Positions 1-64,000 of a DNA stretch of 64,000 nt are shown here, one piece after another (positions within the stretch are counted from its first letter, which is position 1; each line of letters begins with the position of its first letter). The DNA comes from Candidatus Longimicrobiales bacterium M2_2A_002. Lineage in GTDB: Bacteria; Gemmatimonadota; Gemmatimonadetes; Longimicrobiales; RSA9. Location: positions 33,459 through 97,458 of the forward strand of contig JBPRGE010000064.1 in assembly GCA_051418035.1 (NCBI GenBank), in the 5' to 3' direction. The position numbers were made by a program, and so were the translations under genes. The notes under the pieces are model-generated. The model saw only the letters and a program-made list of their open reading frames with translations. It ran no database searches and was not told the origin of the DNA.

Positions 1-2
1 AT

Positions 3-701
3 CCCATCACGCGGGACCTGTACGATCAGGTGACGGCGTCGTCGCTTCCGGAGCAGGCGGTGCTGGCGAGCCTCGGGTGCGGGAACCCGACCGCGCTGGC
101 GGAGCTGCGGGAGGGCGAGGTGGTGCTGGACCTGGGCAGCGGCGGCGGGATCGACGTGCTGCTGAGCGCGAAGCGCGTGGGCCCGACAGGGAAGGCGTAC
201 GGGCTGGACATGACGGACGAGATGCTGGAGCTGGCGCGCAGGAACGCGGCGGCGGCCGGCGCGGAGAACGTCGAGTTCCTGAAGGGCGACATCGAGAGCA
301 TCCCGCTGCCGGACGGGAGCGTGGACGTGATCATCAGCAACTGCGTGATCAACCTGTCGGCGGACAAGGGGCAGGTGCTGCGGGAGGCGTTCCGGGTGTT
401 GAAGCCGGGCGGTCGGTTCGCGGTGTCGGACATCGTGGTTCGGGGCGAGGTTCCGGCGGAGGTGCGTCGCAGCATGGAGCTGTGGGTGGGCTGCGTGGCG
501 GGCGCGCTGGAGGAGAAGGAGTTCGAGGCGCTGCTGCGTGAGGCGGGGTTCGAGGACCCGTCGCTGAAGCCGACCCGGATCTACGAGCCGGAGGACGCCC
601 GGGGTTTCCTGGAGGAGGCGGGCCTGGACGTGGACGCGTTCGCCGAAGCGGTGGAGGGCCGGTTCATGTCGGCGTTCGTGCGGGCGAGGAAGCCGGCGTG
701 A
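3..701 (+). CDS. arsM: arsenite S-adenosylmethionine methyltransferase (5' end outside window)
   Basis: Frame is open from base 3 (PITRDLYD). Motifs [21 protein letters not shown] (SAM motif I), [10 protein letters not shown] and LWVGCVAGA carry the conserved ArsM cysteines; ars gene context. Confidence 0.93.
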
Positions 702-811
702 GCGTGGAGGCGGACGCGACGGTCCCGGCGGTCGGGGTAGCCGGAGCGGCAGTGGTCGGAATGGCGGGGGCGGTGGTCCGGGCGTCGTCGTCAGCGGGGC
801 CCGACCGGTGA
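698..811 (+). CDS. putative 37-aa small ORF translationally coupled to both neighbours
   Basis: GTG at 698 overlaps the arsM stop (GTGA); TGA at 809-811 overlaps the GTG of the next gene (GTGA). Translation [37 protein letters not shown]. Confidence 0.35.
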   Translation: MSVEADATVPAVGVAGAAVVGMAGAVVRASSSAGPDR

Positions 812-1272
812 GTCAGGCGACGATGGCGACGTTGCGTCCGGCGTCGTCCTCCGACCTTGCGGCGGTGGAGGCGCTGCTGGTCGGGGCCGATCTGCCGATG
901 GCGGGCGTGGCGGACTGGATCGACCGGTTCGTGGTGGCGGAGTCCGGCGGCGGCCTGGTGGGTGTGGCGGGGTTGGAGGTCCACGACGGAGACGGCGTGC
1001 TCCGGTCGGTGGCGGTGGCGCCGTCGCATAGAGGCCGTGGGCTGGGCGCGCGGCTGACGGAGCGGATGCTGGACGCGGCGCGGGCGGCCGGGCTGCGTCG
1101 CCTGCATCTGTTGACGACCACGGCGGACGACTATTTCCCGCGCCACGGCTTCCGTCGGATCGATCGGGCGGAAGTCCCGGCGGCGGTGCAGAAGAGCGTG
1201 GAGTTCCGCGATGCGTGCCCCGCGGCGGCGGTGGCGATGGTGCGAAACCTGGAGCTGGAGGAGGCGGGATGA
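808..1272 (+). CDS. arsN2: arsenic resistance N-acetyltransferase, ArsN2-like GNAT
   Basis: GNAT motif LRSVAVAPSHRGRGLG, LLTTTA..YFPRHGF and C-terminal SVEF..CPA typical of ArsN2; lies in ars operon. Confidence 0.85.
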   Translation: MSQATMATLRPASSSDLAAVEALLVGADLPMAGVADWIDRFVVAESGGGLVGVAGLEVHDGDGVLRSVAVAPSHRGRGLGARLTERMLDAARAAGLRRLHLLTTTADDYFPRHGFRRIDRAEVPAAVQKSVEFRDACPAAAVAMVRNLELEEAG

Positions 1273-2042
1273 GGTACGCGCTGATCAGCGACATCCACGG
1301 GAACCTGCCGGCGCTGGAGGCGGTGCTGGCGGACATCGACGGCCGGATCGACCTGGGCGGCGTCTACCACCTGGGCGACCTGGTGGGGTACGCGCCGTGG
1401 CCGAACGAGGTGGTCGAGGCGCTCCGGGAGCGGGGGATCCCCGGCGTGGCCGGGAACTACGACTCCACCACGGCCACGGACTACAAGCACTGCGGCTGCA
1501 AGTACGAGGACCCGCGCCAGGAGGAGCTGAGCCACCTGAGCTACGAGTGGACGCGGGCGAACGTGTCGCCGGAGACGAAGCGGTGGCTGGGCAGCCTGCC
1601 GTTCCGGATCGACGTCCGTCCGCTGGGCGGGCACACGGGCGGGCCGCGGCTGATCCTGATCCACGGCAACCCGGTCCTGAACACGGTCTACTGGACGGAG
1701 GACCGGAGCGACAAGTTCTGCCTCCAGATGGCGGACCAGCTCGGGGCGAAGGCCGGCGACGTAGTGGCGTTCGGCCATACCCACAAGCCGTGGCACCGGG
1801 CGGTCGAAGGGATCCACTTCATCAACACCGGCGCGGTAGGCCGGCCGAAGGACGGCGACTGGCGGGCGGGCTACGTGGTGGTCGAGATGGACGGCGAGGA
1901 GGTGGAGGTGGAGTTCGTGCGGGTCGAGTACGACCTGGCGCGCGCGGCGGACGCGGTCCGGGAGAGCGAGCTGCCGGACGACTTCGCCGAGTACCTGGAG
2001 ACGGGCGGGATGCCGAAGACGCACGCCGCGGACGCCGGCTGA
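1269..2042 (+). CDS. calcineurin-like metallophosphoesterase
   Basis: ISDIHGN, LGDLVGY, GNYD, IHG and GHTH metal motifs plus an HCGC motif; ATGA overlap with upstream stop. Confidence 0.88.
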   Translation: MRYALISDIHGNLPALEAVLADIDGRIDLGGVYHLGDLVGYAPWPNEVVEALRERGIPGVAGNYDSTTATDYKHCGCKYEDPRQEELSHLSYEWTRANVSPETKRWLGSLPFRIDVRPLGGHTGGPRLILIHGNPVLNTVYWTEDRSDKFCLQMADQLGAKAGDVVAFGHTHKPWHRAVEGIHFINTGAVGRPKDGDWRAGYVVVEMDGEEVEVEFVRVEYDLARAADAVRESELPDDFAEYLETGGMPKTHAADAG

Positions 2043-2088
2043 CGGCGCGGGCGTTAGAACGTACATCGGGGAGCGGGAGTAGGGAGCG

Positions 2089-3207
2089 ATGGCAGAACAG
2101 CAGAGCGTCGCGCGGCGGATGTCCTTCCTGGACCGGTACCTGACCGCGTGGATCTTCCTGGCCATGGCGGTGGGTGTGGGGCTGGGCTACCTGTGGCCGG
2201 AACCCATCACGGCCATCAACGAGGCGACGCACGTGGGGACCACGTCGATCCCCATCGCCATCGGGCTCATCCTCATGATGTACCCGCCGCTGGCGAAGGT
2301 TCGTTACGAGGAGCTGGGGGACGTGTTCCGGGACTGGAAGGTCCTGGGGCTGAGCCTGATCCAGAACTGGGTCATCGGGCCGCTCCTCATGTTCGGGCTG
2401 GCCGTCCTGTTCCTGCGAGACCATCCGGAGCTCATGGTGGGGCTGATCCTCATCGGGCTGGCCCGGTGCATTGCCATGGTGATCGTGTGGAACGAGCTGG
2501 CGGAGGGCGACAACGAGTACGCCGCCGGCCTCGTCGCCTTCAACTCCATCTTCCAGGTCCTGTTCTATTCAGTGTACGCCTGGGTCTTCATCACGGTGGT
2601 GCCGGGATGGCTGGGGCTCGAGGGGACGGTGGTGGACATCACCATGGGCCAGATCGCCGAGAGCGTGTTCATCTACCTGGGGATCCCGTTCCTGGCAGGG
2701 ATGCTGACCCGGTACGTGCTGGTGAAGGCGAAGGGGAAGACGTGGTACCACGAGCGGTTCATCCCGAAGATCAGCCCGCTGACGCTGATCGCGCTGCTGT
2801 TCACCATCGTGGTCATGTTCTCGATCCAGGGAGAGGCGATCATCGGGCGGCCGTCGCAGGTGGTGCTGGTGGCCATCCCGCTCCTGATCTACTTCCTGGC
2901 CATGTTCGCCATCACGTTCTTCATGAGCCGGGCGGTGGGCGCCACGTACCCGCAGACGGCCACGCTCTCGTTCACCGCGGCGTCGAACAACTTCGAGCTG
3001 GCGATCGCCGTGGCGGTGGGCACGTTCGGGATCGCCCATGGCGCGGCGTTCGCGGCGGTGATCGGCCCGCTGGTGGAGGTGCCGGTCCTCATCGGGCTCG
3101 TGAACGTGGCGCTGTGGTGGAAGCGGAAGTACTTCCCGGACAGCGAGGCGGAGATCGAGGACGTGTCGAACTGCGCGGTGCCGGCGGGGGTGCGGTCGCA
3201 GTCCTGA
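2089..3207 (+). CDS. acr3: ACR3-family arsenite efflux transporter
   Basis: [40 protein letters not shown] and GPLVEVPVL motifs; about 10 hydrophobic segments. Confidence 0.95.
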
Positions 3208-3264
3208 GCGCCGGTCCGGGGGAGTCCATGAGATCGCGGATCGAGAGACGCTTCCGGACGTTGG

Positions 3265-3300
3265 CCTTGGTGCGGCGTCCGCGTCGATCCAGATCTTCAT
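3265..3300 (-). pseudogene. 12-codon 5' remnant of a YaiI/YqxD (DUF188) gene
   Basis: MKIWIDADAAPR resembles the YaiI N-terminus (MKIWVDADACP) and starts 1 nt after the thioredoxin stop; the resemblance then ends. Confidence 0.55.
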
Positions 3301-3301
3301 T

Positions 3302-3553
3302 CTACGAGGCCGCAGCGTCCTCTCCGGTCAGCAGCTTCTTCACCTGCTCGACCGACAGCAGGTGTCCGGACGACTTCACGTCACCGTCCACCGCAAGGGC
3401 GGGCGTCATGGCCACGCCCATCCGGGCGATGTCCTTGATCCGCTCCACTTTCTCGATCTCGGCGTCGATGCCGAGCTCGCCGATCGCCTTTTCCGCGTTG
3501 GCCGTGAGCGCCTTGCACTTGGGGCAACCGGTCCCGAGGATCTGTATCTTCAT
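3302..3553 (-). CDS. small redox-active disulfide protein (thioredoxin_3 / MTH895-like)
   Basis: MKIQILGTGCPKC...GVAMTPALAVDG; follows an ArsP-like permease, a common arrangement. Confidence 0.9.
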   Translation of the reverse strand: MKIQILGTGCPKCKALTANAEKAIGELGIDAEIEKVERIKDIARMGVAMTPALAVDGDVKSSGHLLSVEQVKKLLTGEDAAAS

Positions 3554-3646
3554 GTTCGTTCTCCCTTGTTGTTTGCGAACGCTGGACCGTCCGGGGTTCC
3601 CCGGAAGACCCGTTGATGAAGTCTCGCCGAACTCATCGCCACGACC

Positions 3647-5044
3647 TCACACGATCGAGCCGTAGATCATCCCGGCCGTGGTGGCCATGACGACCGTCAG
3701 CGCCAGGAATACCGCTGTCTTCTTCGTGCCCATGAAGCTACGGATCACCAGGATGCTCGGCAGCGAGACGGCGGGGCCGGCCAGCAGCAGCGTGAGGGCC
3801 GGGCCATCGCCCATCCCGGAGCCCATGAGCCCCTGGAGGATCGGCACCTCGGTGAGTGTGGCGAAGTACATGAACGCGCCTGCGACCGAGGCGAACAGGT
3901 TGGCGCCCAGCGAGTTGCCGCCCACGGCCTCCGCCACCCACGCCGACGGGATCAGCCCCTCGTGACCAGGTCGTCCGAGGAGCAGCCCCGCCACCAGGAT
4001 CCCGATGAACAGGAGCGGGAAGATCTGCTTGGCGAAGCCCCAGGACGCGTTGAACCATTCCCCGGCCTCGCCGCCGCTCGTGCTGGCGGCGATGGACAGC
4101 CCGACCGTGGCCGCGGCGAACGGGATCAGCGGCTCGTGAGGGAAGAGGAGCGCGAGACCCGCGGTGACAACGGCAGTCGCGGCCACCTCCCATACGTTCA
4201 TACCGATCCACCGGACCAGCGCCACCGCCATTACGGCGGCGGCCGCCGCCGTCAGCTTCCACTTGGCCGCCCAGACGCCGTACCAGAAGCCCTCGACGGT
4301 GTCCGGCTGGCCCCAGTTGGCGAAGACCAGCACGGCCACCATGGCGCCGAAGAACGTGGCGGTCTGCCAGAGCGGCCGGCCGCCGTCCTCCGGCTCCGGG
4401 CCGGCCATCCAGTTGTCCGACCGCTCCATCTCGGAACGCCGGAAGATCAGGTGCATCAGGAGGCCGATCACCAGCGCGAACACGATGGCGCCCACCGCCC
4501 GCGCCACGCCCAGCTCGAGCCCCAGCACGTTCGCCGTCAGCACGATGGCCAGCACGTTGATGGCCGGGCCGGAGTAGAGGAACGCCGACGCGGGCCCGAG
4601 GCCGGCGCCGTTGGCGTAGATCCCGCCGAACAGCGGCAGCACCGTGCACGAGCAGACCGCCAGCAGCGTCCCCGAAACCGAGGCGACGCCGTAGGCCATG
4701 GGCTTCGGCGCCCGGGGCCCCAGGTACTTCAGCACCGCCTGCTCACTCAGGAAAACGGAGATCGCTCCGGCGATGAAGAACGCCGGGATCAGGCAGAGCA
4801 GCACGTGCTCCTGCGCGTACCACTTCGTCAGCGCCAGCGCCTCCGTAACCGCGCCGTCGAACCGGGCGTTGCCCACCGGCAGGAAGTAGAAGACCAGGAA
4901 GATCCCGGCGATCCACGCCAGCGGCTTCCACTCCGAACCCCAGTCCGTGGCGCCCGGCTCCTCGCGACGACGGCGCCACCACCCGGCAAGCCGCCGACCG
5001 AGTGGTACCCGCTCCCGCTCCGCAACCGACTCGCCCGTCTGCAT
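3647..5044 (-). CDS. ArsP-like (DUF318) permease
   Basis: HVLLCLIPAFFIAGAI, LAVCSCTVLPLF, FLYSGPAIN, MYFATLTEVP, LLAGPAVSLP. ATG 5044 follows a purine-rich RBS; the longer 5488 start overlaps arsR. Confidence 0.88.
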   Translation of the reverse strand: MQTGESVAERERVPLGRRLAGWWRRRREEPGATDWGSEWKPLAWIAGIFLVFYFLPVGNARFDGAVTEALALTKWYAQEHVLLCLIPAFFIAGAISVFLSEQAVLKYLGPRAPKPMAYGVASVSGTLLAVCSCTVLPLFGGIYANGAGLGPASAFLYSGPAINVLAIVLTANVLGLELGVARAVGAIVFALVIGLLMHLIFRRSEMERSDNWMAGPEPEDGGRPLWQTATFFGAMVAVLVFANWGQPDTVEGFWYGVWAAKWKLTAAAAAVMAVALVRWIGMNVWEVAATAVVTAGLALLFPHEPLIPFAAATVGLSIAASTSGGEAGEWFNASWGFAKQIFPLLFIGILVAGLLLGRPGHEGLIPSAWVAEAVGGNSLGANLFASVAGAFMYFATLTEVPILQGLMGSGMGDGPALTLLLAGPAVSLPSILVIRSFMGTKKTAVFLALTVVMATTAGMIYGSIV

Positions 5045-5061
5045 TCTCTCCCGTCCTCTCC

Positions 5062-5472
5062 TCACCCGGCCGCTGCGGCCGTATTCTCGTTCGCCTGCCC
5101 GCTGCCGCTGCATCGGGCCGCGTCCTCCGCCGACCGCCCCTCGGCACGCGCGTCCCGGATCTGGACCAGGAGCGGGGCGGCCTCCGGGAGCGGGCGGCTC
5201 GAGAGCAGCCCGCGCAGCAGCACCAGGATCGCCGACAGGTCCCCGTCCGGCTGCTGCGGCAGGCCGTAGTTCACCAGCAGTCCGTCCCGCTCGTCCTCCA
5301 GCACGCCGGCGTCCCGCAGGTAGCGCAGGTGCCGCGACGCCTTCGGCTGCGTGATCCCCAGGATCTGCTCCACCTCGCACACGCACAGCGGCCCGTGGCG
5401 GAAGATCAGCCCCATGATCCGCAGCCGGGTCTCGTTCGACAGCGCCTTGAACACTTCGTTCAGCCGGTCCAT
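5062..5472 (-). CDS. arsR: ArsR/SmtB family transcriptional repressor
   Basis: FKALSNETRLRI...PLCVCEV...QPKASRHLRYLRDAG, with the CVC As(III)-sensing motif. Confidence 0.9.
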   Translation of the reverse strand: MDRLNEVFKALSNETRLRIMGLIFRHGPLCVCEVEQILGITQPKASRHLRYLRDAGVLEDERDGLLVNYGLPQQPDGDLSAILVLLRGLLSSRPLPEAAPLLVQIRDARAEGRSAEDAARCSGSGQANENTAAAAG

Positions 5473-5486
5473 GCCCCCCCCCTTTC

Positions 5487-5502
5487 AATCGAAAAGTCGA
5501 TT
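5487..5502. promoter_or_regulatory. putative ArsR operator 1 (AATCGAAAAGTCGATT)
   Basis: Inverted repeat AATCG-N6-CGATT in AT-rich DNA just upstream of arsR. Confidence 0.65.
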
Positions 5503-5579
5503 AAAAGATTATCACTGCTCTCCCCGGCGTCAGTAGGGAGATCCCTGCAACTGGTCTGGTGGTTCTCCCCACAGACTGC

Positions 5580-5595
5580 AATCGGTTAAACGATT
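5580..5595. promoter_or_regulatory. putative ArsR operator 2 (AATCGGTTAAACGATT)
   Basis: Second AATCG-N6-CGATT with identical spacing, upstream of the divergent Trx/ccdA genes. Confidence 0.6.
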
Positions 5596-5650
5596 TACCC
5601 GACCATTGGAATCGTGGGCTCGAATGGCGACGCTGAAGGGAGCGGGCAAC

Positions 5651-6031
5651 GTGAGCATCGGATGGAAGCTGGCGGTCGCAGGCCTGGTGCTGGTGGCGGT
5701 GGCGGGCGCGCTGACCCTGAAGCAGACCGCTGAGGCGGGGCCGATCCCGTCGTCGGAGGTCCCGTTCGATCCGTCGGCCCCGGTGCCGGTGGAGCCGGTC
5801 CCGGAGAGCTACGAGTCGTCGGAGGACGGGGTGCCGCGGCTGGTGGCGCTGGGGGCGGGCGAGTGCATCCCGTGCCGGGCGATGGCGCCGATCCGGGCGG
5901 AGCTGCGCCGGGAGTATGCCGGGCGGCTCGAGGGGTACGGGTCGAAGGACGCGATCCTGGCGACGCTGGGGGACCTGGCGATCGACCCGCGGAGGCTGAC
6001 GGCGTCGCGGGTGGCCTCCTCGATGGACTGA
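5651..6031 (+). pseudogene. membrane-anchored thioredoxin with apparent internal in-frame deletion
   Basis: N-terminal TM, then PRLVALGAGECIPCRAMAPI...EYAGRLE joined directly to GYGSKDAIL; the central IDV...IPT (cis-Pro) segment is absent. GTG 5651 follows GAAGGGAG. Confidence 0.7.
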
Positions 6032-6264
6032 GCGCGGGGCTGGCGTCGTCGCCCGGGGTGGCGGTGGCCGCCGCGCTCGGGTGGGGTGTGGTGAGCGTGC
6101 TGCTGAGCCCGTGCCACCTGGCGGGGATCCCGCTGATCATCGGCTATGTGGCGTCGTCCGACTCCCTGCTCTCACCGTGGCGTGCGTTCTCGCTGTCGCT
6201 GGCGTTCGCCGTGGGGCACAGCGCGGTGATCATGGCGGGCGTGTACCTGGTGTACCAGGCGTGA
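6004..6264 (+). pseudogene. ccdA: CcdA/DsbD-type cytochrome c biogenesis protein, internally deleted, no canonical start
   Basis: WGVVSVLLSPCHLAGIPLIIGY is the first CcdA PC motif; it jumps to GHSAVIMAG and YLVYQA, and the second PC motif is missing; about 86 aa. Confidence 0.65.
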
Positions 6265-6332
6265 AGCTCGATTGACACGGAAGCGTGTCCGTGGGACGAG
6301 GGCAGCCGGCGGCGCCGTGCCCCGCACATGCA

Positions 6333-6364
6333 AAACCGGGCCCGGCTCCCGCCGGCCCCGGTTT
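6333..6364. terminator. possible bidirectional hairpin terminator
   Basis: AAACCGGGCCCGG...CCGGCCCCGGTTT stem-loop between convergent genes. Confidence 0.4.
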
Positions 6365-6386
6365 CGTCTGCAGCTGCTGGACCGGG

Positions 6387-6878
6387 TCAGAAGGTCCAGT
6401 ACTCGAGGCCGTCGTAGTACTCCACGGTATCGACGAGTCCGTCGTCATCGAGATCCCAGAGTGCGTAATAGTCGTCCAGGAACTCGTCGTAGCCGACCAC
6501 TGGATCGGCGTCGGTGTACCAGTCCTCGTTCCACTGGGTCGTGTCGAGACCTTCGCTCACCTCATCGAGGTCGAGCTCCGAGTCGCTGTTCACATCCCAG
6601 TCGTCGAACACGCCCGGGTCCAGATCGTCTTCGTAGAGGTAGTCGACGCCCGTCTCCCATTCGGACTCGACGATGACGTCATCGTCGTCGACATCCCAGA
6701 CGTTGAACACCGTTTCGTTGATCTCGTCGGCGTCGAGCTCGGAGTCGCCGTCGATGTCCCATGGCCCAGTCGGTGTGCACGATCCTGAACCTCGTGCAGC
6801 TCTTCGCGCGAGACGAGTAGTCGCCCCCGTAGTCCGGTGAACGGACGTCCCGGGCCGTCCACGGACACCGGGCCTCAC
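6387..6878 (-). CDS. acidic EF-hand-like repeat protein (start uncertain, N-terminus may be degraded)
   Basis: Five W-D-x-D-x-D..E-type loops, e.g. WDIDGDSELDADE, WDVNSDSELDLDE, WDLDDDGLVDTVE. Confidence 0.6.
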   Translation of the reverse strand: MRPGVRGRPGTSVHRTTGATTRLARRAARGSGSCTPTGPWDIDGDSELDADEINETVFNVWDVDDDDVIVESEWETGVDYLYEDDLDPGVFDDWDVNSDSELDLDEVSEGLDTTQWNEDWYTDADPVVGYDEFLDDYYALWDLDDDGLVDTVEYYDGLEYWTF

Positions 6879-6896
6879 GACCTCGACGGCCGGAGG

Positions 6897-7352
6897 TCAA
6901 TTCCCGCCACCGCCGAGCCGGAGGCCACCCCACGAGGCCAGGACGATTCCACCGGCGAACGCGCTCGCCTGGGCCCCGTCCATACCCCACCGCTCGCCGC
7001 CGACCACGTACTCCGCCAGTGCCCCCATCGTGAGGGCGCCGCCAATGGCCAGCGCCAGTCGCTCCAGATCCCGGTCGGGTGGGCTCACGGCCTCCGCTTC
7101 CAGCCCGGGCCCGGAGTCATGCCCCGAGGCCGATGCGGACCGGGTTCGGGACGGGAAAGCGAGGGCCCTCGCCGCAGGTCGAAGCGGGCGGGGCTGTGCC
7201 GGAAGGGGCGGTGCCACTGTGGTCCGGAGCTCGAGTCGGGGCAGGGCCCGGTCCAGAGCGCCGGCCTCCTGTGCAGCCGCCGGTGCCGCGGTTGCGAGGG
7301 CGGTCAGGACCAGGGCCAGCTGAGTGATCAGGACGCTTCTGCGTGTCAACAT
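6897..7352 (-). CDS. hypothetical exported/membrane protein
   Basis: Signal peptide MLTRRSVLITQLALVLTALATAAPAAA-Q; GGAGG RBS; two C-terminal hydrophobic segments; downstream of TetR operator. Confidence 0.6.
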   Translation of the reverse strand: MLTRRSVLITQLALVLTALATAAPAAAQEAGALDRALPRLELRTTVAPPLPAQPRPLRPAARALAFPSRTRSASASGHDSGPGLEAEAVSPPDRDLERLALAIGGALTMGALAEYVVGGERWGMDGAQASAFAGGIVLASWGGLRLGGGGN

Positions 7353-7379
7353 GAAAACCTCCGTAGTTGGGGGATGAAC

Positions 7380-7397
7380 AATACGAACGTTCGTGCT
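7380..7397. promoter_or_regulatory. putative TetR operator
   Basis: Perfect palindrome ACGAACGTTCGT (7383-7394), similar to the site at 8045-8060. Confidence 0.6.
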
Positions 7398-7443
7398 TTT
7401 TTTTGGAGCCGATGGGACGAGGGTCGCAGGGGAGCTCACGGGA

Positions 7444-8034
7444 TCAGGCCGCAGCGGCTGCCATCAGTGCGTCGAACGATCGGCGAGCGTGCGACTCGGC
7501 CGCCGGGTCGCGGATCATCCGATGCATGAGGTGAAAGGCCAGGAAGATGGCGTACAGGTCGTACGTGAACTGCGCGACGTCCAGACCCGCACGGAAATCG
7601 CCCTCCTGCACGGCCGTGCCGACGACCTGCTTGATCAGCTTGATCCACTCTATGAGCGCCGCCTCGAGGACCTTGCGGGCGGCACCGGGGCGGTCGTCGA
7701 GCTCGATGGCTGCGGCGGTGATCACACAGCCGCCGGGCATGCCCGAGTCCGCGCCCCAGCCCAGCCACCGGTCGAAGAGCTCGCGGACACGGCGCGCCCC
7801 CCGGGGCGCCTGGAGCGTGGGCCGGATGACACGCCGGGTGAAGCGCTCAATGGCCTCCTCCAGGACCTGGATCTGGAGCTCCTCCTTCGAGCCGAAATGG
7901 GCAAACAGGCCGCTCTTCGACAGCTCCAGGTCGCCAGCGAGACCGCCGATGGTGAGGCCGTCGAGGCCGTCCTGACTGGCCACGGCCACCGCCCGGTCCA
8001 GGATACGCTGTCGGGTCCGTTCTCCTCGCTCCAT
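7444..8034 (-). CDS. TetR/AcrR family regulator
   Basis: TRQRILDRA...LTIGGLAGDLELSKSGLFAHFGSKEEL HTH; GGCVITAAAIELDDRPG. Confidence 0.92.
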   Translation of the reverse strand: MERGERTRQRILDRAVAVASQDGLDGLTIGGLAGDLELSKSGLFAHFGSKEELQIQVLEEAIERFTRRVIRPTLQAPRGARRVRELFDRWLGWGADSGMPGGCVITAAAIELDDRPGAARKVLEAALIEWIKLIKQVVGTAVQEGDFRAGLDVAQFTYDLYAIFLAFHLMHRMIRDPAAESHARRSFDALMAAAAA

Positions 8035-8041
8035 ACGGCAC

Positions 8042-8062
8042 AATACGAACGATCGTTCGTTT
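8042..8062. promoter_or_regulatory. putative TetR autoregulatory operator
   Basis: Perfect 16-bp palindrome ACGAACGATCGTTCGT (8045-8060), about 10 nt upstream of the tetR ATG. Confidence 0.7.
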
Positions 8063-8175
8063 ACGCAAGGGCGCCCTGGTCCGTCCCGGGGGCACGGTGT
8101 TCCTTCAGGGAGTCGTAACGCCGGCCGGCCCGGGGTGCTGGAACCGCTCAGACCTCCCCATCCTTCTCCTGTCCC

Positions 8176-10191
8176 TCACTGGCGGGCGTGCTCCGGCTCG
8201 AACGTCCTGCGGGACAGTGCCGAGAGGGTGGGCACCCGGATGAACGAGCGCACGGGGTAATCGTACGAATCCAGGCGGGTGAGTGCCCGGGTACTGTCCT
8301 CGTCGAGGACGGCCAGGCGGACATCTGGTTCTCCATCGCCGTAGGCTTGATAGACGACGGCTCGGCCGTCCGGCGTCCAGCTGCACCCGCTGTCACGGCC
8401 GGGATCGGACACCAGGACACGTTCCTTGCGCGTTTGCAGATCCATCACCCGGATGTTCATCTCGTAGTGGCCGTACTCTTCGGACTGCCAGCAGATCTTT
8501 CGTCTGTCGGGGGACCAGCGGGGGATGTAGTCGTTCCAGAAGTTCCGGGTCAATCGCTCCTCCGACCCTGTTTCCAGGTCCAGGAGGAACAGCTCCATGA
8601 GGCCATCCTCGGCCCCGACCCCCTTCCAGCGGACGAAGACGAGGGAATCCCCCCGGATGGCGGGGTAATTGTCGACTGCGGGATGGCTCGTAATGCGGAC
8701 CGGTACACCCCCCTCTCGGGGAACTGCGTAGAGGTCGGCCGGCCCCTTCCGGATCGCCTCCTCATCGGGTCCGGTACGCTCGTACCGGGTATAGACGACC
8801 GGGCCTGATCCGGCCCGCGGGTCGATTGCGGGGGACATCTCCACCTCGGGGTCGTTCGTCAACCGGAGAACCGAGTCACCCTGCGCGAAGATCCGGTAGA
8901 GGTCCCACTGCCCGGCCTCGTCCCTGGCAGGGAAGACCAGACTCCCGTCGTCGGCCAGGTTCCGGCCAACAACCAGCCCCCTGGTCTTCGGCACGGTGTC
9001 GATCCACTCGCGGGACCACTCTGCGAGAGGATTGTCCGGATCGCGGCGGTACCGGGCGAGTCTGGTCTCGGGGCTCACAGAATCCACACGGACCATCGCG
9101 AGGAGGCTCCCGTCCGGCTGAGCCCACGCGGAGCAGGCCCAGTCCGTGGTGATGCGATGCTTCTGAAGGCCCTCGAGCGAGGTGCGGAAGAGCTGCCGGC
9201 TGGTCCCCTGTGTTGCGCGGTCCGAGCAGAAGAGGAGCGCGAGCTCGAGGTCGGAGCCGCCTGGCCAGGGTTGCGGGCCCATCGCGGGTCGGAGGGTCCC
9301 GAGCTCCACCTGCGGTTCGCCGACCGAGACCGCCAGCAGGGTGAAGACGACCATCAGAGAAGCGAGCAGACCGACGGCTGTGCGCAGCTTCGGCCGACTC
9401 CAGAATGACGGACGGGCCGGGGCAGACGCCGTCGGTCGTGGCGTCGCTGGCTGATCGGGCGTGGATCGGCCCGGGCGATCGGGCTCCTCCCCGGCTCCCA
9501 CCGCCTGCTCGGCGCGACGTCGAAGCTCTTCCGGCATCTCGGGGTCGAGCGCTGCGGCGGCCCCGGCGGCTTCGGCGGTGCTTCCCGTTTCGGCGAGGAG
9601 CTCCACCTCCAGGACCGCCAGCCTGTCTTCGCGGGGGAAGAGACGTCTTGCCCGGCTTACCAGGTCGAGAGCTCTTTCGGCGTCTCCCGCCGTGTCCGCT
9701 CTGGACGCTGCCCCTGTGACCAGTCGCACTACGGAGGAGGCAATGCGGCCGCGGGTCCTGTCGATCCAGTCCTCCAGCTCCCATGCGTCCGGGCGGCGGA
9801 AGCCCTGGAGGAACGGGCCACGTACGAGCTCGAGGGCATCAGCGGCCCGCTCTTCCGCGATCGCTTCCTCCAGCGCGTGCACGTCGACCTCGAGCAGGTC
9901 GGGCGACCAGCGGATCGGATCGCCCCCCTCGATGGCGTGGGTGCCGGCCGCCTTGCGGATACGGGACAGCGTCTGTCGGAGCGAGTGGAGTGCCTTGCCG
10001 CGCTCCACCCCCGGCCAGAACAGCTGTCGCAGGTGCTCCCGGCTGATCGGCCGGTTCTCCAGGGCCAGGTACGCCGCGAAGGCTCCAAGCAGACCCGGCA
10101 GCGGCTCCCGGTCGCCTGACGGTCCGCGCACCTCCGGAGAACCGAGAAGCCTCAGACTGCGCCGAGCGCCGTGACGGTCAGGTCGCGTCAT
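8176..10191 (-). CDS. SARP/BTAD-like DNA-binding domain + TM + TolB-like (PD40) beta-propeller
   Basis: LRLLGSPEV, YLALENRPISREHLRQLFWP, SLRQTLSRIRK, RGPFLQGF...WIDRTR; TM AVGLLASLMVVFTLLAVS; repeats RLTNDPEVEMSPA, PRWSPD, SWTPDG. Start uncertain. Confidence 0.75.
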   Translation of the reverse strand: MTRPDRHGARRSLRLLGSPEVRGPSGDREPLPGLLGAFAAYLALENRPISREHLRQLFWPGVERGKALHSLRQTLSRIRKAAGTHAIEGGDPIRWSPDLLEVDVHALEEAIAEERAADALELVRGPFLQGFRRPDAWELEDWIDRTRGRIASSVVRLVTGAASRADTAGDAERALDLVSRARRLFPREDRLAVLEVELLAETGSTAEAAGAAAALDPEMPEELRRRAEQAVGAGEEPDRPGRSTPDQPATPRPTASAPARPSFWSRPKLRTAVGLLASLMVVFTLLAVSVGEPQVELGTLRPAMGPQPWPGGSDLELALLFCSDRATQGTSRQLFRTSLEGLQKHRITTDWACSAWAQPDGSLLAMVRVDSVSPETRLARYRRDPDNPLAEWSREWIDTVPKTRGLVVGRNLADDGSLVFPARDEAGQWDLYRIFAQGDSVLRLTNDPEVEMSPAIDPRAGSGPVVYTRYERTGPDEEAIRKGPADLYAVPREGGVPVRITSHPAVDNYPAIRGDSLVFVRWKGVGAEDGLMELFLLDLETGSEERLTRNFWNDYIPRWSPDRRKICWQSEEYGHYEMNIRVMDLQTRKERVLVSDPGRDSGCSWTPDGRAVVYQAYGDGEPDVRLAVLDEDSTRALTRLDSYDYPVRSFIRVPTLSALSRRTFEPEHARQ

Positions 10192-10507
10192 CGACTGTGC
10201 TCCTGCCATGTCCTGCGGTCGAATGCCCGCACGCTGATCCTCTGGTACACGGGTGGGTTCCGGACGGGCGTCGGCATCAACGCGCCGGGCCAAGGATGTA
10301 TACTGCGGACGATATCCCGCACCATACCCCGTAGTCTCGAGGATCGAGGCGGTAGTTTCAAGTGGCGGCCGAAATCGGCTGCGGGTCTACCGTACGGAAC
10401 CGCCGGCGCCGGTCGCGCTCCGGCAGGCGGCCCTTGTTTCCACCGCGAAGTGGACGTATTTCGTCAATTGACCGACCTGTCGCTCCTCTCACACCCGTGG
10501 GCACACC

Positions 10508-11491
10508 ATGATCCCGAGCCGTCGCTGCCGGTCTCAGAGATCGCGCACAACGCTACGCCACCGCTCCCTTCTCGCCCTCGCCTGTCTCGCATCCGCTGGA
10601 GCCGCCGGTGCTGCCGGTGCGGCGGCACCGGTCGAGGCCCAGGAATTCACGCTCGAATGGCGGTTCGAGGCCGGCGACGTGCGGGAGTACCGGCAGACCA
10701 CGACCTCCAGTGTGGAAATGCCCATGGGCGACATGACGCAGACGCAGACGCAGACGATGCGGCTGCGTCAGGAGGTGCTGGAGGTCGAGCCGGACGGGAC
10801 GGCGGACGTGCGGACCACGTTCGTGTCGCACCGGATGGAGGCGGACGGTCCGCAGGGTCGCCAGGTGTACGACTCCGAGGATCCGGACCAGGCGACCGGC
10901 CCTGCGATGCCGGCGGCGACGGCGGGTGCGCTGATCGGGGCGAGCTTCGATATGAAGGTAACCCCCGACGGCCGGGTGCAGAGCGTGCGCGGGGTTGAGG
11001 AGCTCATGGATCGGATGATGGAGCCGCTGGGAGAGCTGCCGCCGGAGGAGGCATCGCAGGCGCGGGCGATGCTGGAGAACACGTTCGGCGAGGACGAGAT
11101 GCGGTCCATGCTGCAGCAGTCGTTGGCCACGTTGCCGGACGGCCCGGTGGGGCGCGGCGACACCTGGTCCGGCACGTTCGAGATGCAGCTCCCGTTCGCG
11201 ACTGTACGGTCGGAGCACACCTATGTGCTGGAGGACGTGGTCGATCGAGAGGGTCGGCGGGTCGCGCTGATCGACATGACCGGGACCATGAGCTCTGTCG
11301 ACGCGGACCCGAACACCCCCATGGCCGGGATGATGAGCATCAGCTCCAGCGACATGACCGGCACGCTCGAGTTCGACGTGGACCGGGGCATCGTTCTCGA
11401 CTCGCACATCGACTCGGTCATGGAGATGAAGGTCATGGACATCTCGATTCAGGTCGAGTCGGCTGTCGATATGGAGCTCGTCGACGGTTGA
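10508..11491 (+). CDS. secreted DUF6263-like protein
   Basis: Signal peptide; LEWRFEAGDVREY, KVTPDGRVQSVRG, LPDGPVGRGDTWS, GTLEFDVDRG. Confidence 0.65.
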   Translation: MIPSRRCRSQRSRTTLRHRSLLALACLASAGAAGAAGAAAPVEAQEFTLEWRFEAGDVREYRQTTTSSVEMPMGDMTQTQTQTMRLRQEVLEVEPDGTADVRTTFVSHRMEADGPQGRQVYDSEDPDQATGPAMPAATAGALIGASFDMKVTPDGRVQSVRGVEELMDRMMEPLGELPPEEASQARAMLENTFGEDEMRSMLQQSLATLPDGPVGRGDTWSGTFEMQLPFATVRSEHTYVLEDVVDREGRRVALIDMTGTMSSVDADPNTPMAGMMSISSSDMTGTLEFDVDRGIVLDSHIDSVMEMKVMDISIQVESAVDMELVDG

Positions 11492-11602
11492 GCTGCTCGA
11501 CCGAGAGCGGGTGTCCCGACGACTTCACACCGCCGTCCACCGCCAGCCCCCGCGTCATGGCCACGCGGATTTGAGGCCGACGGCGACAGGCGGCCGGTCC
11601 GC

Positions 11603-12460
11603 TCAGCTCCAGTCGGGCGCCACCTCCGCGACCCAGTCGTCGAACGAGCGGGGTGCGTGGCCCACGATCCGCTCCGTCTCCCGGAGGTCCTCGTCACTGG
11701 CGAGCAGCCCCTGCTCCTGGAACAGCCGGTACATGACCTTGAAGTCCCAGACCATCCAGCCGGGCATGCTCTGCCGCGCCTGATCGGCCCACGCGTCCAG
11801 GTCCTCCAGATGGCCCAGCTCGCGGTCCAGCGCCTCGCCCCAGATCCGGGCGCAGTCCTCGGCCGTCAGCGCGTCGGGGCCGACCAGCGTGTACGTCTTC
11901 CCCTCGAACCCCCCGCTCGTCAGCGCGTTCGCCGCGGCTTCCCCGATGTCACGCACGTCCACCCGGGAGACGCCCACGGAGCCCAGCGGCTGCGCGTACA
12001 CGCCGTGCTCCGTCATCCCGTCCTTGAACCAGTAGTCGTTCTGGAAGAAGTTGCTCGGCCGGAGGATGGTGTACGCTACGCCGCTCTCCTTCAACGCGTT
12101 CTCGATGGCCACCTTGCCCGCGAAATGAGGGATCGCCGGCCCCGCATCCGCCTGCTGCACCGACATGTACACGATCCGCTCGGGGCCCGCCCGTTCGGCC
12201 TCCTCCAAGGCCGCGAGGCCCTCGTGCAGCTCCGTCAGCGATACGGCGTTCAGAAGGAACATCGTGTCGAAATCCCGGAAGATGTCGGCGTAGCTGTCGG
12301 GGTCCGTCAGGTCTCCCACGACACCCTCGACGCCGGCCGGCAGCTCCGCCGACTTCTCCGACGACCTCGTCAGCACACGGACAGCCTCGCCCCGCTCCCG
12401 CAGCTGCCGTACGACCTCGCTGCCCACCGTTCCCGTGCCGCCCAGCACCAGATGTGTCAT
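11603..12460 (-). CDS. NmrA-like NAD(P)H-binding oxidoreductase
   Basis: LVLGGTGTVG Rossmann motif, PHFAGK, TILRPSNFFQN, VDVRDIG. Confidence 0.88.
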   Translation of the reverse strand: MTHLVLGGTGTVGSEVVRQLRERGEAVRVLTRSSEKSAELPAGVEGVVGDLTDPDSYADIFRDFDTMFLLNAVSLTELHEGLAALEEAERAGPERIVYMSVQQADAGPAIPHFAGKVAIENALKESGVAYTILRPSNFFQNDYWFKDGMTEHGVYAQPLGSVGVSRVDVRDIGEAAANALTSGGFEGKTYTLVGPDALTAEDCARIWGEALDRELGHLEDLDAWADQARQSMPGWMVWDFKVMYRLFQEQGLLASDEDLRETERIVGHAPRSFDDWVAEVAPDWS

Positions 12461-12547
12461 CTCCACCTCCTCGCCAAAGGTTTTGCCTCGGAAATGAGAT
12501 ACCGGACCCGACTCATCGCAAACATGGGGCCGGCACCGGCGAAGCGG

Positions 12548-13447
12548 TCACTTCCTGCGCTCGAGCCTGGTGTCGTGCCAGGCGACGGGATCCTCGCGCG
12601 GCTCCATGTGCGTGAAGACCGTGATCCGCGGCACGACCTCCCGGATCTCCGCCTCCAGCTCCTCGAGCAGGTCGTGGCCTCGCTGGACCGTCCAGTCGCC
12701 GGGCACGAGCACGTGAACGGACATGAACCGGCGGGCCCCCGAGCGACGGGTGCGGAAGGCATGGAACTCGATCCCCCGGTCCCGGTATCGGGCGAGCACC
12801 TCGTGGATCCGCTCCTGCACGTCGGGTGAGAGCGCGGTGTCGAGAAGCCCGAGCATGGAGCGCCGGAGCAGCCCGGCTCCGACCCGGGTGATGTTCGCCG
12901 CGACGAACAGGGCGATGATCGGGTCGATGATGCTCCAGCCCGTGAGGCCGACCAGGCCGACGCCCAGGAGCACGCCGCCGGAGGTCCACACGTCCGTCAT
13001 CAGGTGGTGGGCGTCGGCCTCCAGCGCGATGGACTCGTGCTCCCGGGCGGCCTGGAACAGGACGCGGGCGACCAGCAGGTTGATCCCCGAGGCGATGAGC
13101 GAAATGGCGAGGCCGAGCCCCACGTGCGTCAGCGGTGACGGCGACAGGAGACGCTCGAGGGCGGTGCCCACGATGACCAGGGCCGCCACCAGGACGAGCG
13201 CGCCCTCGAAGCCGCTCGAGAAATACTCCGCCTTCGTGTGCCCGTACGCGTGCTCCTCGTCCGGCGGCCGGCTGGCCACGGCGAGCGCCCGCAGGGCCAC
13301 GACCGCGGCGACCAGGTTGACCCCCGACTCCAGGGCATCCGAGAGGAGGCCGACCGAATCGGTCAGCACGTACGCCCCACCCTTCAGGGCGATCGTCGCG
13401 ATCGCAGCGGCGACGGACAGCCACGCGTACCGCGTCAGCTTCTCGAT
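12548..13447 (-). CDS. cation diffusion facilitator (FieF-like), probable ATC start
   Basis: [55 protein letters not shown] sits 4 nt before an in-frame ATC at 13447. Confidence 0.88.
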
Positions 13448-13636
13448 GCGGACCTCCCTTCCCGGTATCCGTCCACGATCAGCAGCTTGGGCCGGTGAAG
13501 AACCCAACAACGTACCGCCTGCAGGAGAAGGCGACAAACGCGCGAACGCCACGGATTCCACCTTCCTCCCCTGAAGGATCCTCCATATATTCGCCAACAG
13601 TCCGCCGATTCGTTCGCCCTCACACCGGGAGCCCGC

Positions 13637-14152
13637 ATGTTCGACGACATCGACCTCAGGATCCTCGCGATGCTCAAGGAGGACGCCCGCGTCGCAAACG
13701 CCGCCATCGCCCGCGACGTCGACCTCGCACCCTCCGCCGTCTTCCAGCGGATCAGGAAGCTCGAGGAGAAGGGCGTCATCCAGGGCTACCACGCCAGGAT
13801 CGACCCCGACGCCCTCGACCAGGGGCTCCTCGCCTTCATCAGCGTCCAGACCGGCGAGGGGGCACGGGCCAAGGAGACCGCCGAGATGCTCGCCGCCGTC
13901 CCCGAAGTCCTGGAGGTCCACCGCGTCGTCGGCGATGACTGCTTCTACCTCAAGGTCCGCGTCAAGGACACCGGCGCCCTCGGCGCGCTCCTCGACGAGA
14001 AGATCCAGACGCTCGACCCCGTCGCCTCCACCAACACCACCATCGTCCTGAGCACCGCCAAGGAGCAGGACGTCCGGCTCCCCGACACCGGCCCGTCCCC
14101 GGCCTCCGATTCCGGCACGCCGTCCGGCTCCCGTCGCAGAAAGGCGTCATAA
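13637..14152 (+). CDS. Lrp/AsnC family regulator
   Basis: [16 protein letters not shown]...[14 protein letters not shown]; [15 protein letters not shown]. Confidence 0.92.
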
Positions 14153-14247
14153 TTTCGGCTGGCGCTCGATTCAGAGGTTGATTCTTCGTCGTAACCCCCG
14201 TTATACTGAAGATCGTTCGTATCTTTGATCCAAGAGAATGGGGGGCG

Positions 14248-14922
14248 ATGATGAGGCGATCGGGTGTGCGCGTCGGGATGGTGCTGGTGCTGGTTGCGGC
14301 GGTCGGAGTGTTCGCGTCGTGCGAGAATGGGACGGACCCGGCCACGGATGGCGGGACCAACGGCGGGACGGACACGGGGTCGGTCCTGGCCACGGTGACG
14401 GCGGACGGGAGCGGGTTGTCCGGCGTGACGCTGGAGCTCTTCGCCGGGAGCGGCACGACGGTGCTGGAGACCGCGACGACGGACGCGGCGGGCGAGGCGA
14501 CGTTCACGCAGCTGGAGGCGGGGTCGTACGAGGTGGAGGTCACGGTTCCGGCGACCTATCGGCTGGCGGCGGGCAGTTCGGCGCGGCAGACCGTGAACGT
14601 GGTGGACGGTCAGGAGTCCACGGTGTCGTTCGCGCTGGAGACGGACCCGGACGCCAACGTGGTGGAGGTCACGCTGACGAACTTCGAGTTCACCCCGGGT
14701 GATCTGACCATCGAGCCGGGGACGACGGTCCGGTGGGTCAACCAGACGAGCACATTCCATACGGTCACGCCGGATGGGCACAGCGAATGGACGGAGAGCT
14801 CGCTTTCGGAGGTGGGTGAGACGTTCACGCACACCTTCGATACGGAGGGCACGTTCCCGTACTACTGCAGTCCGCACCGTGATCTCGGGATGACGGGCTC
14901 CGTCACGGTCCAGGCACCGTAG
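14248..14922 (+). CDS. lipoprotein with Ig/prealbumin-like stalk and C-terminal type-1 copper (plastocyanin-like) domain
   Basis: Lipobox FASC; TTDAAGEATFTQLEAGSYEV; FHTVT...YYCSPHRDLGM supplies His/Cys/His/Met ligands. Confidence 0.85.
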   Translation: MMRRSGVRVGMVLVLVAAVGVFASCENGTDPATDGGTNGGTDTGSVLATVTADGSGLSGVTLELFAGSGTTVLETATTDAAGEATFTQLEAGSYEVEVTVPATYRLAAGSSARQTVNVVDGQESTVSFALETDPDANVVEVTLTNFEFTPGDLTIEPGTTVRWVNQTSTFHTVTPDGHSEWTESSLSEVGETFTHTFDTEGTFPYYCSPHRDLGMTGSVTVQAP

Positions 14923-16070
14923 TGGGGCGGGCGACGACGGTCCGGGTCCGGCATCCGGTGGCTGTCGGGCTCCTGGTCGCCGGGCTGGCGGCGCTCGTGG
15001 CCGTGCCGGCAGGCGCCCAGTCGACGCTCGAGCGGACGCCGAGCCTGGACGGTCCGTGGGTGTCGGACGCGGGGGTGGCCCATTTCCACCTGATCCACCG
15101 GTTCTGGGTAACGGACCCACCGGCCCGCAAGGTGGTCAACACGCCCACGATGACGGTGGCGGCCGGTCTGGGCCGGGGCCTGCTGGTCGGGGCCCGGTAC
15201 GCGTCGAACTCCACGCTGGGCTCGCTGCCGAACGAGTGGGAGGCGTACGCGCGCTGGCGTCCGTTGACGGCGGCGAGCTCGGGGCTGGCGGACGTGGCCG
15301 TGTCGGCCGGCTGGAACGGTGCGGCGGAGAGCACGGATGGCGAGCTGTCGCTGGCCCGGTCCCTCGGTCCGGTCCGGCTCCTCGGCGCCGTCCGGGCGTT
15401 CAGCGCCTTTGCCGGCGGCGACTCCGAGCTGGCATACGGCGGCGGCGCGGCGTGGCGTGTTCATCGCAACATCGCCCTTTCCGGCGACGTGATGACACTG
15501 GCATCCGACACGACCGTGGGGTGGGGCATCGGCCTCCAGCTCCGGATCCCGACCACGCCGCATACCGTCTCCCTGCACGCAACGAACATCAACGCCGTCA
15601 CGCTGCAGGGATCCTCCTTCGGGAGTGCGGCGATCAGCGGGGACACGGGCGACCCCCGAACGCTGTACGGGTTCGAGTTCACGATCCCCATCACGTTGAG
15701 CCGCTACTTCGGCGGCGGGGGTGCCGAGCCGGCGCCGTCGGTGCGCGATGGCCCTGCGCCCTCCGACACGGCTGTGGTCACCATGGACAACCGGCTCCGG
15801 TTCCTGCCGGACACCGTGCGGATCCGGGCCGGTCAGGCCGTACGCTGGGAGAACACGTCGGACCTGCTCCACACCGTGACGGCCGATCCGGATCTGGCCG
15901 CGCTGGCGTCCAGCACAGCGCTGCCCGACGGGGCGCCCGCTTTCAACAGCGGGGATCTGGCTCCCGGGGCCGTGTATCTGCGGGTCTTCGATGTCCCCGG
16001 CACGTACAAGTACTTCTGCATACCGCACGAGCGCGCCGGGATGGTCGGCTGGGTCATCGTCGAGGAGTGA
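14922..16070 (+). CDS. exported putative beta-barrel (DUF5777-like) fused to a C-terminal cupredoxin
   Basis: Signal peptide; FHLIHRF, amphipathic strands (YGGGAAWRV, WGIGLQLRI, HTVSLHATN, YGFEFTIP); LHTVT...YFCIPHERAGM. Confidence 0.75.
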   Translation: MGRATTVRVRHPVAVGLLVAGLAALVAVPAGAQSTLERTPSLDGPWVSDAGVAHFHLIHRFWVTDPPARKVVNTPTMTVAAGLGRGLLVGARYASNSTLGSLPNEWEAYARWRPLTAASSGLADVAVSAGWNGAAESTDGELSLARSLGPVRLLGAVRAFSAFAGGDSELAYGGGAAWRVHRNIALSGDVMTLASDTTVGWGIGLQLRIPTTPHTVSLHATNINAVTLQGSSFGSAAISGDTGDPRTLYGFEFTIPITLSRYFGGGGAEPAPSVRDGPAPSDTAVVTMDNRLRFLPDTVRIRAGQAVRWENTSDLLHTVTADPDLAALASSTALPDGAPAFNSGDLAPGAVYLRVFDVPGTYKYFCIPHERAGMVGWVIVEE

Positions 16071-16095
16071 TGCCGTGGTGTGCACGGCAGGGGCG

Positions 16096-17031
16096 TCATC
16101 CCGGCACGGCCGTCGCCACACGGACCCGGAGCTGCGTGCCCCAGGGGTCCCGGGTCACGAACGCCGCATCGGAAGCTCGCTGGACCGGGTGTCCGGCCGC
16201 TTCGAGGCTCTCCGCCGCGGCGTCGACCCCGTGGGCGTCCGGCAGCTCCAGCGTCCATACGACCAGCCCCGCATCGGCCTCGCCGGTCGGCGGCGCGCCG
16301 GCCGCCCATGTGTTGAGCCCGAGGTGGTGGTGGTAGCCTCCAGCCGACAGGAACAGGGCGCCGGGATAGCTCCAGACGACCTTGTCCAGCCCCAGCGCCT
16401 GGTGGTAGAAGGCGGCGGCCCGGTCGAGGTCGCCGACGTGCAGGTGCACGTGGCCCATCGTGGTTCCGGCCGGCATGCCGGTCCAGGGCGCGTCCCCCGC
16501 CGCCCGCAGGACGTCCGGGACGTCCAGCGGATCGGTGGCCATCCGGAGCTCGCGGCCGTCCGTCTCCCAGGCCGAGCGCGGCCGGTCGGTGTAGACCTCG
16601 ATCCCGAGGCCGTCGGGGTCGCGGAGGTAGAGGGCCTCGCTCACCAGGTGATCCGACGCGCCGGGGCGCTCCCCGACCTCCGACAGATGCCGGAGGAAAC
16701 GGCCGAGGTCGGCCCGGGTGGGCAGGAGGATGGCGAAGTGGTAGAGGCCGAGGCGGCCGTGCCTCGGGACCGCCGTGGCGCCCGGCCGCTCCTCGAGGAC
16801 GGCGACGGGCCCATCCTCCCCGTGGGCGGCGAGCGCGGTGTGCCCGTCCTCGCGGGCCATCGGGCGGAGGCCGAGGACCGTCCGGTAGTACTCCAGGGAG
16901 CGGTCCAGGTCCGCCACCCGGAGCCGAACGGGCCCGGGCCGGGTCTCCGCCGGCAGCCTGTGGCCGCCCGGCGCGATGCCGTAGCGGTCCCCCAGGTCGC
17001 CTGTGCCTGACCGTTCGTTCGTGCTGCTCAT
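16096..17031 (-). CDS. VOC family protein (CatE-like catechol 2,3-dioxygenase/glyoxalase)
   Basis: GLYHFAILLP, DHLVSEALYLRDPDGLGIEVY, GHVHLHV, GGYHHHLGLNTW. Confidence 0.9.
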   Translation of the reverse strand: MSSTNERSGTGDLGDRYGIAPGGHRLPAETRPGPVRLRVADLDRSLEYYRTVLGLRPMAREDGHTALAAHGEDGPVAVLEERPGATAVPRHGRLGLYHFAILLPTRADLGRFLRHLSEVGERPGASDHLVSEALYLRDPDGLGIEVYTDRPRSAWETDGRELRMATDPLDVPDVLRAAGDAPWTGMPAGTTMGHVHLHVGDLDRAAAFYHQALGLDKVVWSYPGALFLSAGGYHHHLGLNTWAAGAPPTGEADAGLVVWTLELPDAHGVDAAAESLEAAGHPVQRASDAAFVTRDPWGTQLRVRVATAVPG

Positions 17032-17358
17032 GGCTCTCGCCCCCGGGCGAGGTTCTCCGTGTGATTCTCCATGTACCGTCCGTTGTCCGTGAATTCTACT
17101 CCGTCGGGCAGGAAAAAGCCCGCCGCGAGGTGTCCAGTGCCATGGTGCCGGGCGCCGCGTCCGCTCGATCTCGTCCGGTATCTCCGTGTCCATGCCCGGT
17201 GGGCGGGCTGCCATCGCTGGCCCCGGCATTCGGGGGTATCCCCTGGGTCGCTCGGTCCTTAGCATTGTGGGAAACACGGATCATTTTCGGCAGTCGTGGA
17301 CGGACCCGAGTGGTGCGTCGGACAACGGGACGGCGTCGAAAAGCGTCAGAAGGATACA

Positions 17359-19665
17359 ATGACTATCGAACATAGAGGTACGCGGGCGGCCGGCTGGCTC
17401 GTGTTGGCGGGACTGCTCGCGGGCGGGCTGTTTCTCACGCCGGTGGAGGCTTCCGGCCAGGACGCAGTGGTGCAGGGCATTCTCGTGGACGAGGACACGT
17501 CGCAGCCGCTCCACGGGGTGGACGTGGTGCTGGAGCAGGATGGCGAGGTGGTCCGGGCCACGATCACGAACCGGAACGGTCTCTTCCAGATTCCGGGGAT
17601 CCGGCCGGGGACGTACACGCTGCGCATAGTGACTCCGGGCTACGAGGTCGTCGAGGAGACGATCGAGCTCGAACCGGGGGAGGTGCTGACTGCGAGTCGC
17701 GACCTGGAGGTGGACCCGGTCCAGCTGGAGGGGATCGGGGTCGTCACCGAGGGACCGGGCGCGGTGCGGCGGGAGCTGGGCGTCCAGACGATCCAGTCGG
17801 TGGAGCTGTCCCGGATCCCGACCCCGGCGGCGACGGGTGACCTGGTGAGCTTCCTCCAGACCCAGCCCGGGGTGGTGGGAAGCGGCGATCGAGGTGGGCA
17901 GCTCTTCATCCGTGGAGGCACGCCCACGCAGAACATGGTCCTGATGGACGGCATGCTGGTCTACCAGCCGTTCCACATTACGGGTCTCTTCTCGACGTTC
18001 CCGGAGAATCTCGTCCAGAGCGCCCAGTTCTTCCCGGGCGGATTCGGCCCGAAGTACACGGGCCGGATGTCCTCGGTGCTGGACGTCCAGATGCGGGATG
18101 GGAGCCACAGCCGGACATCGGCGGCGGTCTCGGCGAGCCCGTTCCTGGCCTCGGCCTCGGCCGAAGGCCCGCTGGGGTCGACCGGTCGCAACTCCTACAT
18201 CGTGTCGTTCCGGCGTTCGATGATCCGGGAGACGAGTCCATGGCTGCTGGGCGAGGAGCAGCCCCTGGGCTTCAACAGCCAGTACATCCGGCTGAGTGAG
18301 CTGAACCCGGACAGGAGCTCCCGGTGCTCGTTCACGTTCATGCGCAGCCGCGACGAGGGCGGTCTGGATCCCGATGACCCCGTCTCGCGGGTCGGGTGGA
18401 CCAACCTGCTGGTGGGCGGGCGGTGCCGGACGCTGGCGGGGGTGAACTTCCTGGACGTCCGGTTCGGGCGTACGTCGGTGAGCAGCGAGGCGGTCACCCG
18501 TGGGGCGTCCGAGTTCGAGTCGTCGGCCAGCCGGATCTTCATCGATGCCGACGCCAGCCGCCCGCTGACATGGGCGCAGCTGAACTGGGGCGGTCACATC
18601 CACGTGGAGAGCACCAGCTACGACCTCCAGGAACTCCTCGCCGAGAACTCGGAGCAGGAGAACCGGTGGTGGGTCCTCGGTGGGTACGGCGAGCTCGAGA
18701 TCCCGCTGGGCGCCGGGCTCCGGGTCCTGCCGGGGGCGGCGTTCTCGGTGGCTTCGCGGCAGCGGTCGATCTTCGAGCCGCGTCTGCGGGCCTCGTGGGC
18801 GGTGGACGCGGTGGACGGCGAGCTGAACGGTGCGGTGGGGCTGTACGAGCAGCGACTCACGGGCATCAGCGACCGCCGGGACGCCAGCTCCGTGTTCACC
18901 GCCTGGGTCCCGTCCCGGTCCGGGTCGCGGATGCGCTCCCTCCACGCGCAGGCGAGCTGGGAGCAGAGCATCGGGTCCGCCTTCTCCTACTCCGTGGATG
19001 TGTACGCCCGGCGGATGGAGGATCTGACGGTAGCGACGTGGAGCACCGTCGCCAGCTTCAACACGGATCTCTCGCTGGCCAGTGGCCGGGCTCACGGTGT
19101 CGATGTGCGGGTGGAGTACCGGCGCGGCCCGGTGTACCTGTTCGGCGGATACGGATACAGCCAGACGACGTACGAGTCGGCCCAGGAAGATTTCGGCCAA
19201 TGGTTCGGCGAGCCGGTCCAGAGCTACAGTCCCCCGCACGACCGTCGCCATCAGCTCAGCCTGCTGGGGAGCCTGGAGCTCGGGCGCGTCATGGTATCCG
19301 CCCGCTGGGAGTACGGCTCCGGGTTCCCGTTCACGCGGCCCATCGGCTTCGATGAGATCTTCGACTTCCGTACCACCGACAGCCCGCTGCCGCGGCTCAC
19401 CCGCAGATTCGGGCAGACCCGGCTGCTGCTGGACCGGCCGTACAACGGACGCCTTCCGGCCACGCACCGACTCGACTTCTCGGTCCGCCGTCCGGTGACG
19501 ATCGGCTCCAGCGAGCTGGAGCTGCAGGCCGGCGTGATCAACCTGTACGACCAGACGAACATCTTCTATTACGACGTCTTCGCGCAGCGGCGGGTGGACC
19601 AGCTGCCGGTCGCGCCGTACCTGTCGGCCAAGCTGCAGATCCCGTCGTCGGAGGACCGGCCATGA
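17359..19665 (+). CDS. TonB-dependent receptor with N-terminal carboxypeptidase-regulatory-like domain
   Basis: Signal peptide; plug QTQPGVV...LFIRGGTPTQNMVLMDG, PGGFGPKYTGRMSSVLDV; HDRRH, HRLD and NLYDQTN barrel motifs. Confidence 0.9.
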   Translation: MTIEHRGTRAAGWLVLAGLLAGGLFLTPVEASGQDAVVQGILVDEDTSQPLHGVDVVLEQDGEVVRATITNRNGLFQIPGIRPGTYTLRIVTPGYEVVEETIELEPGEVLTASRDLEVDPVQLEGIGVVTEGPGAVRRELGVQTIQSVELSRIPTPAATGDLVSFLQTQPGVVGSGDRGGQLFIRGGTPTQNMVLMDGMLVYQPFHITGLFSTFPENLVQSAQFFPGGFGPKYTGRMSSVLDVQMRDGSHSRTSAAVSASPFLASASAEGPLGSTGRNSYIVSFRRSMIRETSPWLLGEEQPLGFNSQYIRLSELNPDRSSRCSFTFMRSRDEGGLDPDDPVSRVGWTNLLVGGRCRTLAGVNFLDVRFGRTSVSSEAVTRGASEFESSASRIFIDADASRPLTWAQLNWGGHIHVESTSYDLQELLAENSEQENRWWVLGGYGELEIPLGAGLRVLPGAAFSVASRQRSIFEPRLRASWAVDAVDGELNGAVGLYEQRLTGISDRRDASSVFTAWVPSRSGSRMRSLHAQASWEQSIGSAFSYSVDVYARRMEDLTVATWSTVASFNTDLSLASGRAHGVDVRVEYRRGPVYLFGGYGYSQTTYESAQEDFGQWFGEPVQSYSPPHDRRHQLSLLGSLELGRVMVSARWEYGSGFPFTRPIGFDEIFDFRTTDSPLPRLTRRFGQTRLLLDRPYNGRLPATHRLDFSVRRPVTIGSSELELQAGVINLYDQTNIFYYDVFAQRRVDQLPVAPYLSAKLQIPSSEDRP

Positions 19666-20846
19666 GCGGTCCGATGCGTTTGAAGCGTCTGATGCGCCTG
19701 GCCCCGCTCGTCCTCGGCGTGCTGCTGGTCGCGAGCTGTGACGAGCCGCTGGAGCCGTTCCAGGAGAACACCATCGGTCCCTACTCGGTCTACGGGTACC
19801 TGGATCTGTCCGCGGACACGCAGTGGATCCGGGTCACGCCGATCCGGCAGGACATCCGGCCGGATTCCACCGCCATCGACGCGGCGGTCACGCTGGAAGA
19901 GGTGGGCAGCGGTCGGGTCCTCACACTCCAGGACTCCCTCTTCCGCTTTGTCGACCGCGGCGTCGGCGGCGCGGGCTACGCCCACAACTTCTGGACGACC
20001 GAGCCGCTCGGGCCCGACGCCACCTACCGGCTCCGGGTGGAGCGCTCCGATGGCGCCGCCACCACCGCCGTGGTCGAGATGCCCGCGGAGCCCCGGGTAA
20101 CGCTCCGGTTCTTCGAGAACCCCGAGACCCCGGGACTCCGGCTGCCGCGTCAGCTCGTGGTGCAGACGGAGAATGTCCTGTATACCTACCTCGCCTACAC
20201 TGTGTGGAACGAGAACACGCAGCGGGGCGTCGATCCGGTGGTCCTGCGGTGGCCGCCGACCTCCTTCGGATCGGGTCTGTGGCGGTTCACCTTCCCGGGG
20301 ATCGGGCCGCTGGACCGGCTGGACATGCCCCCTTACATCGACATGCTCCGGCGGGAGGCCCGCCTGGCGACGGCGGGCAGCGACTGGCCCTATGACGCCG
20401 ACCTGTCCGATTCGGACCTCTCGATCCCCGGGCTGGTCCCGACCACCGTGGAGAACGGCGTCGGGCAGGTCCGGGGGGTGTCCACGTGGCGGATCCCGCT
20501 GGTCTTCTGCGAGATCCTGGAGCCGACACCCGATGGCCGGGGCTGCACTCTGGAGCTCCACCGGCCGTCGGCCACGGTGGTCGGCACGGTGGTCGATGAC
20601 CCGTGCGCGGGGCCGCGGCACCTGCCGGCGGTCCGTCTGACGCAGCAGTTCCCGGTTGGCGGCGCCGTGGCCTGGAACTGGACCGCCGACTGGGACGGGA
20701 GCTACCGGTTCATCGGGATCGAGCCCGGGGCCGACCTCCTCCTGGAGTTCGAGGACGCGGGGACGACGATCCCGATCCCGCCACTCGAGCCCGGTGAGCG
20801 GTACGTGGCGCCGGAGGTCGTGGTGCCCAGCACATGCCAGTCCTAG
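19662..20846 (+). CDS. TonB-receptor-associated lipoprotein, copy 1 (DUF4249-like)
   Basis: Lipobox VASC; VYGYLDLSADTQWIRV, TTVENGVG; ATGA-coupled to the receptor. Confidence 0.75.
   Translation: MSGPMRLKRLMRLAPLVLGVLLVASCDEPLEPFQENTIGPYSVYGYLDLSADTQWIRVTPIRQDIRPDSTAIDAAVTLEEVGSGRVLTLQDSLFRFVDRGVGGAGYAHNFWTTEPLGPDATYRLRVERSDGAATTAVVEMPAEPRVTLRFFENPETPGLRLPRQLVVQTENVLYTYLAYTVWNENTQRGVDPVVLRWPPTSFGSGLWRFTFPGIGPLDRLDMPPYIDMLRREARLATAGSDWPYDADLSDSDLSIPGLVPTTVENGVGQVRGVSTWRIPLVFCEILEPTPDGRGCTLELHRPSATVVGTVVDDPCAGPRHLPAVRLTQQFPVGGAVAWNWTADWDGSYRFIGIEPGADLLLEFEDAGTTIPIPPLEPGERYVAPEVVVPSTCQS
20381..20840 (+). repeat. 460-bp near-identical direct repeat, copy 1
   Basis: Aligns without gaps to 21613-22072 (offset 1232); about 17 mismatches by manual count. 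Confidence 0.9.
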
Positions 20847-22096
20847 GCTCTCGGCCCGTCCGGCGGGTACGTCGTTCGTCCGGGCCACGGCCAGACCGCC
20901 GTGGGGGGAGACCCGGCGTTCTGCGGCGTCTGGCTCCGCTCCTCCTCGGTGTGCTCCTCGTCGCCGGCTGCGAAGAGCCGTTCGAGCCGTTCCAGGAGAA
21001 CACCATGGGTCCGTTCTCGGTCTACGGGTACCTGGACCTGTCCGCGGACACGCAGTGGATCCGGGTCACACCGATTCGGCAGAACATCCGGCCGGATTCC
21101 GCCGCCATCGATGCGGTGGTCACACTGGAGCACGTGGGCAGTGGCCGGATCGTCACGCTCCGGGACTCCCTCTTCCGCTTCGCGGACCCCGACGTCGCTG
21201 GCTCATCGGCCTGGGTCCACAACTTCTGGACGACCGAGCCCCTGGAGCCGGAGGCCACCTACCGGCTCCGGGTGGCGCGCTCCGATGGGGCAGCCACGAC
21301 CGCCGTGGTCGAGATGCCCGGGGAGCCCCGGCTCACGCTCCGGTTCTTCTCCAACCCCGAGACGCCCTTCCGGCTGCCACGTCAGCTCGTAGTGGAGACG
21401 GAGCACTTTCTGTATACGGATGTGGCCTACACGGTATGGAACGGGAACACGGAGCGAGGCGATGATCCCGTGGTCCTGCGCTGGGCGCCCGCCTTCGCGG
21501 ACCCGGGCCGCTGGGGGTTCGTCCTGCCGGGGATAGGCTTCGGGCAGACACTGGACATGCCCCCCTACACCGATATGCTCCGGAGGGAGGCCCGTGTGGC
21601 GACCGCGGGCACCGACTGGCCCTATGACGCCGACCTGTCCGATTCGGACCTCTCGATCCCCGGGCTGGTCCCGACCACCGTGGAAAACGGCGTCGGGCAG
21701 GTCCGGGGGGTGTCCACGTGGCGGATCCCGCTGGTCTTCTGCGAGATCCTGGAGCCGAGACCCGATGGCGCCGGCTGCACCACGGAGCTCCACCGGCCGT
21801 CGGCCACGGTGGTCGGCACGGTGGTCGATGACCCGTGCGCGGGGCCGCGGCACCTGCCGGCGGTCCGTCTGACGCAGCAGTTCCCGGCCGGCGGCGCCGT
21901 GGTCTGGAACTGGACCGCCGACTGGGACGGGAGCTACCGGTTCATCGGGATCGAGCCCGGGGCCGACCTCCTCCTCGGTTTCGAGGACGCGGGGACGACG
22001 ATCCCGATCCCGTCGCTCGAGCCCGGTGAGCGCTACGTGGCGCCGGAGGTCGTGGTGCCCAGCACATGCCAGCGCCGATACTCGCGCTTCCCTTAA
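20834..22096 (+). CDS. TonB-receptor-associated lipoprotein, copy 2 (start uncertain)
   Basis: Lipobox VAGC; clear tandem paralog of 19662-20846. Confidence 0.75.
   Translation: MPVLGSRPVRRVRRSSGPRPDRRGGRPGVLRRLAPLLLGVLLVAGCEEPFEPFQENTMGPFSVYGYLDLSADTQWIRVTPIRQNIRPDSAAIDAVVTLEHVGSGRIVTLRDSLFRFADPDVAGSSAWVHNFWTTEPLEPEATYRLRVARSDGAATTAVVEMPGEPRLTLRFFSNPETPFRLPRQLVVETEHFLYTDVAYTVWNGNTERGDDPVVLRWAPAFADPGRWGFVLPGIGFGQTLDMPPYTDMLRREARVATAGTDWPYDADLSDSDLSIPGLVPTTVENGVGQVRGVSTWRIPLVFCEILEPRPDGAGCTTELHRPSATVVGTVVDDPCAGPRHLPAVRLTQQFPAGGAVVWNWTADWDGSYRFIGIEPGADLLLGFEDAGTTIPIPSLEPGERYVAPEVVVPSTCQRRYSRFP
21613..22072 (+). repeat. 460-bp near-identical direct repeat, copy 2
   Basis: Partner of 20381-20840; both copies end at CCCAGCACATGCCAG. 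Confidence 0.9.
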
Positions 22097-22647
22097 TTCA
22101 GCTCCCGATGGAGCCACGCCCGGGCCATGCGCAGGTCGCGATCCACCGTGGCCGGTGATATCTCCAGGGCCGCCGCGACTTCAGGATGGGTCAGACCGCC
22201 GAAATAGTGGAGCTCCACGACCCGGCTCTTGCGCTCGTCCACCTCGGCCAGGCGATTCAGCGCCTCGTCCAGCGCCAGAACCAGCTCGGAGGGCTCCGAG
22301 TCCGGGACCAGCGCCTCCTCCAGCGTGACCTTCACCGCGTCGCCACCCCGTTTCTGGCGTGACTTCGCCCGGGCGTGGTCGACCAGCACGCGCCGCATGA
22401 CGGTGGCTGCGGTGGCGAGGAAGTGGATCCGGTCGTTCCAGTCGATGTCGGCGTCTACCAGCCGCGCGAAGGCCTCGTGGACCAGCGCGGTGGGCTGCAG
22501 CGTGTGATCGGGCCGCTCACCGCGCATCGCCCGCCCCGCCAGACGTTTGAGCTCGTCGTAGATCAGCGGCACGAGCCGGTCGGGCGCGTTCTCGTCGCCC
22601 TGGCGCCAGGCGTGCAGCAGCTGGGTAACGGTCTTCGGATCGGTCAT
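22093..22647 (-). CDS. ECF sigma factor, kinase-associated (TIGR02999-like)
   Basis: VTQLLHAWRQGD, LVPLIYDELKRLA, HTLQPTALVHEA, MRRVLVDHAR..KRGG, VELHYFGGLT, DLRMARAWL. Confidence 0.92.
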   Translation of the reverse strand: MTDPKTVTQLLHAWRQGDENAPDRLVPLIYDELKRLAGRAMRGERPDHTLQPTALVHEAFARLVDADIDWNDRIHFLATAATVMRRVLVDHARAKSRQKRGGDAVKVTLEEALVPDSEPSELVLALDEALNRLAEVDERKSRVVELHYFGGLTHPEVAAALEISPATVDRDLRMARAWLHRELN

Positions 22648-22660
22648 CGTATCGGGTCGA

Positions 22661-25624
22661 TCACGGCGGCACCGCCTCCGCCCGCGCGGGCTCCCCGAGG
22701 GAACGGAAGAACTCCACCACCCGCTGACGGGCCAGCTCCCGGTGGCGGCTGTTCTCCGTCGTGCCGGCCCTCACGGCATCGTACCCGTTCACGAGAAGCG
22801 GTTCGGCTTCCGCGTAGGAGCCCCTCGCGGCGAGAACTTCGCCCAGCAGCGTCTGGCTCAACGCGATCAGCCAGTTGTCCGCATCCAGCGCCGTCCGACG
22901 GATGCGGAGGGCCTCGCGCACCGTCCGCTCGGCCTTATCGAGCTGACCCGTGGCGAGGAAGTAGCGGGCCAGGTTGTGCAGCCCCTCGGCCACGGCAGGA
23001 TGGTCCGCGCCCAGGGCGCTGCGGATCATGTCCGAGCCATGACGCAGGGGCTCACCGGCGGCCTCCACCTGCCCGTCGCCCAGAAGGTAGATCCCGATCA
23101 GCACCAGGTCCTGCCCGATGTACGGATGGTCCTCGCTGAGCGTCTCGCGGTCGATGGCGAGCGCCTGGCGCTGGTAGTCGAGGGCGCCGGCGAAGTCCCG
23201 ACGGTCCGCTGCCACGTGGGCGAGGTTGTTCAGCGTGGTGGCCACCTCGGGATGGTCATCGCCGAAGGTGCCGCGCCGGATCTCCAGCGACCGGCGGTAT
23301 AGCCGCTCCGCCTCGTCCAGCGCCTCCTTCGCGACGTAGGACGCGGCCAGGTTGTTCAAGGTCGTGGCGAGCTTGTCGTGGTCGGGGTCGTAGACGTCCC
23401 GCTGGTGCTCGAGGACCCGCGTCAGGATCTCGATCGCCTCGTCGTGTCGATCCAGGTTCTGCAGGGCCACGGCCAGATTGCTCAACCGCACTGTGGTCGA
23501 CGGATGGTCGGCGCCCAGGATGCGCTCTCCGTGCTCCACCGCCTCGCGGAACAGGGCCACCGCCTCCGCCGGCTTCCCCTGCAACCGCAGCGTCTCCGCC
23601 AGTGCGTCCAGGTAGTAGCCCACACCGGGGTGATCCTCGCCCAGTCCCGCCCGGGCGCGCTCCAACGCCTCCCGCAGGACCGTCTCCGCTTCCGCGTGGT
23701 TTCCCTGCCGCGACTGTGTCCGGCCGAGGTTTGCCAGCGCCACGACCAGGGTCTCGATATTCGCCTCGCTCGGCGGCAGGCGGCGGCCCATGTCGGTGGC
23801 CTCCCGCAGCACCGAGTCCGCCCGGGCGTAGTCGCCCCGATGGAACGCGTTCATCCCCAGGCCGTTGAGCGTGGCCACGAGATCGACGTGCGGCGGGTCG
23901 AGCTCGGCGCGGCGGAGCTCCTGCGCCGCCAGCAGCAGCGAGTCGGCGCGCTCGTAATCCCCCAGGTCCCGGGCCAGCCCCGCAAGGTCGTGCATTGCCT
24001 CGGCCCGCGGCAGCGGCCCCGCGTCTCCTTCGGCGCGACGCAGCTCGAGTGCGCCCTCCAGGAAGGGGCCCGCCTCCTCGTACAAACCCAGGCTCTCGTA
24101 GACCCCTCCGATCACCCCCAGCATCGTCGCCCGCAGCTCCGGCTGGTCCGCCAGCTCCCGCTCGATCCGCCCGGCGCCGGCGTCCAGCAGCTCGCCCGCC
24201 GTTAGCTCCCGGCCCCTGGCCTCGTACGGGTCCGCCGCCTCGAAGAGGCCCGTCAGGAAACCGACCACCCGCTCCGCCTTCTCCGCCTCCGCCCGGGCCC
24301 GGTCGCGCTCCGCCGCCAGCCGCGCGGTATAGAAGGCGGTGAGACCGGCCACTACGACCAGCGCCGCCGCCGTCCCCGCCACGCCCACCCGATGACGCCG
24401 GACGAACTTGCCCAGCCGATACCCCACCGAGTCGGGCCGCGCCCTCACCGGCAGCCCGTCCAGATGCCGGCGGATGTCCTCCGCCAGTCCCTCCACCGAC
24501 GCATAGCGCCGGCCCGGCTCCTTCCGCAGCGACATCAGCAGGATCTTGTCGAGATCGCCCCGCAGGCGTCGGCGCAGCCGATGCGGGGTCGTCCCCCGTG
24601 CCGCGGCCACCTCCTGAGGCGACCCGTCGCCCGCCCCTTCGACCTCGACGGCCTCCCCGCCGGCCCGGGTCACCGCGGCGCTGGGTCGCTCCGGTTCCTC
24701 CTCGGTGATTGCCCGCTCCGTCTCCCGCGGCGTGCGGCCCGCCAGCCGGTACGGCCGACGCCCCGTGAGCAGCTCGTAGAGGAGGACGCCCAGCGAGTAG
24801 ACGTCGCTGGCGGTGGTGATCGTCTCGCCCCGCACCTGCTCGGGGCTGGCGTACTCGGGGGTCATCAGCCGCGCCGCCGTTCGCGTATGCGCGGTCCCGG
24901 GAGGCACGTCCAGCAGCTTGGCGATCCCGAAGTCGAGGAGCTTCGGCACGCCGTCGTCCGTGACGAGGATGTTGCCCGGCTTGATGTCCCGATGGACGAC
25001 CAGGCTGCGGTGGGCGAACTGAACCGCTTCGCATACACGGACGAACAGGCGCAGCCGATCATCGATCGACAGCCCGCGCCGATCGCAGTAGACGTCGATG
25101 GGCTCGCCCTCCACCCGCTCCATGACCACGTACGGCAGCCCGTCCTCGGTGGTGCCGCCGTCCAGAAGGCGCGCGATGTTGGGGTGGTCCAGGTCGGCGA
25201 GTATCTGACGCTCGGTCAGGAAGCGACGGCGGATCCGGGGGTCGTCGGCGCCCAGCCGGACGAGCTTGATGGCGACCTCCTGCCGATACTCGTCGTCCGC
25301 CCGGACCGCGGAGTAGACCGCGCCCATCCCGCCGCGTCCCAGCACCCCCCTCACCTCGTAGGACCCGATCCGTCGCCCCTCGAACGTCCGGGAAGGCTCG
25401 CCGTGCACCGAGGCCGCCACCTCGCCCAGCGCGGCCTCCACGGCGGCACCGAATCCACCGGCGGCGGCGTCCGCCCGCAACAGCGAGTCCACCTCCCGCC
25501 GCAACTCGCCGTCGTCTCCGCAGGCCCGCTCCAGGTACGCCTCGCGGTCGCTTTCGGGCAACGCGATGGCCTCCGAGAAGATCTCCTCGACCCGGCGCCA
25601 CCGGTCTCTGGGAGTGTCGTCCAT
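22661..25624 (-). CDS. Hanks-type Ser/Thr kinase with TM and TPR array
   Basis: LGRGGMGAVY, VAIK, HRDIKPGN, LLDFGIAK, TPEYASPEQ, DVYSLG; TM segment; repeated DHP..ATTLNNLA TPR units. Confidence 0.95.
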   Translation of the reverse strand: MDDTPRDRWRRVEEIFSEAIALPESDREAYLERACGDDGELRREVDSLLRADAAAGGFGAAVEAALGEVAASVHGEPSRTFEGRRIGSYEVRGVLGRGGMGAVYSAVRADDEYRQEVAIKLVRLGADDPRIRRRFLTERQILADLDHPNIARLLDGGTTEDGLPYVVMERVEGEPIDVYCDRRGLSIDDRLRLFVRVCEAVQFAHRSLVVHRDIKPGNILVTDDGVPKLLDFGIAKLLDVPPGTAHTRTAARLMTPEYASPEQVRGETITTASDVYSLGVLLYELLTGRRPYRLAGRTPRETERAITEEEPERPSAAVTRAGGEAVEVEGAGDGSPQEVAAARGTTPHRLRRRLRGDLDKILLMSLRKEPGRRYASVEGLAEDIRRHLDGLPVRARPDSVGYRLGKFVRRHRVGVAGTAAALVVVAGLTAFYTARLAAERDRARAEAEKAERVVGFLTGLFEAADPYEARGRELTAGELLDAGAGRIERELADQPELRATMLGVIGGVYESLGLYEEAGPFLEGALELRRAEGDAGPLPRAEAMHDLAGLARDLGDYERADSLLLAAQELRRAELDPPHVDLVATLNGLGMNAFHRGDYARADSVLREATDMGRRLPPSEANIETLVVALANLGRTQSRQGNHAEAETVLREALERARAGLGEDHPGVGYYLDALAETLRLQGKPAEAVALFREAVEHGERILGADHPSTTVRLSNLAVALQNLDRHDEAIEILTRVLEHQRDVYDPDHDKLATTLNNLAASYVAKEALDEAERLYRRSLEIRRGTFGDDHPEVATTLNNLAHVAADRRDFAGALDYQRQALAIDRETLSEDHPYIGQDLVLIGIYLLGDGQVEAAGEPLRHGSDMIRSALGADHPAVAEGLHNLARYFLATGQLDKAERTVREALRIRRTALDADNWLIALSQTLLGEVLAARGSYAEAEPLLVNGYDAVRAGTTENSRHRELARQRVVEFFRSLGEPARAEAVPP

Positions 25625-25771
25625 ACCGCCGAGGCTACCTGCAGGCCGCCGGGCTGTCAATCATCGTTCTCGTTATCGGATGAGGAGATCCGGCCGGGAA
25701 TGACGCTTACCCGGATGGAAGGCACCCGAGAGGGCTCACCTGTCTGTCCTCGAGCGATGGAGGCACACGAG

Positions 25772-27805
25772 ATGCAAACACGAACCCGATTCATCACGCT
25801 TCCTCTCCTGCTCCTGCTGGGGCTCGCCGCCTGCGGCGATGACGCGACCGGACCGGAGATCGAGCCCGGCGATTCGCCGGCAGCGCCAGGGAGCTACAAC
25901 CGGAGCCAGCTGGTGCCGGAGGGCGAGGTCACCGAGACCGAGGACGGCTTCATCGTGAACGGCACGCTGCACCTCGAGACCGAACGGGGGCGCACCTCCT
26001 TCCGGGACGCGAACCTCGACGTGCGCTTCGATGAGGACGGCCGTCTGACCAGCGTCAGCGGTCGCGCGCAGATCCCCTCGCCGCACGAGCGGATCGAGTT
26101 CGCCGACCCGGTGCAGGCGGACGTCGGCTTCTTTTCGGGTTCGTTCCTGAACGAGAACCGCGACTTCGACATCCGGCTCAGGGACGACACCGACTATTTC
26201 ATCTTCCACTTCGCGGTGACGCTCGAGATGCGCGTCGCTACCGGCGAGACGGGCGAGGACGCCACGAAGCCGATCGTCGTGAGGGCGCCGGTGGGTGGGA
26301 AGGCGCTGATGGTCGTCGACTACACCGACCCCATGTACTACGTATACGGCGCCCAGGACCTGATCGGCTCGGCGGGCATCGGCTGGTCGCTGAACAGCCG
26401 TATCCCCTTCGAGCCCTGGCACCCGGTGGAGGGGCTGGGCCGCTTCGATGGTCGCAACACGCGAACCGGCAGCTTCTCGGTCCTCAAGGTCCTCAGCGTC
26501 AGCGGCCAGATGGTGGACAACGAGTACGCGGAGGTCCACCTGACGCGGGAGGACCCGCTGGGCGCCGAGCTGCGCCACGGCTACCAGGCAGGCTACAACG
26601 GCGCCATGGGCCTCGACCTCTTCCTGAAGGACATCGCCGGCATCGAGATCCCCATCGGAGAGGGGAGCGGCGGCTACTGGCGGGAGGTGAGCACCGGTGG
26701 CGACTTCGCCGGCGAAGCCTATGTCAACGGGCTCACGACGGACGATTACTCGTGGTGGCCGACGTTCATCCCGGCGACTCCCGTCACTCAGCTGCAGACC
26801 AGCGGCTTCATCAAGGACAACGGCGACTTCGCCATCGACCTGGCTGGCGAGTTCGGCTGGGATCTCCCCGACGGGCGCCACAGCATGAGCGGGTTCTTCG
26901 GCCTCTCGCCCAACGCGATGACGCTCGGCGGCGCGATCACCTCCGCCGACATCACCTTCGACGTGACCGGCCGGGTGACCGCCGACGTCACCACGGTGTC
27001 CACGGCGCCGCCGCCCGAGCTGCTCGACCTGATCGACACGGGTGTGAGCGCCGAGATCGACGAGCGTTTCGCGGAAGCGCAGAAGGCGTGGGAAGACCTG
27101 CAGCAGGCCACGCAGGACTACGAGTTCGAGCTGAGCCTGCGCGGGCTGCGCTCGTCGATCCCCCCGATGGTCGACTACGCCAGGCAGGCGCTGGCGGACG
27201 GCATCGCCTCGGAGCTCAGCAAGCACAAGGACCAGTTCTATTACGACGACCTGCGAAATCGCCTCAACAGCGCGGCCAGCCCGTACTACAGGGAGCTCGA
27301 CCGCCTGAAGGCGGCGGCGCAGGAGATCCGCGACAACGACCAGACGCGCGAGGAGATAGAGGCGGCACTGCGGTCGGTGGCCGCGCGGAAGATCTTCAGC
27401 ACCTCCTTCACCGTAAAGAGGTTCGGGGTGACGTGGAAGACGATCCACATCAGCCGTCGCATCCTGTCGGACGGCAACGCGAACAAGCTGATCGAGGCGG
27501 CGGACAACGTGAAGTACATCAAGGAGACGTGGGATCGCAAGGTCCGGTTGCAGCAGATCTACGACGCGATCCCGGCCAGGGAGGTCTTCGAGCAGCTCAA
27601 GCAGGACATCGAGTCCGGGACCCGGTCGATCCCCGAGCTGGGCGAGCTGGGGTTCGAACTCTCCCACGGCGAGGCCCGCACGCTCCGCTCCTACGCGATC
27701 ATCGCCGACGAGCGGCGCGATCTGGGCGCTCTGGACATCTTCCAGGTCCCCGGTCTCGTCGACGCGCTTGCCGGCCTCATGGTGGACGTGCTGGTCGGTA
27801 CGTGA
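25772..27805 (+). CDS. large hypothetical lipoprotein (677 aa), beta-rich N-terminal part and helical C-terminal part
   Basis: GGAGG RBS; MQTRTRFITLPLLLLLGLAAC lipobox; strong GC3 codon bias; no family recognised. Confidence 0.8.
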   Translation: MQTRTRFITLPLLLLLGLAACGDDATGPEIEPGDSPAAPGSYNRSQLVPEGEVTETEDGFIVNGTLHLETERGRTSFRDANLDVRFDEDGRLTSVSGRAQIPSPHERIEFADPVQADVGFFSGSFLNENRDFDIRLRDDTDYFIFHFAVTLEMRVATGETGEDATKPIVVRAPVGGKALMVVDYTDPMYYVYGAQDLIGSAGIGWSLNSRIPFEPWHPVEGLGRFDGRNTRTGSFSVLKVLSVSGQMVDNEYAEVHLTREDPLGAELRHGYQAGYNGAMGLDLFLKDIAGIEIPIGEGSGGYWREVSTGGDFAGEAYVNGLTTDDYSWWPTFIPATPVTQLQTSGFIKDNGDFAIDLAGEFGWDLPDGRHSMSGFFGLSPNAMTLGGAITSADITFDVTGRVTADVTTVSTAPPPELLDLIDTGVSAEIDERFAEAQKAWEDLQQATQDYEFELSLRGLRSSIPPMVDYARQALADGIASELSKHKDQFYYDDLRNRLNSAASPYYRELDRLKAAAQEIRDNDQTREEIEAALRSVAARKIFSTSFTVKRFGVTWKTIHISRRILSDGNANKLIEAADNVKYIKETWDRKVRLQQIYDAIPAREVFEQLKQDIESGTRSIPELGELGFELSHGEARTLRSYAIIADERRDLGALDIFQVPGLVDALAGLMVDVLVGT

Positions 27806-27900
27806 GACGCGCTTCTGCCGCCGGTGTGGGAGGCGGCGACGCGGGCGCTGACCCTATATTGCGTGTGGGGCCCCGACTCCATGCCCAGACGGAGGTCATG

Positions 27901-28365
27901 ATGCCGATCGAGAAGCTGAAGTCGTTCCTGGAAGAGAACGACATCGACTACCGCACGCTCCCCCACGACGAGGCGTTCACGGCGCAGGAAGCGGCGGCCG
28001 CGGCCCACATCAAGGGGAAGGCTGTGGCCAAGACGGTGATGGTGAAGCTGGACGGGGCCATGGCGATGGCCGTGGTCCCGGCCACGTACCACGTGGACCT
28101 GGAGGCGTTCGAGGCCCTCACGGGGTCCGGGTCGGTGGAGCTGGCCGGCGAGGCCGAGTTCGAGGACCTGTTCCCGACGTGCGAGCCCGGAGCGATGCCG
28201 CCGTTCGGCAACCTGTGGGACATGCCGGTGTTCGTCGACCAGCACCTGCGCGAGGACGAGCGGATCGCGTTCCCGGCGGGGAACCACCACGAGCTGATGC
28301 GGCTGGCCTATGCGGATTTCGAGCGGCTGGTGGAGCCGGTGGTGGGCGAGTTCGCGGCCAGGTGA
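27901..28365 (+). CDS. YbaK/EbsC family aminoacyl-tRNA editing protein
   Basis: AFTAQEAA, VAKTVMVK, LFPTCEPGAMPPFGNLW, AGNHHE; GGAGGT RBS. Confidence 0.9.
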   Translation: MPIEKLKSFLEENDIDYRTLPHDEAFTAQEAAAAAHIKGKAVAKTVMVKLDGAMAMAVVPATYHVDLEAFEALTGSGSVELAGEAEFEDLFPTCEPGAMPPFGNLWDMPVFVDQHLREDERIAFPAGNHHELMRLAYADFERLVEPVVGEFAAR

Positions 28366-28412
28366 GCTCCACGGGCCGTCGAGCCTGGCCGCACGCTTCC
28401 GCCTACTTCCGC

Positions 28413-29381
28413 CTACCGGCTCTGCCGGATCTTCCCGGTCAGAACCGGGAGCAGGTCCATCAGGTCGGCGACCACGCCGACGTCGGCGGCCTGGAAGATC
28501 GGCGCCTTCGGGTTCGTGTTGACCGCCAGCAGGAACGGGTTGCCCTTGATGCCGCCCATGTGCTGGAACGACCCGCTGATCCCGAGGGCTAGGTAGACCT
28601 TCGGCTGGACGGTCTTGCCGGAGGTCCCGACCTGCCGGGATGGATCGAGCCACTTCGCGTCGACGATCGGGCGGGAGCAGGCGACGGCCGCGCCCATGGC
28701 GTCGGCGAGCTCCTCGACGAGCTCGAGGTTGTCCTCGTCCTCGATCCCGCGGCCCACCGACACGAGGATCTCCTCGCGGGTGATGTCCACCTCCCCGACC
28801 TCGGCCTCCACCAGCTCGACGAACGTGCGCCGGGCCGTGACGCCCTCGGCGGCGGCCGACTTGTCCACGACCTCGCCGGACGCGGACCCGCCGTCCGCAG
28901 CGGCGAACGCACCGGGACGGACCGTGATGACTCCGCCGTCGCCGACATCGGCTTCTACGTGCGCGCTGACCTGGCCGGAGAACTCCTGGCGAATGACCTT
29001 CACGGTGGTGCCGTCCAGCCCGTCGGCACCCACCACGTCGGGGACGTACGCAGCGCCCAGCTTCACGGAGAGGCCGGGGCCGAGGTCCATCCCGAAGGTG
29101 TCGTGGGACAGGAGCACGATGGATCCAGCGGGCAGCATGTTCACGAGGATCGGTCGCAGCAGCTCCGCGTTGGGATAGGCCAGCGCCTCGGCGTCGACCT
29201 TCCAGACCTCGTCGAACGATGCGCCCGCTTCCTGACAGACCGCGTCCACCCCGGATCCGGCGACGATGGCTGTCGGTCGGCTCCCGGGGAACAGCTGCTC
29301 GGCGGCCGCCGCGAGCTCGAGGGCGGTGTCGTCGATGCTACCCTGGTCGTGCGTGACGTATACGAAGACTGTGGCGTCCAT
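28413..29381 (-). CDS. etfA: electron transfer flavoprotein alpha subunit
   Basis: VSVGRG, CSRPIVD, RQVGTSGKTV, GISGSFQH, NTNPKAPIF. Confidence 0.93.
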   Translation of the reverse strand: MDATVFVYVTHDQGSIDDTALELAAAAEQLFPGSRPTAIVAGSGVDAVCQEAGASFDEVWKVDAEALAYPNAELLRPILVNMLPAGSIVLLSHDTFGMDLGPGLSVKLGAAYVPDVVGADGLDGTTVKVIRQEFSGQVSAHVEADVGDGGVITVRPGAFAAADGGSASGEVVDKSAAAEGVTARRTFVELVEAEVGEVDITREEILVSVGRGIEDEDNLELVEELADAMGAAVACSRPIVDAKWLDPSRQVGTSGKTVQPKVYLALGISGSFQHMGGIKGNPFLLAVNTNPKAPIFQAADVGVVADLMDLLPVLTGKIRQSR

Positions 29382-30172
29382 TATCGGATCCCTCCCTGGG
29401 CCTTCAGACGATCGACGATCTGTTCGGCCATCTCTTCTATGCTCCCCTCGATCATCTCGGCGCCCGCTCCCTGCTCGGGAACGAAGTAGTCGACGCGTCT
29501 GACCTTCGCGCCGTCGACCCCGACGCTGTCCGCGTCGAGCCCGAGCTCGCCGGCATCCAGCACCGGGATCTCATACGAGGCGACCTTGCGGATCCCCCGG
29601 ATCCCGACGTAGCGCGGCTCGTTTATCCCCGTCTGGATCGACAGCACGCACGGCGTCTCGATCTTGCTGACCTCCTGGTTGCCACCCTCGATCTCCCGGC
29701 CGATCCGGAGGGGGCTGCCGCCGTCGGTCTCGATGAGGTTGACCACCGAGGCGTACGGCCAGTCGAGGAGCGCGGCGAGCATGCCGCCGACCTGGGCGGC
29801 GCCGTCGTCGGCCTGGGCGCCGGTCAGGATCAGGTCGTAGGACCCGTTCTGCGCTGCCGCGGCCAGGATCCGGGCGGTGCCGAGACCGTCGGAGCCCTCG
29901 AACACGGGATCGCTCGCCAGGCGCCCTTCCTCGGCGCCCATGGCCATCTCGCGGTAGATCACGTCCTCGCCCTCGTCATCATCGACGGTGATGACGGTGA
30001 CGGTGCCCCCCACGTCTTCGACGATCCGGACGGCCTCCTCGACCGCGTAGTTGTCCCACTCGTTGACCGAATACACCAGGTCGTCCCGCTGGATGTCTCC
30101 GCCGGCCGGCGCGAGCTCGATCTCGTTCTCGGCCGGGTCGGGGACCCGTTTGATACAGACCAGAATCTCCAT
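29381..30172 (-). CDS. etfB: electron transfer flavoprotein beta subunit
   Basis: ILVCIKRVPD, NEWDNYAVEEA, AMGA, GAQADD, INEPRY. Confidence 0.93.
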   Translation of the reverse strand: MEILVCIKRVPDPAENEIELAPAGGDIQRDDLVYSVNEWDNYAVEEAVRIVEDVGGTVTVITVDDDEGEDVIYREMAMGAEEGRLASDPVFEGSDGLGTARILAAAAQNGSYDLILTGAQADDGAAQVGGMLAALLDWPYASVVNLIETDGGSPLRIGREIEGGNQEVSKIETPCVLSIQTGINEPRYVGIRGIRKVASYEIPVLDAGELGLDADSVGVDGAKVRRVDYFVPEQGAGAEMIEGSIEEMAEQIVDRLKAQGGIR

Positions 30173-30191
30173 GTCGCTTCCCGTGAAGGGT

Positions 30192-32267
30192 TCAGTCCTG
30201 AAGCTGTCGATCGACCAGCTCGACCAGGTCGATGGCCTCCATCTCGCCCTCGAGGCCGGCCACCTTGATGGCGTCCTCGATGTTCGTCAGGCAGTAGGGG
30301 CAGGCGGTGACGATGACGTCGGCGCCTGCCTCCCGTGCCTGCTCGACCCGCACTACCCCCATCCGCTCGTCCTCGTCCGGCTCATAGAAGAGCATCAGGC
30401 CGCCGCCGCCGCAACAGAAGGAGCGGTCGCGGCAGTTGCCCTCCATTTCGACCCGCTTGAGGCCGGGGATCCCGTCGATGGCGTCCCGCGGGGCTTCGTA
30501 GGTGTCGTTGTGGCGGCCGAGGTAGCAGGGATCGTGATACGTGTACGTCCTGGACGGGTCGTCCAGCGGCTTCAGCGCCAGCCGGCCGCTCCCCACCGCG
30601 TCCGCGATCAGCTCGCTGATGTGCTGCACGGGCGGCATGTCTTCGTAGTCGTGGCGGAGCGTGTTCAGCGTGTGGGGATCGTTCACCACGATACTCTTCG
30701 CCTCCGATGCCCGGATCGACTCGGTGTTCTCCTCCTTCAGAATGTCGAAGAGCATCTCCTCACCGAACCGCCGGACGTCGTTCCCGCTGTCCTTCTCGTC
30801 GGTACCGATGACGGCGAAGTCCACCTTCCCCCGGGCCAGGACCCGCGCGGTGGCCCGGGCGATCTTCTGCATGCGATCATCGAACGAGGTGATACTGTCG
30901 ACGAAGTAGAGCGTCTCGGCCGTGTCTCCGTTGTCCACCCGCTTGATGGCCGGGCTGGCTCCGTTCCCGGCGCCGTCGCCGTTCCCGTCGATCCAGTCGG
31001 CGCGGGTCTTCTCCCGCTTGCCCCACGGGTTGCCCCGCTTCTCGAGCGCGGCCAGCGGCTTCTGCATGGTCTGGGGGACGTTCCCCTCGTCCACCATCCC
31101 CCGGCGCAGGTCCACGATCTTGTCGATGTACTCGATGGCCACCGGGCACTCCTGCTCGCAGGCGCCGCAGGTGGTGCACGACCAGATCTCGTCCTCGCTG
31201 TAGATCCCTCCGATCAGCGGCTCCGACCCGGTCTTCGACCGGCCGAGGACGGGGTAGTGGTGGAATGCGTAGTCCCGGGCCTTGATGCTGATGAACCGGG
31301 GCGACAGGGGCCGCCCCACCCGGGTGGCGGGACAGTGGTCGGAGCAGCGGCCGCAGTCCACGCAGCTGTAGAAGTCCAGCATGTGCTTCCACGTGAAGTC
31401 CTCGAACGTCCGCACGCCGAAGGAGTCGAGCTCCAGGAGCTCGGCCCCGGACACGCCGTGTCGCACCGGCTTGACCGTGCCCGTCTCCAGCCGCATGAAG
31501 AAGACGTTGAAGAGGGATGTGATGACGTGGAAGTGCTTGCCGAAGGGGAGCAGGCAGAGGAAGAAGAAGAACGTCAGGTCGTGGACCGTGTACGCCGCCA
31601 GGCTGATGGAGGCCAGGGTGGAGACGGCCGTTCCCGACAGGAGCGCGTCGAACGCCCATGTGAGCGTCAGCACCGTAGCGGGGGCGGCCTTCGGATCGGC
31701 GGCGAGGTGGCTGGCCTCGAACAGGCTCTCGGAGATCATCAGGATCCCGATCAGCCCGAGGACGAGGAGCGCCTCCCCGGTATGGTCCTTCCCGAGCTTC
31801 TCCGGGACGGCGTAGCGGGCCGGCCGGAAGAACGCGCGGCGGATCGCGAGGATCACTACCGCAATGAACACGGCCGTGGAGGCGTAGTCCTTCGCGATGT
31901 CGTAGGCGACGCCGAACGCCCCGTCGAGCCCCGGCAGCTCGAACCCCTCGAAGATGCCGAGCAGCACGAGCTCCGTCGACCGGACCGCGAGGATCAGGAA
32001 GCCGAAGAACACCACAATGTGCAGCACGCCGGCGAGGCGGTAGCGGGGGTGCCGCCACTGACCGAGCCAGTATTTCAGCACCCTCACGACCCGCTCCCCG
32101 AACCGGTCGAGACGCGGATCCGGGGTGCCCCGACGCAGTGGCGCCACCCGTCGCACGATCACCCACGCGAAGACGGCGATCGCCACCAGGGCGATCAGCA
32201 GGAACAGGACGTTCCCCGGGATCCCGGCGATCGTCGCGGACGCCGGTGAAAACGACATCTCGGCCAT
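30192..32267 (-). CDS. membrane Fe-S oxidoreductase (FadF / ETF:quinone oxidoreductase type; TM + 2x[4Fe-4S] + CCG)
   Basis: N-terminal TMs with His; CVDCGRCSDHCP, CTTCGACEQECP; YHDPCYLGRHN, CCGGGG, TACPYC. Confidence 0.9.
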   Translation of the reverse strand: MAEMSFSPASATIAGIPGNVLFLLIALVAIAVFAWVIVRRVAPLRRGTPDPRLDRFGERVVRVLKYWLGQWRHPRYRLAGVLHIVVFFGFLILAVRSTELVLLGIFEGFELPGLDGAFGVAYDIAKDYASTAVFIAVVILAIRRAFFRPARYAVPEKLGKDHTGEALLVLGLIGILMISESLFEASHLAADPKAAPATVLTLTWAFDALLSGTAVSTLASISLAAYTVHDLTFFFFLCLLPFGKHFHVITSLFNVFFMRLETGTVKPVRHGVSGAELLELDSFGVRTFEDFTWKHMLDFYSCVDCGRCSDHCPATRVGRPLSPRFISIKARDYAFHHYPVLGRSKTGSEPLIGGIYSEDEIWSCTTCGACEQECPVAIEYIDKIVDLRRGMVDEGNVPQTMQKPLAALEKRGNPWGKREKTRADWIDGNGDGAGNGASPAIKRVDNGDTAETLYFVDSITSFDDRMQKIARATARVLARGKVDFAVIGTDEKDSGNDVRRFGEEMLFDILKEENTESIRASEAKSIVVNDPHTLNTLRHDYEDMPPVQHISELIADAVGSGRLALKPLDDPSRTYTYHDPCYLGRHNDTYEAPRDAIDGIPGLKRVEMEGNCRDRSFCCGGGGLMLFYEPDEDERMGVVRVEQAREAGADVIVTACPYCLTNIEDAIKVAGLEGEMEAIDLVELVDRQLQD

Positions 32268-32288
32268 CAGTCCTCCTACCAAGCGCGG

Positions 32289-34103
32289 TCAGCCCGCGAA
32301 CGCATCCTCGGACATATCGACAACGACGCTGCTGCCGGACAGAATCACGTCCATCTTCCCGAGGGTCACCGGCAGGTTGTTCTGTACGAAGTACTCGGCG
32401 CTCCTGATCTGCCCCTGGTAGAAGGCCTCATCCTTCCGCTTCGCTCCTGCCGCCAGTGCTTCCGCCGCGATGCGGGCGCGCCACAGGAGCATCCACGCCA
32501 CGACCAGGTCGCCGCAGACCTCGAGGAACGGGTGGGCGTGGGCCGCAGCCACGGGAAGCCTGCCGAACATGGCGGTCTGCCCCATGTGTCGGCCCACCTC
32601 TTCGAACCGGATCAGTGCCTTCTCCACGGCGTCGGCCAGCCGCGCGGTCGCTTCCACTTCGGCGGCGGCGGCGATGGTGTCGCGCATCTCGTCGGAGAGG
32701 TCCAGAATCGGCCGGCCCCCGTCCTGGCCGAGCTTCCGGAAGAGCAGATCCATGGCCTGGATGCCGTTCGTGCCCTCGTAGATCGGTGTGATCCGAGTGT
32801 CGCGGAACAGCTGCTCCACCGGGTACTCCTTGATGTAGCCGTACCCGCCGTACACCTGCACGGCGAGGTCGCACACGTCCATGGCCCGTTCTGTCGTGTA
32901 GGCCTTGGCGATGGGGATCAGGAAGTCGACGATGCCCTGCAGCCGACGCTCCTCGTCGGGATCCCCGGTGAGGGCGATCCCGTCGAAGCAGCGGGCGATG
33001 TAGAGCGAGAGGCTCCGCAGGCCCTCCACGTAGACCTTCATGGTCATGAGCATCCGGCGGACGTCAGGGTGCCGGATGATCGGCACACTCGGCGCTTCCC
33101 TGTCCCGGATCTGCCGGAGGTCCCGCCCCTGGATCCGGGTGCGGGCGTAGTCGAGGGCGTACATGTAGGCGGCGCTGGCCGCGCCGAGAGCCTGGTCACC
33201 GACCATGAGCCGGGCGTCGTTCATCATGAGGAACATGGAGCGCATGCCCTTGTTGGGCTCGCCCAGCAGGAGGCCGCGGCACTTCCCGCTGCTCCCCAGC
33301 GAGATCGACGCCGTGGCGTTGCCGTGGATCCCCATCTTCTCCTCGATGCCCGTGCAGACGACGTCGTTGGGCTCGCCGAGGCTGCCATCCTCGTTGACCC
33401 AGATCTTCGGGACGATGAAGAGCGAGATGCCCTTGGTGCCGGCCGGCGCGCCCTCGATGCGCGCGAGCACGGGGTGGATGATGTTGTCGACCAGGTCGTG
33501 CTCGCCCGAGGACGCGAAAATCTTGTTCCCGACGATGGAGTACGTGCCGTCGTCGTTGGGTGTGGCCGTGGTCTCGAGGGCGCCCACGTCCGAGCCCGCC
33601 TCCGGCTCGGTCAGCAGCATGGTCCCGGTCCACTCCCCGGTGTACAGCTTCTTCACGAAGAGCTTCTTCTGCGCCTCGGTGCCGAAGGTCTCGATGAGCT
33701 TCCCCGCGCCGTGGCTGAGGCCGCCGTACATCAGGAAGGCGAAATTCGCCGCGTGCAGGAAGTTCGACGCGGCCGAGGCCACGGACCGGGGCATCCCCTG
33801 ACCGCCCCATTCGAGGTCCTCGGTCATGGCCAGCCACTCGCCCTCCCTCAGGGCGTTCCACGCGCCGTGGAACGACTCGGGAACCGTCACGGTCCCGCCG
33901 TCGAAGGTGACCCCGATACGGTCCCCATCGGCCTGGGTGGGCAGGATCTCCTTCACCGCGAGGGTCCGCGCCTCGGAGATGATGAGGTCGACCACCTTTC
34001 GGTTGAATTCGGCGAACCGTTCGTGTTCGGCGAGCTCCGCGACCTCCAGCTGCTCGTGGAGGACGAAATCTACATCTCTACGGTCGGCGAGTATCTGAGC
34101 CAT
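32289..34103 (-). CDS. acyl-CoA dehydrogenase
   Basis: GTMLLTEPEAGSD, GNKIF, GTKGISLF, EEKMGIHG, YGGYGYIKEY, IYEGTNGIQAMDL. Confidence 0.93.
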   Translation of the reverse strand: MAQILADRRDVDFVLHEQLEVAELAEHERFAEFNRKVVDLIISEARTLAVKEILPTQADGDRIGVTFDGGTVTVPESFHGAWNALREGEWLAMTEDLEWGGQGMPRSVASAASNFLHAANFAFLMYGGLSHGAGKLIETFGTEAQKKLFVKKLYTGEWTGTMLLTEPEAGSDVGALETTATPNDDGTYSIVGNKIFASSGEHDLVDNIIHPVLARIEGAPAGTKGISLFIVPKIWVNEDGSLGEPNDVVCTGIEEKMGIHGNATASISLGSSGKCRGLLLGEPNKGMRSMFLMMNDARLMVGDQALGAASAAYMYALDYARTRIQGRDLRQIRDREAPSVPIIRHPDVRRMLMTMKVYVEGLRSLSLYIARCFDGIALTGDPDEERRLQGIVDFLIPIAKAYTTERAMDVCDLAVQVYGGYGYIKEYPVEQLFRDTRITPIYEGTNGIQAMDLLFRKLGQDGGRPILDLSDEMRDTIAAAAEVEATARLADAVEKALIRFEEVGRHMGQTAMFGRLPVAAAHAHPFLEVCGDLVVAWMLLWRARIAAEALAAGAKRKDEAFYQGQIRSAEYFVQNNLPVTLGKMDVILSGSSVVVDMSEDAFAG

Positions 34104-34113
34104 GGTATCTCCG

Positions 34114-35280
<1,167 letters not shown>

Positions 35281-37536
35281 TTACCTCTCTTCCTTGGCTG
35301 TTCCCGCGAGCTCTGCGGTCTCGCCGGCGTCCTGCTGCCTGCCGGCCTCGTCCTCGTCATCGGCGCCGCCGGAGACCGGCCCGGCGTCGTGGAACCTGCC
35401 GCCGGCTTCGGCCAGCTGCTCCATGTGCTCGGTCGGCTCGTAGAGCTTGCCGAGGTCGGCGTACCGCCCGGCGGTCTCGACCAGGTTGTCGATCCCCACG
35501 GAGTCGGCGTACCGGAACGGGCCGCCGCGGAACGGCGGGAAGCCGAGCCCGTAGACCAGCGCGATATCGACCTCGACGGGCGTGTTGACGATGTCGTCCT
35601 CGAGGCAGCGGGAGCACTCGATGAGGAGCGGCAGCATCATCCGGTCGATGATGTCCTGGTCGGTGATCGAGTCGCTGTTGTCCTCCCGGACCACCGGCTC
35701 GAGGAGCGTCTTCACCTCCGGATCGACCGTCTTCTTCGGCTTCCCCTTCCTGTCGGGCTCGTAGCTGTAGAAGCCCTGGCCGTTCTTCTGGCCGAAGCGC
35801 TCCGCCTCGAACATCACGTCGAGGGCCGTCCGCTCCGACGTGGCCATCCGATCCGGGTACGACTCCGCCATGACCTCGTCGGCGTGGTGCGCGGTGTCGA
35901 TCCCGACCACGTCCAGCAGGTAGGCCGGCCCCATGGGCCAGCCGAACTTCTCCATCACCGCGTCGATCCTGAGGAAGTCGACGCCCTCGTTGACCAGCTT
36001 CATGAAGCCGGCGAAGTAGGGGAACAGGACGCGATTGACCAGGAAGCCCGCGCAGTCGTTCACCACGACCGGCGTCTTGCCCATGGCCAGCGCGTACGCG
36101 ACGGTGGTGGCCACCGCCCGCTCGCCCGACTCCTCGCCCCGGATCACCTCCACCAGCGGCATCCGGTGGACGGGGTTGAAGAAGTGCATGCCGCAGAAGC
36201 TCTCCGGCCGCTTCAGCCCCTCACCGAGGCGCGTGATCGAGATCGTGGAGGTGTTGCTGGCCAGCACGGCGTCATCCTTCGTCCGGTCCTCGACCTCGGC
36301 CAGGACCGACTTCTTGATCTTCTCGTTCTCCACCACCGCTTCCACCACGATGTCCACGTTCCCGAAGTCGCCGTAGGAGAGGGTCGGGCGGATCCGGGTC
36401 AGGATATCGGCCATCTCCTCCGCGTCGATCTTGTCGCGCGAGAGCTGCTTGCCCAGCAGCTTGCGCGCTTCCGTCATCCCGAGATCGAGGGCCTCCTCGT
36501 CGATGTCCTTCATCACGATGGGAACACCCTCGTACGCCGACTGGTAGGCGATCCCGCCGCCCATGATCCCGGCCCCGAGGACCGCCGCGGACTCCACGTC
36601 CGGGGCGGTCTCCGCCATCGCCTTCGCCACCTTCTTCACGTACTGATCGCCCAGGAAGATGGTGACGAGGTTGGCGGCCGTGGGCGTCTTCGCCATCCGG
36701 GCGAACGTCTTCGCCTCGACCTCCAGCGCCTCGTCCCGCCCCATGGTCGCGTGCCTCTGGATCGCCTTGATCGCCGCCACAGGGGAAGGGTAGTTGGGTC
36801 CCGCCTTGCCGGCCACGAACCCCTTGGCCGTCTCGAAGGCCATCATGCTCTCGGTCAGATTGAGCTTGAGCGGCGAGATCTTCTCCTCCCGGCGAGACCG
36901 CCAGTCCCGCTCGCCCGCCACCGCCTGCTCCAGCAGGTCGAGGGCGCCCTCACGGAGCTTGTCGGCGGGGATGACCGCGTCCACCACGCCGGTCTCGTAC
37001 GCCGTCTCGGCGTCGTACTGACTGCCGCCGGCGATCCACTCGATGGCGTTGTCGGCGCCCGTGAGACGGGAGAGCCGCACGGTGCCGCCGAACCCGGGGA
37101 TGATCCCCAGCTTCGTCTCCGGCTGGCCGACCTTCGCCTCGGGTGCCATCACCCGATAGCTGGTCGTCAGCGCCATCTCCAGCCCGCCGCCGAGGGCGAA
37201 GCCGTTGATCGCCGTGACCGACGGGAAGTCGAAATCCTCGATCGCCGAGAACACCCGGTTGACATCGAGGAGCCAGTCGACCAGCTGGTCCTCCGGGTAC
37301 TGGAAATATTCTGTGAATTCTGTCACATCGGCCCCGACAATGAAGCCGTCCTTGCCGCTCGTGACCAGAAGCCCCTTGACGTCCTCATCGGCCTCGAGGA
37401 GCTCCACCACTTCCCGGAGCTCTTCCAGGGTCGCCCGGTTGAACTTGTTGACGGAATCGCCCTGGAGATCGAATCGCAGCTCGACGATCCCGCCATCGAG
37501 CGTGCTGCACTGTATCGCCTGACCTTCGAACATCAT
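35281..37536 (-). CDS. fadB: fatty acid oxidation complex alpha subunit
   Basis: [61 protein letters not shown]; acidic C-terminal tail. Confidence 0.93.
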
Positions 37537-37960
37537 GGAAGCCTCCGTTTCACAACCGAACGAGGGGACCCCTCGATCAGCTGCCCGAAACCGGGGTGGT
37601 GGATGCGAGTGATCGGGGACGCGCCGGGCCCGGTCGAGGTCGGGATGCGCGTCGGTGTGTGGCTCGAGCCGACCGGGAGGGGGATGGAGAAGCTCGCGCG
37701 GGCGCGCGGGAAGGCCAGTGGCCAGATATGCAGCTGTCGAAACCGTTCAGGCACCGGCACGTCTACCCCCTTTCAGATCGTTCTGCACAACCAGGGGGGG
37801 TTGGCCGTCCGATTACTGATACAATGCGGGTGCGGGCGCGAGCCCGTCAAGTGGAGGATGCCCCGAAAAGAAGCGAGGAGAGTCGCGTGGGGCGACCATG
37901 GCATCCACTCGACGACGCGGAGTGTCCGATCGCGGGCACTCCGCGCGGGCGCCGGACTCC

Positions 37961-40198
<2,238 letters not shown>

Positions 40199-40290
40199 CT
40201 ATGGTTGATCGTCCCGCGTCCGACGCAGGTTCGGAGGCAGTAGAATGCATTGTTGCTCACCACGCCGGCGCTGTGCGACGCCCCGGCAGC

Positions 40291-40572
40291 TCAAGTTGAG
40301 CGTAGGGTAGGGAGGAACGTCGCGGCTGACAACACGGACCGGGGCGCGGGGCCGGAGATCCCGGGGCCGGGACGGCCGGCCCGGCCAGCGCTCCGCCCCC
40401 GTTCCCGCCGCCACGCCGGGGTGCACCGGATCGAGTAGCAGGTGATCCGGCAGCCTCCATCGACGGCTTCCGTAGCCACACCCCGCAGCTCCGGACCCTC
40501 CGAACGCTCGGCCAGCACACAGACCTCGCCGCCCGACCCGTCTAGGCGACGCCAGATCACGATCCGGGTCAA
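40291..40572 (-). pseudogene. truncated putative glycolipid-binding (DUF1089-like) protein
   Basis: RIVIWRRLDGSGGEVC...YSIRCTPAWR resembles the family N-terminus, then low complexity; coupled to the upstream stop. Confidence 0.45.
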
Positions 40573-41411
40573 GCGGGCGCGGGAGAGAGGGCCGCCGCCA
40601 GGCGGGATCGTGAGCCGGGGTCGTGGGACGGGAGGAAGACGAGGGAGCGCTCCTCGCCGAGCGCCCGGATCCGGGTGAGGGTCCGGGCCGCCACGTCCTC
40701 GCCCGCGCCCATCGAGGCCACCCCGTCGACCTCACCGGCACGGAGGTTCGCTTCCGTGTAGGCGGCGTCCCCGGCGAAGAAGAGGACGGTCTCACCAAGC
40801 TCGACGACAACCGACAGGTGGCCACGGGTATGGCCCGGAGTCGGGACGAGCCGAACGTCGCCGGACTCCGTGAGTGCGTGACTCTCGGGGAACGGACCGA
40901 ACGGCTCCGGAGCGAACCGCACGAGGGTGGGGGAGAAGTCCGCGGGCCACCGGTTCGGAAGGTAGCCTCTCACCCGTCCCTTCCAACCGCTCGCGTCCTC
41001 GTACTCCTCCCGGCTGACCAGGATCTCCGAGCCGACCACGTGCTCCAGCCCGCCCGCGTGGTCCGTGTGGAGGTGCGTCATGACGACCCAGCGGACCTCG
41101 GCCGGCGGGATCCCCAGCCTCCGGAGCGCCGGGCCGACTTCGTGCCCGGAAGCGACGTCCTCCCGGACGCCGAGCCGAAAGTACGGGTGCCAGCGTGGGA
41201 AGTACCCCGGCTCAGACGTCCGGGCGGTCTCGCCCGTGTCCACCAGGATCACCCCCTCGGGATGCTCGACCACCCACGCGTGGATGGGGAGGGGCGGGGT
41301 CCAGGCCCGGTCCAGCAGCGTGTTCAGAAACCGCACCGTGCCCCGACCCGTTCCGGTCCGCTGCCGCTCGTGGACCCGGACCGTGCCGGTCTGGATGGCG
41401 TGGATCTTCAT
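40569..41411 (-). CDS. N-acyl homoserine lactonase-family metallo-beta-lactamase
   Basis: ILVDTG, THLHTDHAGG, TPGHTRGH, AGDA, PSHDP. Confidence 0.85.
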   Translation of the reverse strand: MKIHAIQTGTVRVHERQRTGTGRGTVRFLNTLLDRAWTPPLPIHAWVVEHPEGVILVDTGETARTSEPGYFPRWHPYFRLGVREDVASGHEVGPALRRLGIPPAEVRWVVMTHLHTDHAGGLEHVVGSEILVSREEYEDASGWKGRVRGYLPNRWPADFSPTLVRFAPEPFGPFPESHALTESGDVRLVPTPGHTRGHLSVVVELGETVLFFAGDAAYTEANLRAGEVDGVASMGAGEDVAARTLTRIRALGEERSLVFLPSHDPGSRSRLAAALSPAPA

Positions 41412-42059
41412 GCCGGGCCTCCCTCATCGCTGGCAGAGGCCGCCCGGCCGACGCCCCGGACGACCACGTCCACCACACCGCCGGCCAGGTCGTCATCGAG
41501 GGGAGCGCCCGTGACCAGAATCCGGTAGAAGAGGGGGCCGCCCAGGAAGTCGAGGATCAGCTCCACGTCCACGTCCGGGTCCAGCTCGCCACGCCCCACG
41601 GCCCGGTCCACCACCGTGGCCAGCGCCGCCCGCCGCCCCTCGAGGAAGTGATCGCGGACCGCACGACCCACTTCCTCGCTCGCCGCCATCGCCGCGAGGA
41701 GACCGGGCAGTACCCGGCCCGGACGGCCCCGATACACCTCCACCGCCTGCCGCATCAGGAGCCGGAGATCCTCCTCCACCGACCCCGTGTTCGGGATCCG
41801 GATCTCCTCCACGAAGGCCGCCACGGCCGCCGCGACCACCTCCTCCGGCGACTTCCACCGCCGATAGAGCGTCGCCTTCCCGACACCCGCCCGGTCCGCG
41901 ATCCCCTCCATCGTCAGTGCCGCGTAGCCCCCCTCCGCCATCAGATCGAGCGTGGCGTCGAGGATCGACGCATCCGCTCGCGCGCTCCTCGGTCGCCCGG
42001 GACCCGCCGTCCCGCCCGTCCCCGACGGGGCCGGGCGGGCCGCGTCCGCTTCAGCCCAC
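41408..42059 (-). CDS. TetR/AcrR regulator (no canonical start ahead of helix 1; 5' end uncertain)
   Basis: Frame reads GRPRSARADASILDATLDLMAEGGY...GVGKATLYRRW; the first ATG (41941) lies inside the HTH domain. Confidence 0.75.
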
Positions 42060-43055
42060 GGTCAGGACCACGGTCCCGCTGCGCGCGTCGCTCTCCGCGT
42101 ACCGGTGCGCTTCGGCGGCCTGTTCCAGGGGGAGGGTCCGGTCGACGCGCGGGGTGAGGGCGCCGGCCTCGGCCAGCCTGACGGCCTCCAGCAGGTCGGT
42201 CCGGGTCTGGCCGGTCAGTACGCACCGGACCCGGGGGCCGGAGCCGAACCGGGTCCGGACCGCCCACGCGAGCTGCGGGGTCTTGAAGCTGGCGAGGAGG
42301 TAGGTGCCGCGGTCGGTGAGGGCGCCGCGCACGTCGCGGAAGGAGCGACCGCCCAGCACGTCCACGATCAGGTCGTACCGGCGGCCGGAGGCGGTGAAGT
42401 CCTCCTTCGTGTAGTCGACGACGTGGTCGGCGCCCAGCGCCCGGACGCGTTCCAGCCGCGCGGTGCCGGCGACGCCCGTCACCTCGGCGCCGGCGTGCCT
42501 GGCCAGCTGGACGGCGAACGACCCGATGCCGCCGGACGCCCCGACGATGAGGACCGAGCGGCCCTGCATCTCCACGTCCCGCAGGAGTCCCACCGCCGTG
42601 ATGGCGCCGTAGGGGAAGGCGGCGGCCTGCTCATCGGTCATGGACGCGGGCGTGGGGGCGATGACGGCGTCGTGCTTCACCCGCAGGTACTCCGCGTATC
42701 CGCCCATGCCCTGTCCGGTGTAGCCCAGCACCCGGTCGCCGGGGGTCAAGGCATCCACGTCGGTCCCCACCGACTCGACCCGGCCGGCGAACTCGCTGCC
42801 CAGCACCGGCTGCCGGGGGCGGCGCGGTCCGAAGTAGAGCCGGGACAGGAGCAGCAGGGGGTACGGCATGTTGAATGTCGACGGCCTGACGGAGCGGAAG
42901 TCCCGGGCGAGGAGGTCGCCATAGTTGACCGTGGTGGCCCGGACCCGGACCAGCACCTCGTCCGCCGCTGGCTGCGGGCGGGGCGCGTTCTCCAGCCGGA
43001 GTACCTCCGGCGGGCCATACTGGTGGCGGGCGATCCGTCGCATCGTGGCGGGCAT
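42051..43055 (-). CDS. NAD(P)-dependent MDR/QOR-like oxidoreductase
   Basis: YGPPEVL, VLGSEFAG, GGYAEY, IVGASGGIGSFAVQLA, LGADHVVDY. Confidence 0.9.
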   Translation of the reverse strand: MPATMRRIARHQYGPPEVLRLENAPRPQPAADEVLVRVRATTVNYGDLLARDFRSVRPSTFNMPYPLLLLSRLYFGPRRPRQPVLGSEFAGRVESVGTDVDALTPGDRVLGYTGQGMGGYAEYLRVKHDAVIAPTPASMTDEQAAAFPYGAITAVGLLRDVEMQGRSVLIVGASGGIGSFAVQLARHAGAEVTGVAGTARLERVRALGADHVVDYTKEDFTASGRRYDLIVDVLGGRSFRDVRGALTDRGTYLLASFKTPQLAWAVRTRFGSGPRVRCVLTGQTRTDLLEAVRLAEAGALTPRVDRTLPLEQAAEAHRYAESDARSGTVVLTVG

Positions 43056-43229
43056 GGCGGCTCCGGTGTGGGGGGAACGGGGTTCGGCATCAGTATCGAC
43101 CCTCGTCGGCCGGCGCGGCAACACCGGCCCGGCGGCGGGGGGCGGTTGCCGGAAGGGCCCGGGGCGCGTGAATTCATTGCGTCCGTACGCCGTACGACAC
43201 GTGACGGCCCACCGAAACCGGGGAACGAC

Positions 43230-44029
43230 ATGACGGCCCATGACCGCCCGCCCGCTGCGCACGCACGCCACACCGGGCTCCTCCTGACAGCGCTGGCCAC
43301 GCTGGTCGCTGCGGGGTGCGGGGGGGACGACATTGGCCGGGCCGCCACGCGCCCGCCGGCGCCGTGGGTCGACCAGCCCGTGTCGGAGTGGCCGGACTTC
43401 GCGCTGAGCAGCGACGTCGTGTTCGAGGACACGACGTATGCCTGGCTGGCGGCGACACCGTGGGCGTGACCGCGAAGCACATCTTCATGCTCTTCCGGCA
43501 GGATCGGGGGCTGGGGGCCGTGGCGCTGGGCGACGACTTCCGGCACTGGTCGCTGCGCTCCAGCCGGGACACCGGGCGGGTCGTGCACACCCGGGCGCTG
43601 ATCAACGCCGACGCGACGGAGCCCATCGGGAGCTTCGGCGGGCTGAAGGACCGGGACTGGCTGGTCTTCGAGCTCGACGGTTGGGCGGAGGGTGTCCACC
43701 CACTGAAGCTGAGCCCCGGGCCGGTGGCGCCGGGCGACACCATCTACGCGGTCGGCCGGAGCCGGGCGGAGCGCCGCGATCCGGACCCGACGGTCCGTCC
43801 GCTCCGGGTGTTCCGGGTCTTCCCGACGTACTACTACGTGCAGCCCCTGGACCCGAGCGTGGACCCGGGGGGCGCGAGCGGCTCGCCCGTGATCGACGGG
43901 GACGGCCATCTGGTGGGGCTGGTGTCCGGCGCCATCGGTCGGCTCGGGGTGGTGGCGGGGCTCGGGTACCTCAGGCGGGTCCTGGAATCGCGTCCGGATC
44001 GTCCGGCCGGAACATCGCCCGGGTCGTGA
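43230..44029 (+). pseudogene. trypsin-like serine protease lipoprotein, frameshifted near 43440
   Basis: One frame gives lipobox AAGC and stops at 43469; another carries VTAKH, RDWL and GASGSPV. Confidence 0.7.
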
Positions 44030-44594
44030 AGGCCGACTCCACGGGGCGGCTGCCGAGGAGCTCGTACCCGCAGCGCAGGTAGAGCCCCACGTTCTCCTCG
44101 ACCTCGGTGGTCAGGGAGACGCCCGCGGACGCCGGGTCGTCGGCCGAGAGGTCGTGGACGTGCTCGAGCAGCCGTCGTCCGATGCCCTGGCCCTGCCTCG
44201 AGCGACGGACCCCGATCATGTTCAGGTGGAGGTGGTCCTCGTCCACACCGAGCTGGCCTGCCGCCCGGCCGAAGATCTCGTAGCGGGTCCGGGCGTCCGC
44301 GCCCAGCTGCCACCACGTCTCCTCCCGCAGATCGGAGAGCGGCTGCGGCTCTGCGGCGACGGAGCCGGGTCGGGAGACCAGCGCCGCCGCGGCGAGGCCG
44401 TCGCCATCGGCCACCCCGAGGACGGTCTCGTCCCGGAGCACCCGGGCCATGACGAAGAAGGTCACCAGCGTGCGGAGCCGGCGCTCGTAGCCCTGCCCGT
44501 CGCCCAGCACGTACCGCATGACGGGGTAATCGTGGAACGCCTCGGCCAGCACCGACACGACCGCCGGTACGTCATCCGGCTCGACGATCGTCAC
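43971..44594 (-). CDS. GNAT N-acetyltransferase
   Basis: LAEAFHDYP, HLNMIGVRRSRQGQGIG, NVGLYLRCGY; GTGA-coupled to upstream gene. Confidence 0.85.
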   Translation of the reverse strand: MTIVEPDDVPAVVSVLAEAFHDYPVMRYVLGDGQGYERRLRTLVTFFVMARVLRDETVLGVADGDGLAAAALVSRPGSVAAEPQPLSDLREETWWQLGADARTRYEIFGRAAGQLGVDEDHLHLNMIGVRRSRQGQGIGRRLLEHVHDLSADDPASAGVSLTTEVEENVGLYLRCGYELLGSRPVESAFTTRAMFRPDDPDAIPGPA

Positions 44595-46180
44595 GAGTCG
44601 GGCTCGTCCATCGCCTTCCCCACCCGGGCCAGACCGTCGGTGGACCAGGCGTTCTCCGGGAACCGCTCCAGGTCCTTCCGGAAGACGGCGGCGGCCTCGG
44701 CCGGGCGCCCGGCGGCCAGCAGCATCTCGCCCAGCTCGTGCCGGGTCATGACCGTCCACTCCGGCGGCTCGCCGTAGAGCAGCGCATCCTCGAGGCGGAC
44801 GGCTTCCCGGAGGTGGTCGATGGCGGCGTCACGGTCGCCCCGGGCCTCGGCCAGCCGCCCGGCGAGGACGTGAACGCCGATGCCCAGGATGTGCCCGGCC
44901 TCGTTGAACTCGAGCCGGACGCCCTGGAGCGACGTCGCCAGCGACCGGAGCTCCTCCAGCTGCCCCGCCGCTTCGGAGAGCCGACCGGTAGCCACGAGAG
45001 CCCGGCCCCGTGCGTAGTGCCACATGCCCCGGGCGTGGGGGTACTCCTCCGCCGGCGCCGGCGTGGCCAGGATCTCGTCCCAGAGCCCGAACCGGATCCG
45101 GAGCTGGAGCGGGCGGGTGATGTAGTGCTGGAGGAACATCATCCCCGGCGCCCCGACCAGCTCGGCCGGGATCAGCGACGCCATCCGGTCCGCGGCCTCG
45201 ACGGCCTTCTCCTGCTCCTTGACCATGGCCGCCGCGAAGGCGAGGAAGTCGTAGTTGTGCGGGTAGTAGCCGGCGGTGTAGACGCCCGGTGTCGGTCGCT
45301 GGTCCCGGATGTACGTCTCGTCCGCGTGCGCGGCGTGCTCGTTCAGACGGATCACTTCCCGGTACCGGCCCAGCCGGATGTAGATGTGGCCCGGCATGTG
45401 GACGATGTGGCCGGCGCCGGGCATCAGTCCCGCCAGCCGCTCGGCGCACTCCACCGCCCGTTCCGGATACAGCTTCTCCACCGCGTGGATGAAGAAGTGA
45501 CACGCGCCGGGGTGGTTGGGGTTGCGCTCGATGACCCGCTCGAAGGAGGCGAGCGCCCGGTCGATGCCCGGGTACGGGTCGCCGTTCTCCTGCCAGTAGT
45601 CCCACGGCCGGAGGTCCATCTGCGCCTCACCCATGAGCACGGCGATCTCCAGGTCTTCGGGCCAGCGGTCCGAGAGCGCGATGAGCGACCGCGCCCACGC
45701 CGAGTCCAGCGCCGCCCGATCCGCGGGCGGCACCTCGGAATAGCGCTCCGCCAGGGCGTCGATCAGTGCCCGCTCCTTCCGGCCGGCGGAGCCGCGACGG
45801 GCCAGCGCCTCCTGCGCGGCCGCCCACGCCGCCACACCCGCGGCCGAATCCATGGGCAGGTTGATGTTCGGGCCCCACGCCAGTGCCTCGCCCCACCAGC
45901 ACATCGCGCACTCCGGGTCGAGACGCTGCGCCTCCCGGAACGACCGGATCGCCTCCTGATGGTTGAAGGCGTAGTAGAGGCGCAGACCCTGGTCGAAGTA
46001 CGCCTGCGCCTCCGGCACGTCGGTCGTGATCTCGTAGTGGTGGCTCCCCAGGTCGTCATAGATCGGAGGGGACGACGCCGCATGGCCGGCATCCCCCTGG
46101 GCCGCCGCGGTGCCGGGCAGCGCCAGCAGCAGGAACGAAACGGCGTGTGTGGGTCGGACCGTAAGCATGACTCTCCTCAT
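44591..46180 (-). CDS. exported TPR-repeat protein (conserved hypothetical)
   Basis: Signal peptide; AQAYFDQGLRLYYAFNH, ALAWGPNIN, HPGACHFFIHAVE, GHIVHMPGHIY, YGEPPEW. Confidence 0.85.
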   Translation of the reverse strand: MRRVMLTVRPTHAVSFLLLALPGTAAAQGDAGHAASSPPIYDDLGSHHYEITTDVPEAQAYFDQGLRLYYAFNHQEAIRSFREAQRLDPECAMCWWGEALAWGPNINLPMDSAAGVAAWAAAQEALARRGSAGRKERALIDALAERYSEVPPADRAALDSAWARSLIALSDRWPEDLEIAVLMGEAQMDLRPWDYWQENGDPYPGIDRALASFERVIERNPNHPGACHFFIHAVEKLYPERAVECAERLAGLMPGAGHIVHMPGHIYIRLGRYREVIRLNEHAAHADETYIRDQRPTPGVYTAGYYPHNYDFLAFAAAMVKEQEKAVEAADRMASLIPAELVGAPGMMFLQHYITRPLQLRIRFGLWDEILATPAPAEEYPHARGMWHYARGRALVATGRLSEAAGQLEELRSLATSLQGVRLEFNEAGHILGIGVHVLAGRLAEARGDRDAAIDHLREAVRLEDALLYGEPPEWTVMTRHELGEMLLAAGRPAEAAAVFRKDLERFPENAWSTDGLARVGKAMDEPDS

Positions 46181-46506
46181 GGCTCTCCTCGACATCGTGT
46201 CTCTCCCGCACAGATGCGTGGAACCCCGCGTCCACCGGACACGCGGTGGGGCACCGGCGCCCTGTGAGGGAGGCCGCGTTGGGGGTGCGGCCCGTTCGGG
46301 CACCTCACGGTGCCGGACGCTGACGCTCCCGCCGCACGGCGAGACCCGGCCAGCGCGTCGACACGCCCACAACGTAGGGCGTGGCCATGCCGAGCGCGAT
46401 GACGGCGGAGGGGCCCTCGGTGGTCGAGACGGAGCCTCGGGCCGGTACGCCCCTTGCGCCCCATTTCGCCTGACGGAGCGAGCGGCTACACGGGCGGGAG
46501 CGCACT

Positions 46507-48405
46507 CTGAGAGACGGACGGCAGGACCGGAACAAGGACGGGGCTCCTCGGCACGGGCCGGGTCCCGGCGCGTCGCCCGCGGTCTCGTGGCGGCTCCTGC
46601 TCTGGCTCCTCGCCATCCTCGTGCTCGGCTGGTGGGCGCTGGACATGCCCGGGCAGGGTGGCCCCACCATCAGCTACACGACGTTCCGGGCCCAGGTCGC
46701 CGATGGCAACGTCACCGAGGTCGTGGTCCAGGGCGAGCGGGTCCGGGGCACGCTGGCGGACTCGGCGACGCACGTGGCCGCGGGCGACACGACCCGCTAC
46801 TCCGAGTTCGTCACCTTCCTCCCCTCGTTCGGCGACGAGGAGCTGCTCACCCTCCTCCGGGAGCAGGGCGTCCGGGTCGAGACCCGCCCGACCAGCGACG
46901 GGGGCTGGTGGACGCTCCTCCTCTGGGTGGCCCCCATCCTCTTCCTGTTCGGGATCGGCTGGCTGGCGTACCGACGGATGCAGACCCGGGGGCAGAACAT
47001 CCTGAACATCGGCGAGAGCGGCGCCAAGCTCTACGACCGGACGGAAGAGGAGACCACCTTCGACGACGTGGCCGGCGTCGAGAGCGCGAAGGAGGAGCTG
47101 CGTGAGGTCATCGAGTTCCTCAAGGACCCGACACGGTTCCAGGAGCTGGGGGCCGAGGTGCCGAAGGGCGTGCTGATGGTGGGCCCGCCCGGCTCCGGCA
47201 AGACGCTCCTGGCCCGGGCCGTGGCCGGGGAGGCGGACGTGCCGTTCTTCATCATCACCGGCTCCGACTTCATGGAAATGTTCGTCGGGGTGGGCGCGAA
47301 GCGGGTGCGCGACCTGTTCGAGCGCGCCAAGGACGAAGCGCCCGCCATCATCTTCATCGACGAGCTCGACTCCATCGGCCGACAGCGGGGCGCGGGGCTC
47401 GGCGGGGGCCACGACGAGCGGGAGCAGACGCTGAACCAGCTCCTCTCCGAGCTCGACGGCTTCGAGCCGAACGAGAGCGTCATCGTGATGGCGGCCACGA
47501 ACCGGCCGGACATCCTCGACGAGGCGCTGCTCCGCCCCGGTCGCTTCGACCGGCGCATCACCGTGGACCTGCCCACCGCCACCGAGCGCCAGGCGATCCT
47601 CGAGCTCCACGGGAAAGACAAGCCGCTGGACCCGGAAGTGGACCTGGAGTCCGTGGCGAAAGGCACGCCGGGGTTCAGCGGCGCCGACCTGGAGAACCTG
47701 CTCAACGAAGCCGCGCTCACGGCCGCACGCGAGGACGCCGAGCGGATCACCCAGGACCACGTGGAGGAGGCCCGGGACCGCGTGCTCATGGGACTCGAGC
47801 GCCAGGGGCTCGCACTCTCCGACCGGCAGGTCGAGCTGCTGTCGTATCACGAAGGCGGGCACGCCCTCGTGGCGGCCTCCCTCGCCCACGCCGACCCGAT
47901 CCACAAGGTCACCATCGTGCCCCGGGGACGGTCCATGGGCAGCACCCACCAGCTGCCCGACGACGAACGCTATATCCACGAGCGGGCGCACATGCTCGAC
48001 CGGCTGGCCGTGATGCTCGGCGGGCGGGCCGCGGAGCGGACCGTCTTCGACACCCTGACCAGCGGCGCCGAGGACGACCTCCAGCAGGCCACCAGCCTGG
48101 CCCGGAAGATGGTCCTGAAATGGGGGATGAGCGAGCGGATCGGGCCCATGGCGTCGGCCAGCAGGCGAGAGCAGGTCTTCCTGGGCGAGGAGATCGCCCA
48201 GCGCCGCGACTACAGCGATGAGACGGCCCGGGTCGTCGACGAGGAGGTCATGGCCATCATCGACGATGCCTTCGAGCGGGCCACGACCGTCCTCGAGGAG
48301 AAGCGGGACGCCCTGGATCGCGTCGCCGAGGTGCTCCAGGAGGAAGAGGAGATCACCGGCGACCGCGTGCGGGAGATCCTGGACGAGCAGAGCGTCGAGG
48401 AGTAG
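46507..48405 (+). CDS. ftsH: ATP-dependent zinc metalloprotease FtsH (probable CTG start)
   Basis: Two TMs, [31 protein letters not shown]1 ([12 protein letters not shown]) lies upstream of GTG 46621; CTG 46507 is 6 nt after GGAG. Confidence 0.93.
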
Positions 48406-48639
48406 GCCGGCGACTCGGCCCGGGCGCCGGCCCCGTCAGCTCCCCGCCGTCAGAGACACGGCGCCGCGTCAGTCGCCGCCGTCGGCGTCGAGCCCGGCGC
48501 TGCCGCGCCCCGGGCGCAGCTCCCGGCCGTCGCCGCGCCTGGCCAGCGCCAGCGTGCCCGCCGCCGAGCCGGCACTCAGCAGCACTTCGCCACTGCTGCC
48601 CCCGTCCCGGTTCCGGCCCGTGTCACGGGCCTCTTGCCT

Positions 48640-48676
48640 ATACCTTGTGGTTCTATGTATACTGCTTCTATGCATA
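48640..48676. promoter_or_regulatory. putative PadR operator/promoter
   Basis: AT-rich island ATACCTTGTGGTTCTATGTATACTGCTTCTATGCATA containing the direct repeat TTCTATGYATA. Confidence 0.45.
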
Positions 48677-48761
48677 CGCGCAAGTGGGCCGAATGTACGG
48701 CCGCCGGGGCCGGAAGCGCTACCCGTCGCCGGGGCGTGCCGCGTCGGGGCGTGCCGGGTCG

Positions 48762-49142
48762 ATGAGCATCAACAAGGACCTGGTGGCCGCGTCCTCCACG
48801 CCGCTCGTCCTGGCCATTCTGGCCGAGGGGGACAGCTACGGCTACGCGATCCTGAAGCGGGTGCGTGAGCTGTCGGGGGGCGAGCTGGAGTGGACGGACG
48901 GGATGCTCTACCCGGTCCTGCATCGGCTGGAGCGTTCCGGTCTGGTGGAGTCCCGGTGGGAGAAATCCGAGTCGGGGCGGCGACGGAAGTACTACCGGGT
49001 GACCGAGGCCGGTCTGGAGCAGCTGGCCGAGGAGCGGCGGCAGTGGCGCACGGTGGACGAGGCGCTCCGTCAGGTCTGGTCGGTGCTTGCCGAGTCGGCG
49101 GGTGCCCGCGGGTTCCCAACTATTTCACCACAGGTGAGTTGA
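48762..49142 (+). CDS. PadR family regulator
   Basis: LAILAEGDSYGYAI, DGMLYPVLHRLE, RRRKYYRVT. Confidence 0.92.
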   Translation: MSINKDLVAASSTPLVLAILAEGDSYGYAILKRVRELSGGELEWTDGMLYPVLHRLERSGLVESRWEKSESGRRRKYYRVTEAGLEQLAEERRQWRTVDEALRQVWSVLAESAGARGFPTISPQVS

Positions 49143-49146
49143 TCCG

Positions 49147-50556
49147 ATGAATTCGAATCGTCCGGGCGGTACCGAGGCGGACTCCCTCGAGGAGCAGATC
49201 GACGCGTGGCGTGCGCACCTGCGCCGCAGCACGGCGATGACGGCCCCGGACGTGGAGGAGCTGGAGGACCATCTCCGGGAGCAGATCGCGTCGCTGGCCG
49301 AGGACGGACTGTCGGGCGACGAGGCGTTCCTGGTGGCGGTCAAGCGGATCGGTGCCATCGACGCACTGACGCGGGAGTTCGCCCGGGAGCACTCGGATCG
49401 GCTGTGGAAGCAGCTGGTGCTGGCGGGCGACACCGGGCCCGGGGGTGCCGGCGCGGCCGCGGGGTCGGGCACCCGGACGATGTGGGTGGCGCTGCTCCTG
49501 GCGGTCGCGGCGGCCGTGGCGATCAAGGTCCCGGAGCTCTTCGGGGTCCCGCTCGATCCGGATGCGAGCCTGTTCTACCCGCTGAACATCGCGTTCTTCA
49601 CGCTTCCGTTCATCGTGGCCTACTTCGCGTGGGAGCGGCCGCTGTCGGCGTCGAGCGCCGCGTGGGTGGCGTCGGCGTTCGTCGTCTCGGCCGTAGTGGT
49701 GAACGCGTACCCGTTCGTCGGCTATCCCGCAGCCGAGCCCGACACGGCGATCCTGGCCATACTCCACCTTCCGATCGCGCTCTGGCTGGCCGTGGGCGTG
49801 GCGTACGTCGGCGGCCGCTGGCGGGGCAGCGAGCGGCGGATGGACTTCATCCGGTTCACCGGCGAGCTGTTCATCTACTTCGTGCTGATGGCGCTGGGCG
49901 GCGGTGTGCTGGTCGCCCTGACGCTGGCCCTGTTCGGGGCGATCGGGCTGGACGTGGAGCCGCTGGTCGGGAGCTGGATCCTGCCGTGCGGGGCGGTGGC
50001 CGCCACGGTGGTCGCCACCTGGCTCGTGGAGGCGAAGCAGAGCGTCATCGAGAACATGGCGCCGGTGCTGGCCCGGGTCTTCGTCCCGCTGTTCACGCTG
50101 GTGCTCCTGGCCTTCCTGGTGACGATGGTGGCAACGGGGCGCGGGCTCGATGTCGAGCGGGAGATCCTGATCGCCGTCGACATGCTGCTGGTGGTGGTCT
50201 TCGGGCTGCTGCTGTACTCGATCTCGGCCCGGGACCCGCTGGCGCCCCCCGGCGTCCTGGACTGGATCCAGCTGACGCTGGTGGCGACCGGGCTGCTGGT
50301 GGACGTGCTGGCGCTCTGGGCCATCGGGGCCCGGATCTCGGACTTCGGGTTCACACCCAACCGTCTGGCGGCGCTCGGGATGAACGTGGTGCTGCTGGTG
50401 AACCTCGCCGGCTCGGCCGTGCTGTACGCCCGCTTCCTCCGGGGCGACGGCACCGTCTCCCGGCTCTGGGACTGGCAGATGAGCTACCTGTACGTGATCG
50501 CCGGCTGGACCGCCGTGGTGGTCTTCCTCTTCCCGCCGCTGTTCGGCTTCGACTAG
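49147..50556 (+). CDS. permease-prefix-domain membrane protein (DUF4153-like)
   Basis: ELEDHLREQ...DEAFLVAVKRIG prefix domain; many TMs; GFTPNRLA. Confidence 0.8.
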   Translation: MNSNRPGGTEADSLEEQIDAWRAHLRRSTAMTAPDVEELEDHLREQIASLAEDGLSGDEAFLVAVKRIGAIDALTREFAREHSDRLWKQLVLAGDTGPGGAGAAAGSGTRTMWVALLLAVAAAVAIKVPELFGVPLDPDASLFYPLNIAFFTLPFIVAYFAWERPLSASSAAWVASAFVVSAVVVNAYPFVGYPAAEPDTAILAILHLPIALWLAVGVAYVGGRWRGSERRMDFIRFTGELFIYFVLMALGGGVLVALTLALFGAIGLDVEPLVGSWILPCGAVAATVVATWLVEAKQSVIENMAPVLARVFVPLFTLVLLAFLVTMVATGRGLDVEREILIAVDMLLVVVFGLLLYSISARDPLAPPGVLDWIQLTLVATGLLVDVLALWAIGARISDFGFTPNRLAALGMNVVLLVNLAGSAVLYARFLRGDGTVSRLWDWQMSYLYVIAGWTAVVVFLFPPLFGFD

Positions 50557-50583
50557 CTCGCCGCCGGCACTCGGCGCCGGTAC

Positions 50584-51654
50584 TCAGCGTCGGTACTTCG
50601 GGTGGGCCTTCATGCTCTTCATGATGGCCTTGTAGCGGGCGACCTCCTCCTGGCGGGCGAGGGGGTCGTCCCTGCGGGCCTGCCAGTCGGCCTCCGCCTG
50701 CAGCTTGTGGTAGCTGGCCAGCCGGTCCGGGTCCAGTCGTCCGTCCTCGACGGCGGCTTTCACGGCGCAGTCCGGCTCCGCGTCGTGGGCGCAGTCCCGG
50801 TACCGGCACCCGCCCGCCAGCTCGTGGATGTCGGGGAACGTACGGTCGAGCCCGTCGTCGACCCCGTAGAGCTGCAGCTCCCGCATCCCGGGCGTGTCCA
50901 GCAGCAGCGTCCCGCCGGGGAGCGGGACCAGGTGGCGGCTGGTGGTGGTGTGGCGGCCCTTCCGGTCGTACTCCCGGACCTCGCCGGTGGCCAGGACGTG
51001 CCCGCCGAGGAGCCGGTTCACCAGCGTCGACTTGCCGACCCCGGACGGGCCCAGGAGCGCGATGGTGGTGCCGGGCTGCAGGTCGGAGCCCAGCTCCGTG
51101 ACATCGTCGTGCGGCCCGGCGCTGACCACCCGGACCGGCACGCCCGGCGCAACGCCCTCGGCCTCGCGACGCGCCTCCTCGGCGTCCGCGTGCATGTCGG
51201 CCTTCGACAGCACGATCACCGGTCGGGCCCCGCTCTCCCACGCCGCCGCCAGGTAGCGCTCGATCCGCCGGGGGTTCACCGGTGTGTCGAGCCCGTGCAC
51301 GATCCAGACGACATCGACGTTCGCCGCGACCACCTGCTCGCGACCCTCCTCGCCGGCCGCACCCCGGGAGAACTTCGTCCTTCGCGGCAGCGTCGCCGCG
51401 ATGCGAACGGCGCCGTCCGGCCCGCCCGCCCGGACGGCCACCCAGTCGCCGACGGCCGCACGGGGCACGCCCGGGGCGAGGACGGCGACCCGGGCCCCGG
51501 AGTCGTCTGCCGGCCCGGGTCCGGTGACCCGGTACCGGTCGCGGTGCTCCTCCAGGACACGGGCGGGCTCCGAGTCCGGCGGCGCCTGGGCCTCCCAGAC
51601 CGATCGCCAGTGCTCGTTCCAGCCCCACGGGATCAGCGGGTCCGCATCGGGCAT
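50584..51654 (-). CDS. rsgA: ribosome small subunit-dependent GTPase A
   Basis: VAANVD, SKAD, GPSGVGKST, GRHTTT, DTPGMRE and the zinc site CRYRDCAHDAEPDC. Confidence 0.93.
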   Translation of the reverse strand: MPDADPLIPWGWNEHWRSVWEAQAPPDSEPARVLEEHRDRYRVTGPGPADDSGARVAVLAPGVPRAAVGDWVAVRAGGPDGAVRIAATLPRRTKFSRGAAGEEGREQVVAANVDVVWIVHGLDTPVNPRRIERYLAAAWESGARPVIVLSKADMHADAEEARREAEGVAPGVPVRVVSAGPHDDVTELGSDLQPGTTIALLGPSGVGKSTLVNRLLGGHVLATGEVREYDRKGRHTTTSRHLVPLPGGTLLLDTPGMRELQLYGVDDGLDRTFPDIHELAGGCRYRDCAHDAEPDCAVKAAVEDGRLDPDRLASYHKLQAEADWQARRDDPLARQEEVARYKAIMKSMKAHPKYRR

Positions 51655-51808
51655 GAGACCAAGGTACGCCGGCGGGTCGCGCCGACAAGGGCGCGTGCGC
51701 CCCGCCGAACGGGCGTCCGATGGGACGGCGGTGTGGATTTCGCAGCATGGACCCCTGGCCGGTGGTGGAGCCGGAATCTGGCATCTGGCAAAGGGAAGGA
51801 GGCGCGCC

Positions 51809-52936
51809 GTGAGCACGTTGGAGATCGTGGTCCGGATCGCTGCCGGCGTGGTGCTCACGAGCACGAACGCCTTCTTCGTGGTCACGGAGTTCGCCCTGAC
51901 GCGGCTCCGTCAGTTCTCCGAGCGTCGGGTCCGCGAGGACCGCCGGCTGCGCCGGGGCTGGGAGATGACCGAGGAGCTGGAGATCTACCTCACCGGCTGC
52001 CAGCTGGGGATCACCACCTCGAGCATCCTGCTCGGCGTGGTGGCGGAGCCGGCGGTGACCCACCTCCTCCGGCCCGTCTTCCAGGCGGTCGGGCTCCAGG
52101 GGGCCACGGCATCGACGGTCAGTGTCATCGCCGCCGTAGTGGTGATCAACCTGATCCACAAGATCTGGGGCGAGCAGGCCCCCACGTACCTCGGCGTGGA
52201 GCGCCCGCTGGAGGTTGCCCGCTGGGCCGCGCCCGTGCTCTACTGGTGGACGAAGGTCACCTACCCGGTGATCAAGCTCGGCGATGGCGCCGCGAAGCTG
52301 ACGCTCCGGGCGATCGGGGTGGAGATGGAGCGGTCGTGGGTGGAGCAGGAGGCGGAGGCCCCCTCGGGCGAGTCAGGGCGGGAGCCAGGGCGCTCGGAAG
52401 ACCGGGATGGGCGAGCCGGCCCCCGGGGCTCCCTCCTGGAGGAGATGGGCGAGGTCCTGGCCCGGAGCGGTGTAGCGCCGGATCGCCGGGAGGAGGTCCT
52501 CCGGGCCGTGGAGATCGAGGATGTCCCGGTGCGCGAGATCATGGTCCCGGCGTCCGACGTGGTGGCGTGGTCGGAGGACGCACCGCTGGAGGAGAACCTC
52601 GACCGGGTACGCGAGGCGGGCTTCAGCCGCTATCCGCTGATCGGCGACGGGCTCGGGGACTACCGCGGGATCCTGTACGCCTCGTCGCTCCTCCCGGCCC
52701 TCGACGCGATCCGGGCCGGCGACACCGGGGTCCGCGAGCTGGCGGCCGAGCCGGTGGAGGTCCGACCGGAGATGGCCGTGGCCGACTTCATCGACTACCT
52801 CCAGGACCAGGCGCAGGAGCTGGCGCTGGTGCGCGACGGCGACGAGGTCGTGGGGCTGGTGACCGTGACCGACGCCGTGGAGGCCATCCTCGGCGAGCTC
52901 CGGGACCCGCTGGACCCGCGCGTCGAGGGGGAGTAG
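51809..52936 (+). CDS. CNNM/DUF21 + CBS protein (no CorC_HlyC tail)
   Basis: NAFFVVTEFAL, CQLGIT, GEQAPT, VREIMVP, FSRYPL, GLVTVTDAVEAILGE. Confidence 0.88.
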   Translation: MSTLEIVVRIAAGVVLTSTNAFFVVTEFALTRLRQFSERRVREDRRLRRGWEMTEELEIYLTGCQLGITTSSILLGVVAEPAVTHLLRPVFQAVGLQGATASTVSVIAAVVVINLIHKIWGEQAPTYLGVERPLEVARWAAPVLYWWTKVTYPVIKLGDGAAKLTLRAIGVEMERSWVEQEAEAPSGESGREPGRSEDRDGRAGPRGSLLEEMGEVLARSGVAPDRREEVLRAVEIEDVPVREIMVPASDVVAWSEDAPLEENLDRVREAGFSRYPLIGDGLGDYRGILYASSLLPALDAIRAGDTGVRELAAEPVEVRPEMAVADFIDYLQDQAQELALVRDGDEVVGLVTVTDAVEAILGELRDPLDPRVEGE

Positions 52937-52999
52937 GGCGGTGGAGGATGGACGGGACCGACACCGAGCGAAGCAAGACGCGCTGACCGGGGGCGGTTC

Positions 53000-54244
53000 C
53001 TAGGCTTCCTCGAGCTCGGCCAGGACCTCCGCCGTGTGCTCACCGACCCGGGGCGGGACGCCGGCGGCCGAAAGTCGCTCCCCGTTCCGACGGACCGGCA
53101 TCGCGACATCCACGTACCCCGGCAGCGCGTCCAGCGGGCGGAGCATCCCGGAGGCGGCGACCTGCTCGTCCTCGACGACGCCGGCCGCGTCGTGGATCGG
53201 GGCGCACGGCACCCCCGCGTCGCGGAGCTGTGCCAGGAGGTCGTCGGCGGGGGCACGACGGCGGGTACGTTCCGCCAGGATCCCGACCAGCGCCTCCCGG
53301 TGGGCGACCCGGTCCGCGTTGCCGGTGAAGCGGGGGTCATCGACCAGCTCGGGGAGGCCGAGCGCCTCGCAGAGCCGGCGGAAGAGGCCGTCGTTGGCCG
53401 CGGCGATCATCACCTCGCCGTCGGCCGCGGGGAACGCCTGGTACGGCGCGATCATGCCGAGCCCGGAGCCCAGCGGGCCCGGCACGGCTCGGGTCGCCAG
53501 GCAGCCCTGGAGGTGGTACGCCATCCACGCCAGCGACGTGTCCAGCAGCGACATGGTGATATGGACCGACTCGGCGTCCGGCCGCGCTCCGGGTGTGCCG
53601 CCGCCGGACCGCCCGGTGCTCCCGGGGTCGCCGGGACCTCCGGGGCTCTCGGGACGCCCCGGTTTCCCTCGACTCCCCGGACTCCCACCAACGTTCCAGC
53701 CTCTTCCCACCAGCTCGGCCAGCACCGCCACGCCGGCCCACAGCCCGGTCCCCATGTCCACGGTCGACGTGCCCGCCCGGGTCGGCGGCCCGCCGGGGTG
53801 GCCGGTGACGGACATGATCCCGGCGAACGCCTGCATGAGCGGGTCGTAGCCCGGCTGGTCGCGGAGCGGGCCCTCGGTCCCGAAGGCGGTGACGGATACG
53901 TAGATCACGCCGGGGCGGAGGTCGCGGACGGTGTCGTAGTCGAACCCGAGCCGCTCGACCACACCGGCCCGGAACGCCTGGACGAACACGTCGCACCGTG
54001 CGATGAGGCGGCGGAGCACGTCGCGCCCCGCCGCCGTGTCCAGGTCGAGGACGATGCTCCGCTTCCCCCGGTTGCCGCACAGGAAGAGCGGGCTCTCGCC
54101 GTCCACGAAGGGCGGGCCCCACCGCCGGACGGGGTCGCCGTCGGGCGGCTCGACCTTGACCACGTCCGCACCGAGGTCGGCGAGGATCTGCGGCGCCCGG
54201 GGCAACGATGGCACGTTGAACCCCCGGTCGGGAAGTCCTACCAT
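53000..54244 (-). pseudogene. CaiB/BaiF CoA transferase, N-terminally truncated, with Gly/Pro-rich insertion
   Basis: QILADLGADVVKVEP, NRGKRS, GYDPLMQA, PPRVGEHT are present; the usual PLxGxRVLD...AGP start is absent. Confidence 0.7.
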
Positions 54245-54250
54245 TCGCTC

Positions 54251-55603
54251 GTGACCATTCTCACCGGGGCGACCATCGCCCTGCTGATCGCCCTGAACGG
54301 ACTGTACGTGGCGGCGGAGTTCGCCGCCGTGAGCGTCCGACGGAGCCGCGTCCGGCAGATGGCGGAGGAGGGGAACCGGTTCGCCGGGAGCCTCCTGCCC
54401 ACGCTGGAGTCGGCCGCCCGGCTCGACCGCTACATCGCCGCGTGCCAGGTCGGGATCACCGTCTCGAGCCTGGTCCTGGGTGCCTACGGCCAGGCGACGC
54501 TCGGGCAGGCGCTGACGCCGCTCTTCGAGCGCTGGGGCGAGATGCAGACGCTGGCCGCCCAGTCGGCGTCGGCGGCCGTGGTGCTGGTCGGGCTGACCAC
54601 GCTCCAGATGGTCATGGGCGAGCTGGTCCCCAAGTCGCTGGCGCTCCAGTACCCCACGCGCCTCGCCCTGCTGACCGTGCTGCCGATGCGCTGGTCGGAG
54701 CGGCTGCTGGCGTGGTTCATCGCCGTGCTGAACGGGAGCGGCTGGCTGGTCCTCCGGCTCCTTCGGGTCGAGCCGAAGCCCCACCGCCACCTCCATTCGG
54801 CGGAGGAGATCAAGTTCCTGGTGGCCGAGAGCCGGGAGGGCGGCCACCTGGAGCCCGAGGAGCACCGGCGGCTGAACCAGGCGCTGGGGCTGACCCAGCG
54901 GACGGCCCGGGAGCTGATGATCCCCCGGACCCGGGTGGTGGCCGTGGACCGGGAGGAAGGGCTCGAAGCGGCGCTCGACGTGGCGTCGTCGTCGCCGTAC
55001 ACCCGGCTGCCGGTCTACCAGGGCTCCATCGACCGGATCGTGGGCGTGGTCCACGCAAAGGACCTGGCCGCCGCGGCACTGGCGGACGGGGATGGTGCCG
55101 GGCTGGCGGACCACGTCCGGCCGATCCTGGCGGTCCACGAGACGGTCTCGGCCGACCGGGTCCTGGCGCTGATGCGGGAGGAGCGGGGCGTCATGGCCGT
55201 GGTGGTGGACGACTTCGACGGCACGTCCGGGGTCCTCACCACCGAGGACATCCTGAGCGAGCTGCTGGGCGAGATCGCGGACGAGTTCAAGCACCCGGCG
55301 GGCGCGCCCGAGCGGCTGCCGGACGGCCGCGTGCGCCTGCCCGGCGACCTGGCGCTCTATGAGGCCGCGCCCTGGGTCGGCACCCGGTGGCAGGCCGACT
55401 CCGACACGGTGGGCGGGCTGATCATGGAGCGGCTGGGTCGCGTGCCCGAGGTCGGCGACGTCCTCGAGGTCGACGGCGTGACCGTCGAGGTCGAGGCCAC
55501 CGACGGCCACGCCGTCCGGACCGTGCTCGCCCGACCGGAGGGGTCGGAGGAGCCGCCGGAGCCCCGGGAGCCGGCGGCGCCGGAGGACGGGGGGACGCCA
55601 TGA
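54251..55603 (+). CDS. hemolysin-family CNNM/CBS/CorC protein
   Basis: NGLYVAAEFA, CQVGIT, GELVPKS, MIPRT, TRLPVY, TVGGL. Confidence 0.9.
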   Translation: MTILTGATIALLIALNGLYVAAEFAAVSVRRSRVRQMAEEGNRFAGSLLPTLESAARLDRYIAACQVGITVSSLVLGAYGQATLGQALTPLFERWGEMQTLAAQSASAAVVLVGLTTLQMVMGELVPKSLALQYPTRLALLTVLPMRWSERLLAWFIAVLNGSGWLVLRLLRVEPKPHRHLHSAEEIKFLVAESREGGHLEPEEHRRLNQALGLTQRTARELMIPRTRVVAVDREEGLEAALDVASSSPYTRLPVYQGSIDRIVGVVHAKDLAAAALADGDGAGLADHVRPILAVHETVSADRVLALMREERGVMAVVVDDFDGTSGVLTTEDILSELLGEIADEFKHPAGAPERLPDGRVRLPGDLALYEAAPWVGTRWQADSDTVGGLIMERLGRVPEVGDVLEVDGVTVEVEATDGHAVRTVLARPEGSEEPPEPREPAAPEDGGTP

Positions 55604-56895
55604 TCCCGACCCTCGTCGTCGCCGGCCTGATCATCCTGAACGGCGTCTTCGTGGCCGCCGAGTTCGCCATCATCGGCTCGCCGCGGGCGGCCATCGAGCG
55701 GAAGGCCCGGGCGGGGAACCGGCTGGCCGGGCTGGTCCAGCGGGTGCTGGGCGACGCCCGGGAGCAGGACCGCTACATCGCCACCGCCCAGCTCGGGATC
55801 ACGTCCGCGAGCCTGGCGCTGGGGATGTACGGCGAGCACCTGCTGGCCGAGTGGATCTACCACTACCTCGAGGCACTGGGACCGCTCCAGTGGATCGGCG
55901 CCCACTCCGTGGCCAGCGTGCTGGCCGTGGCGTTCCTGACGTACCTCCACGTGGTGCTGGGCGAGATGGTCCCCAAGTCGCTGGCGCTCCAGGCGCCGGG
56001 CGCCGTCGCCATGGCCATCGCCGTGCCCATGCGCGTCATCGAGATCACCCTCTACCCGCTGGTCGTGGCGCTGAACGGGCTCGGCAACGGGATCCTCCGG
56101 CTCTTCGGCGTCGAGCGCTCCGCGGTGAGCGAGGAGCACTACCGCACCGCCGACGAGCTCAGCTTCATCGTGGCCGAGAGCCGGGCGGGCGGCCTCCTGG
56201 CCCGGGAGCCCGCCCGGGTCGTCCAGGAGCTGCTGGAGTTCGCGGACCTGACGGCCGGCGAGGTCATGGTGCCCCGGACCCGGGTGACCGGGTTCGCCCT
56301 CGGCGCCGACCGCAGCGCCGTGGCCGCCGCGCTGGAGACCGACCGCCACACCCGCTACCCGGTCTACGAGGGCAGCCTGGACAGCATCGTCGGTGTGGTC
56401 CACGTGAAGGACCTGCTCGTGGGGCTCCGGGAGGGCGGCCGCCTGGAACGGGCCATGGTCCACGACGTCCCGTTCGTCCCGGCCACCGAGCCCCTCGACC
56501 GGGTCCTGGCCACGCTCCGGCGCACCCGGTCCCAGGTGGCCGTGGTCCTCGACGAGCACGGCGGCACCGAGGGGATCCTGACCCTCGAGGACCTGTTCGA
56601 GGAAGTGGTGGGCGACATCGCCGATCCCGGCGAGACGCCGCTGATCCGCCGGGACGAGGCCGGCGGGCTCCGGGTCGCCGGCACCGTCCGTCTCGACGAG
56701 CTCGGCGAGGCGCTGGGGCTCGTCCTGGAGCACGACGAGGTGGACACCGTGAGCGGGCTGGTCCTCACCCGCCTCGGCCGACCGCCGGCCATCGGCGACC
56801 GCGTCGAGCACGAGGACGTGGTGCTGGAGGTGACGGCGGTCCGGGGCAAGGGCGTCCAGCAGGCCCGGGTCGTGAGCGCGCCGGAGCCGGCGTAG
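55600..56895 (+). CDS. hemolysin-family CNNM/CBS/CorC protein
   Basis: NGVFVAAEFA, AQLGIT, GEMVPKS, MVPRT, DEHGGTEG, TVSGL; ATGA-coupled. Confidence 0.9.
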   Translation: MIPTLVVAGLIILNGVFVAAEFAIIGSPRAAIERKARAGNRLAGLVQRVLGDAREQDRYIATAQLGITSASLALGMYGEHLLAEWIYHYLEALGPLQWIGAHSVASVLAVAFLTYLHVVLGEMVPKSLALQAPGAVAMAIAVPMRVIEITLYPLVVALNGLGNGILRLFGVERSAVSEEHYRTADELSFIVAESRAGGLLAREPARVVQELLEFADLTAGEVMVPRTRVTGFALGADRSAVAAALETDRHTRYPVYEGSLDSIVGVVHVKDLLVGLREGGRLERAMVHDVPFVPATEPLDRVLATLRRTRSQVAVVLDEHGGTEGILTLEDLFEEVVGDIADPGETPLIRRDEAGGLRVAGTVRLDELGEALGLVLEHDEVDTVSGLVLTRLGRPPAIGDRVEHEDVVLEVTAVRGKGVQQARVVSAPEPA

Positions 56896-56965
56896 GCCGG
56901 TTGACCCCGGGGGCGGACCGTCGCCAACCTAGGGAGGCGACGTGCCACCACCGGAGGAGGCGACC

Positions 56966-57508
56966 GTGGAGAACCTGAAGGGACAGCTGCTCATCTCCAG
57001 CGGCGGGCTGTACGACCCGAACTTCCGCCATACCGTGGTCCTCATCGGCGAGCACGACGATGCCGGCGCCGTCGGCGTGGTCCTCAACCGCCCTCTCGAC
57101 ACCATGGTCCACGAGGCGGCCCCGACGCTGGCCGGGCTCGTCGATGCCGATGAGCCGCTCTTCCAGGGCGGGCCCGTGGAGCCGAGCCAGGCCGTGCTCA
57201 TGGCCGAGCTCGCCGTCCCGGGGCTCGTGGACGTGCCCGTCTTCGGGAACGTCGGCTTCCTCACCGGCGAGGTCTCCGCCGACGTCGGGAGCGCCGTCCT
57301 CCGGGCCCGCGTCTTCGTCGGGCACGCCGGCTGGGGGCCCGGCCAGCTCGAGGCCGAGATGGACGCCGACTCCTGGATCCTCGAGACCGCCACCGCCGAT
57401 GACATCTTCACCCCCACGCCCGACGCCCTCTGGTACGACATTCTCGAGCGGAAGGGACCGCCGTACGACAAGGTGGCCCGGGTCCCGTTCGATCCGTCCA
57501 TGAACTAG
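56966..57508 (+). CDS. YqgE/AlgH family protein
   Basis: GQLLIS, DPNFRHTVV, GVVLNRP, FQGGPV, GHAGWGPGQLEAE; GGAGGAGG RBS. Confidence 0.9.
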   Translation: MENLKGQLLISSGGLYDPNFRHTVVLIGEHDDAGAVGVVLNRPLDTMVHEAAPTLAGLVDADEPLFQGGPVEPSQAVLMAELAVPGLVDVPVFGNVGFLTGEVSADVGSAVLRARVFVGHAGWGPGQLEAEMDADSWILETATADDIFTPTPDALWYDILERKGPPYDKVARVPFDPSMN

Positions 57509-57601
57509 AGCCGGGCGCCGTCGAGTTGCGTCGTCATCAGCGGGCGGGTATGGTGACAGACCCCTGAGTCGGCGGCGTTCCTCTCACCCCGGAGCGACCC
57601 C

Positions 57602-58504
57602 ATGACGACGAAGATCTCCGACCTGCGCCCCATGACCATGGGCGAGGTCCTGGACCGCTCGTTTCAGGTACTGCGACGCCATTTCGGTCCTCTGTTCGTG
57701 ACCGCGCTCATCGGGATCGTGCCCCTCCTGGGTATCTACCTGACGGCCATCCCGAGCACCGCTACGGTGACGCCCGGCTTCAGCCCGGCGATGGCCACGA
57801 TGTTGTTCGTGCTGTACATCCTGCTGCTCCTGACCATGGCGATCTCGTGGGGCGCCGTGACGCAGGAGGTGGATCAGGCGGTGAAGGAGGAGGCGGTCAG
57901 CGTGATGGACGGGCTCCGGCACGGCATGAAGGCGTTCTTCCGCGTGGTCGGGTTCTGGATCATGGCGTACCTGGCGGTCCTGGCCGTGTTCCTGCCAGCG
58001 CTGCTGGCGGCCGCGGTGGTGATGGCGGTCGCCGGCTTCCTCTTCGGGGAGAGCGCCCTCGCCGGGATCGTGGGCTTCGTGGCCGCCGGTGCCGCGTTCC
58101 TCGTGGCGGGCTTCGTCTGGGCGCCCATCGGCTTCCTGGGGCTGCCGGCCGTCATGATCGAGGGGCTGGGCCCCATCAAGGCACTGCGGCGGGCCCACGA
58201 GCTCGGGAAGGGAGGCCGGATCCGCGTCGGTGTGACGGCATTGGCGGCCTGGATCATCATGATCCTGCCGACGATCGGGCTCAGCTTCGCCATGGGGCTC
58301 GGGTTCGCGGCGTTCGATCCCACGGTCGCCGGGACGGCGTCGACGACTCAGCTCTATCTGTATCAGGTCGTCTCCTTCCTGGTCACCGGCCTCACCACAC
58401 CGTTCATGGTGGCGGCCATGGTGTTCATGTACTACGATCGCCGCGTTCGGCGGGAGGGTTACGACGTGGAGGTCGTGTCGGAGCCGGTCCCGCGCACGGT
58501 TTGA
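57602..58504 (+). CDS. conserved membrane protein (LRPMTMGEVLD...YYDRRVRREGYD type)
   Basis: About six TMs; signature motifs of proteins that head MoxR/DUF4129 clusters. Confidence 0.8.
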   Translation: MTTKISDLRPMTMGEVLDRSFQVLRRHFGPLFVTALIGIVPLLGIYLTAIPSTATVTPGFSPAMATMLFVLYILLLLTMAISWGAVTQEVDQAVKEEAVSVMDGLRHGMKAFFRVVGFWIMAYLAVLAVFLPALLAAAVVMAVAGFLFGESALAGIVGFVAAGAAFLVAGFVWAPIGFLGLPAVMIEGLGPIKALRRAHELGKGGRIRVGVTALAAWIIMILPTIGLSFAMGLGFAAFDPTVAGTASTTQLYLYQVVSFLVTGLTTPFMVAAMVFMYYDRRVRREGYDVEVVSEPVPRTV

Positions 58505-58569
58505 CCTTGCCCCGTGGGACGCCGGCGCAGCGACGCCGTCCCCCCTCGTGATGGAGTCTCCCCCGGCGG

Positions 58570-59217
58570 ATGCAGCAGCAGCCTGAGGCGATCGACGCGG
58601 CCGAAGTGCACCGTGCGCTGGAATCGGTGCTCGCGCGCCCGGAGTACGCGCCGGCGGAGCCGTCGCTCCTGCAGAAGTGGTTGGAGGCGGTGGGTCGGTG
58701 GCTCTCCACGGAGCTCTGGCCGGCCATCCTCCGTCTGCTCTCCGTACCGGACACCACCGACTCCGTCTGGAGCGTCATGTTCGCGGTCCTGGCCAGTATC
58801 GGCGCGCTGATCGGTGTGGCGGTCCTGGTCTACGGCGCGGTCCGGGGCGTGCGCTGGTGGCGTCGTCGGATCCGGCGGTCCGGGCACGGGGGCGAGGCGC
58901 CGGTCCCGGTCACAGCCGGGGACTGGCGGGCACGGGCCCGTGCCGCGGCGGAGCGAGGCGACTGGCGGCTCGCGGCCCACGCCCTCTACCGGGCCACGCT
59001 CCTGCGTCTGGGCGAGGCCGACGTGGTCCGCGTGGATCCGTCGAAGACCCCTGGCGACTACCGGCGCGAGGCGAGGCAGCGCGGGTCGCCGGCGCTGAGC
59101 GATCTCGACGCTTTCCTCCGCTGGTTCGAGCGGGTGGCGTACGGCCGCGACGAGCCGGGGCCGCAGCACTACGCGCGGCTCGCCGATACGGCCTCCGCTC
59201 TGGAGGCGCATGGCTGA
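58570..59217 (+). CDS. DUF4129 domain protein
   Basis: VLARPEY, one TM, GDWRLAAHALYRATL, KTPGDY, FERVAYG. Confidence 0.8.
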   Translation: MQQQPEAIDAAEVHRALESVLARPEYAPAEPSLLQKWLEAVGRWLSTELWPAILRLLSVPDTTDSVWSVMFAVLASIGALIGVAVLVYGAVRGVRWWRRRIRRSGHGGEAPVPVTAGDWRARARAAAERGDWRLAAHALYRATLLRLGEADVVRVDPSKTPGDYRREARQRGSPALSDLDAFLRWFERVAYGRDEPGPQHYARLADTASALEAHG

Positions 59218-60355
59218 TCCGCGACGGGAGTGGATCCGGGGCGGCGTGCTCCTCGTCGCCATCACGGCGGCCGTCCTGCTCCTGGCGCCGCCGGTCTCCC
59301 AGGTGGCCTTCGACTATCGGCTCTCCACCTACCGGACCACGCCCGACGGCGCCGGCGCCCTGTACGAGACGCTGGAGGCAATGGGCGTGAGCGTCGACCG
59401 GCGGCTCACGCCCATGACGGGTGTGGACGCGATCCGGGGACCGCTCGCGGTGCTGGAGCCGGTGGAGCCGTTCTCGACGGCGGAGCTCGACTCCCTGTTT
59501 GCGTGGGTGGAGCGGGGCGGCCGACTCATCGTCTCGCCGCCCGCGAGCTTGACCGATCCGGGCTTCCACGAGCACCTCCGCCTCGTCCTCTCCCACGCGG
59601 CGGGCGAGAACGCCGTGGCAGCACCGCATCGGTGGACGACCGGCCTCGACAGCATCGGGGCGGTGCAATGGGCCTTCGACCCGGACACGCTCGACGGCCC
59701 GGCCCTCGTGCCACTGGTCTTGGACTCGGTGACCGGCGAGCCGATCGTCGGGGTCCTGCGGCGGGGTGCCGGCGAGATCCTGGCCATCGCCGACGGGCAG
59801 CTGCTGTCCAACGATCGGATCCGGACCGCCGGGCTGGCACCGCTGGTGGTCCGCGTCGCCGCCGAGTGGACGCCGGTGGAAGGCGCCCTCCGGTTCGACG
59901 AGTACCACCACGGCCACCGGGGCGGGAGCCCGTACCGTGCCCTGGCCCGCGCGATCACCGGCGGGGCGGCCGGGAAGGTCGTGCTCCAGCTGATCGGGGT
60001 CGCGCTGCTGGCGCTGGCGGCCGCGGCCGTCCGCTTCGGCTCGCCCCGGGCGACCCGGACGGCGTCCCGCCGCTCTCCCCTCGAGCACGTGGACGCCCTG
60101 GGCGAGGTGTACCGCCAGGCGGATGCCGAGGGGCTGGCTCGCCGCCGCCTGGTGGCCGGGTTCGCTCGACGGCTCGGCCGGGAGCGCCCGATGGCCGGAG
60201 AGGAGGCCGTGTTCGTCGAGCGGCTCGAGCGAAACGTCCTGACCGGCGCCGACGCCGCGGCCGCGGTCTCGGCGGCCCTGGCCCGGGGCGCCCCCGTGCC
60301 GGAGCTGGCCGCCCGGATCGACCGAGCTATCCAGGAGATGAAGAGAATCCGATGA
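59210..60355 (+). CDS. DUF4350 domain protein
   Basis: STYRTTPDGAGALY, WVERGGRL, LSNDRI, FDEYHHG, RFGSP, EHVDALGEVY. Confidence 0.8.
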   Translation: MADPRREWIRGGVLLVAITAAVLLLAPPVSQVAFDYRLSTYRTTPDGAGALYETLEAMGVSVDRRLTPMTGVDAIRGPLAVLEPVEPFSTAELDSLFAWVERGGRLIVSPPASLTDPGFHEHLRLVLSHAAGENAVAAPHRWTTGLDSIGAVQWAFDPDTLDGPALVPLVLDSVTGEPIVGVLRRGAGEILAIADGQLLSNDRIRTAGLAPLVVRVAAEWTPVEGALRFDEYHHGHRGGSPYRALARAITGGAAGKVVLQLIGVALLALAAAAVRFGSPRATRTASRRSPLEHVDALGEVYRQADAEGLARRRLVAGFARRLGRERPMAGEEAVFVERLERNVLTGADAAAAVSAALARGAPVPELAARIDRAIQEMKRIR

Positions 60356-61425
60356 AGGAAGACCCAATGGACCATCCGAACCCGGATCCCGAGCCTGACA
60401 CTCCGCCCGACCTCCCAGGTGACCCGCCGGGCGAGCTCCCGACCGACCCGCGCCCCGACCCCCGACCCGGGGCCCCGGCGCGTTCGGCAGCGGACCGGCT
60501 GCTGGACGGCCTGTCCGACGTGGTGCTGGGCCAGGAGCGGCTGCTGCATCAGCTGGCCGTGACGGTCCTGGCCGGTGGACACGCGCTGGTGGAGGGGGTG
60601 CCCGGGACGGCCAAGACCCTTGCCGTGCGGGCGCTCTCCCGTGCGCTGGCGCTGCGGTTCCAGCGGGTCCAGTTCACGCCGGACCTCATGCCCACCGACC
60701 TGCTGGGCGTGAACGTGCTGGACGAGCGGAAGACGGACTTCGCGTTCCGACCGGGCCCGATCTTCACCGACCTGCTCCTGGCGGACGAGATCAACCGGGC
60801 CCCGGCCAAGACCCAGGCGGCGCTCCTCGAGGCGATGCAGGAGCGGCAGGTCACCACGGACGGCGAGACCCGGGAGCTGTCGGACCATTTCACCGTCCTG
60901 GCCACGCAGAACCCGGTGGACTTCGAGGGCACGTACCCGCTGCCTGAGGCCCAGATCGATCGGTTCCTCCTCAAGGCCGTGGTCGAGTACCCCGACGAGG
61001 ACGCCGAGGCCCGGATCCTCGACCGCTACGCCGACGGGTTCGATGCCAGCCGCACGGCCACGTTCCCCCTTGGCACCGTCCTCGATGCCGATGGGCTGAT
61101 GGCCCTCAAGGCGCAGGTCCGGGCCACGCACGTCGAGTCCAGTCTGCGCCGGTACATGACGCGTATCGTGCGGGCGACCCGGCAGCAGCCCGCGTTCAGC
61201 CTCGGGGCCAGCCCCCGGGCCGGCGTCGCCCTGTTCCTGGCCGTGCGGGCCGCCGCCGTCCTCGAGGGGCGGGATTTCGCCACGCCGGATGACGTGAAGG
61301 CCATGGCGCTCCCCGTGCTCCGGCACCGGGTCATGCTGACGCCGGAGGCGGAGGTGGAGGGGCGCGACGCGGACGCGTGGCTGACCACCGTGCTCGACAC
61401 CGTCGAGGTTCCGGACCACGGCTGA
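60352..61425 (+). CDS. MoxR family AAA+ ATPase
   Basis: GHALVEGVPGTAKT, QFTPDLMPTD, ADEINRAPAKTQ, TQNP..EGTYPLPEAQIDRF, GASPRA; Pro/Asp-rich N-terminus. Confidence 0.95.
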   Translation: MKEDPMDHPNPDPEPDTPPDLPGDPPGELPTDPRPDPRPGAPARSAADRLLDGLSDVVLGQERLLHQLAVTVLAGGHALVEGVPGTAKTLAVRALSRALALRFQRVQFTPDLMPTDLLGVNVLDERKTDFAFRPGPIFTDLLLADEINRAPAKTQAALLEAMQERQVTTDGETRELSDHFTVLATQNPVDFEGTYPLPEAQIDRFLLKAVVEYPDEDAEARILDRYADGFDASRTATFPLGTVLDADGLMALKAQVRATHVESSLRRYMTRIVRATRQQPAFSLGASPRAGVALFLAVRAAAVLEGRDFATPDDVKAMALPVLRHRVMLTPEAEVEGRDADAWLTTVLDTVEVPDHG

Positions 61426-61427
61426 CC

Positions 61428-62729
61428 ATGCCGCTCCCGTCCCGCACACTGCTTCTCCTGCTGGCCGGTGGCGCTGCACTCTTCCTCGTGTCGCCGGCCG
61501 CCGCCCTCACCGCGGACGCCGTCCTCCTGGCCACGGCGCTCCTGGACGCGTGGATCGCGCCACGCCCGGTGGTCGACCGCGAGCTCCCGGCCCAGCTGTC
61601 CCTCGGCGCTACCGGCATCGCCCGGCTGACTGTGCGGCTGATCGCCCGGGTAGCCGCTCCATGGGGGGACACGATCCGGGTCCGGATCACCGATGATCTC
61701 CCCGAGGCCGTCGACCGGCTGGGAGACGACGCCGCCGAGCTGCCCGCCCCGGGCGATGAGGCCGCCGGGTGGAGCTACCGGTTCCGGCCGTGGGAACGGG
61801 GCGTCCACGTCTTCGGCGACATCCACGTCCGCGTCCGGGGTCCACTGGGCCTCGCCTGGCGACAGCACCGGCTCGGGGGCCGCGACCCGGTGCTCGTCCT
61901 GCCCGGGCTCGCCGAGCTGCGACGGCACCGGCTCCTGGGGCTGAAGGAGCGGCTGCGTCGGGCCGGGGTGCGGAACGTCCGGCTCCGGGGCGAGGGCCAT
62001 GCGTTCGAGAGCCTGCGGGAGTACGTCCGGGGCGACGACCCGCGGACCATCGATTGGAAGGCCACGGCGCACCGGGGCGCACTGATCGTGCGGGAGTACG
62101 AGGCGGAGCGGAGCCAGAGTGTGGTCATTGCTCTCGACGCGGGCCGGATGATGAGTGAGCGGATCGGCGACCGGGAGCGGCTCGACCACGCCATGTCGTC
62201 GGCGCTCCTGCTGGCGGACGTCGCCCGGCTCCACGGCGACCGGGTCGGGTTCTTCGCGTTCGCCGACGAGGTGCTCGAGCAGCTGCCGCCCCGGCGTCTC
62301 GCCGTCGACCGGCTGGCCGATGCCATGGCCCGCGTGCCGACACGGACCGTGGAGCCGAACTACCCGCTGGCGTTCAACACCCTGCGCAGCAGTCTGAACC
62401 GCCGGGCCCTGGTGGTGATGTTCACCGATGTCATCGACCCGACGGCGTCCCATGCGCTCATCGCCCAGCTCTCCCGCTCCGCCCGCCGGCATCTGGTCCT
62501 GGCCGTGGCGCTGCGGAACCCCGCCCTGGAAACGTCGGCCGCCCGGCCCGTGGACGATGCCGCTGACGCGTACCGCCGGGCGGCGGCGGAAGAGATGCTC
62601 GAGGCCCGGAGCGTCGCCCTCGGCCAGATGCGGAGGGCGGGGATCCAGGTGGCCGATGTCACCCCGGCCGACATGGTCACCGCCGTCATCAACCGGTACC
62701 TCGAGCTCAAGTACCGAGGCCGCCTCTGA
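61428..62729 (+). CDS. DUF58 (vWA-like) protein
   Basis: FESLREYVRGDDPRTIDWKATA, VREYEAERSQ, LDAGRMM. Confidence 0.9.
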   Translation: MPLPSRTLLLLLAGGAALFLVSPAAALTADAVLLATALLDAWIAPRPVVDRELPAQLSLGATGIARLTVRLIARVAAPWGDTIRVRITDDLPEAVDRLGDDAAELPAPGDEAAGWSYRFRPWERGVHVFGDIHVRVRGPLGLAWRQHRLGGRDPVLVLPGLAELRRHRLLGLKERLRRAGVRNVRLRGEGHAFESLREYVRGDDPRTIDWKATAHRGALIVREYEAERSQSVVIALDAGRMMSERIGDRERLDHAMSSALLLADVARLHGDRVGFFAFADEVLEQLPPRRLAVDRLADAMARVPTRTVEPNYPLAFNTLRSSLNRRALVVMFTDVIDPTASHALIAQLSRSARRHLVLAVALRNPALETSAARPVDDAADAYRRAAAEEMLEARSVALGQMRRAGIQVADVTPADMVTAVINRYLELKYRGRL

Positions 62730-64000
62730 CCGCCGCCTCACGGCCGGCGAAAAGGAGATAGGCCGTCACCGCCAACGCGGCGGCCGCGGCGATGGTCAGC
62801 TTCACGCCGACGGCGATTGCCGCCGGGGAGACGAAGCCCTCGATGAGCCCGGCCAGCACCAGGAGCAGTGTGGTGCCGGCCAGGAGCGACACGGCCTCCC
62901 GCGCTCGCTCTGCCAGCGCGGTCGCGCGGGTCAGACGGCCGGGTGCGACGAGTCCGCTGCCGAGGATCAGCCCGGCAGCGCCTGCGATGCAGATGGCCAG
63001 CAGCTCCATGACCCCGTGGGGCGCCACGAACTCCAGGATCACCGGCATGGCGCCCTCGTTCCCGAAGAGCGCGAGGACGGCGCCCAGGTGGAGCCCGTTG
63101 AACACCAGCAGCGCCACCGTTCCGATCCCGGCCGTCACCCCCGCCGCGAACGCCAGGAAACTGACCTGCACGTTGTTCGTGATGATCCGCGACGAGAAGA
63201 TCGGCATGGCCACCTCGGGCACCTCCACGTACTGCCCGCCCTCCGCCGCCCGGGCCCGCGCCGTCTCCGCCCGGGCGATGACCGTCTGGGGCAGGAGCTC
63301 CCGCGCCAGCGACGGCTCCGCCCGGATGGCCCCGAAGGTCACCGCCATCGGAAGGAACAGTGAGACCGCGGCTCCGGCCACGAACCACCGCCGGGCCCGG
63401 ACCCGGGACGGGAACCCGTGCCGGAGCCAGTCGACCAGTGCCGTCCACGTCTTCCCATCTCGTCGGTACAGCAGGTTGTGGCCCCGCCCGACCCACCGTT
63501 CCAGCGTGAACGCCAGCGGAGCCGGGGCGCCGTAGGTTCGGGTACGGGCCAGGTCGGCGGCCGTCGACCGGTAGAGCGCCGCGAACCGTTCGATCTCGGC
63601 CTCAGCCAGCGAATCGAGACCCCGGTCGTCGGCCCGGTCCAGCAGCCGCCGGTACTCGAGCCACCGGGCGCCCTGGCTCCGGATCAGCGATCCGACCAGC
63701 GGCGCAGACGTACCGCCCAGCGACCCGGTCCCGCGGCGATCCCGCTCCTCCCGGTACAGCGCCGCCAGACGTGATTCCGTGTCGCCGGCCAGGTCGGATC
63801 GCGTCCGAAGCGGCTCGTTCAGCGCGTCCGCGAGCCGCGCGACGAGCCGCTCCCGGGCCGCCGGCGCCAGCTCCTCCCGCCGGTCCATGAACCGGCCCAG
63901 GGCCGTGAAGACCGGGTCGTCGAGCCGAGGCGCTTCGGGACGGTGACGGATCAGTCGCTGCAGCTCCGATGGCGACAGCTCCAGGTCACCCCGGTCACGG
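62707..64000 (-). CDS. SpoIIM (DUF95) membrane protein, probably RDD-SpoIIM fusion (5' end outside window)
   Basis: LYRSTAADLARTRT, IITNNVQVSF, FNGLHLG, PHGVMEL, AGLIEGFVSP; the frame stays open to the window end. Confidence 0.85.
   Translation of the reverse strand, partial: RDRGDLELSPSELQRLIRHRPEAPRLDDPVFTALGRFMDRREELAPAARERLVARLADALNEPLRTRSDLAGDTESRLAALYREERDRRGTGSLGGTSAPLVGSLIRSQGARWLEYRRLLDRADDRGLDSLAEAEIERFAALYRSTAADLARTRTYGAPAPLAFTLERWVGRGHNLLYRRDGKTWTALVDWLRHGFPSRVRARRWFVAGAAVSLFLPMAVTFGAIRAEPSLARELLPQTVIARAETARARAAEGGQYVEVPEVAMPIFSSRIITNNVQVSFLAFAAGVTAGIGTVALLVFNGLHLGAVLALFGNEGAMPVILEFVAPHGVMELLAICIAGAAGLILGSGLVAPGRLTRATALAERAREAVSLLAGTTLLLVLAGLIEGFVSPAAIAVGVKLTIAAAAALAVTAYLLFAGREAAVRGGLGT

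Follow-up and report, generated by a model that had tools for sequence, protein, structure and literature searches.

The outer-membrane electron conduits known to us rely either on the Cyc2 fusion or on multihaem wires that run inside large barrels. The locus described here raises the question of whether two overlapping genes, each ending in a copper domain, might move electrons or copper at the outer membrane. A preliminary description of this DNA had suggested a haem-free analogue of Cyc2 or MtrAB, or else a copper-capture channel. We set out to examine the gene pair in the window, by which we mean the whole stretch of 64,000 nucleotides that was analysed, and in its relatives.

Two overlapping genes each end in a type-1 cupredoxin domain

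The genes and their upstream region are arranged as follows.

13637-14152, + strand: Lrp/AsnC-family regulator gene (PF01037, E 1e-19)
14178-14207, + strand: sigma-70-like promoter (1 such site; mean of shuffled sequences 0.2)
14178-14188 and 14209-14219, + strand: short motif repeated at a spacing of 31 bp, overlapping the promoter (weak)
14248-14922, + strand: gene 1, lipoprotein with an Ig-like stalk and a type-1 cupredoxin, 224 aa (open reading frame, Pfam)
14922-16070, + strand: gene 2, signal peptide, DUF5777-like 12-stranded barrel, linker and type-1 cupredoxin, 382 aa (Pfam, AlphaFold2, profile match)

The GTG start of gene 2 and the TAG stop of gene 1 overlap by one base, and the C-terminal type-1 ligand set is complete in both products, as the preliminary description had it. 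The Lrp/AsnC-family gene is likely the regulator of the pair; such a gene stands immediately 5' of the module, on the same strand, at 19 of 100 related loci (two of the 19 being one locus). The paired short motifs at 14178-14219 are weak candidates for regulator sites. Comparable pairs, judged by eye, occur upstream in several relatives, and an alignment of the relatives' upstream DNA had zero invariant columns. The window also has a gene for cation efflux, 0.7 kb upstream of gene 1.

Gene 1 is divided into the following parts.

14248-14322, + strand: lipoprotein signal peptide and Cys25 (lipobox FAS-C25 in the sequence)
14377-14646, + strand: Ig-like (prealbumin/SdrD-B-type) domain, residues ~44-133 (PF17210, PF17802, PF13620)
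14656-14919, + strand: cupredoxin with H171, C207, H210 and M215 (PF00127, ligand motif)

The earlier assignment of gene 1 as a stalked lipoprotein is borne out by the lipobox at C25 and by three Ig-like Pfam families above their cut-offs (PF17210, E 5e-11; PF17802, E 5e-10; PF13620, E 4e-8), with an acidic Gly/Thr linker between lipobox and Ig-like domain. The cupredoxin, matched by PF00127 over residues 139-222 (E 4e-14), is itself acidic, with 12 D/E against 2 K/R. Homologues of gene 1 number 226 at E<=0.001, and relatives of the lipoprotein carry cupredoxin repeats, up to four. The protein is possibly located on the cell surface.

By sequence, both cupredoxins of the window are type-1 family members: they score 53.1 and 50.4 bits against a PF00127 cut-off of 21.2 and hold the His-Cys-His-Met set. 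Neither reached the equivalog cut-offs for plastocyanin, amicyanin or halocyanin. In gene 2 the ligands H317, C366, H369 and M374 are invariant (121/121 homologues), and its C-terminal domain superimposes on plastocyanin (Z 13.7, rmsd 1.5, 91 aligned). The closest solved relatives of the family cupredoxin profile are amicyanin and the cupredoxin domains of 9cck and 6hbe.

Gene 2 encodes a predicted 12-stranded barrel with a tethered cupredoxin

The product of gene 2, which belongs to a family of 345 homologues out of 7998 scored candidates, is composed of these parts.

15018-15710, + strand: predicted 12-stranded outer-membrane barrel, residues 33-263 (AlphaFold2, fold search)
15018-15071, + strand: conserved N-terminal segment Q33-A50, inferred lumen plug (conservation, covariation, FapF alignment)
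15711-15770, + strand: Gly/Pro/Ala linker (pLDDT ~60)
15771-16067, + strand: cupredoxin with H317, C366, H369 and M374 (PF00127, fold, ligand motif)

A signal peptide with cleavage at AGA/Q33 (Q33 is kept in 119/121 homologues) and an AlphaFold2 model (mean pLDDT 89) in which residues 52-258 form 12 long strands, followed by linker and cupredoxin, agree with the order of parts originally proposed. The strand-rich region of about 240 residues, read at first sight as an outer-membrane barrel, is indeed predicted to be one of 231 aa. Its best fold matches, at Z ~18, are the 12-stranded outer-membrane barrels VhGalP (Z 18.4, rmsd 2.9, 182 aligned), FapF (Z 18.2, rmsd 3.2, 192 aligned, the alignment starting at residue 34) and KdgM (Z 17.7, rmsd 2.3, 166 aligned). 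LpxR (Z 15.1, rmsd 3.4, 174 aligned) and PcoB (Z 11.9, rmsd 4.2, 177 aligned, under KdgM and FapF at ~18) also match, and the FapF and COG4313 barrels, at Z 18.2 and 16.8, stand level with unrelated porins. A sequence search for solved relatives of the barrel gave no credible one, only two BamB matches (E 0.006-0.007), and left FapF and COG4313 unmatched.

The N-terminal segment is conserved at Q33, R38, P40, G44 and W46 among the 121 homologues. Because it covaries with lumen residues (T35-Q206, S41-R60, S41-E105, R38-R111 and L36-T215), a plug within the lumen is suggested. Twelve strands give an idealised barrel a C-alpha radius of ~11-12 Å, which leaves too little room for the two coppers to touch directly, and the lumen is probably plugged as well; the docking of the two coppers through it, as at first envisaged, is not supported. 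The low-confidence linker covers residues ~264-283, with a family median of ~22 aa and a maximum of ~116 aa on a rough estimate from 292 rows. By barrel topology, the gene 2 cupredoxin is predicted to sit in the periplasm.

Such an architecture invites comparison with Cyc2. In Cyc2 and in Cyc2PV-1 with rusticyanin, as far as the available text of PMC13741234 goes, a barrel is fused to a single periplasmic redox centre and a blue-copper protein takes part in the chain. By analogy, the charged lumen of the gene 2 barrel might admit a small reduced substrate, Fe(II) or Mn(II) for example, for oxidation by the periplasmic type-1 copper. The conserved acidic lumen residues (E105, E107, D139, D189 and E252) and the existence of cytochrome c-fused forms fit such a scheme, which is nonetheless very unlikely in our estimation: the lumen also holds conserved arginines (R60, R111 and R158) and the inferred plug, the redox domain hangs on a flexible leash of up to ~116 aa rather than being fixed at the pore, and a pair of lipid-facing histidines (see below) would be left without a role. 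The two proteins also differ in build. The CxxCH domain of Cyc2 is N-terminal, and its barrel has 16 strands in the models of that same source, whereas gene 2 has 12 strands, a leashed C-terminal cupredoxin, a lipoprotein partner and no match to the Cyc2 sequence family; its only Cys is the type-1 ligand, and the N-terminal CxxCH mono-haem domain is absent.

The barrel is paired with a lipoprotein cupredoxin

The barrel is present in 87/301 Gemmatimonadota genomes. A lipobox cupredoxin lies within 3 kb of it at 84 of 100 related loci, a count that keeps duplicates (L023 and L132 mark a single locus, as L020 and L100 probably do, and L063 and L064 are near-identical); a cupredoxin neighbour is absent at 16, and at 9 of the 100 the neighbour has two or more ligand motifs. 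At 26 of 29 further loci a second cupredoxin was found within 1.5 kb. Since the 3.35-Mb source genome holds only 4 PF00127 matches, this pairing goes beyond chance, and the pair is conserved across the loci surveyed. The 92 full barrels among the 150 representatives listed comprise 55 fused to a cupredoxin, 3 fused to a mono-haem cytochrome c, 24 standing alone and 10 with other tails, the fused fraction being inflated as the first 80 loci were the best matches to the fused protein. One apparent fusion, P0124, in which a TonB-dependent receptor is joined to the barrel, was set aside as a likely frameshift join.

No conserved donor or acceptor gene was found near the 100 loci (a CHRD lipoprotein at 11, a sugar dehydrogenase at 6 and an NrfD-type gene at 1), nor a conserved multihaem gene, CxxCH occurring in 6 of 985 called genes. 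The source genome also encodes a lipoprotein cupredoxin with no barrel nearby, and a candidate porin-multihaem conduit. A literature search, mainly at title level and taking in few subscription papers and no supplements, found nothing on a barrel-cupredoxin module, on DUF5777/PF19089 or on a fused cupredoxin-porin in Gemmatimonadetes.

Carriers interchange in the barrel family and in DUF5777

The closest family to the gene 2 barrel is DUF5777 (PF19089), rather than Cyc2 or MtrB, the models invoked initially. An hhalign comparison of the two families gave a probability of 96.5 (E 8.9e-10, 196 columns, 18% identity), and DUF5777 is also modelled with 12 strands. The gene 2 protein itself does not match PF19089 (gathering cut-off 23.1 bits); at E<=1 there are weak matches from 33/121 homologues, of which the best has 2.3e-5, and one distant relative, P0254, scores 33.8, above the cut-off. 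In a quick tree with many open forks, from which no direction of change was taken, DUF5777 forms a separate clade and the cytochrome fusions form one group. On these profile comparisons, the gene 2 barrel family is a distant sister of DUF5777, not a member. The DUF5777 barrels of Bacteroidota share with it remote homology, 12 predicted strands, two conserved histidines and an adjacent lipoprotein one-electron carrier, but have a YceI gene in the operon; the window family falls below the Pfam cut-off, is usually fused to a cupredoxin and goes without YceI. YceI adjoins 17/20 true DUF5777 genes against 0/100 cupredoxin-fusion loci, as counted with a model built from the same 20 loci, with which Pfam agreed on all 7 scanned. 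True DUF5777 occurs in 34/81 genomes of the phylum containing L004.

Across both families the partners of the barrel interchange among cupredoxin, mono-haem cytochrome c and Rieske protein. Four barrels carry a fused cytochrome c in place of the cupredoxin, and a metagenome scan for cytochrome-fused forms gave 1 locus out of 141 pattern matches. At L135 the barrel is fused to a cytochrome and stands, together with a soluble cytochrome and a CxxCH lipoprotein on a stalk, beside hemA and hemC; at L051 an Ig-stalked CX4CH lipoprotein lies upstream. An adjacent carrier was found by script at 17/20 true DUF5777 loci, with an 18th on the other strand. These carriers are mostly cytochrome c, with cupredoxin at L160 and L162, a Rieske protein at L150 and a fused cytochrome-like domain at L166. 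Two 'cytochrome' matches (L148 7601 and L166 3605) look spurious, and both loci have other carriers. That three kinds of redox protein occupy the same slots beside one barrel family is the strongest evidence for an electron-carrier role, as was initially supposed. Replacement of the cupredoxins by haem c and Rieske proteins points to the copper domains as one-electron carriers.

The exchange of carriers also bears on copper capture or resistance, whereby the barrel would pass copper and the cupredoxins would bind or reduce it, like PcoB/CopB and CopI. Every partner at the window locus is a copper protein, PcoB is a fold neighbour (Z 11.9), the cation-efflux gene is close by, P1B ATPases flank L051 and L118, and Pfam finds a multicopper oxidase beside L025. 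CopI, moreover, is a plastocyanin-like copper-resistance protein in the available text of PMC7558416, and PcoAB has been proposed as a possible electron conduit, according to the accessible part of PMC5566968. PcoAB, CopAB and CopI share with the gene pair a small outer-membrane barrel with copper proteins, but PcoAB and CopAB join the barrel to a catalytic multicopper oxidase, whereas here there are single type-1 carriers, no family match and an oxidase at 1/100 loci. Copper-handling neighbours of any kind occur at <=3/100 loci in Pfam scans at E<=1e-14 that covered 270/286 neighbour representatives and that small proteins could escape. The barrel has zero Cys, and neither of its 2 Met is conserved. 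The CopI model NF051440 gives gene 1 19.8 against a cut-off of 280 and leaves gene 2 unmatched; CopB/PcoB was matched neither by the window protein nor among the 25 of 32 families listed for the 121 members. Haem and Rieske proteins, finally, substitute for the cupredoxins. The cargo is therefore likely electrons, not copper, and the copper-capture channel that had been offered as an alternative is a weak one; we regard it as highly improbable.

A conserved histidine pair on the barrel

Two residues of the barrel stand out.

15096-15098, + strand: His59, HRF motif, strand 1, inferred lipid-facing (conserved in 339/350 family rows)
15561-15563, + strand: His214, PH motif, start of strand 11, inferred lipid-facing (conserved in 340/350 family rows)

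Their equivalents are invariant in 19/19 true DUF5777 proteins, both being aligned between the families. In/out alternation, an idealised barrel and a covariation signal that is shallow (Neff 266 for 227 columns) lead us to infer that the two face lipid at 9-16 Å from one another, or 11 Å on the best-supported register, with H214 near the periplasmic turn. The pair may serve to bind haem b or a quinone as a bridging cofactor. As it could bind a b-type haem, the label 'haem-free' given to this module at the outset is unproven; a bis-His haem lying roughly parallel to the membrane, as the register implies here, is an unusual arrangement. All losses of the histidines fall within one long-branched clade of the tree (13 rows), and the full type-1 ligands survive in most of these cases; the link between cupredoxin and His pair is hence not a strict one. 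His-His covariation is partly kinship given this single clade, and the joint loss of both residues was accordingly rejected as independent evidence.

PagL, OmpLA and LpxR place a catalytic His, partnered by a Ser or an acid, towards lipid on the outside of the barrel. The gene 2 barrel might likewise be a lipid-facing redox enzyme, its His pair forming a catalytic or quinone site for the reduction or oxidation of outer-membrane lipid, peroxide or quinone, with all carriers, the lipoprotein included, in the periplasm and the electrons staying in the cell. Carrier swapping and the His pair suit such an enzyme as well, as do the LpxR fold neighbour (Z 15.1), the position of H214 near the periplasmic turn and YceI beside 17/20 true DUF5777 genes; a lipocalin and cytochrome b561 pair that guards against envelope lipid peroxidation offers a parallel, as far as PMC9113575 is available. 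YceI is found at 0/100 of the fusion loci, though, and Ig spacers with up to four cupredoxin repeats better fit surface reach than work at the bilayer, while a leashed and a lipid-anchored carrier on one side look redundant. We consider the enzyme unlikely on balance.

Alternatively, the barrel could translocate or anchor redox lipoproteins, exporting or retaining them as the FapF barrel does its cargo, or it could be a mere outer-membrane tether of a periplasmic carrier. FapF is among the top fold matches and has a similar N-terminal segment, the barrel and lipoprotein are closely linked regardless of carrier type, and the fused cupredoxin is kept in His-less paralogues. A role of this kind leaves unexplained the switching of the fused redox domain between copper and haem, and the retention of two histidines in separate phyla although identity is down to 18%. 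Neither an Ig nor a cupredoxin domain, once folded, can pass a 12-strand lumen, and many lipoproteins of the window have no such barrel, making translocation or anchoring quite improbable.

A proposed outer-membrane electron-transfer module

Taken together, the module is not Cyc2, MtrAB or PcoB; its likely task is one-electron transfer, either at the outer membrane or through it, along a route not described before. The reading we prefer, to which we give about an even chance, is that the barrel with its tethered cupredoxin and the lipid-anchored cupredoxin form a small electron-transfer module bridged by a His-held cofactor. A single jump from copper to copper across the membrane would be impossible, therefore a middle centre would be needed, and His59 and His214 would bind it: haem b most likely, else a quinone or a metal. 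The leashed cupredoxin would connect the barrel to periplasmic or inner-membrane chains, standing in for the YceI protein encoded beside true DUF5777 genes, and the lipoprotein would trade electrons with surface enzymes or with outside donors and acceptors.

Cytochrome cy of Rhodobacter and Laz of Neisseria are tethered carriers. They and the barrel-linker-domain layout of OmpA type resemble gene 2 in a carrier held at the membrane by a Pro/Ala-rich leash; gene 2 differs in that its anchor is a conserved outer-membrane barrel with an invariant His pair of its own. MtrA sits inside a much larger barrel, and the porin-cytochrome conduits use multihaem cytochromes, whereas the window barrel has no room for another protein within it. 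The likeness of MtrCAB, MtoAB/PioAB and PCC3/PCC4 to the module, on the portion of PMC5566968 available, is that of a barrel, a lipoprotein carrier and a periplasmic carrier in one operon.

A wider proposal, which we put forward tentatively and think rather unlikely, is that DUF5777-like barrels are outer-membrane b-type cytochromes, bearing a haem on two histidines at the lipid face. A carrier in the periplasm and a lipoprotein carrier on the surface would exchange electrons by way of the barrel, copper, haem c and Rieske proteins being interchangeable as carriers. If true, this would be a third architecture for electrons to cross the outer membrane, and one widespread in aerobic heterotrophs without known electroactivity. 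A small barrel served by single-centre copper, haem or Rieske carriers would be a route missed by current marker searches, and DUF5777 would thereby gain a testable function. The barrel-cupredoxin fusion would be a handy test protein for it, as its blue-copper band would report electron flow from a barrel-bound cofactor within one chain.

The gene pair and its conservation

The module consists of two genes:

14248-14922, + strand: gene 1, lipoprotein cupredoxin
14922-16070, + strand: gene 2, barrel, linker and cupredoxin

Both lie where the preliminary description had placed them, with an overlap of one base, and its reading of gene 1 as a lipoprotein with an Ig-like stalk and a cupredoxin was borne out: the 224-aa product has a lipobox (FAS-C25) and an acidic linker ahead of an Ig-like domain, and its cupredoxin matches PF00127. 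The gene 2 product (382 aa) comprises a signal peptide, a 231-aa domain without a match in a Pfam search, a 20-aa Gly/Pro/Ala linker and a cupredoxin. As previously claimed, the sequences of both cupredoxins contain full sets of putative type-1 copper ligands (H171, C207, H210 and M215 in gene 1; H317, C366, H369 and M374 in gene 2). GC near the pair is 0.70, similar to the remaining window, and homologues with names are from Gemmatimonadota.

The barrel was found in 87 of 301 genomes of this phylum, one of them being unpublished, and matches at E ≤ 0.001 numbered 367 representative proteins. We compared 100 loci, the first 80, biased toward fused forms, and 20 more divergent. The barrel-cupredoxin fusion occurs in 99 of this partly biased set, and a lipobox cupredoxin lies within 3 kb of the barrel in 84 (a few duplicate loci included), upholding the conservation of the pair that had been left to a synteny survey. 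In some partners the Ig-cupredoxin unit is repeated up to four times; lipoproteins upstream of the barrel at L069 3871-6225 and L079 3874-6234 have four Big_2-cupredoxin repeats. Recurring neighbours in the 100 loci are regulators of Lrp (20), AraC (14) and sigma-54 (19) type, a CHRD lipoprotein (11) and a sugar dehydrogenase (6). Copper-handling genes were found at only three of the 100 loci (L025, L051 and L118), which speaks against copper capture, the channel alternative of the preliminary description; we consider it very improbable, and CopI/OprC-type handling (PMC7558416) is not supported.

Single loci differ in other ways. In one, the Lrp gene and the gene 1 orthologue have an Ig-only lipoprotein without cupredoxin (L001 5109-5471) between them. 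In another, a cytochrome P460-family gene (L020 5457-5888) immediately precedes an unfused barrel, and a lipoprotein cupredoxin comes after the barrel. In P0124, a record of 1045 aa, a TonB-dependent receptor runs into the barrel-cupredoxin, likely a frameshift join of neighbours.

A predicted barrel related to DUF5777

AlphaFold2, using an alignment of 121 sequences, predicted 12 long strands for gene 2 (mean pLDDT 89), and the top fold matches were 12-stranded outer-membrane barrels (VhGalP, Z 18.4; FapF, 18.2; KdgM, 17.7; COG4313, 16.8), with PcoB lower (Z 11.9). The model thus supports the transmembrane barrel expected previously. No credible sequence relative was found among solved structures. 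The fold matches are generic and function is not readable from the modelled fold. We consider a role of the barrel as translocator or anchor improbable. When the number of strands is even and the N-terminus periplasmic, a barrel's C-terminus is also periplasmic, so that, with the strands as predicted, the C-terminal cupredoxin would lie in the periplasm. Residues 33-50, a conserved segment, show covariation with the lumen and are likely a plug in the pore.

Weak DUF5777 matches were present in 33 of 121 gene 2 homologues, and a profile of 80 barrels matched one of 19 true DUF5777 (PF19089) proteins with a probability of 96.5 (E 8.9e-10). The DUF5777 model also has 12 strands and the same fold neighbours. 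Since gene 2 itself falls below the Pfam cut-off for DUF5777 and the two families separate in a quick tree, we regard them as sister families.

Exchange of one-electron carriers

The carrier tally covers 92 full barrels among the 150 representatives listed. Among these matches, the tail is a cupredoxin in 55, absent in 24 (some of which may be cut gene calls), of another kind in 10 (often frameshifted-looking) and, in 3, a mono-haem cytochrome c in the cupredoxin's position. One locus, L135, has the whole layout in haem, namely a barrel-cytochrome fusion, a soluble cytochrome and a stalked CxxCH lipoprotein, with hemA and hemC adjoining. The four cytochrome fusions form one group in the quick tree, pointing to a single swap. 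At L051 an Ig-stalked CX4CH lipoprotein, its cytochrome match under the cut-off, lies upstream of a barrel-cupredoxin.

Within a neighbourhood sample of 20 of the 39 true DUF5777 matches, a carrier lies near 18, mostly cytochrome c, with cupredoxin twice and a Rieske protein and a fused cytochrome-like domain once each. Because three unrelated one-electron carriers share one slot, the sequences argue for electrons, rather than a particular metal, as the cargo. Furthermore, YceI adjoins 17 of these 20 genes versus 0 of 100 fusion loci, which suggests that the leashed cupredoxin takes its place as periplasmic link.

Two DUF5777 barrels share one 606-aa chain at L154 3873-5690, hinting at a dimeric unit. 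The product of L155 6243-6995, in a DUF5777 operon, ends in a type IX secretion tail and matches DOMON weakly, and may be a haem protein of the cell surface.

A candidate centre within the membrane

With 12 strands, an idealised barrel would measure 11-12 Å in C-alpha radius and leave no room for a cupredoxin inside; given this and the likely plug, the Cu-Cu docking considered previously is not supported as a direct contact by way of the barrel. Coppers on opposite membrane faces would be at least 35 Å apart, beyond one tunnelling step, so that a middle centre would be needed. Electrons would cross through this centre between the two copper domains, and His59 (strand 1) and His214 (start of strand 11) may hold it. 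Of 350 rows, 339 retain the first of these residues and 340 the second, and both are present in 19 of 19 DUF5777 proteins. By hydrophobic alternation both appear lipid-facing, on either side of strand 12, where F251 and F253 are conserved. With registers taken from covariation in a shallow alignment, and an idealised barrel, the distance between them comes to about 11 Å (range over the registers, 9-16 Å), a modelled geometry that fits a bis-His haem b, metal or quinone site. The shallowness of the alignment and the unusual haem tilt implied count against a cofactor here, as does a long-branched clade in which one or both histidines are lost and type-1 ligands mostly retained. The main rival is a lipid-facing redox enzyme, with a lipid-protecting role similar to that of BcnA-LcoA (PMC9113575); we consider it possible but unlikely.

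The fast-evolving clade without one or both barrel histidines includes L133 1138-1821 and the homologues P0166, P0182, P0204, P0216, P0226, P0228-P0230, P0240, P0255 and P0270; in three of its rows the type-1 ligands are also lost.

In its working the module would come nearest to porin-cytochrome conduits or Cyc2, as presented in PMC5566968 and PMC13741234, but the defining features of both are absent from it, and a Cyc2-like pore is quite improbable. PcoAB has been proposed as a copper-based conduit (PMC5566968) but belongs to another family than the gene 2 barrel. Our literature search, which left aside supplements that may list these genes, found no paper naming DUF5777 or PF19089 and none describing a barrel-cupredoxin fusion.

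Genome context

In 19 of 100 loci the gene directly upstream of the module is an Lrp gene; here, a promoter-like site and a twice-repeated motif, both of them weak evidence of regulation, separate it from gene 1. Divergent from it is a CDF gene, which relatives do not keep next to the module. A separate porin-multihaem-like cluster (L168) is on the same contig, upstream of gene 1 by about 18 kb, and a second multihaem cluster (L169) occurs elsewhere in the genome.

12548-13504, - strand: CDF cation-efflux gene
L168 3089-12751: porin-multihaem-like cluster, its end some 3.7 kb ahead of the window start; 8-haem lipoprotein, 491-aa protein without Pfam match (possible porin), 16-haem cytochrome; opposite these, two 9-haem cytochromes, Rieske protein, cytochrome b
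L169 4333-14956: 17-, 11- and 12-haem cytochromes, cytochrome b561-type protein, two-component pair
1-5472: arsenic-resistance-like cluster; SBF-family transporter, ArsP permease, thioredoxin-like protein and, presumably, a methyltransferase and regulators
5606-6264: short thioredoxin-like and DsbD-membrane-like pieces, truncated-looking
6387-6878, - strand: very acidic Asp-rich repeat protein, no Pfam match
17296-25660: TonB-dependent receptor, then two paralogous lipoproteins (first without Pfam match); next, on the other strand, what we take to be an ECF-sigma-like gene and a repeat protein of kinase-like type

Two further cupredoxins complete the genome's set (L170 1738-2133 and L084 656-1327): a lipoprotein without a barrel nearby and a cupredoxin-SHOCT protein, the latter on a contig of 1.4 kb, possibly a contaminant of the bin.

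To conclude, gene 1 and gene 2 form a real, conserved outer-membrane redox module, apparently new to the literature, and we give even chances to its being a trans-membrane electron conduit. A motif search of the genome found a haem-copper oxidase subunit I motif, three CuA motifs and a NirK-like motif, and proteins of these kinds could be the takers of the cupredoxin electrons.
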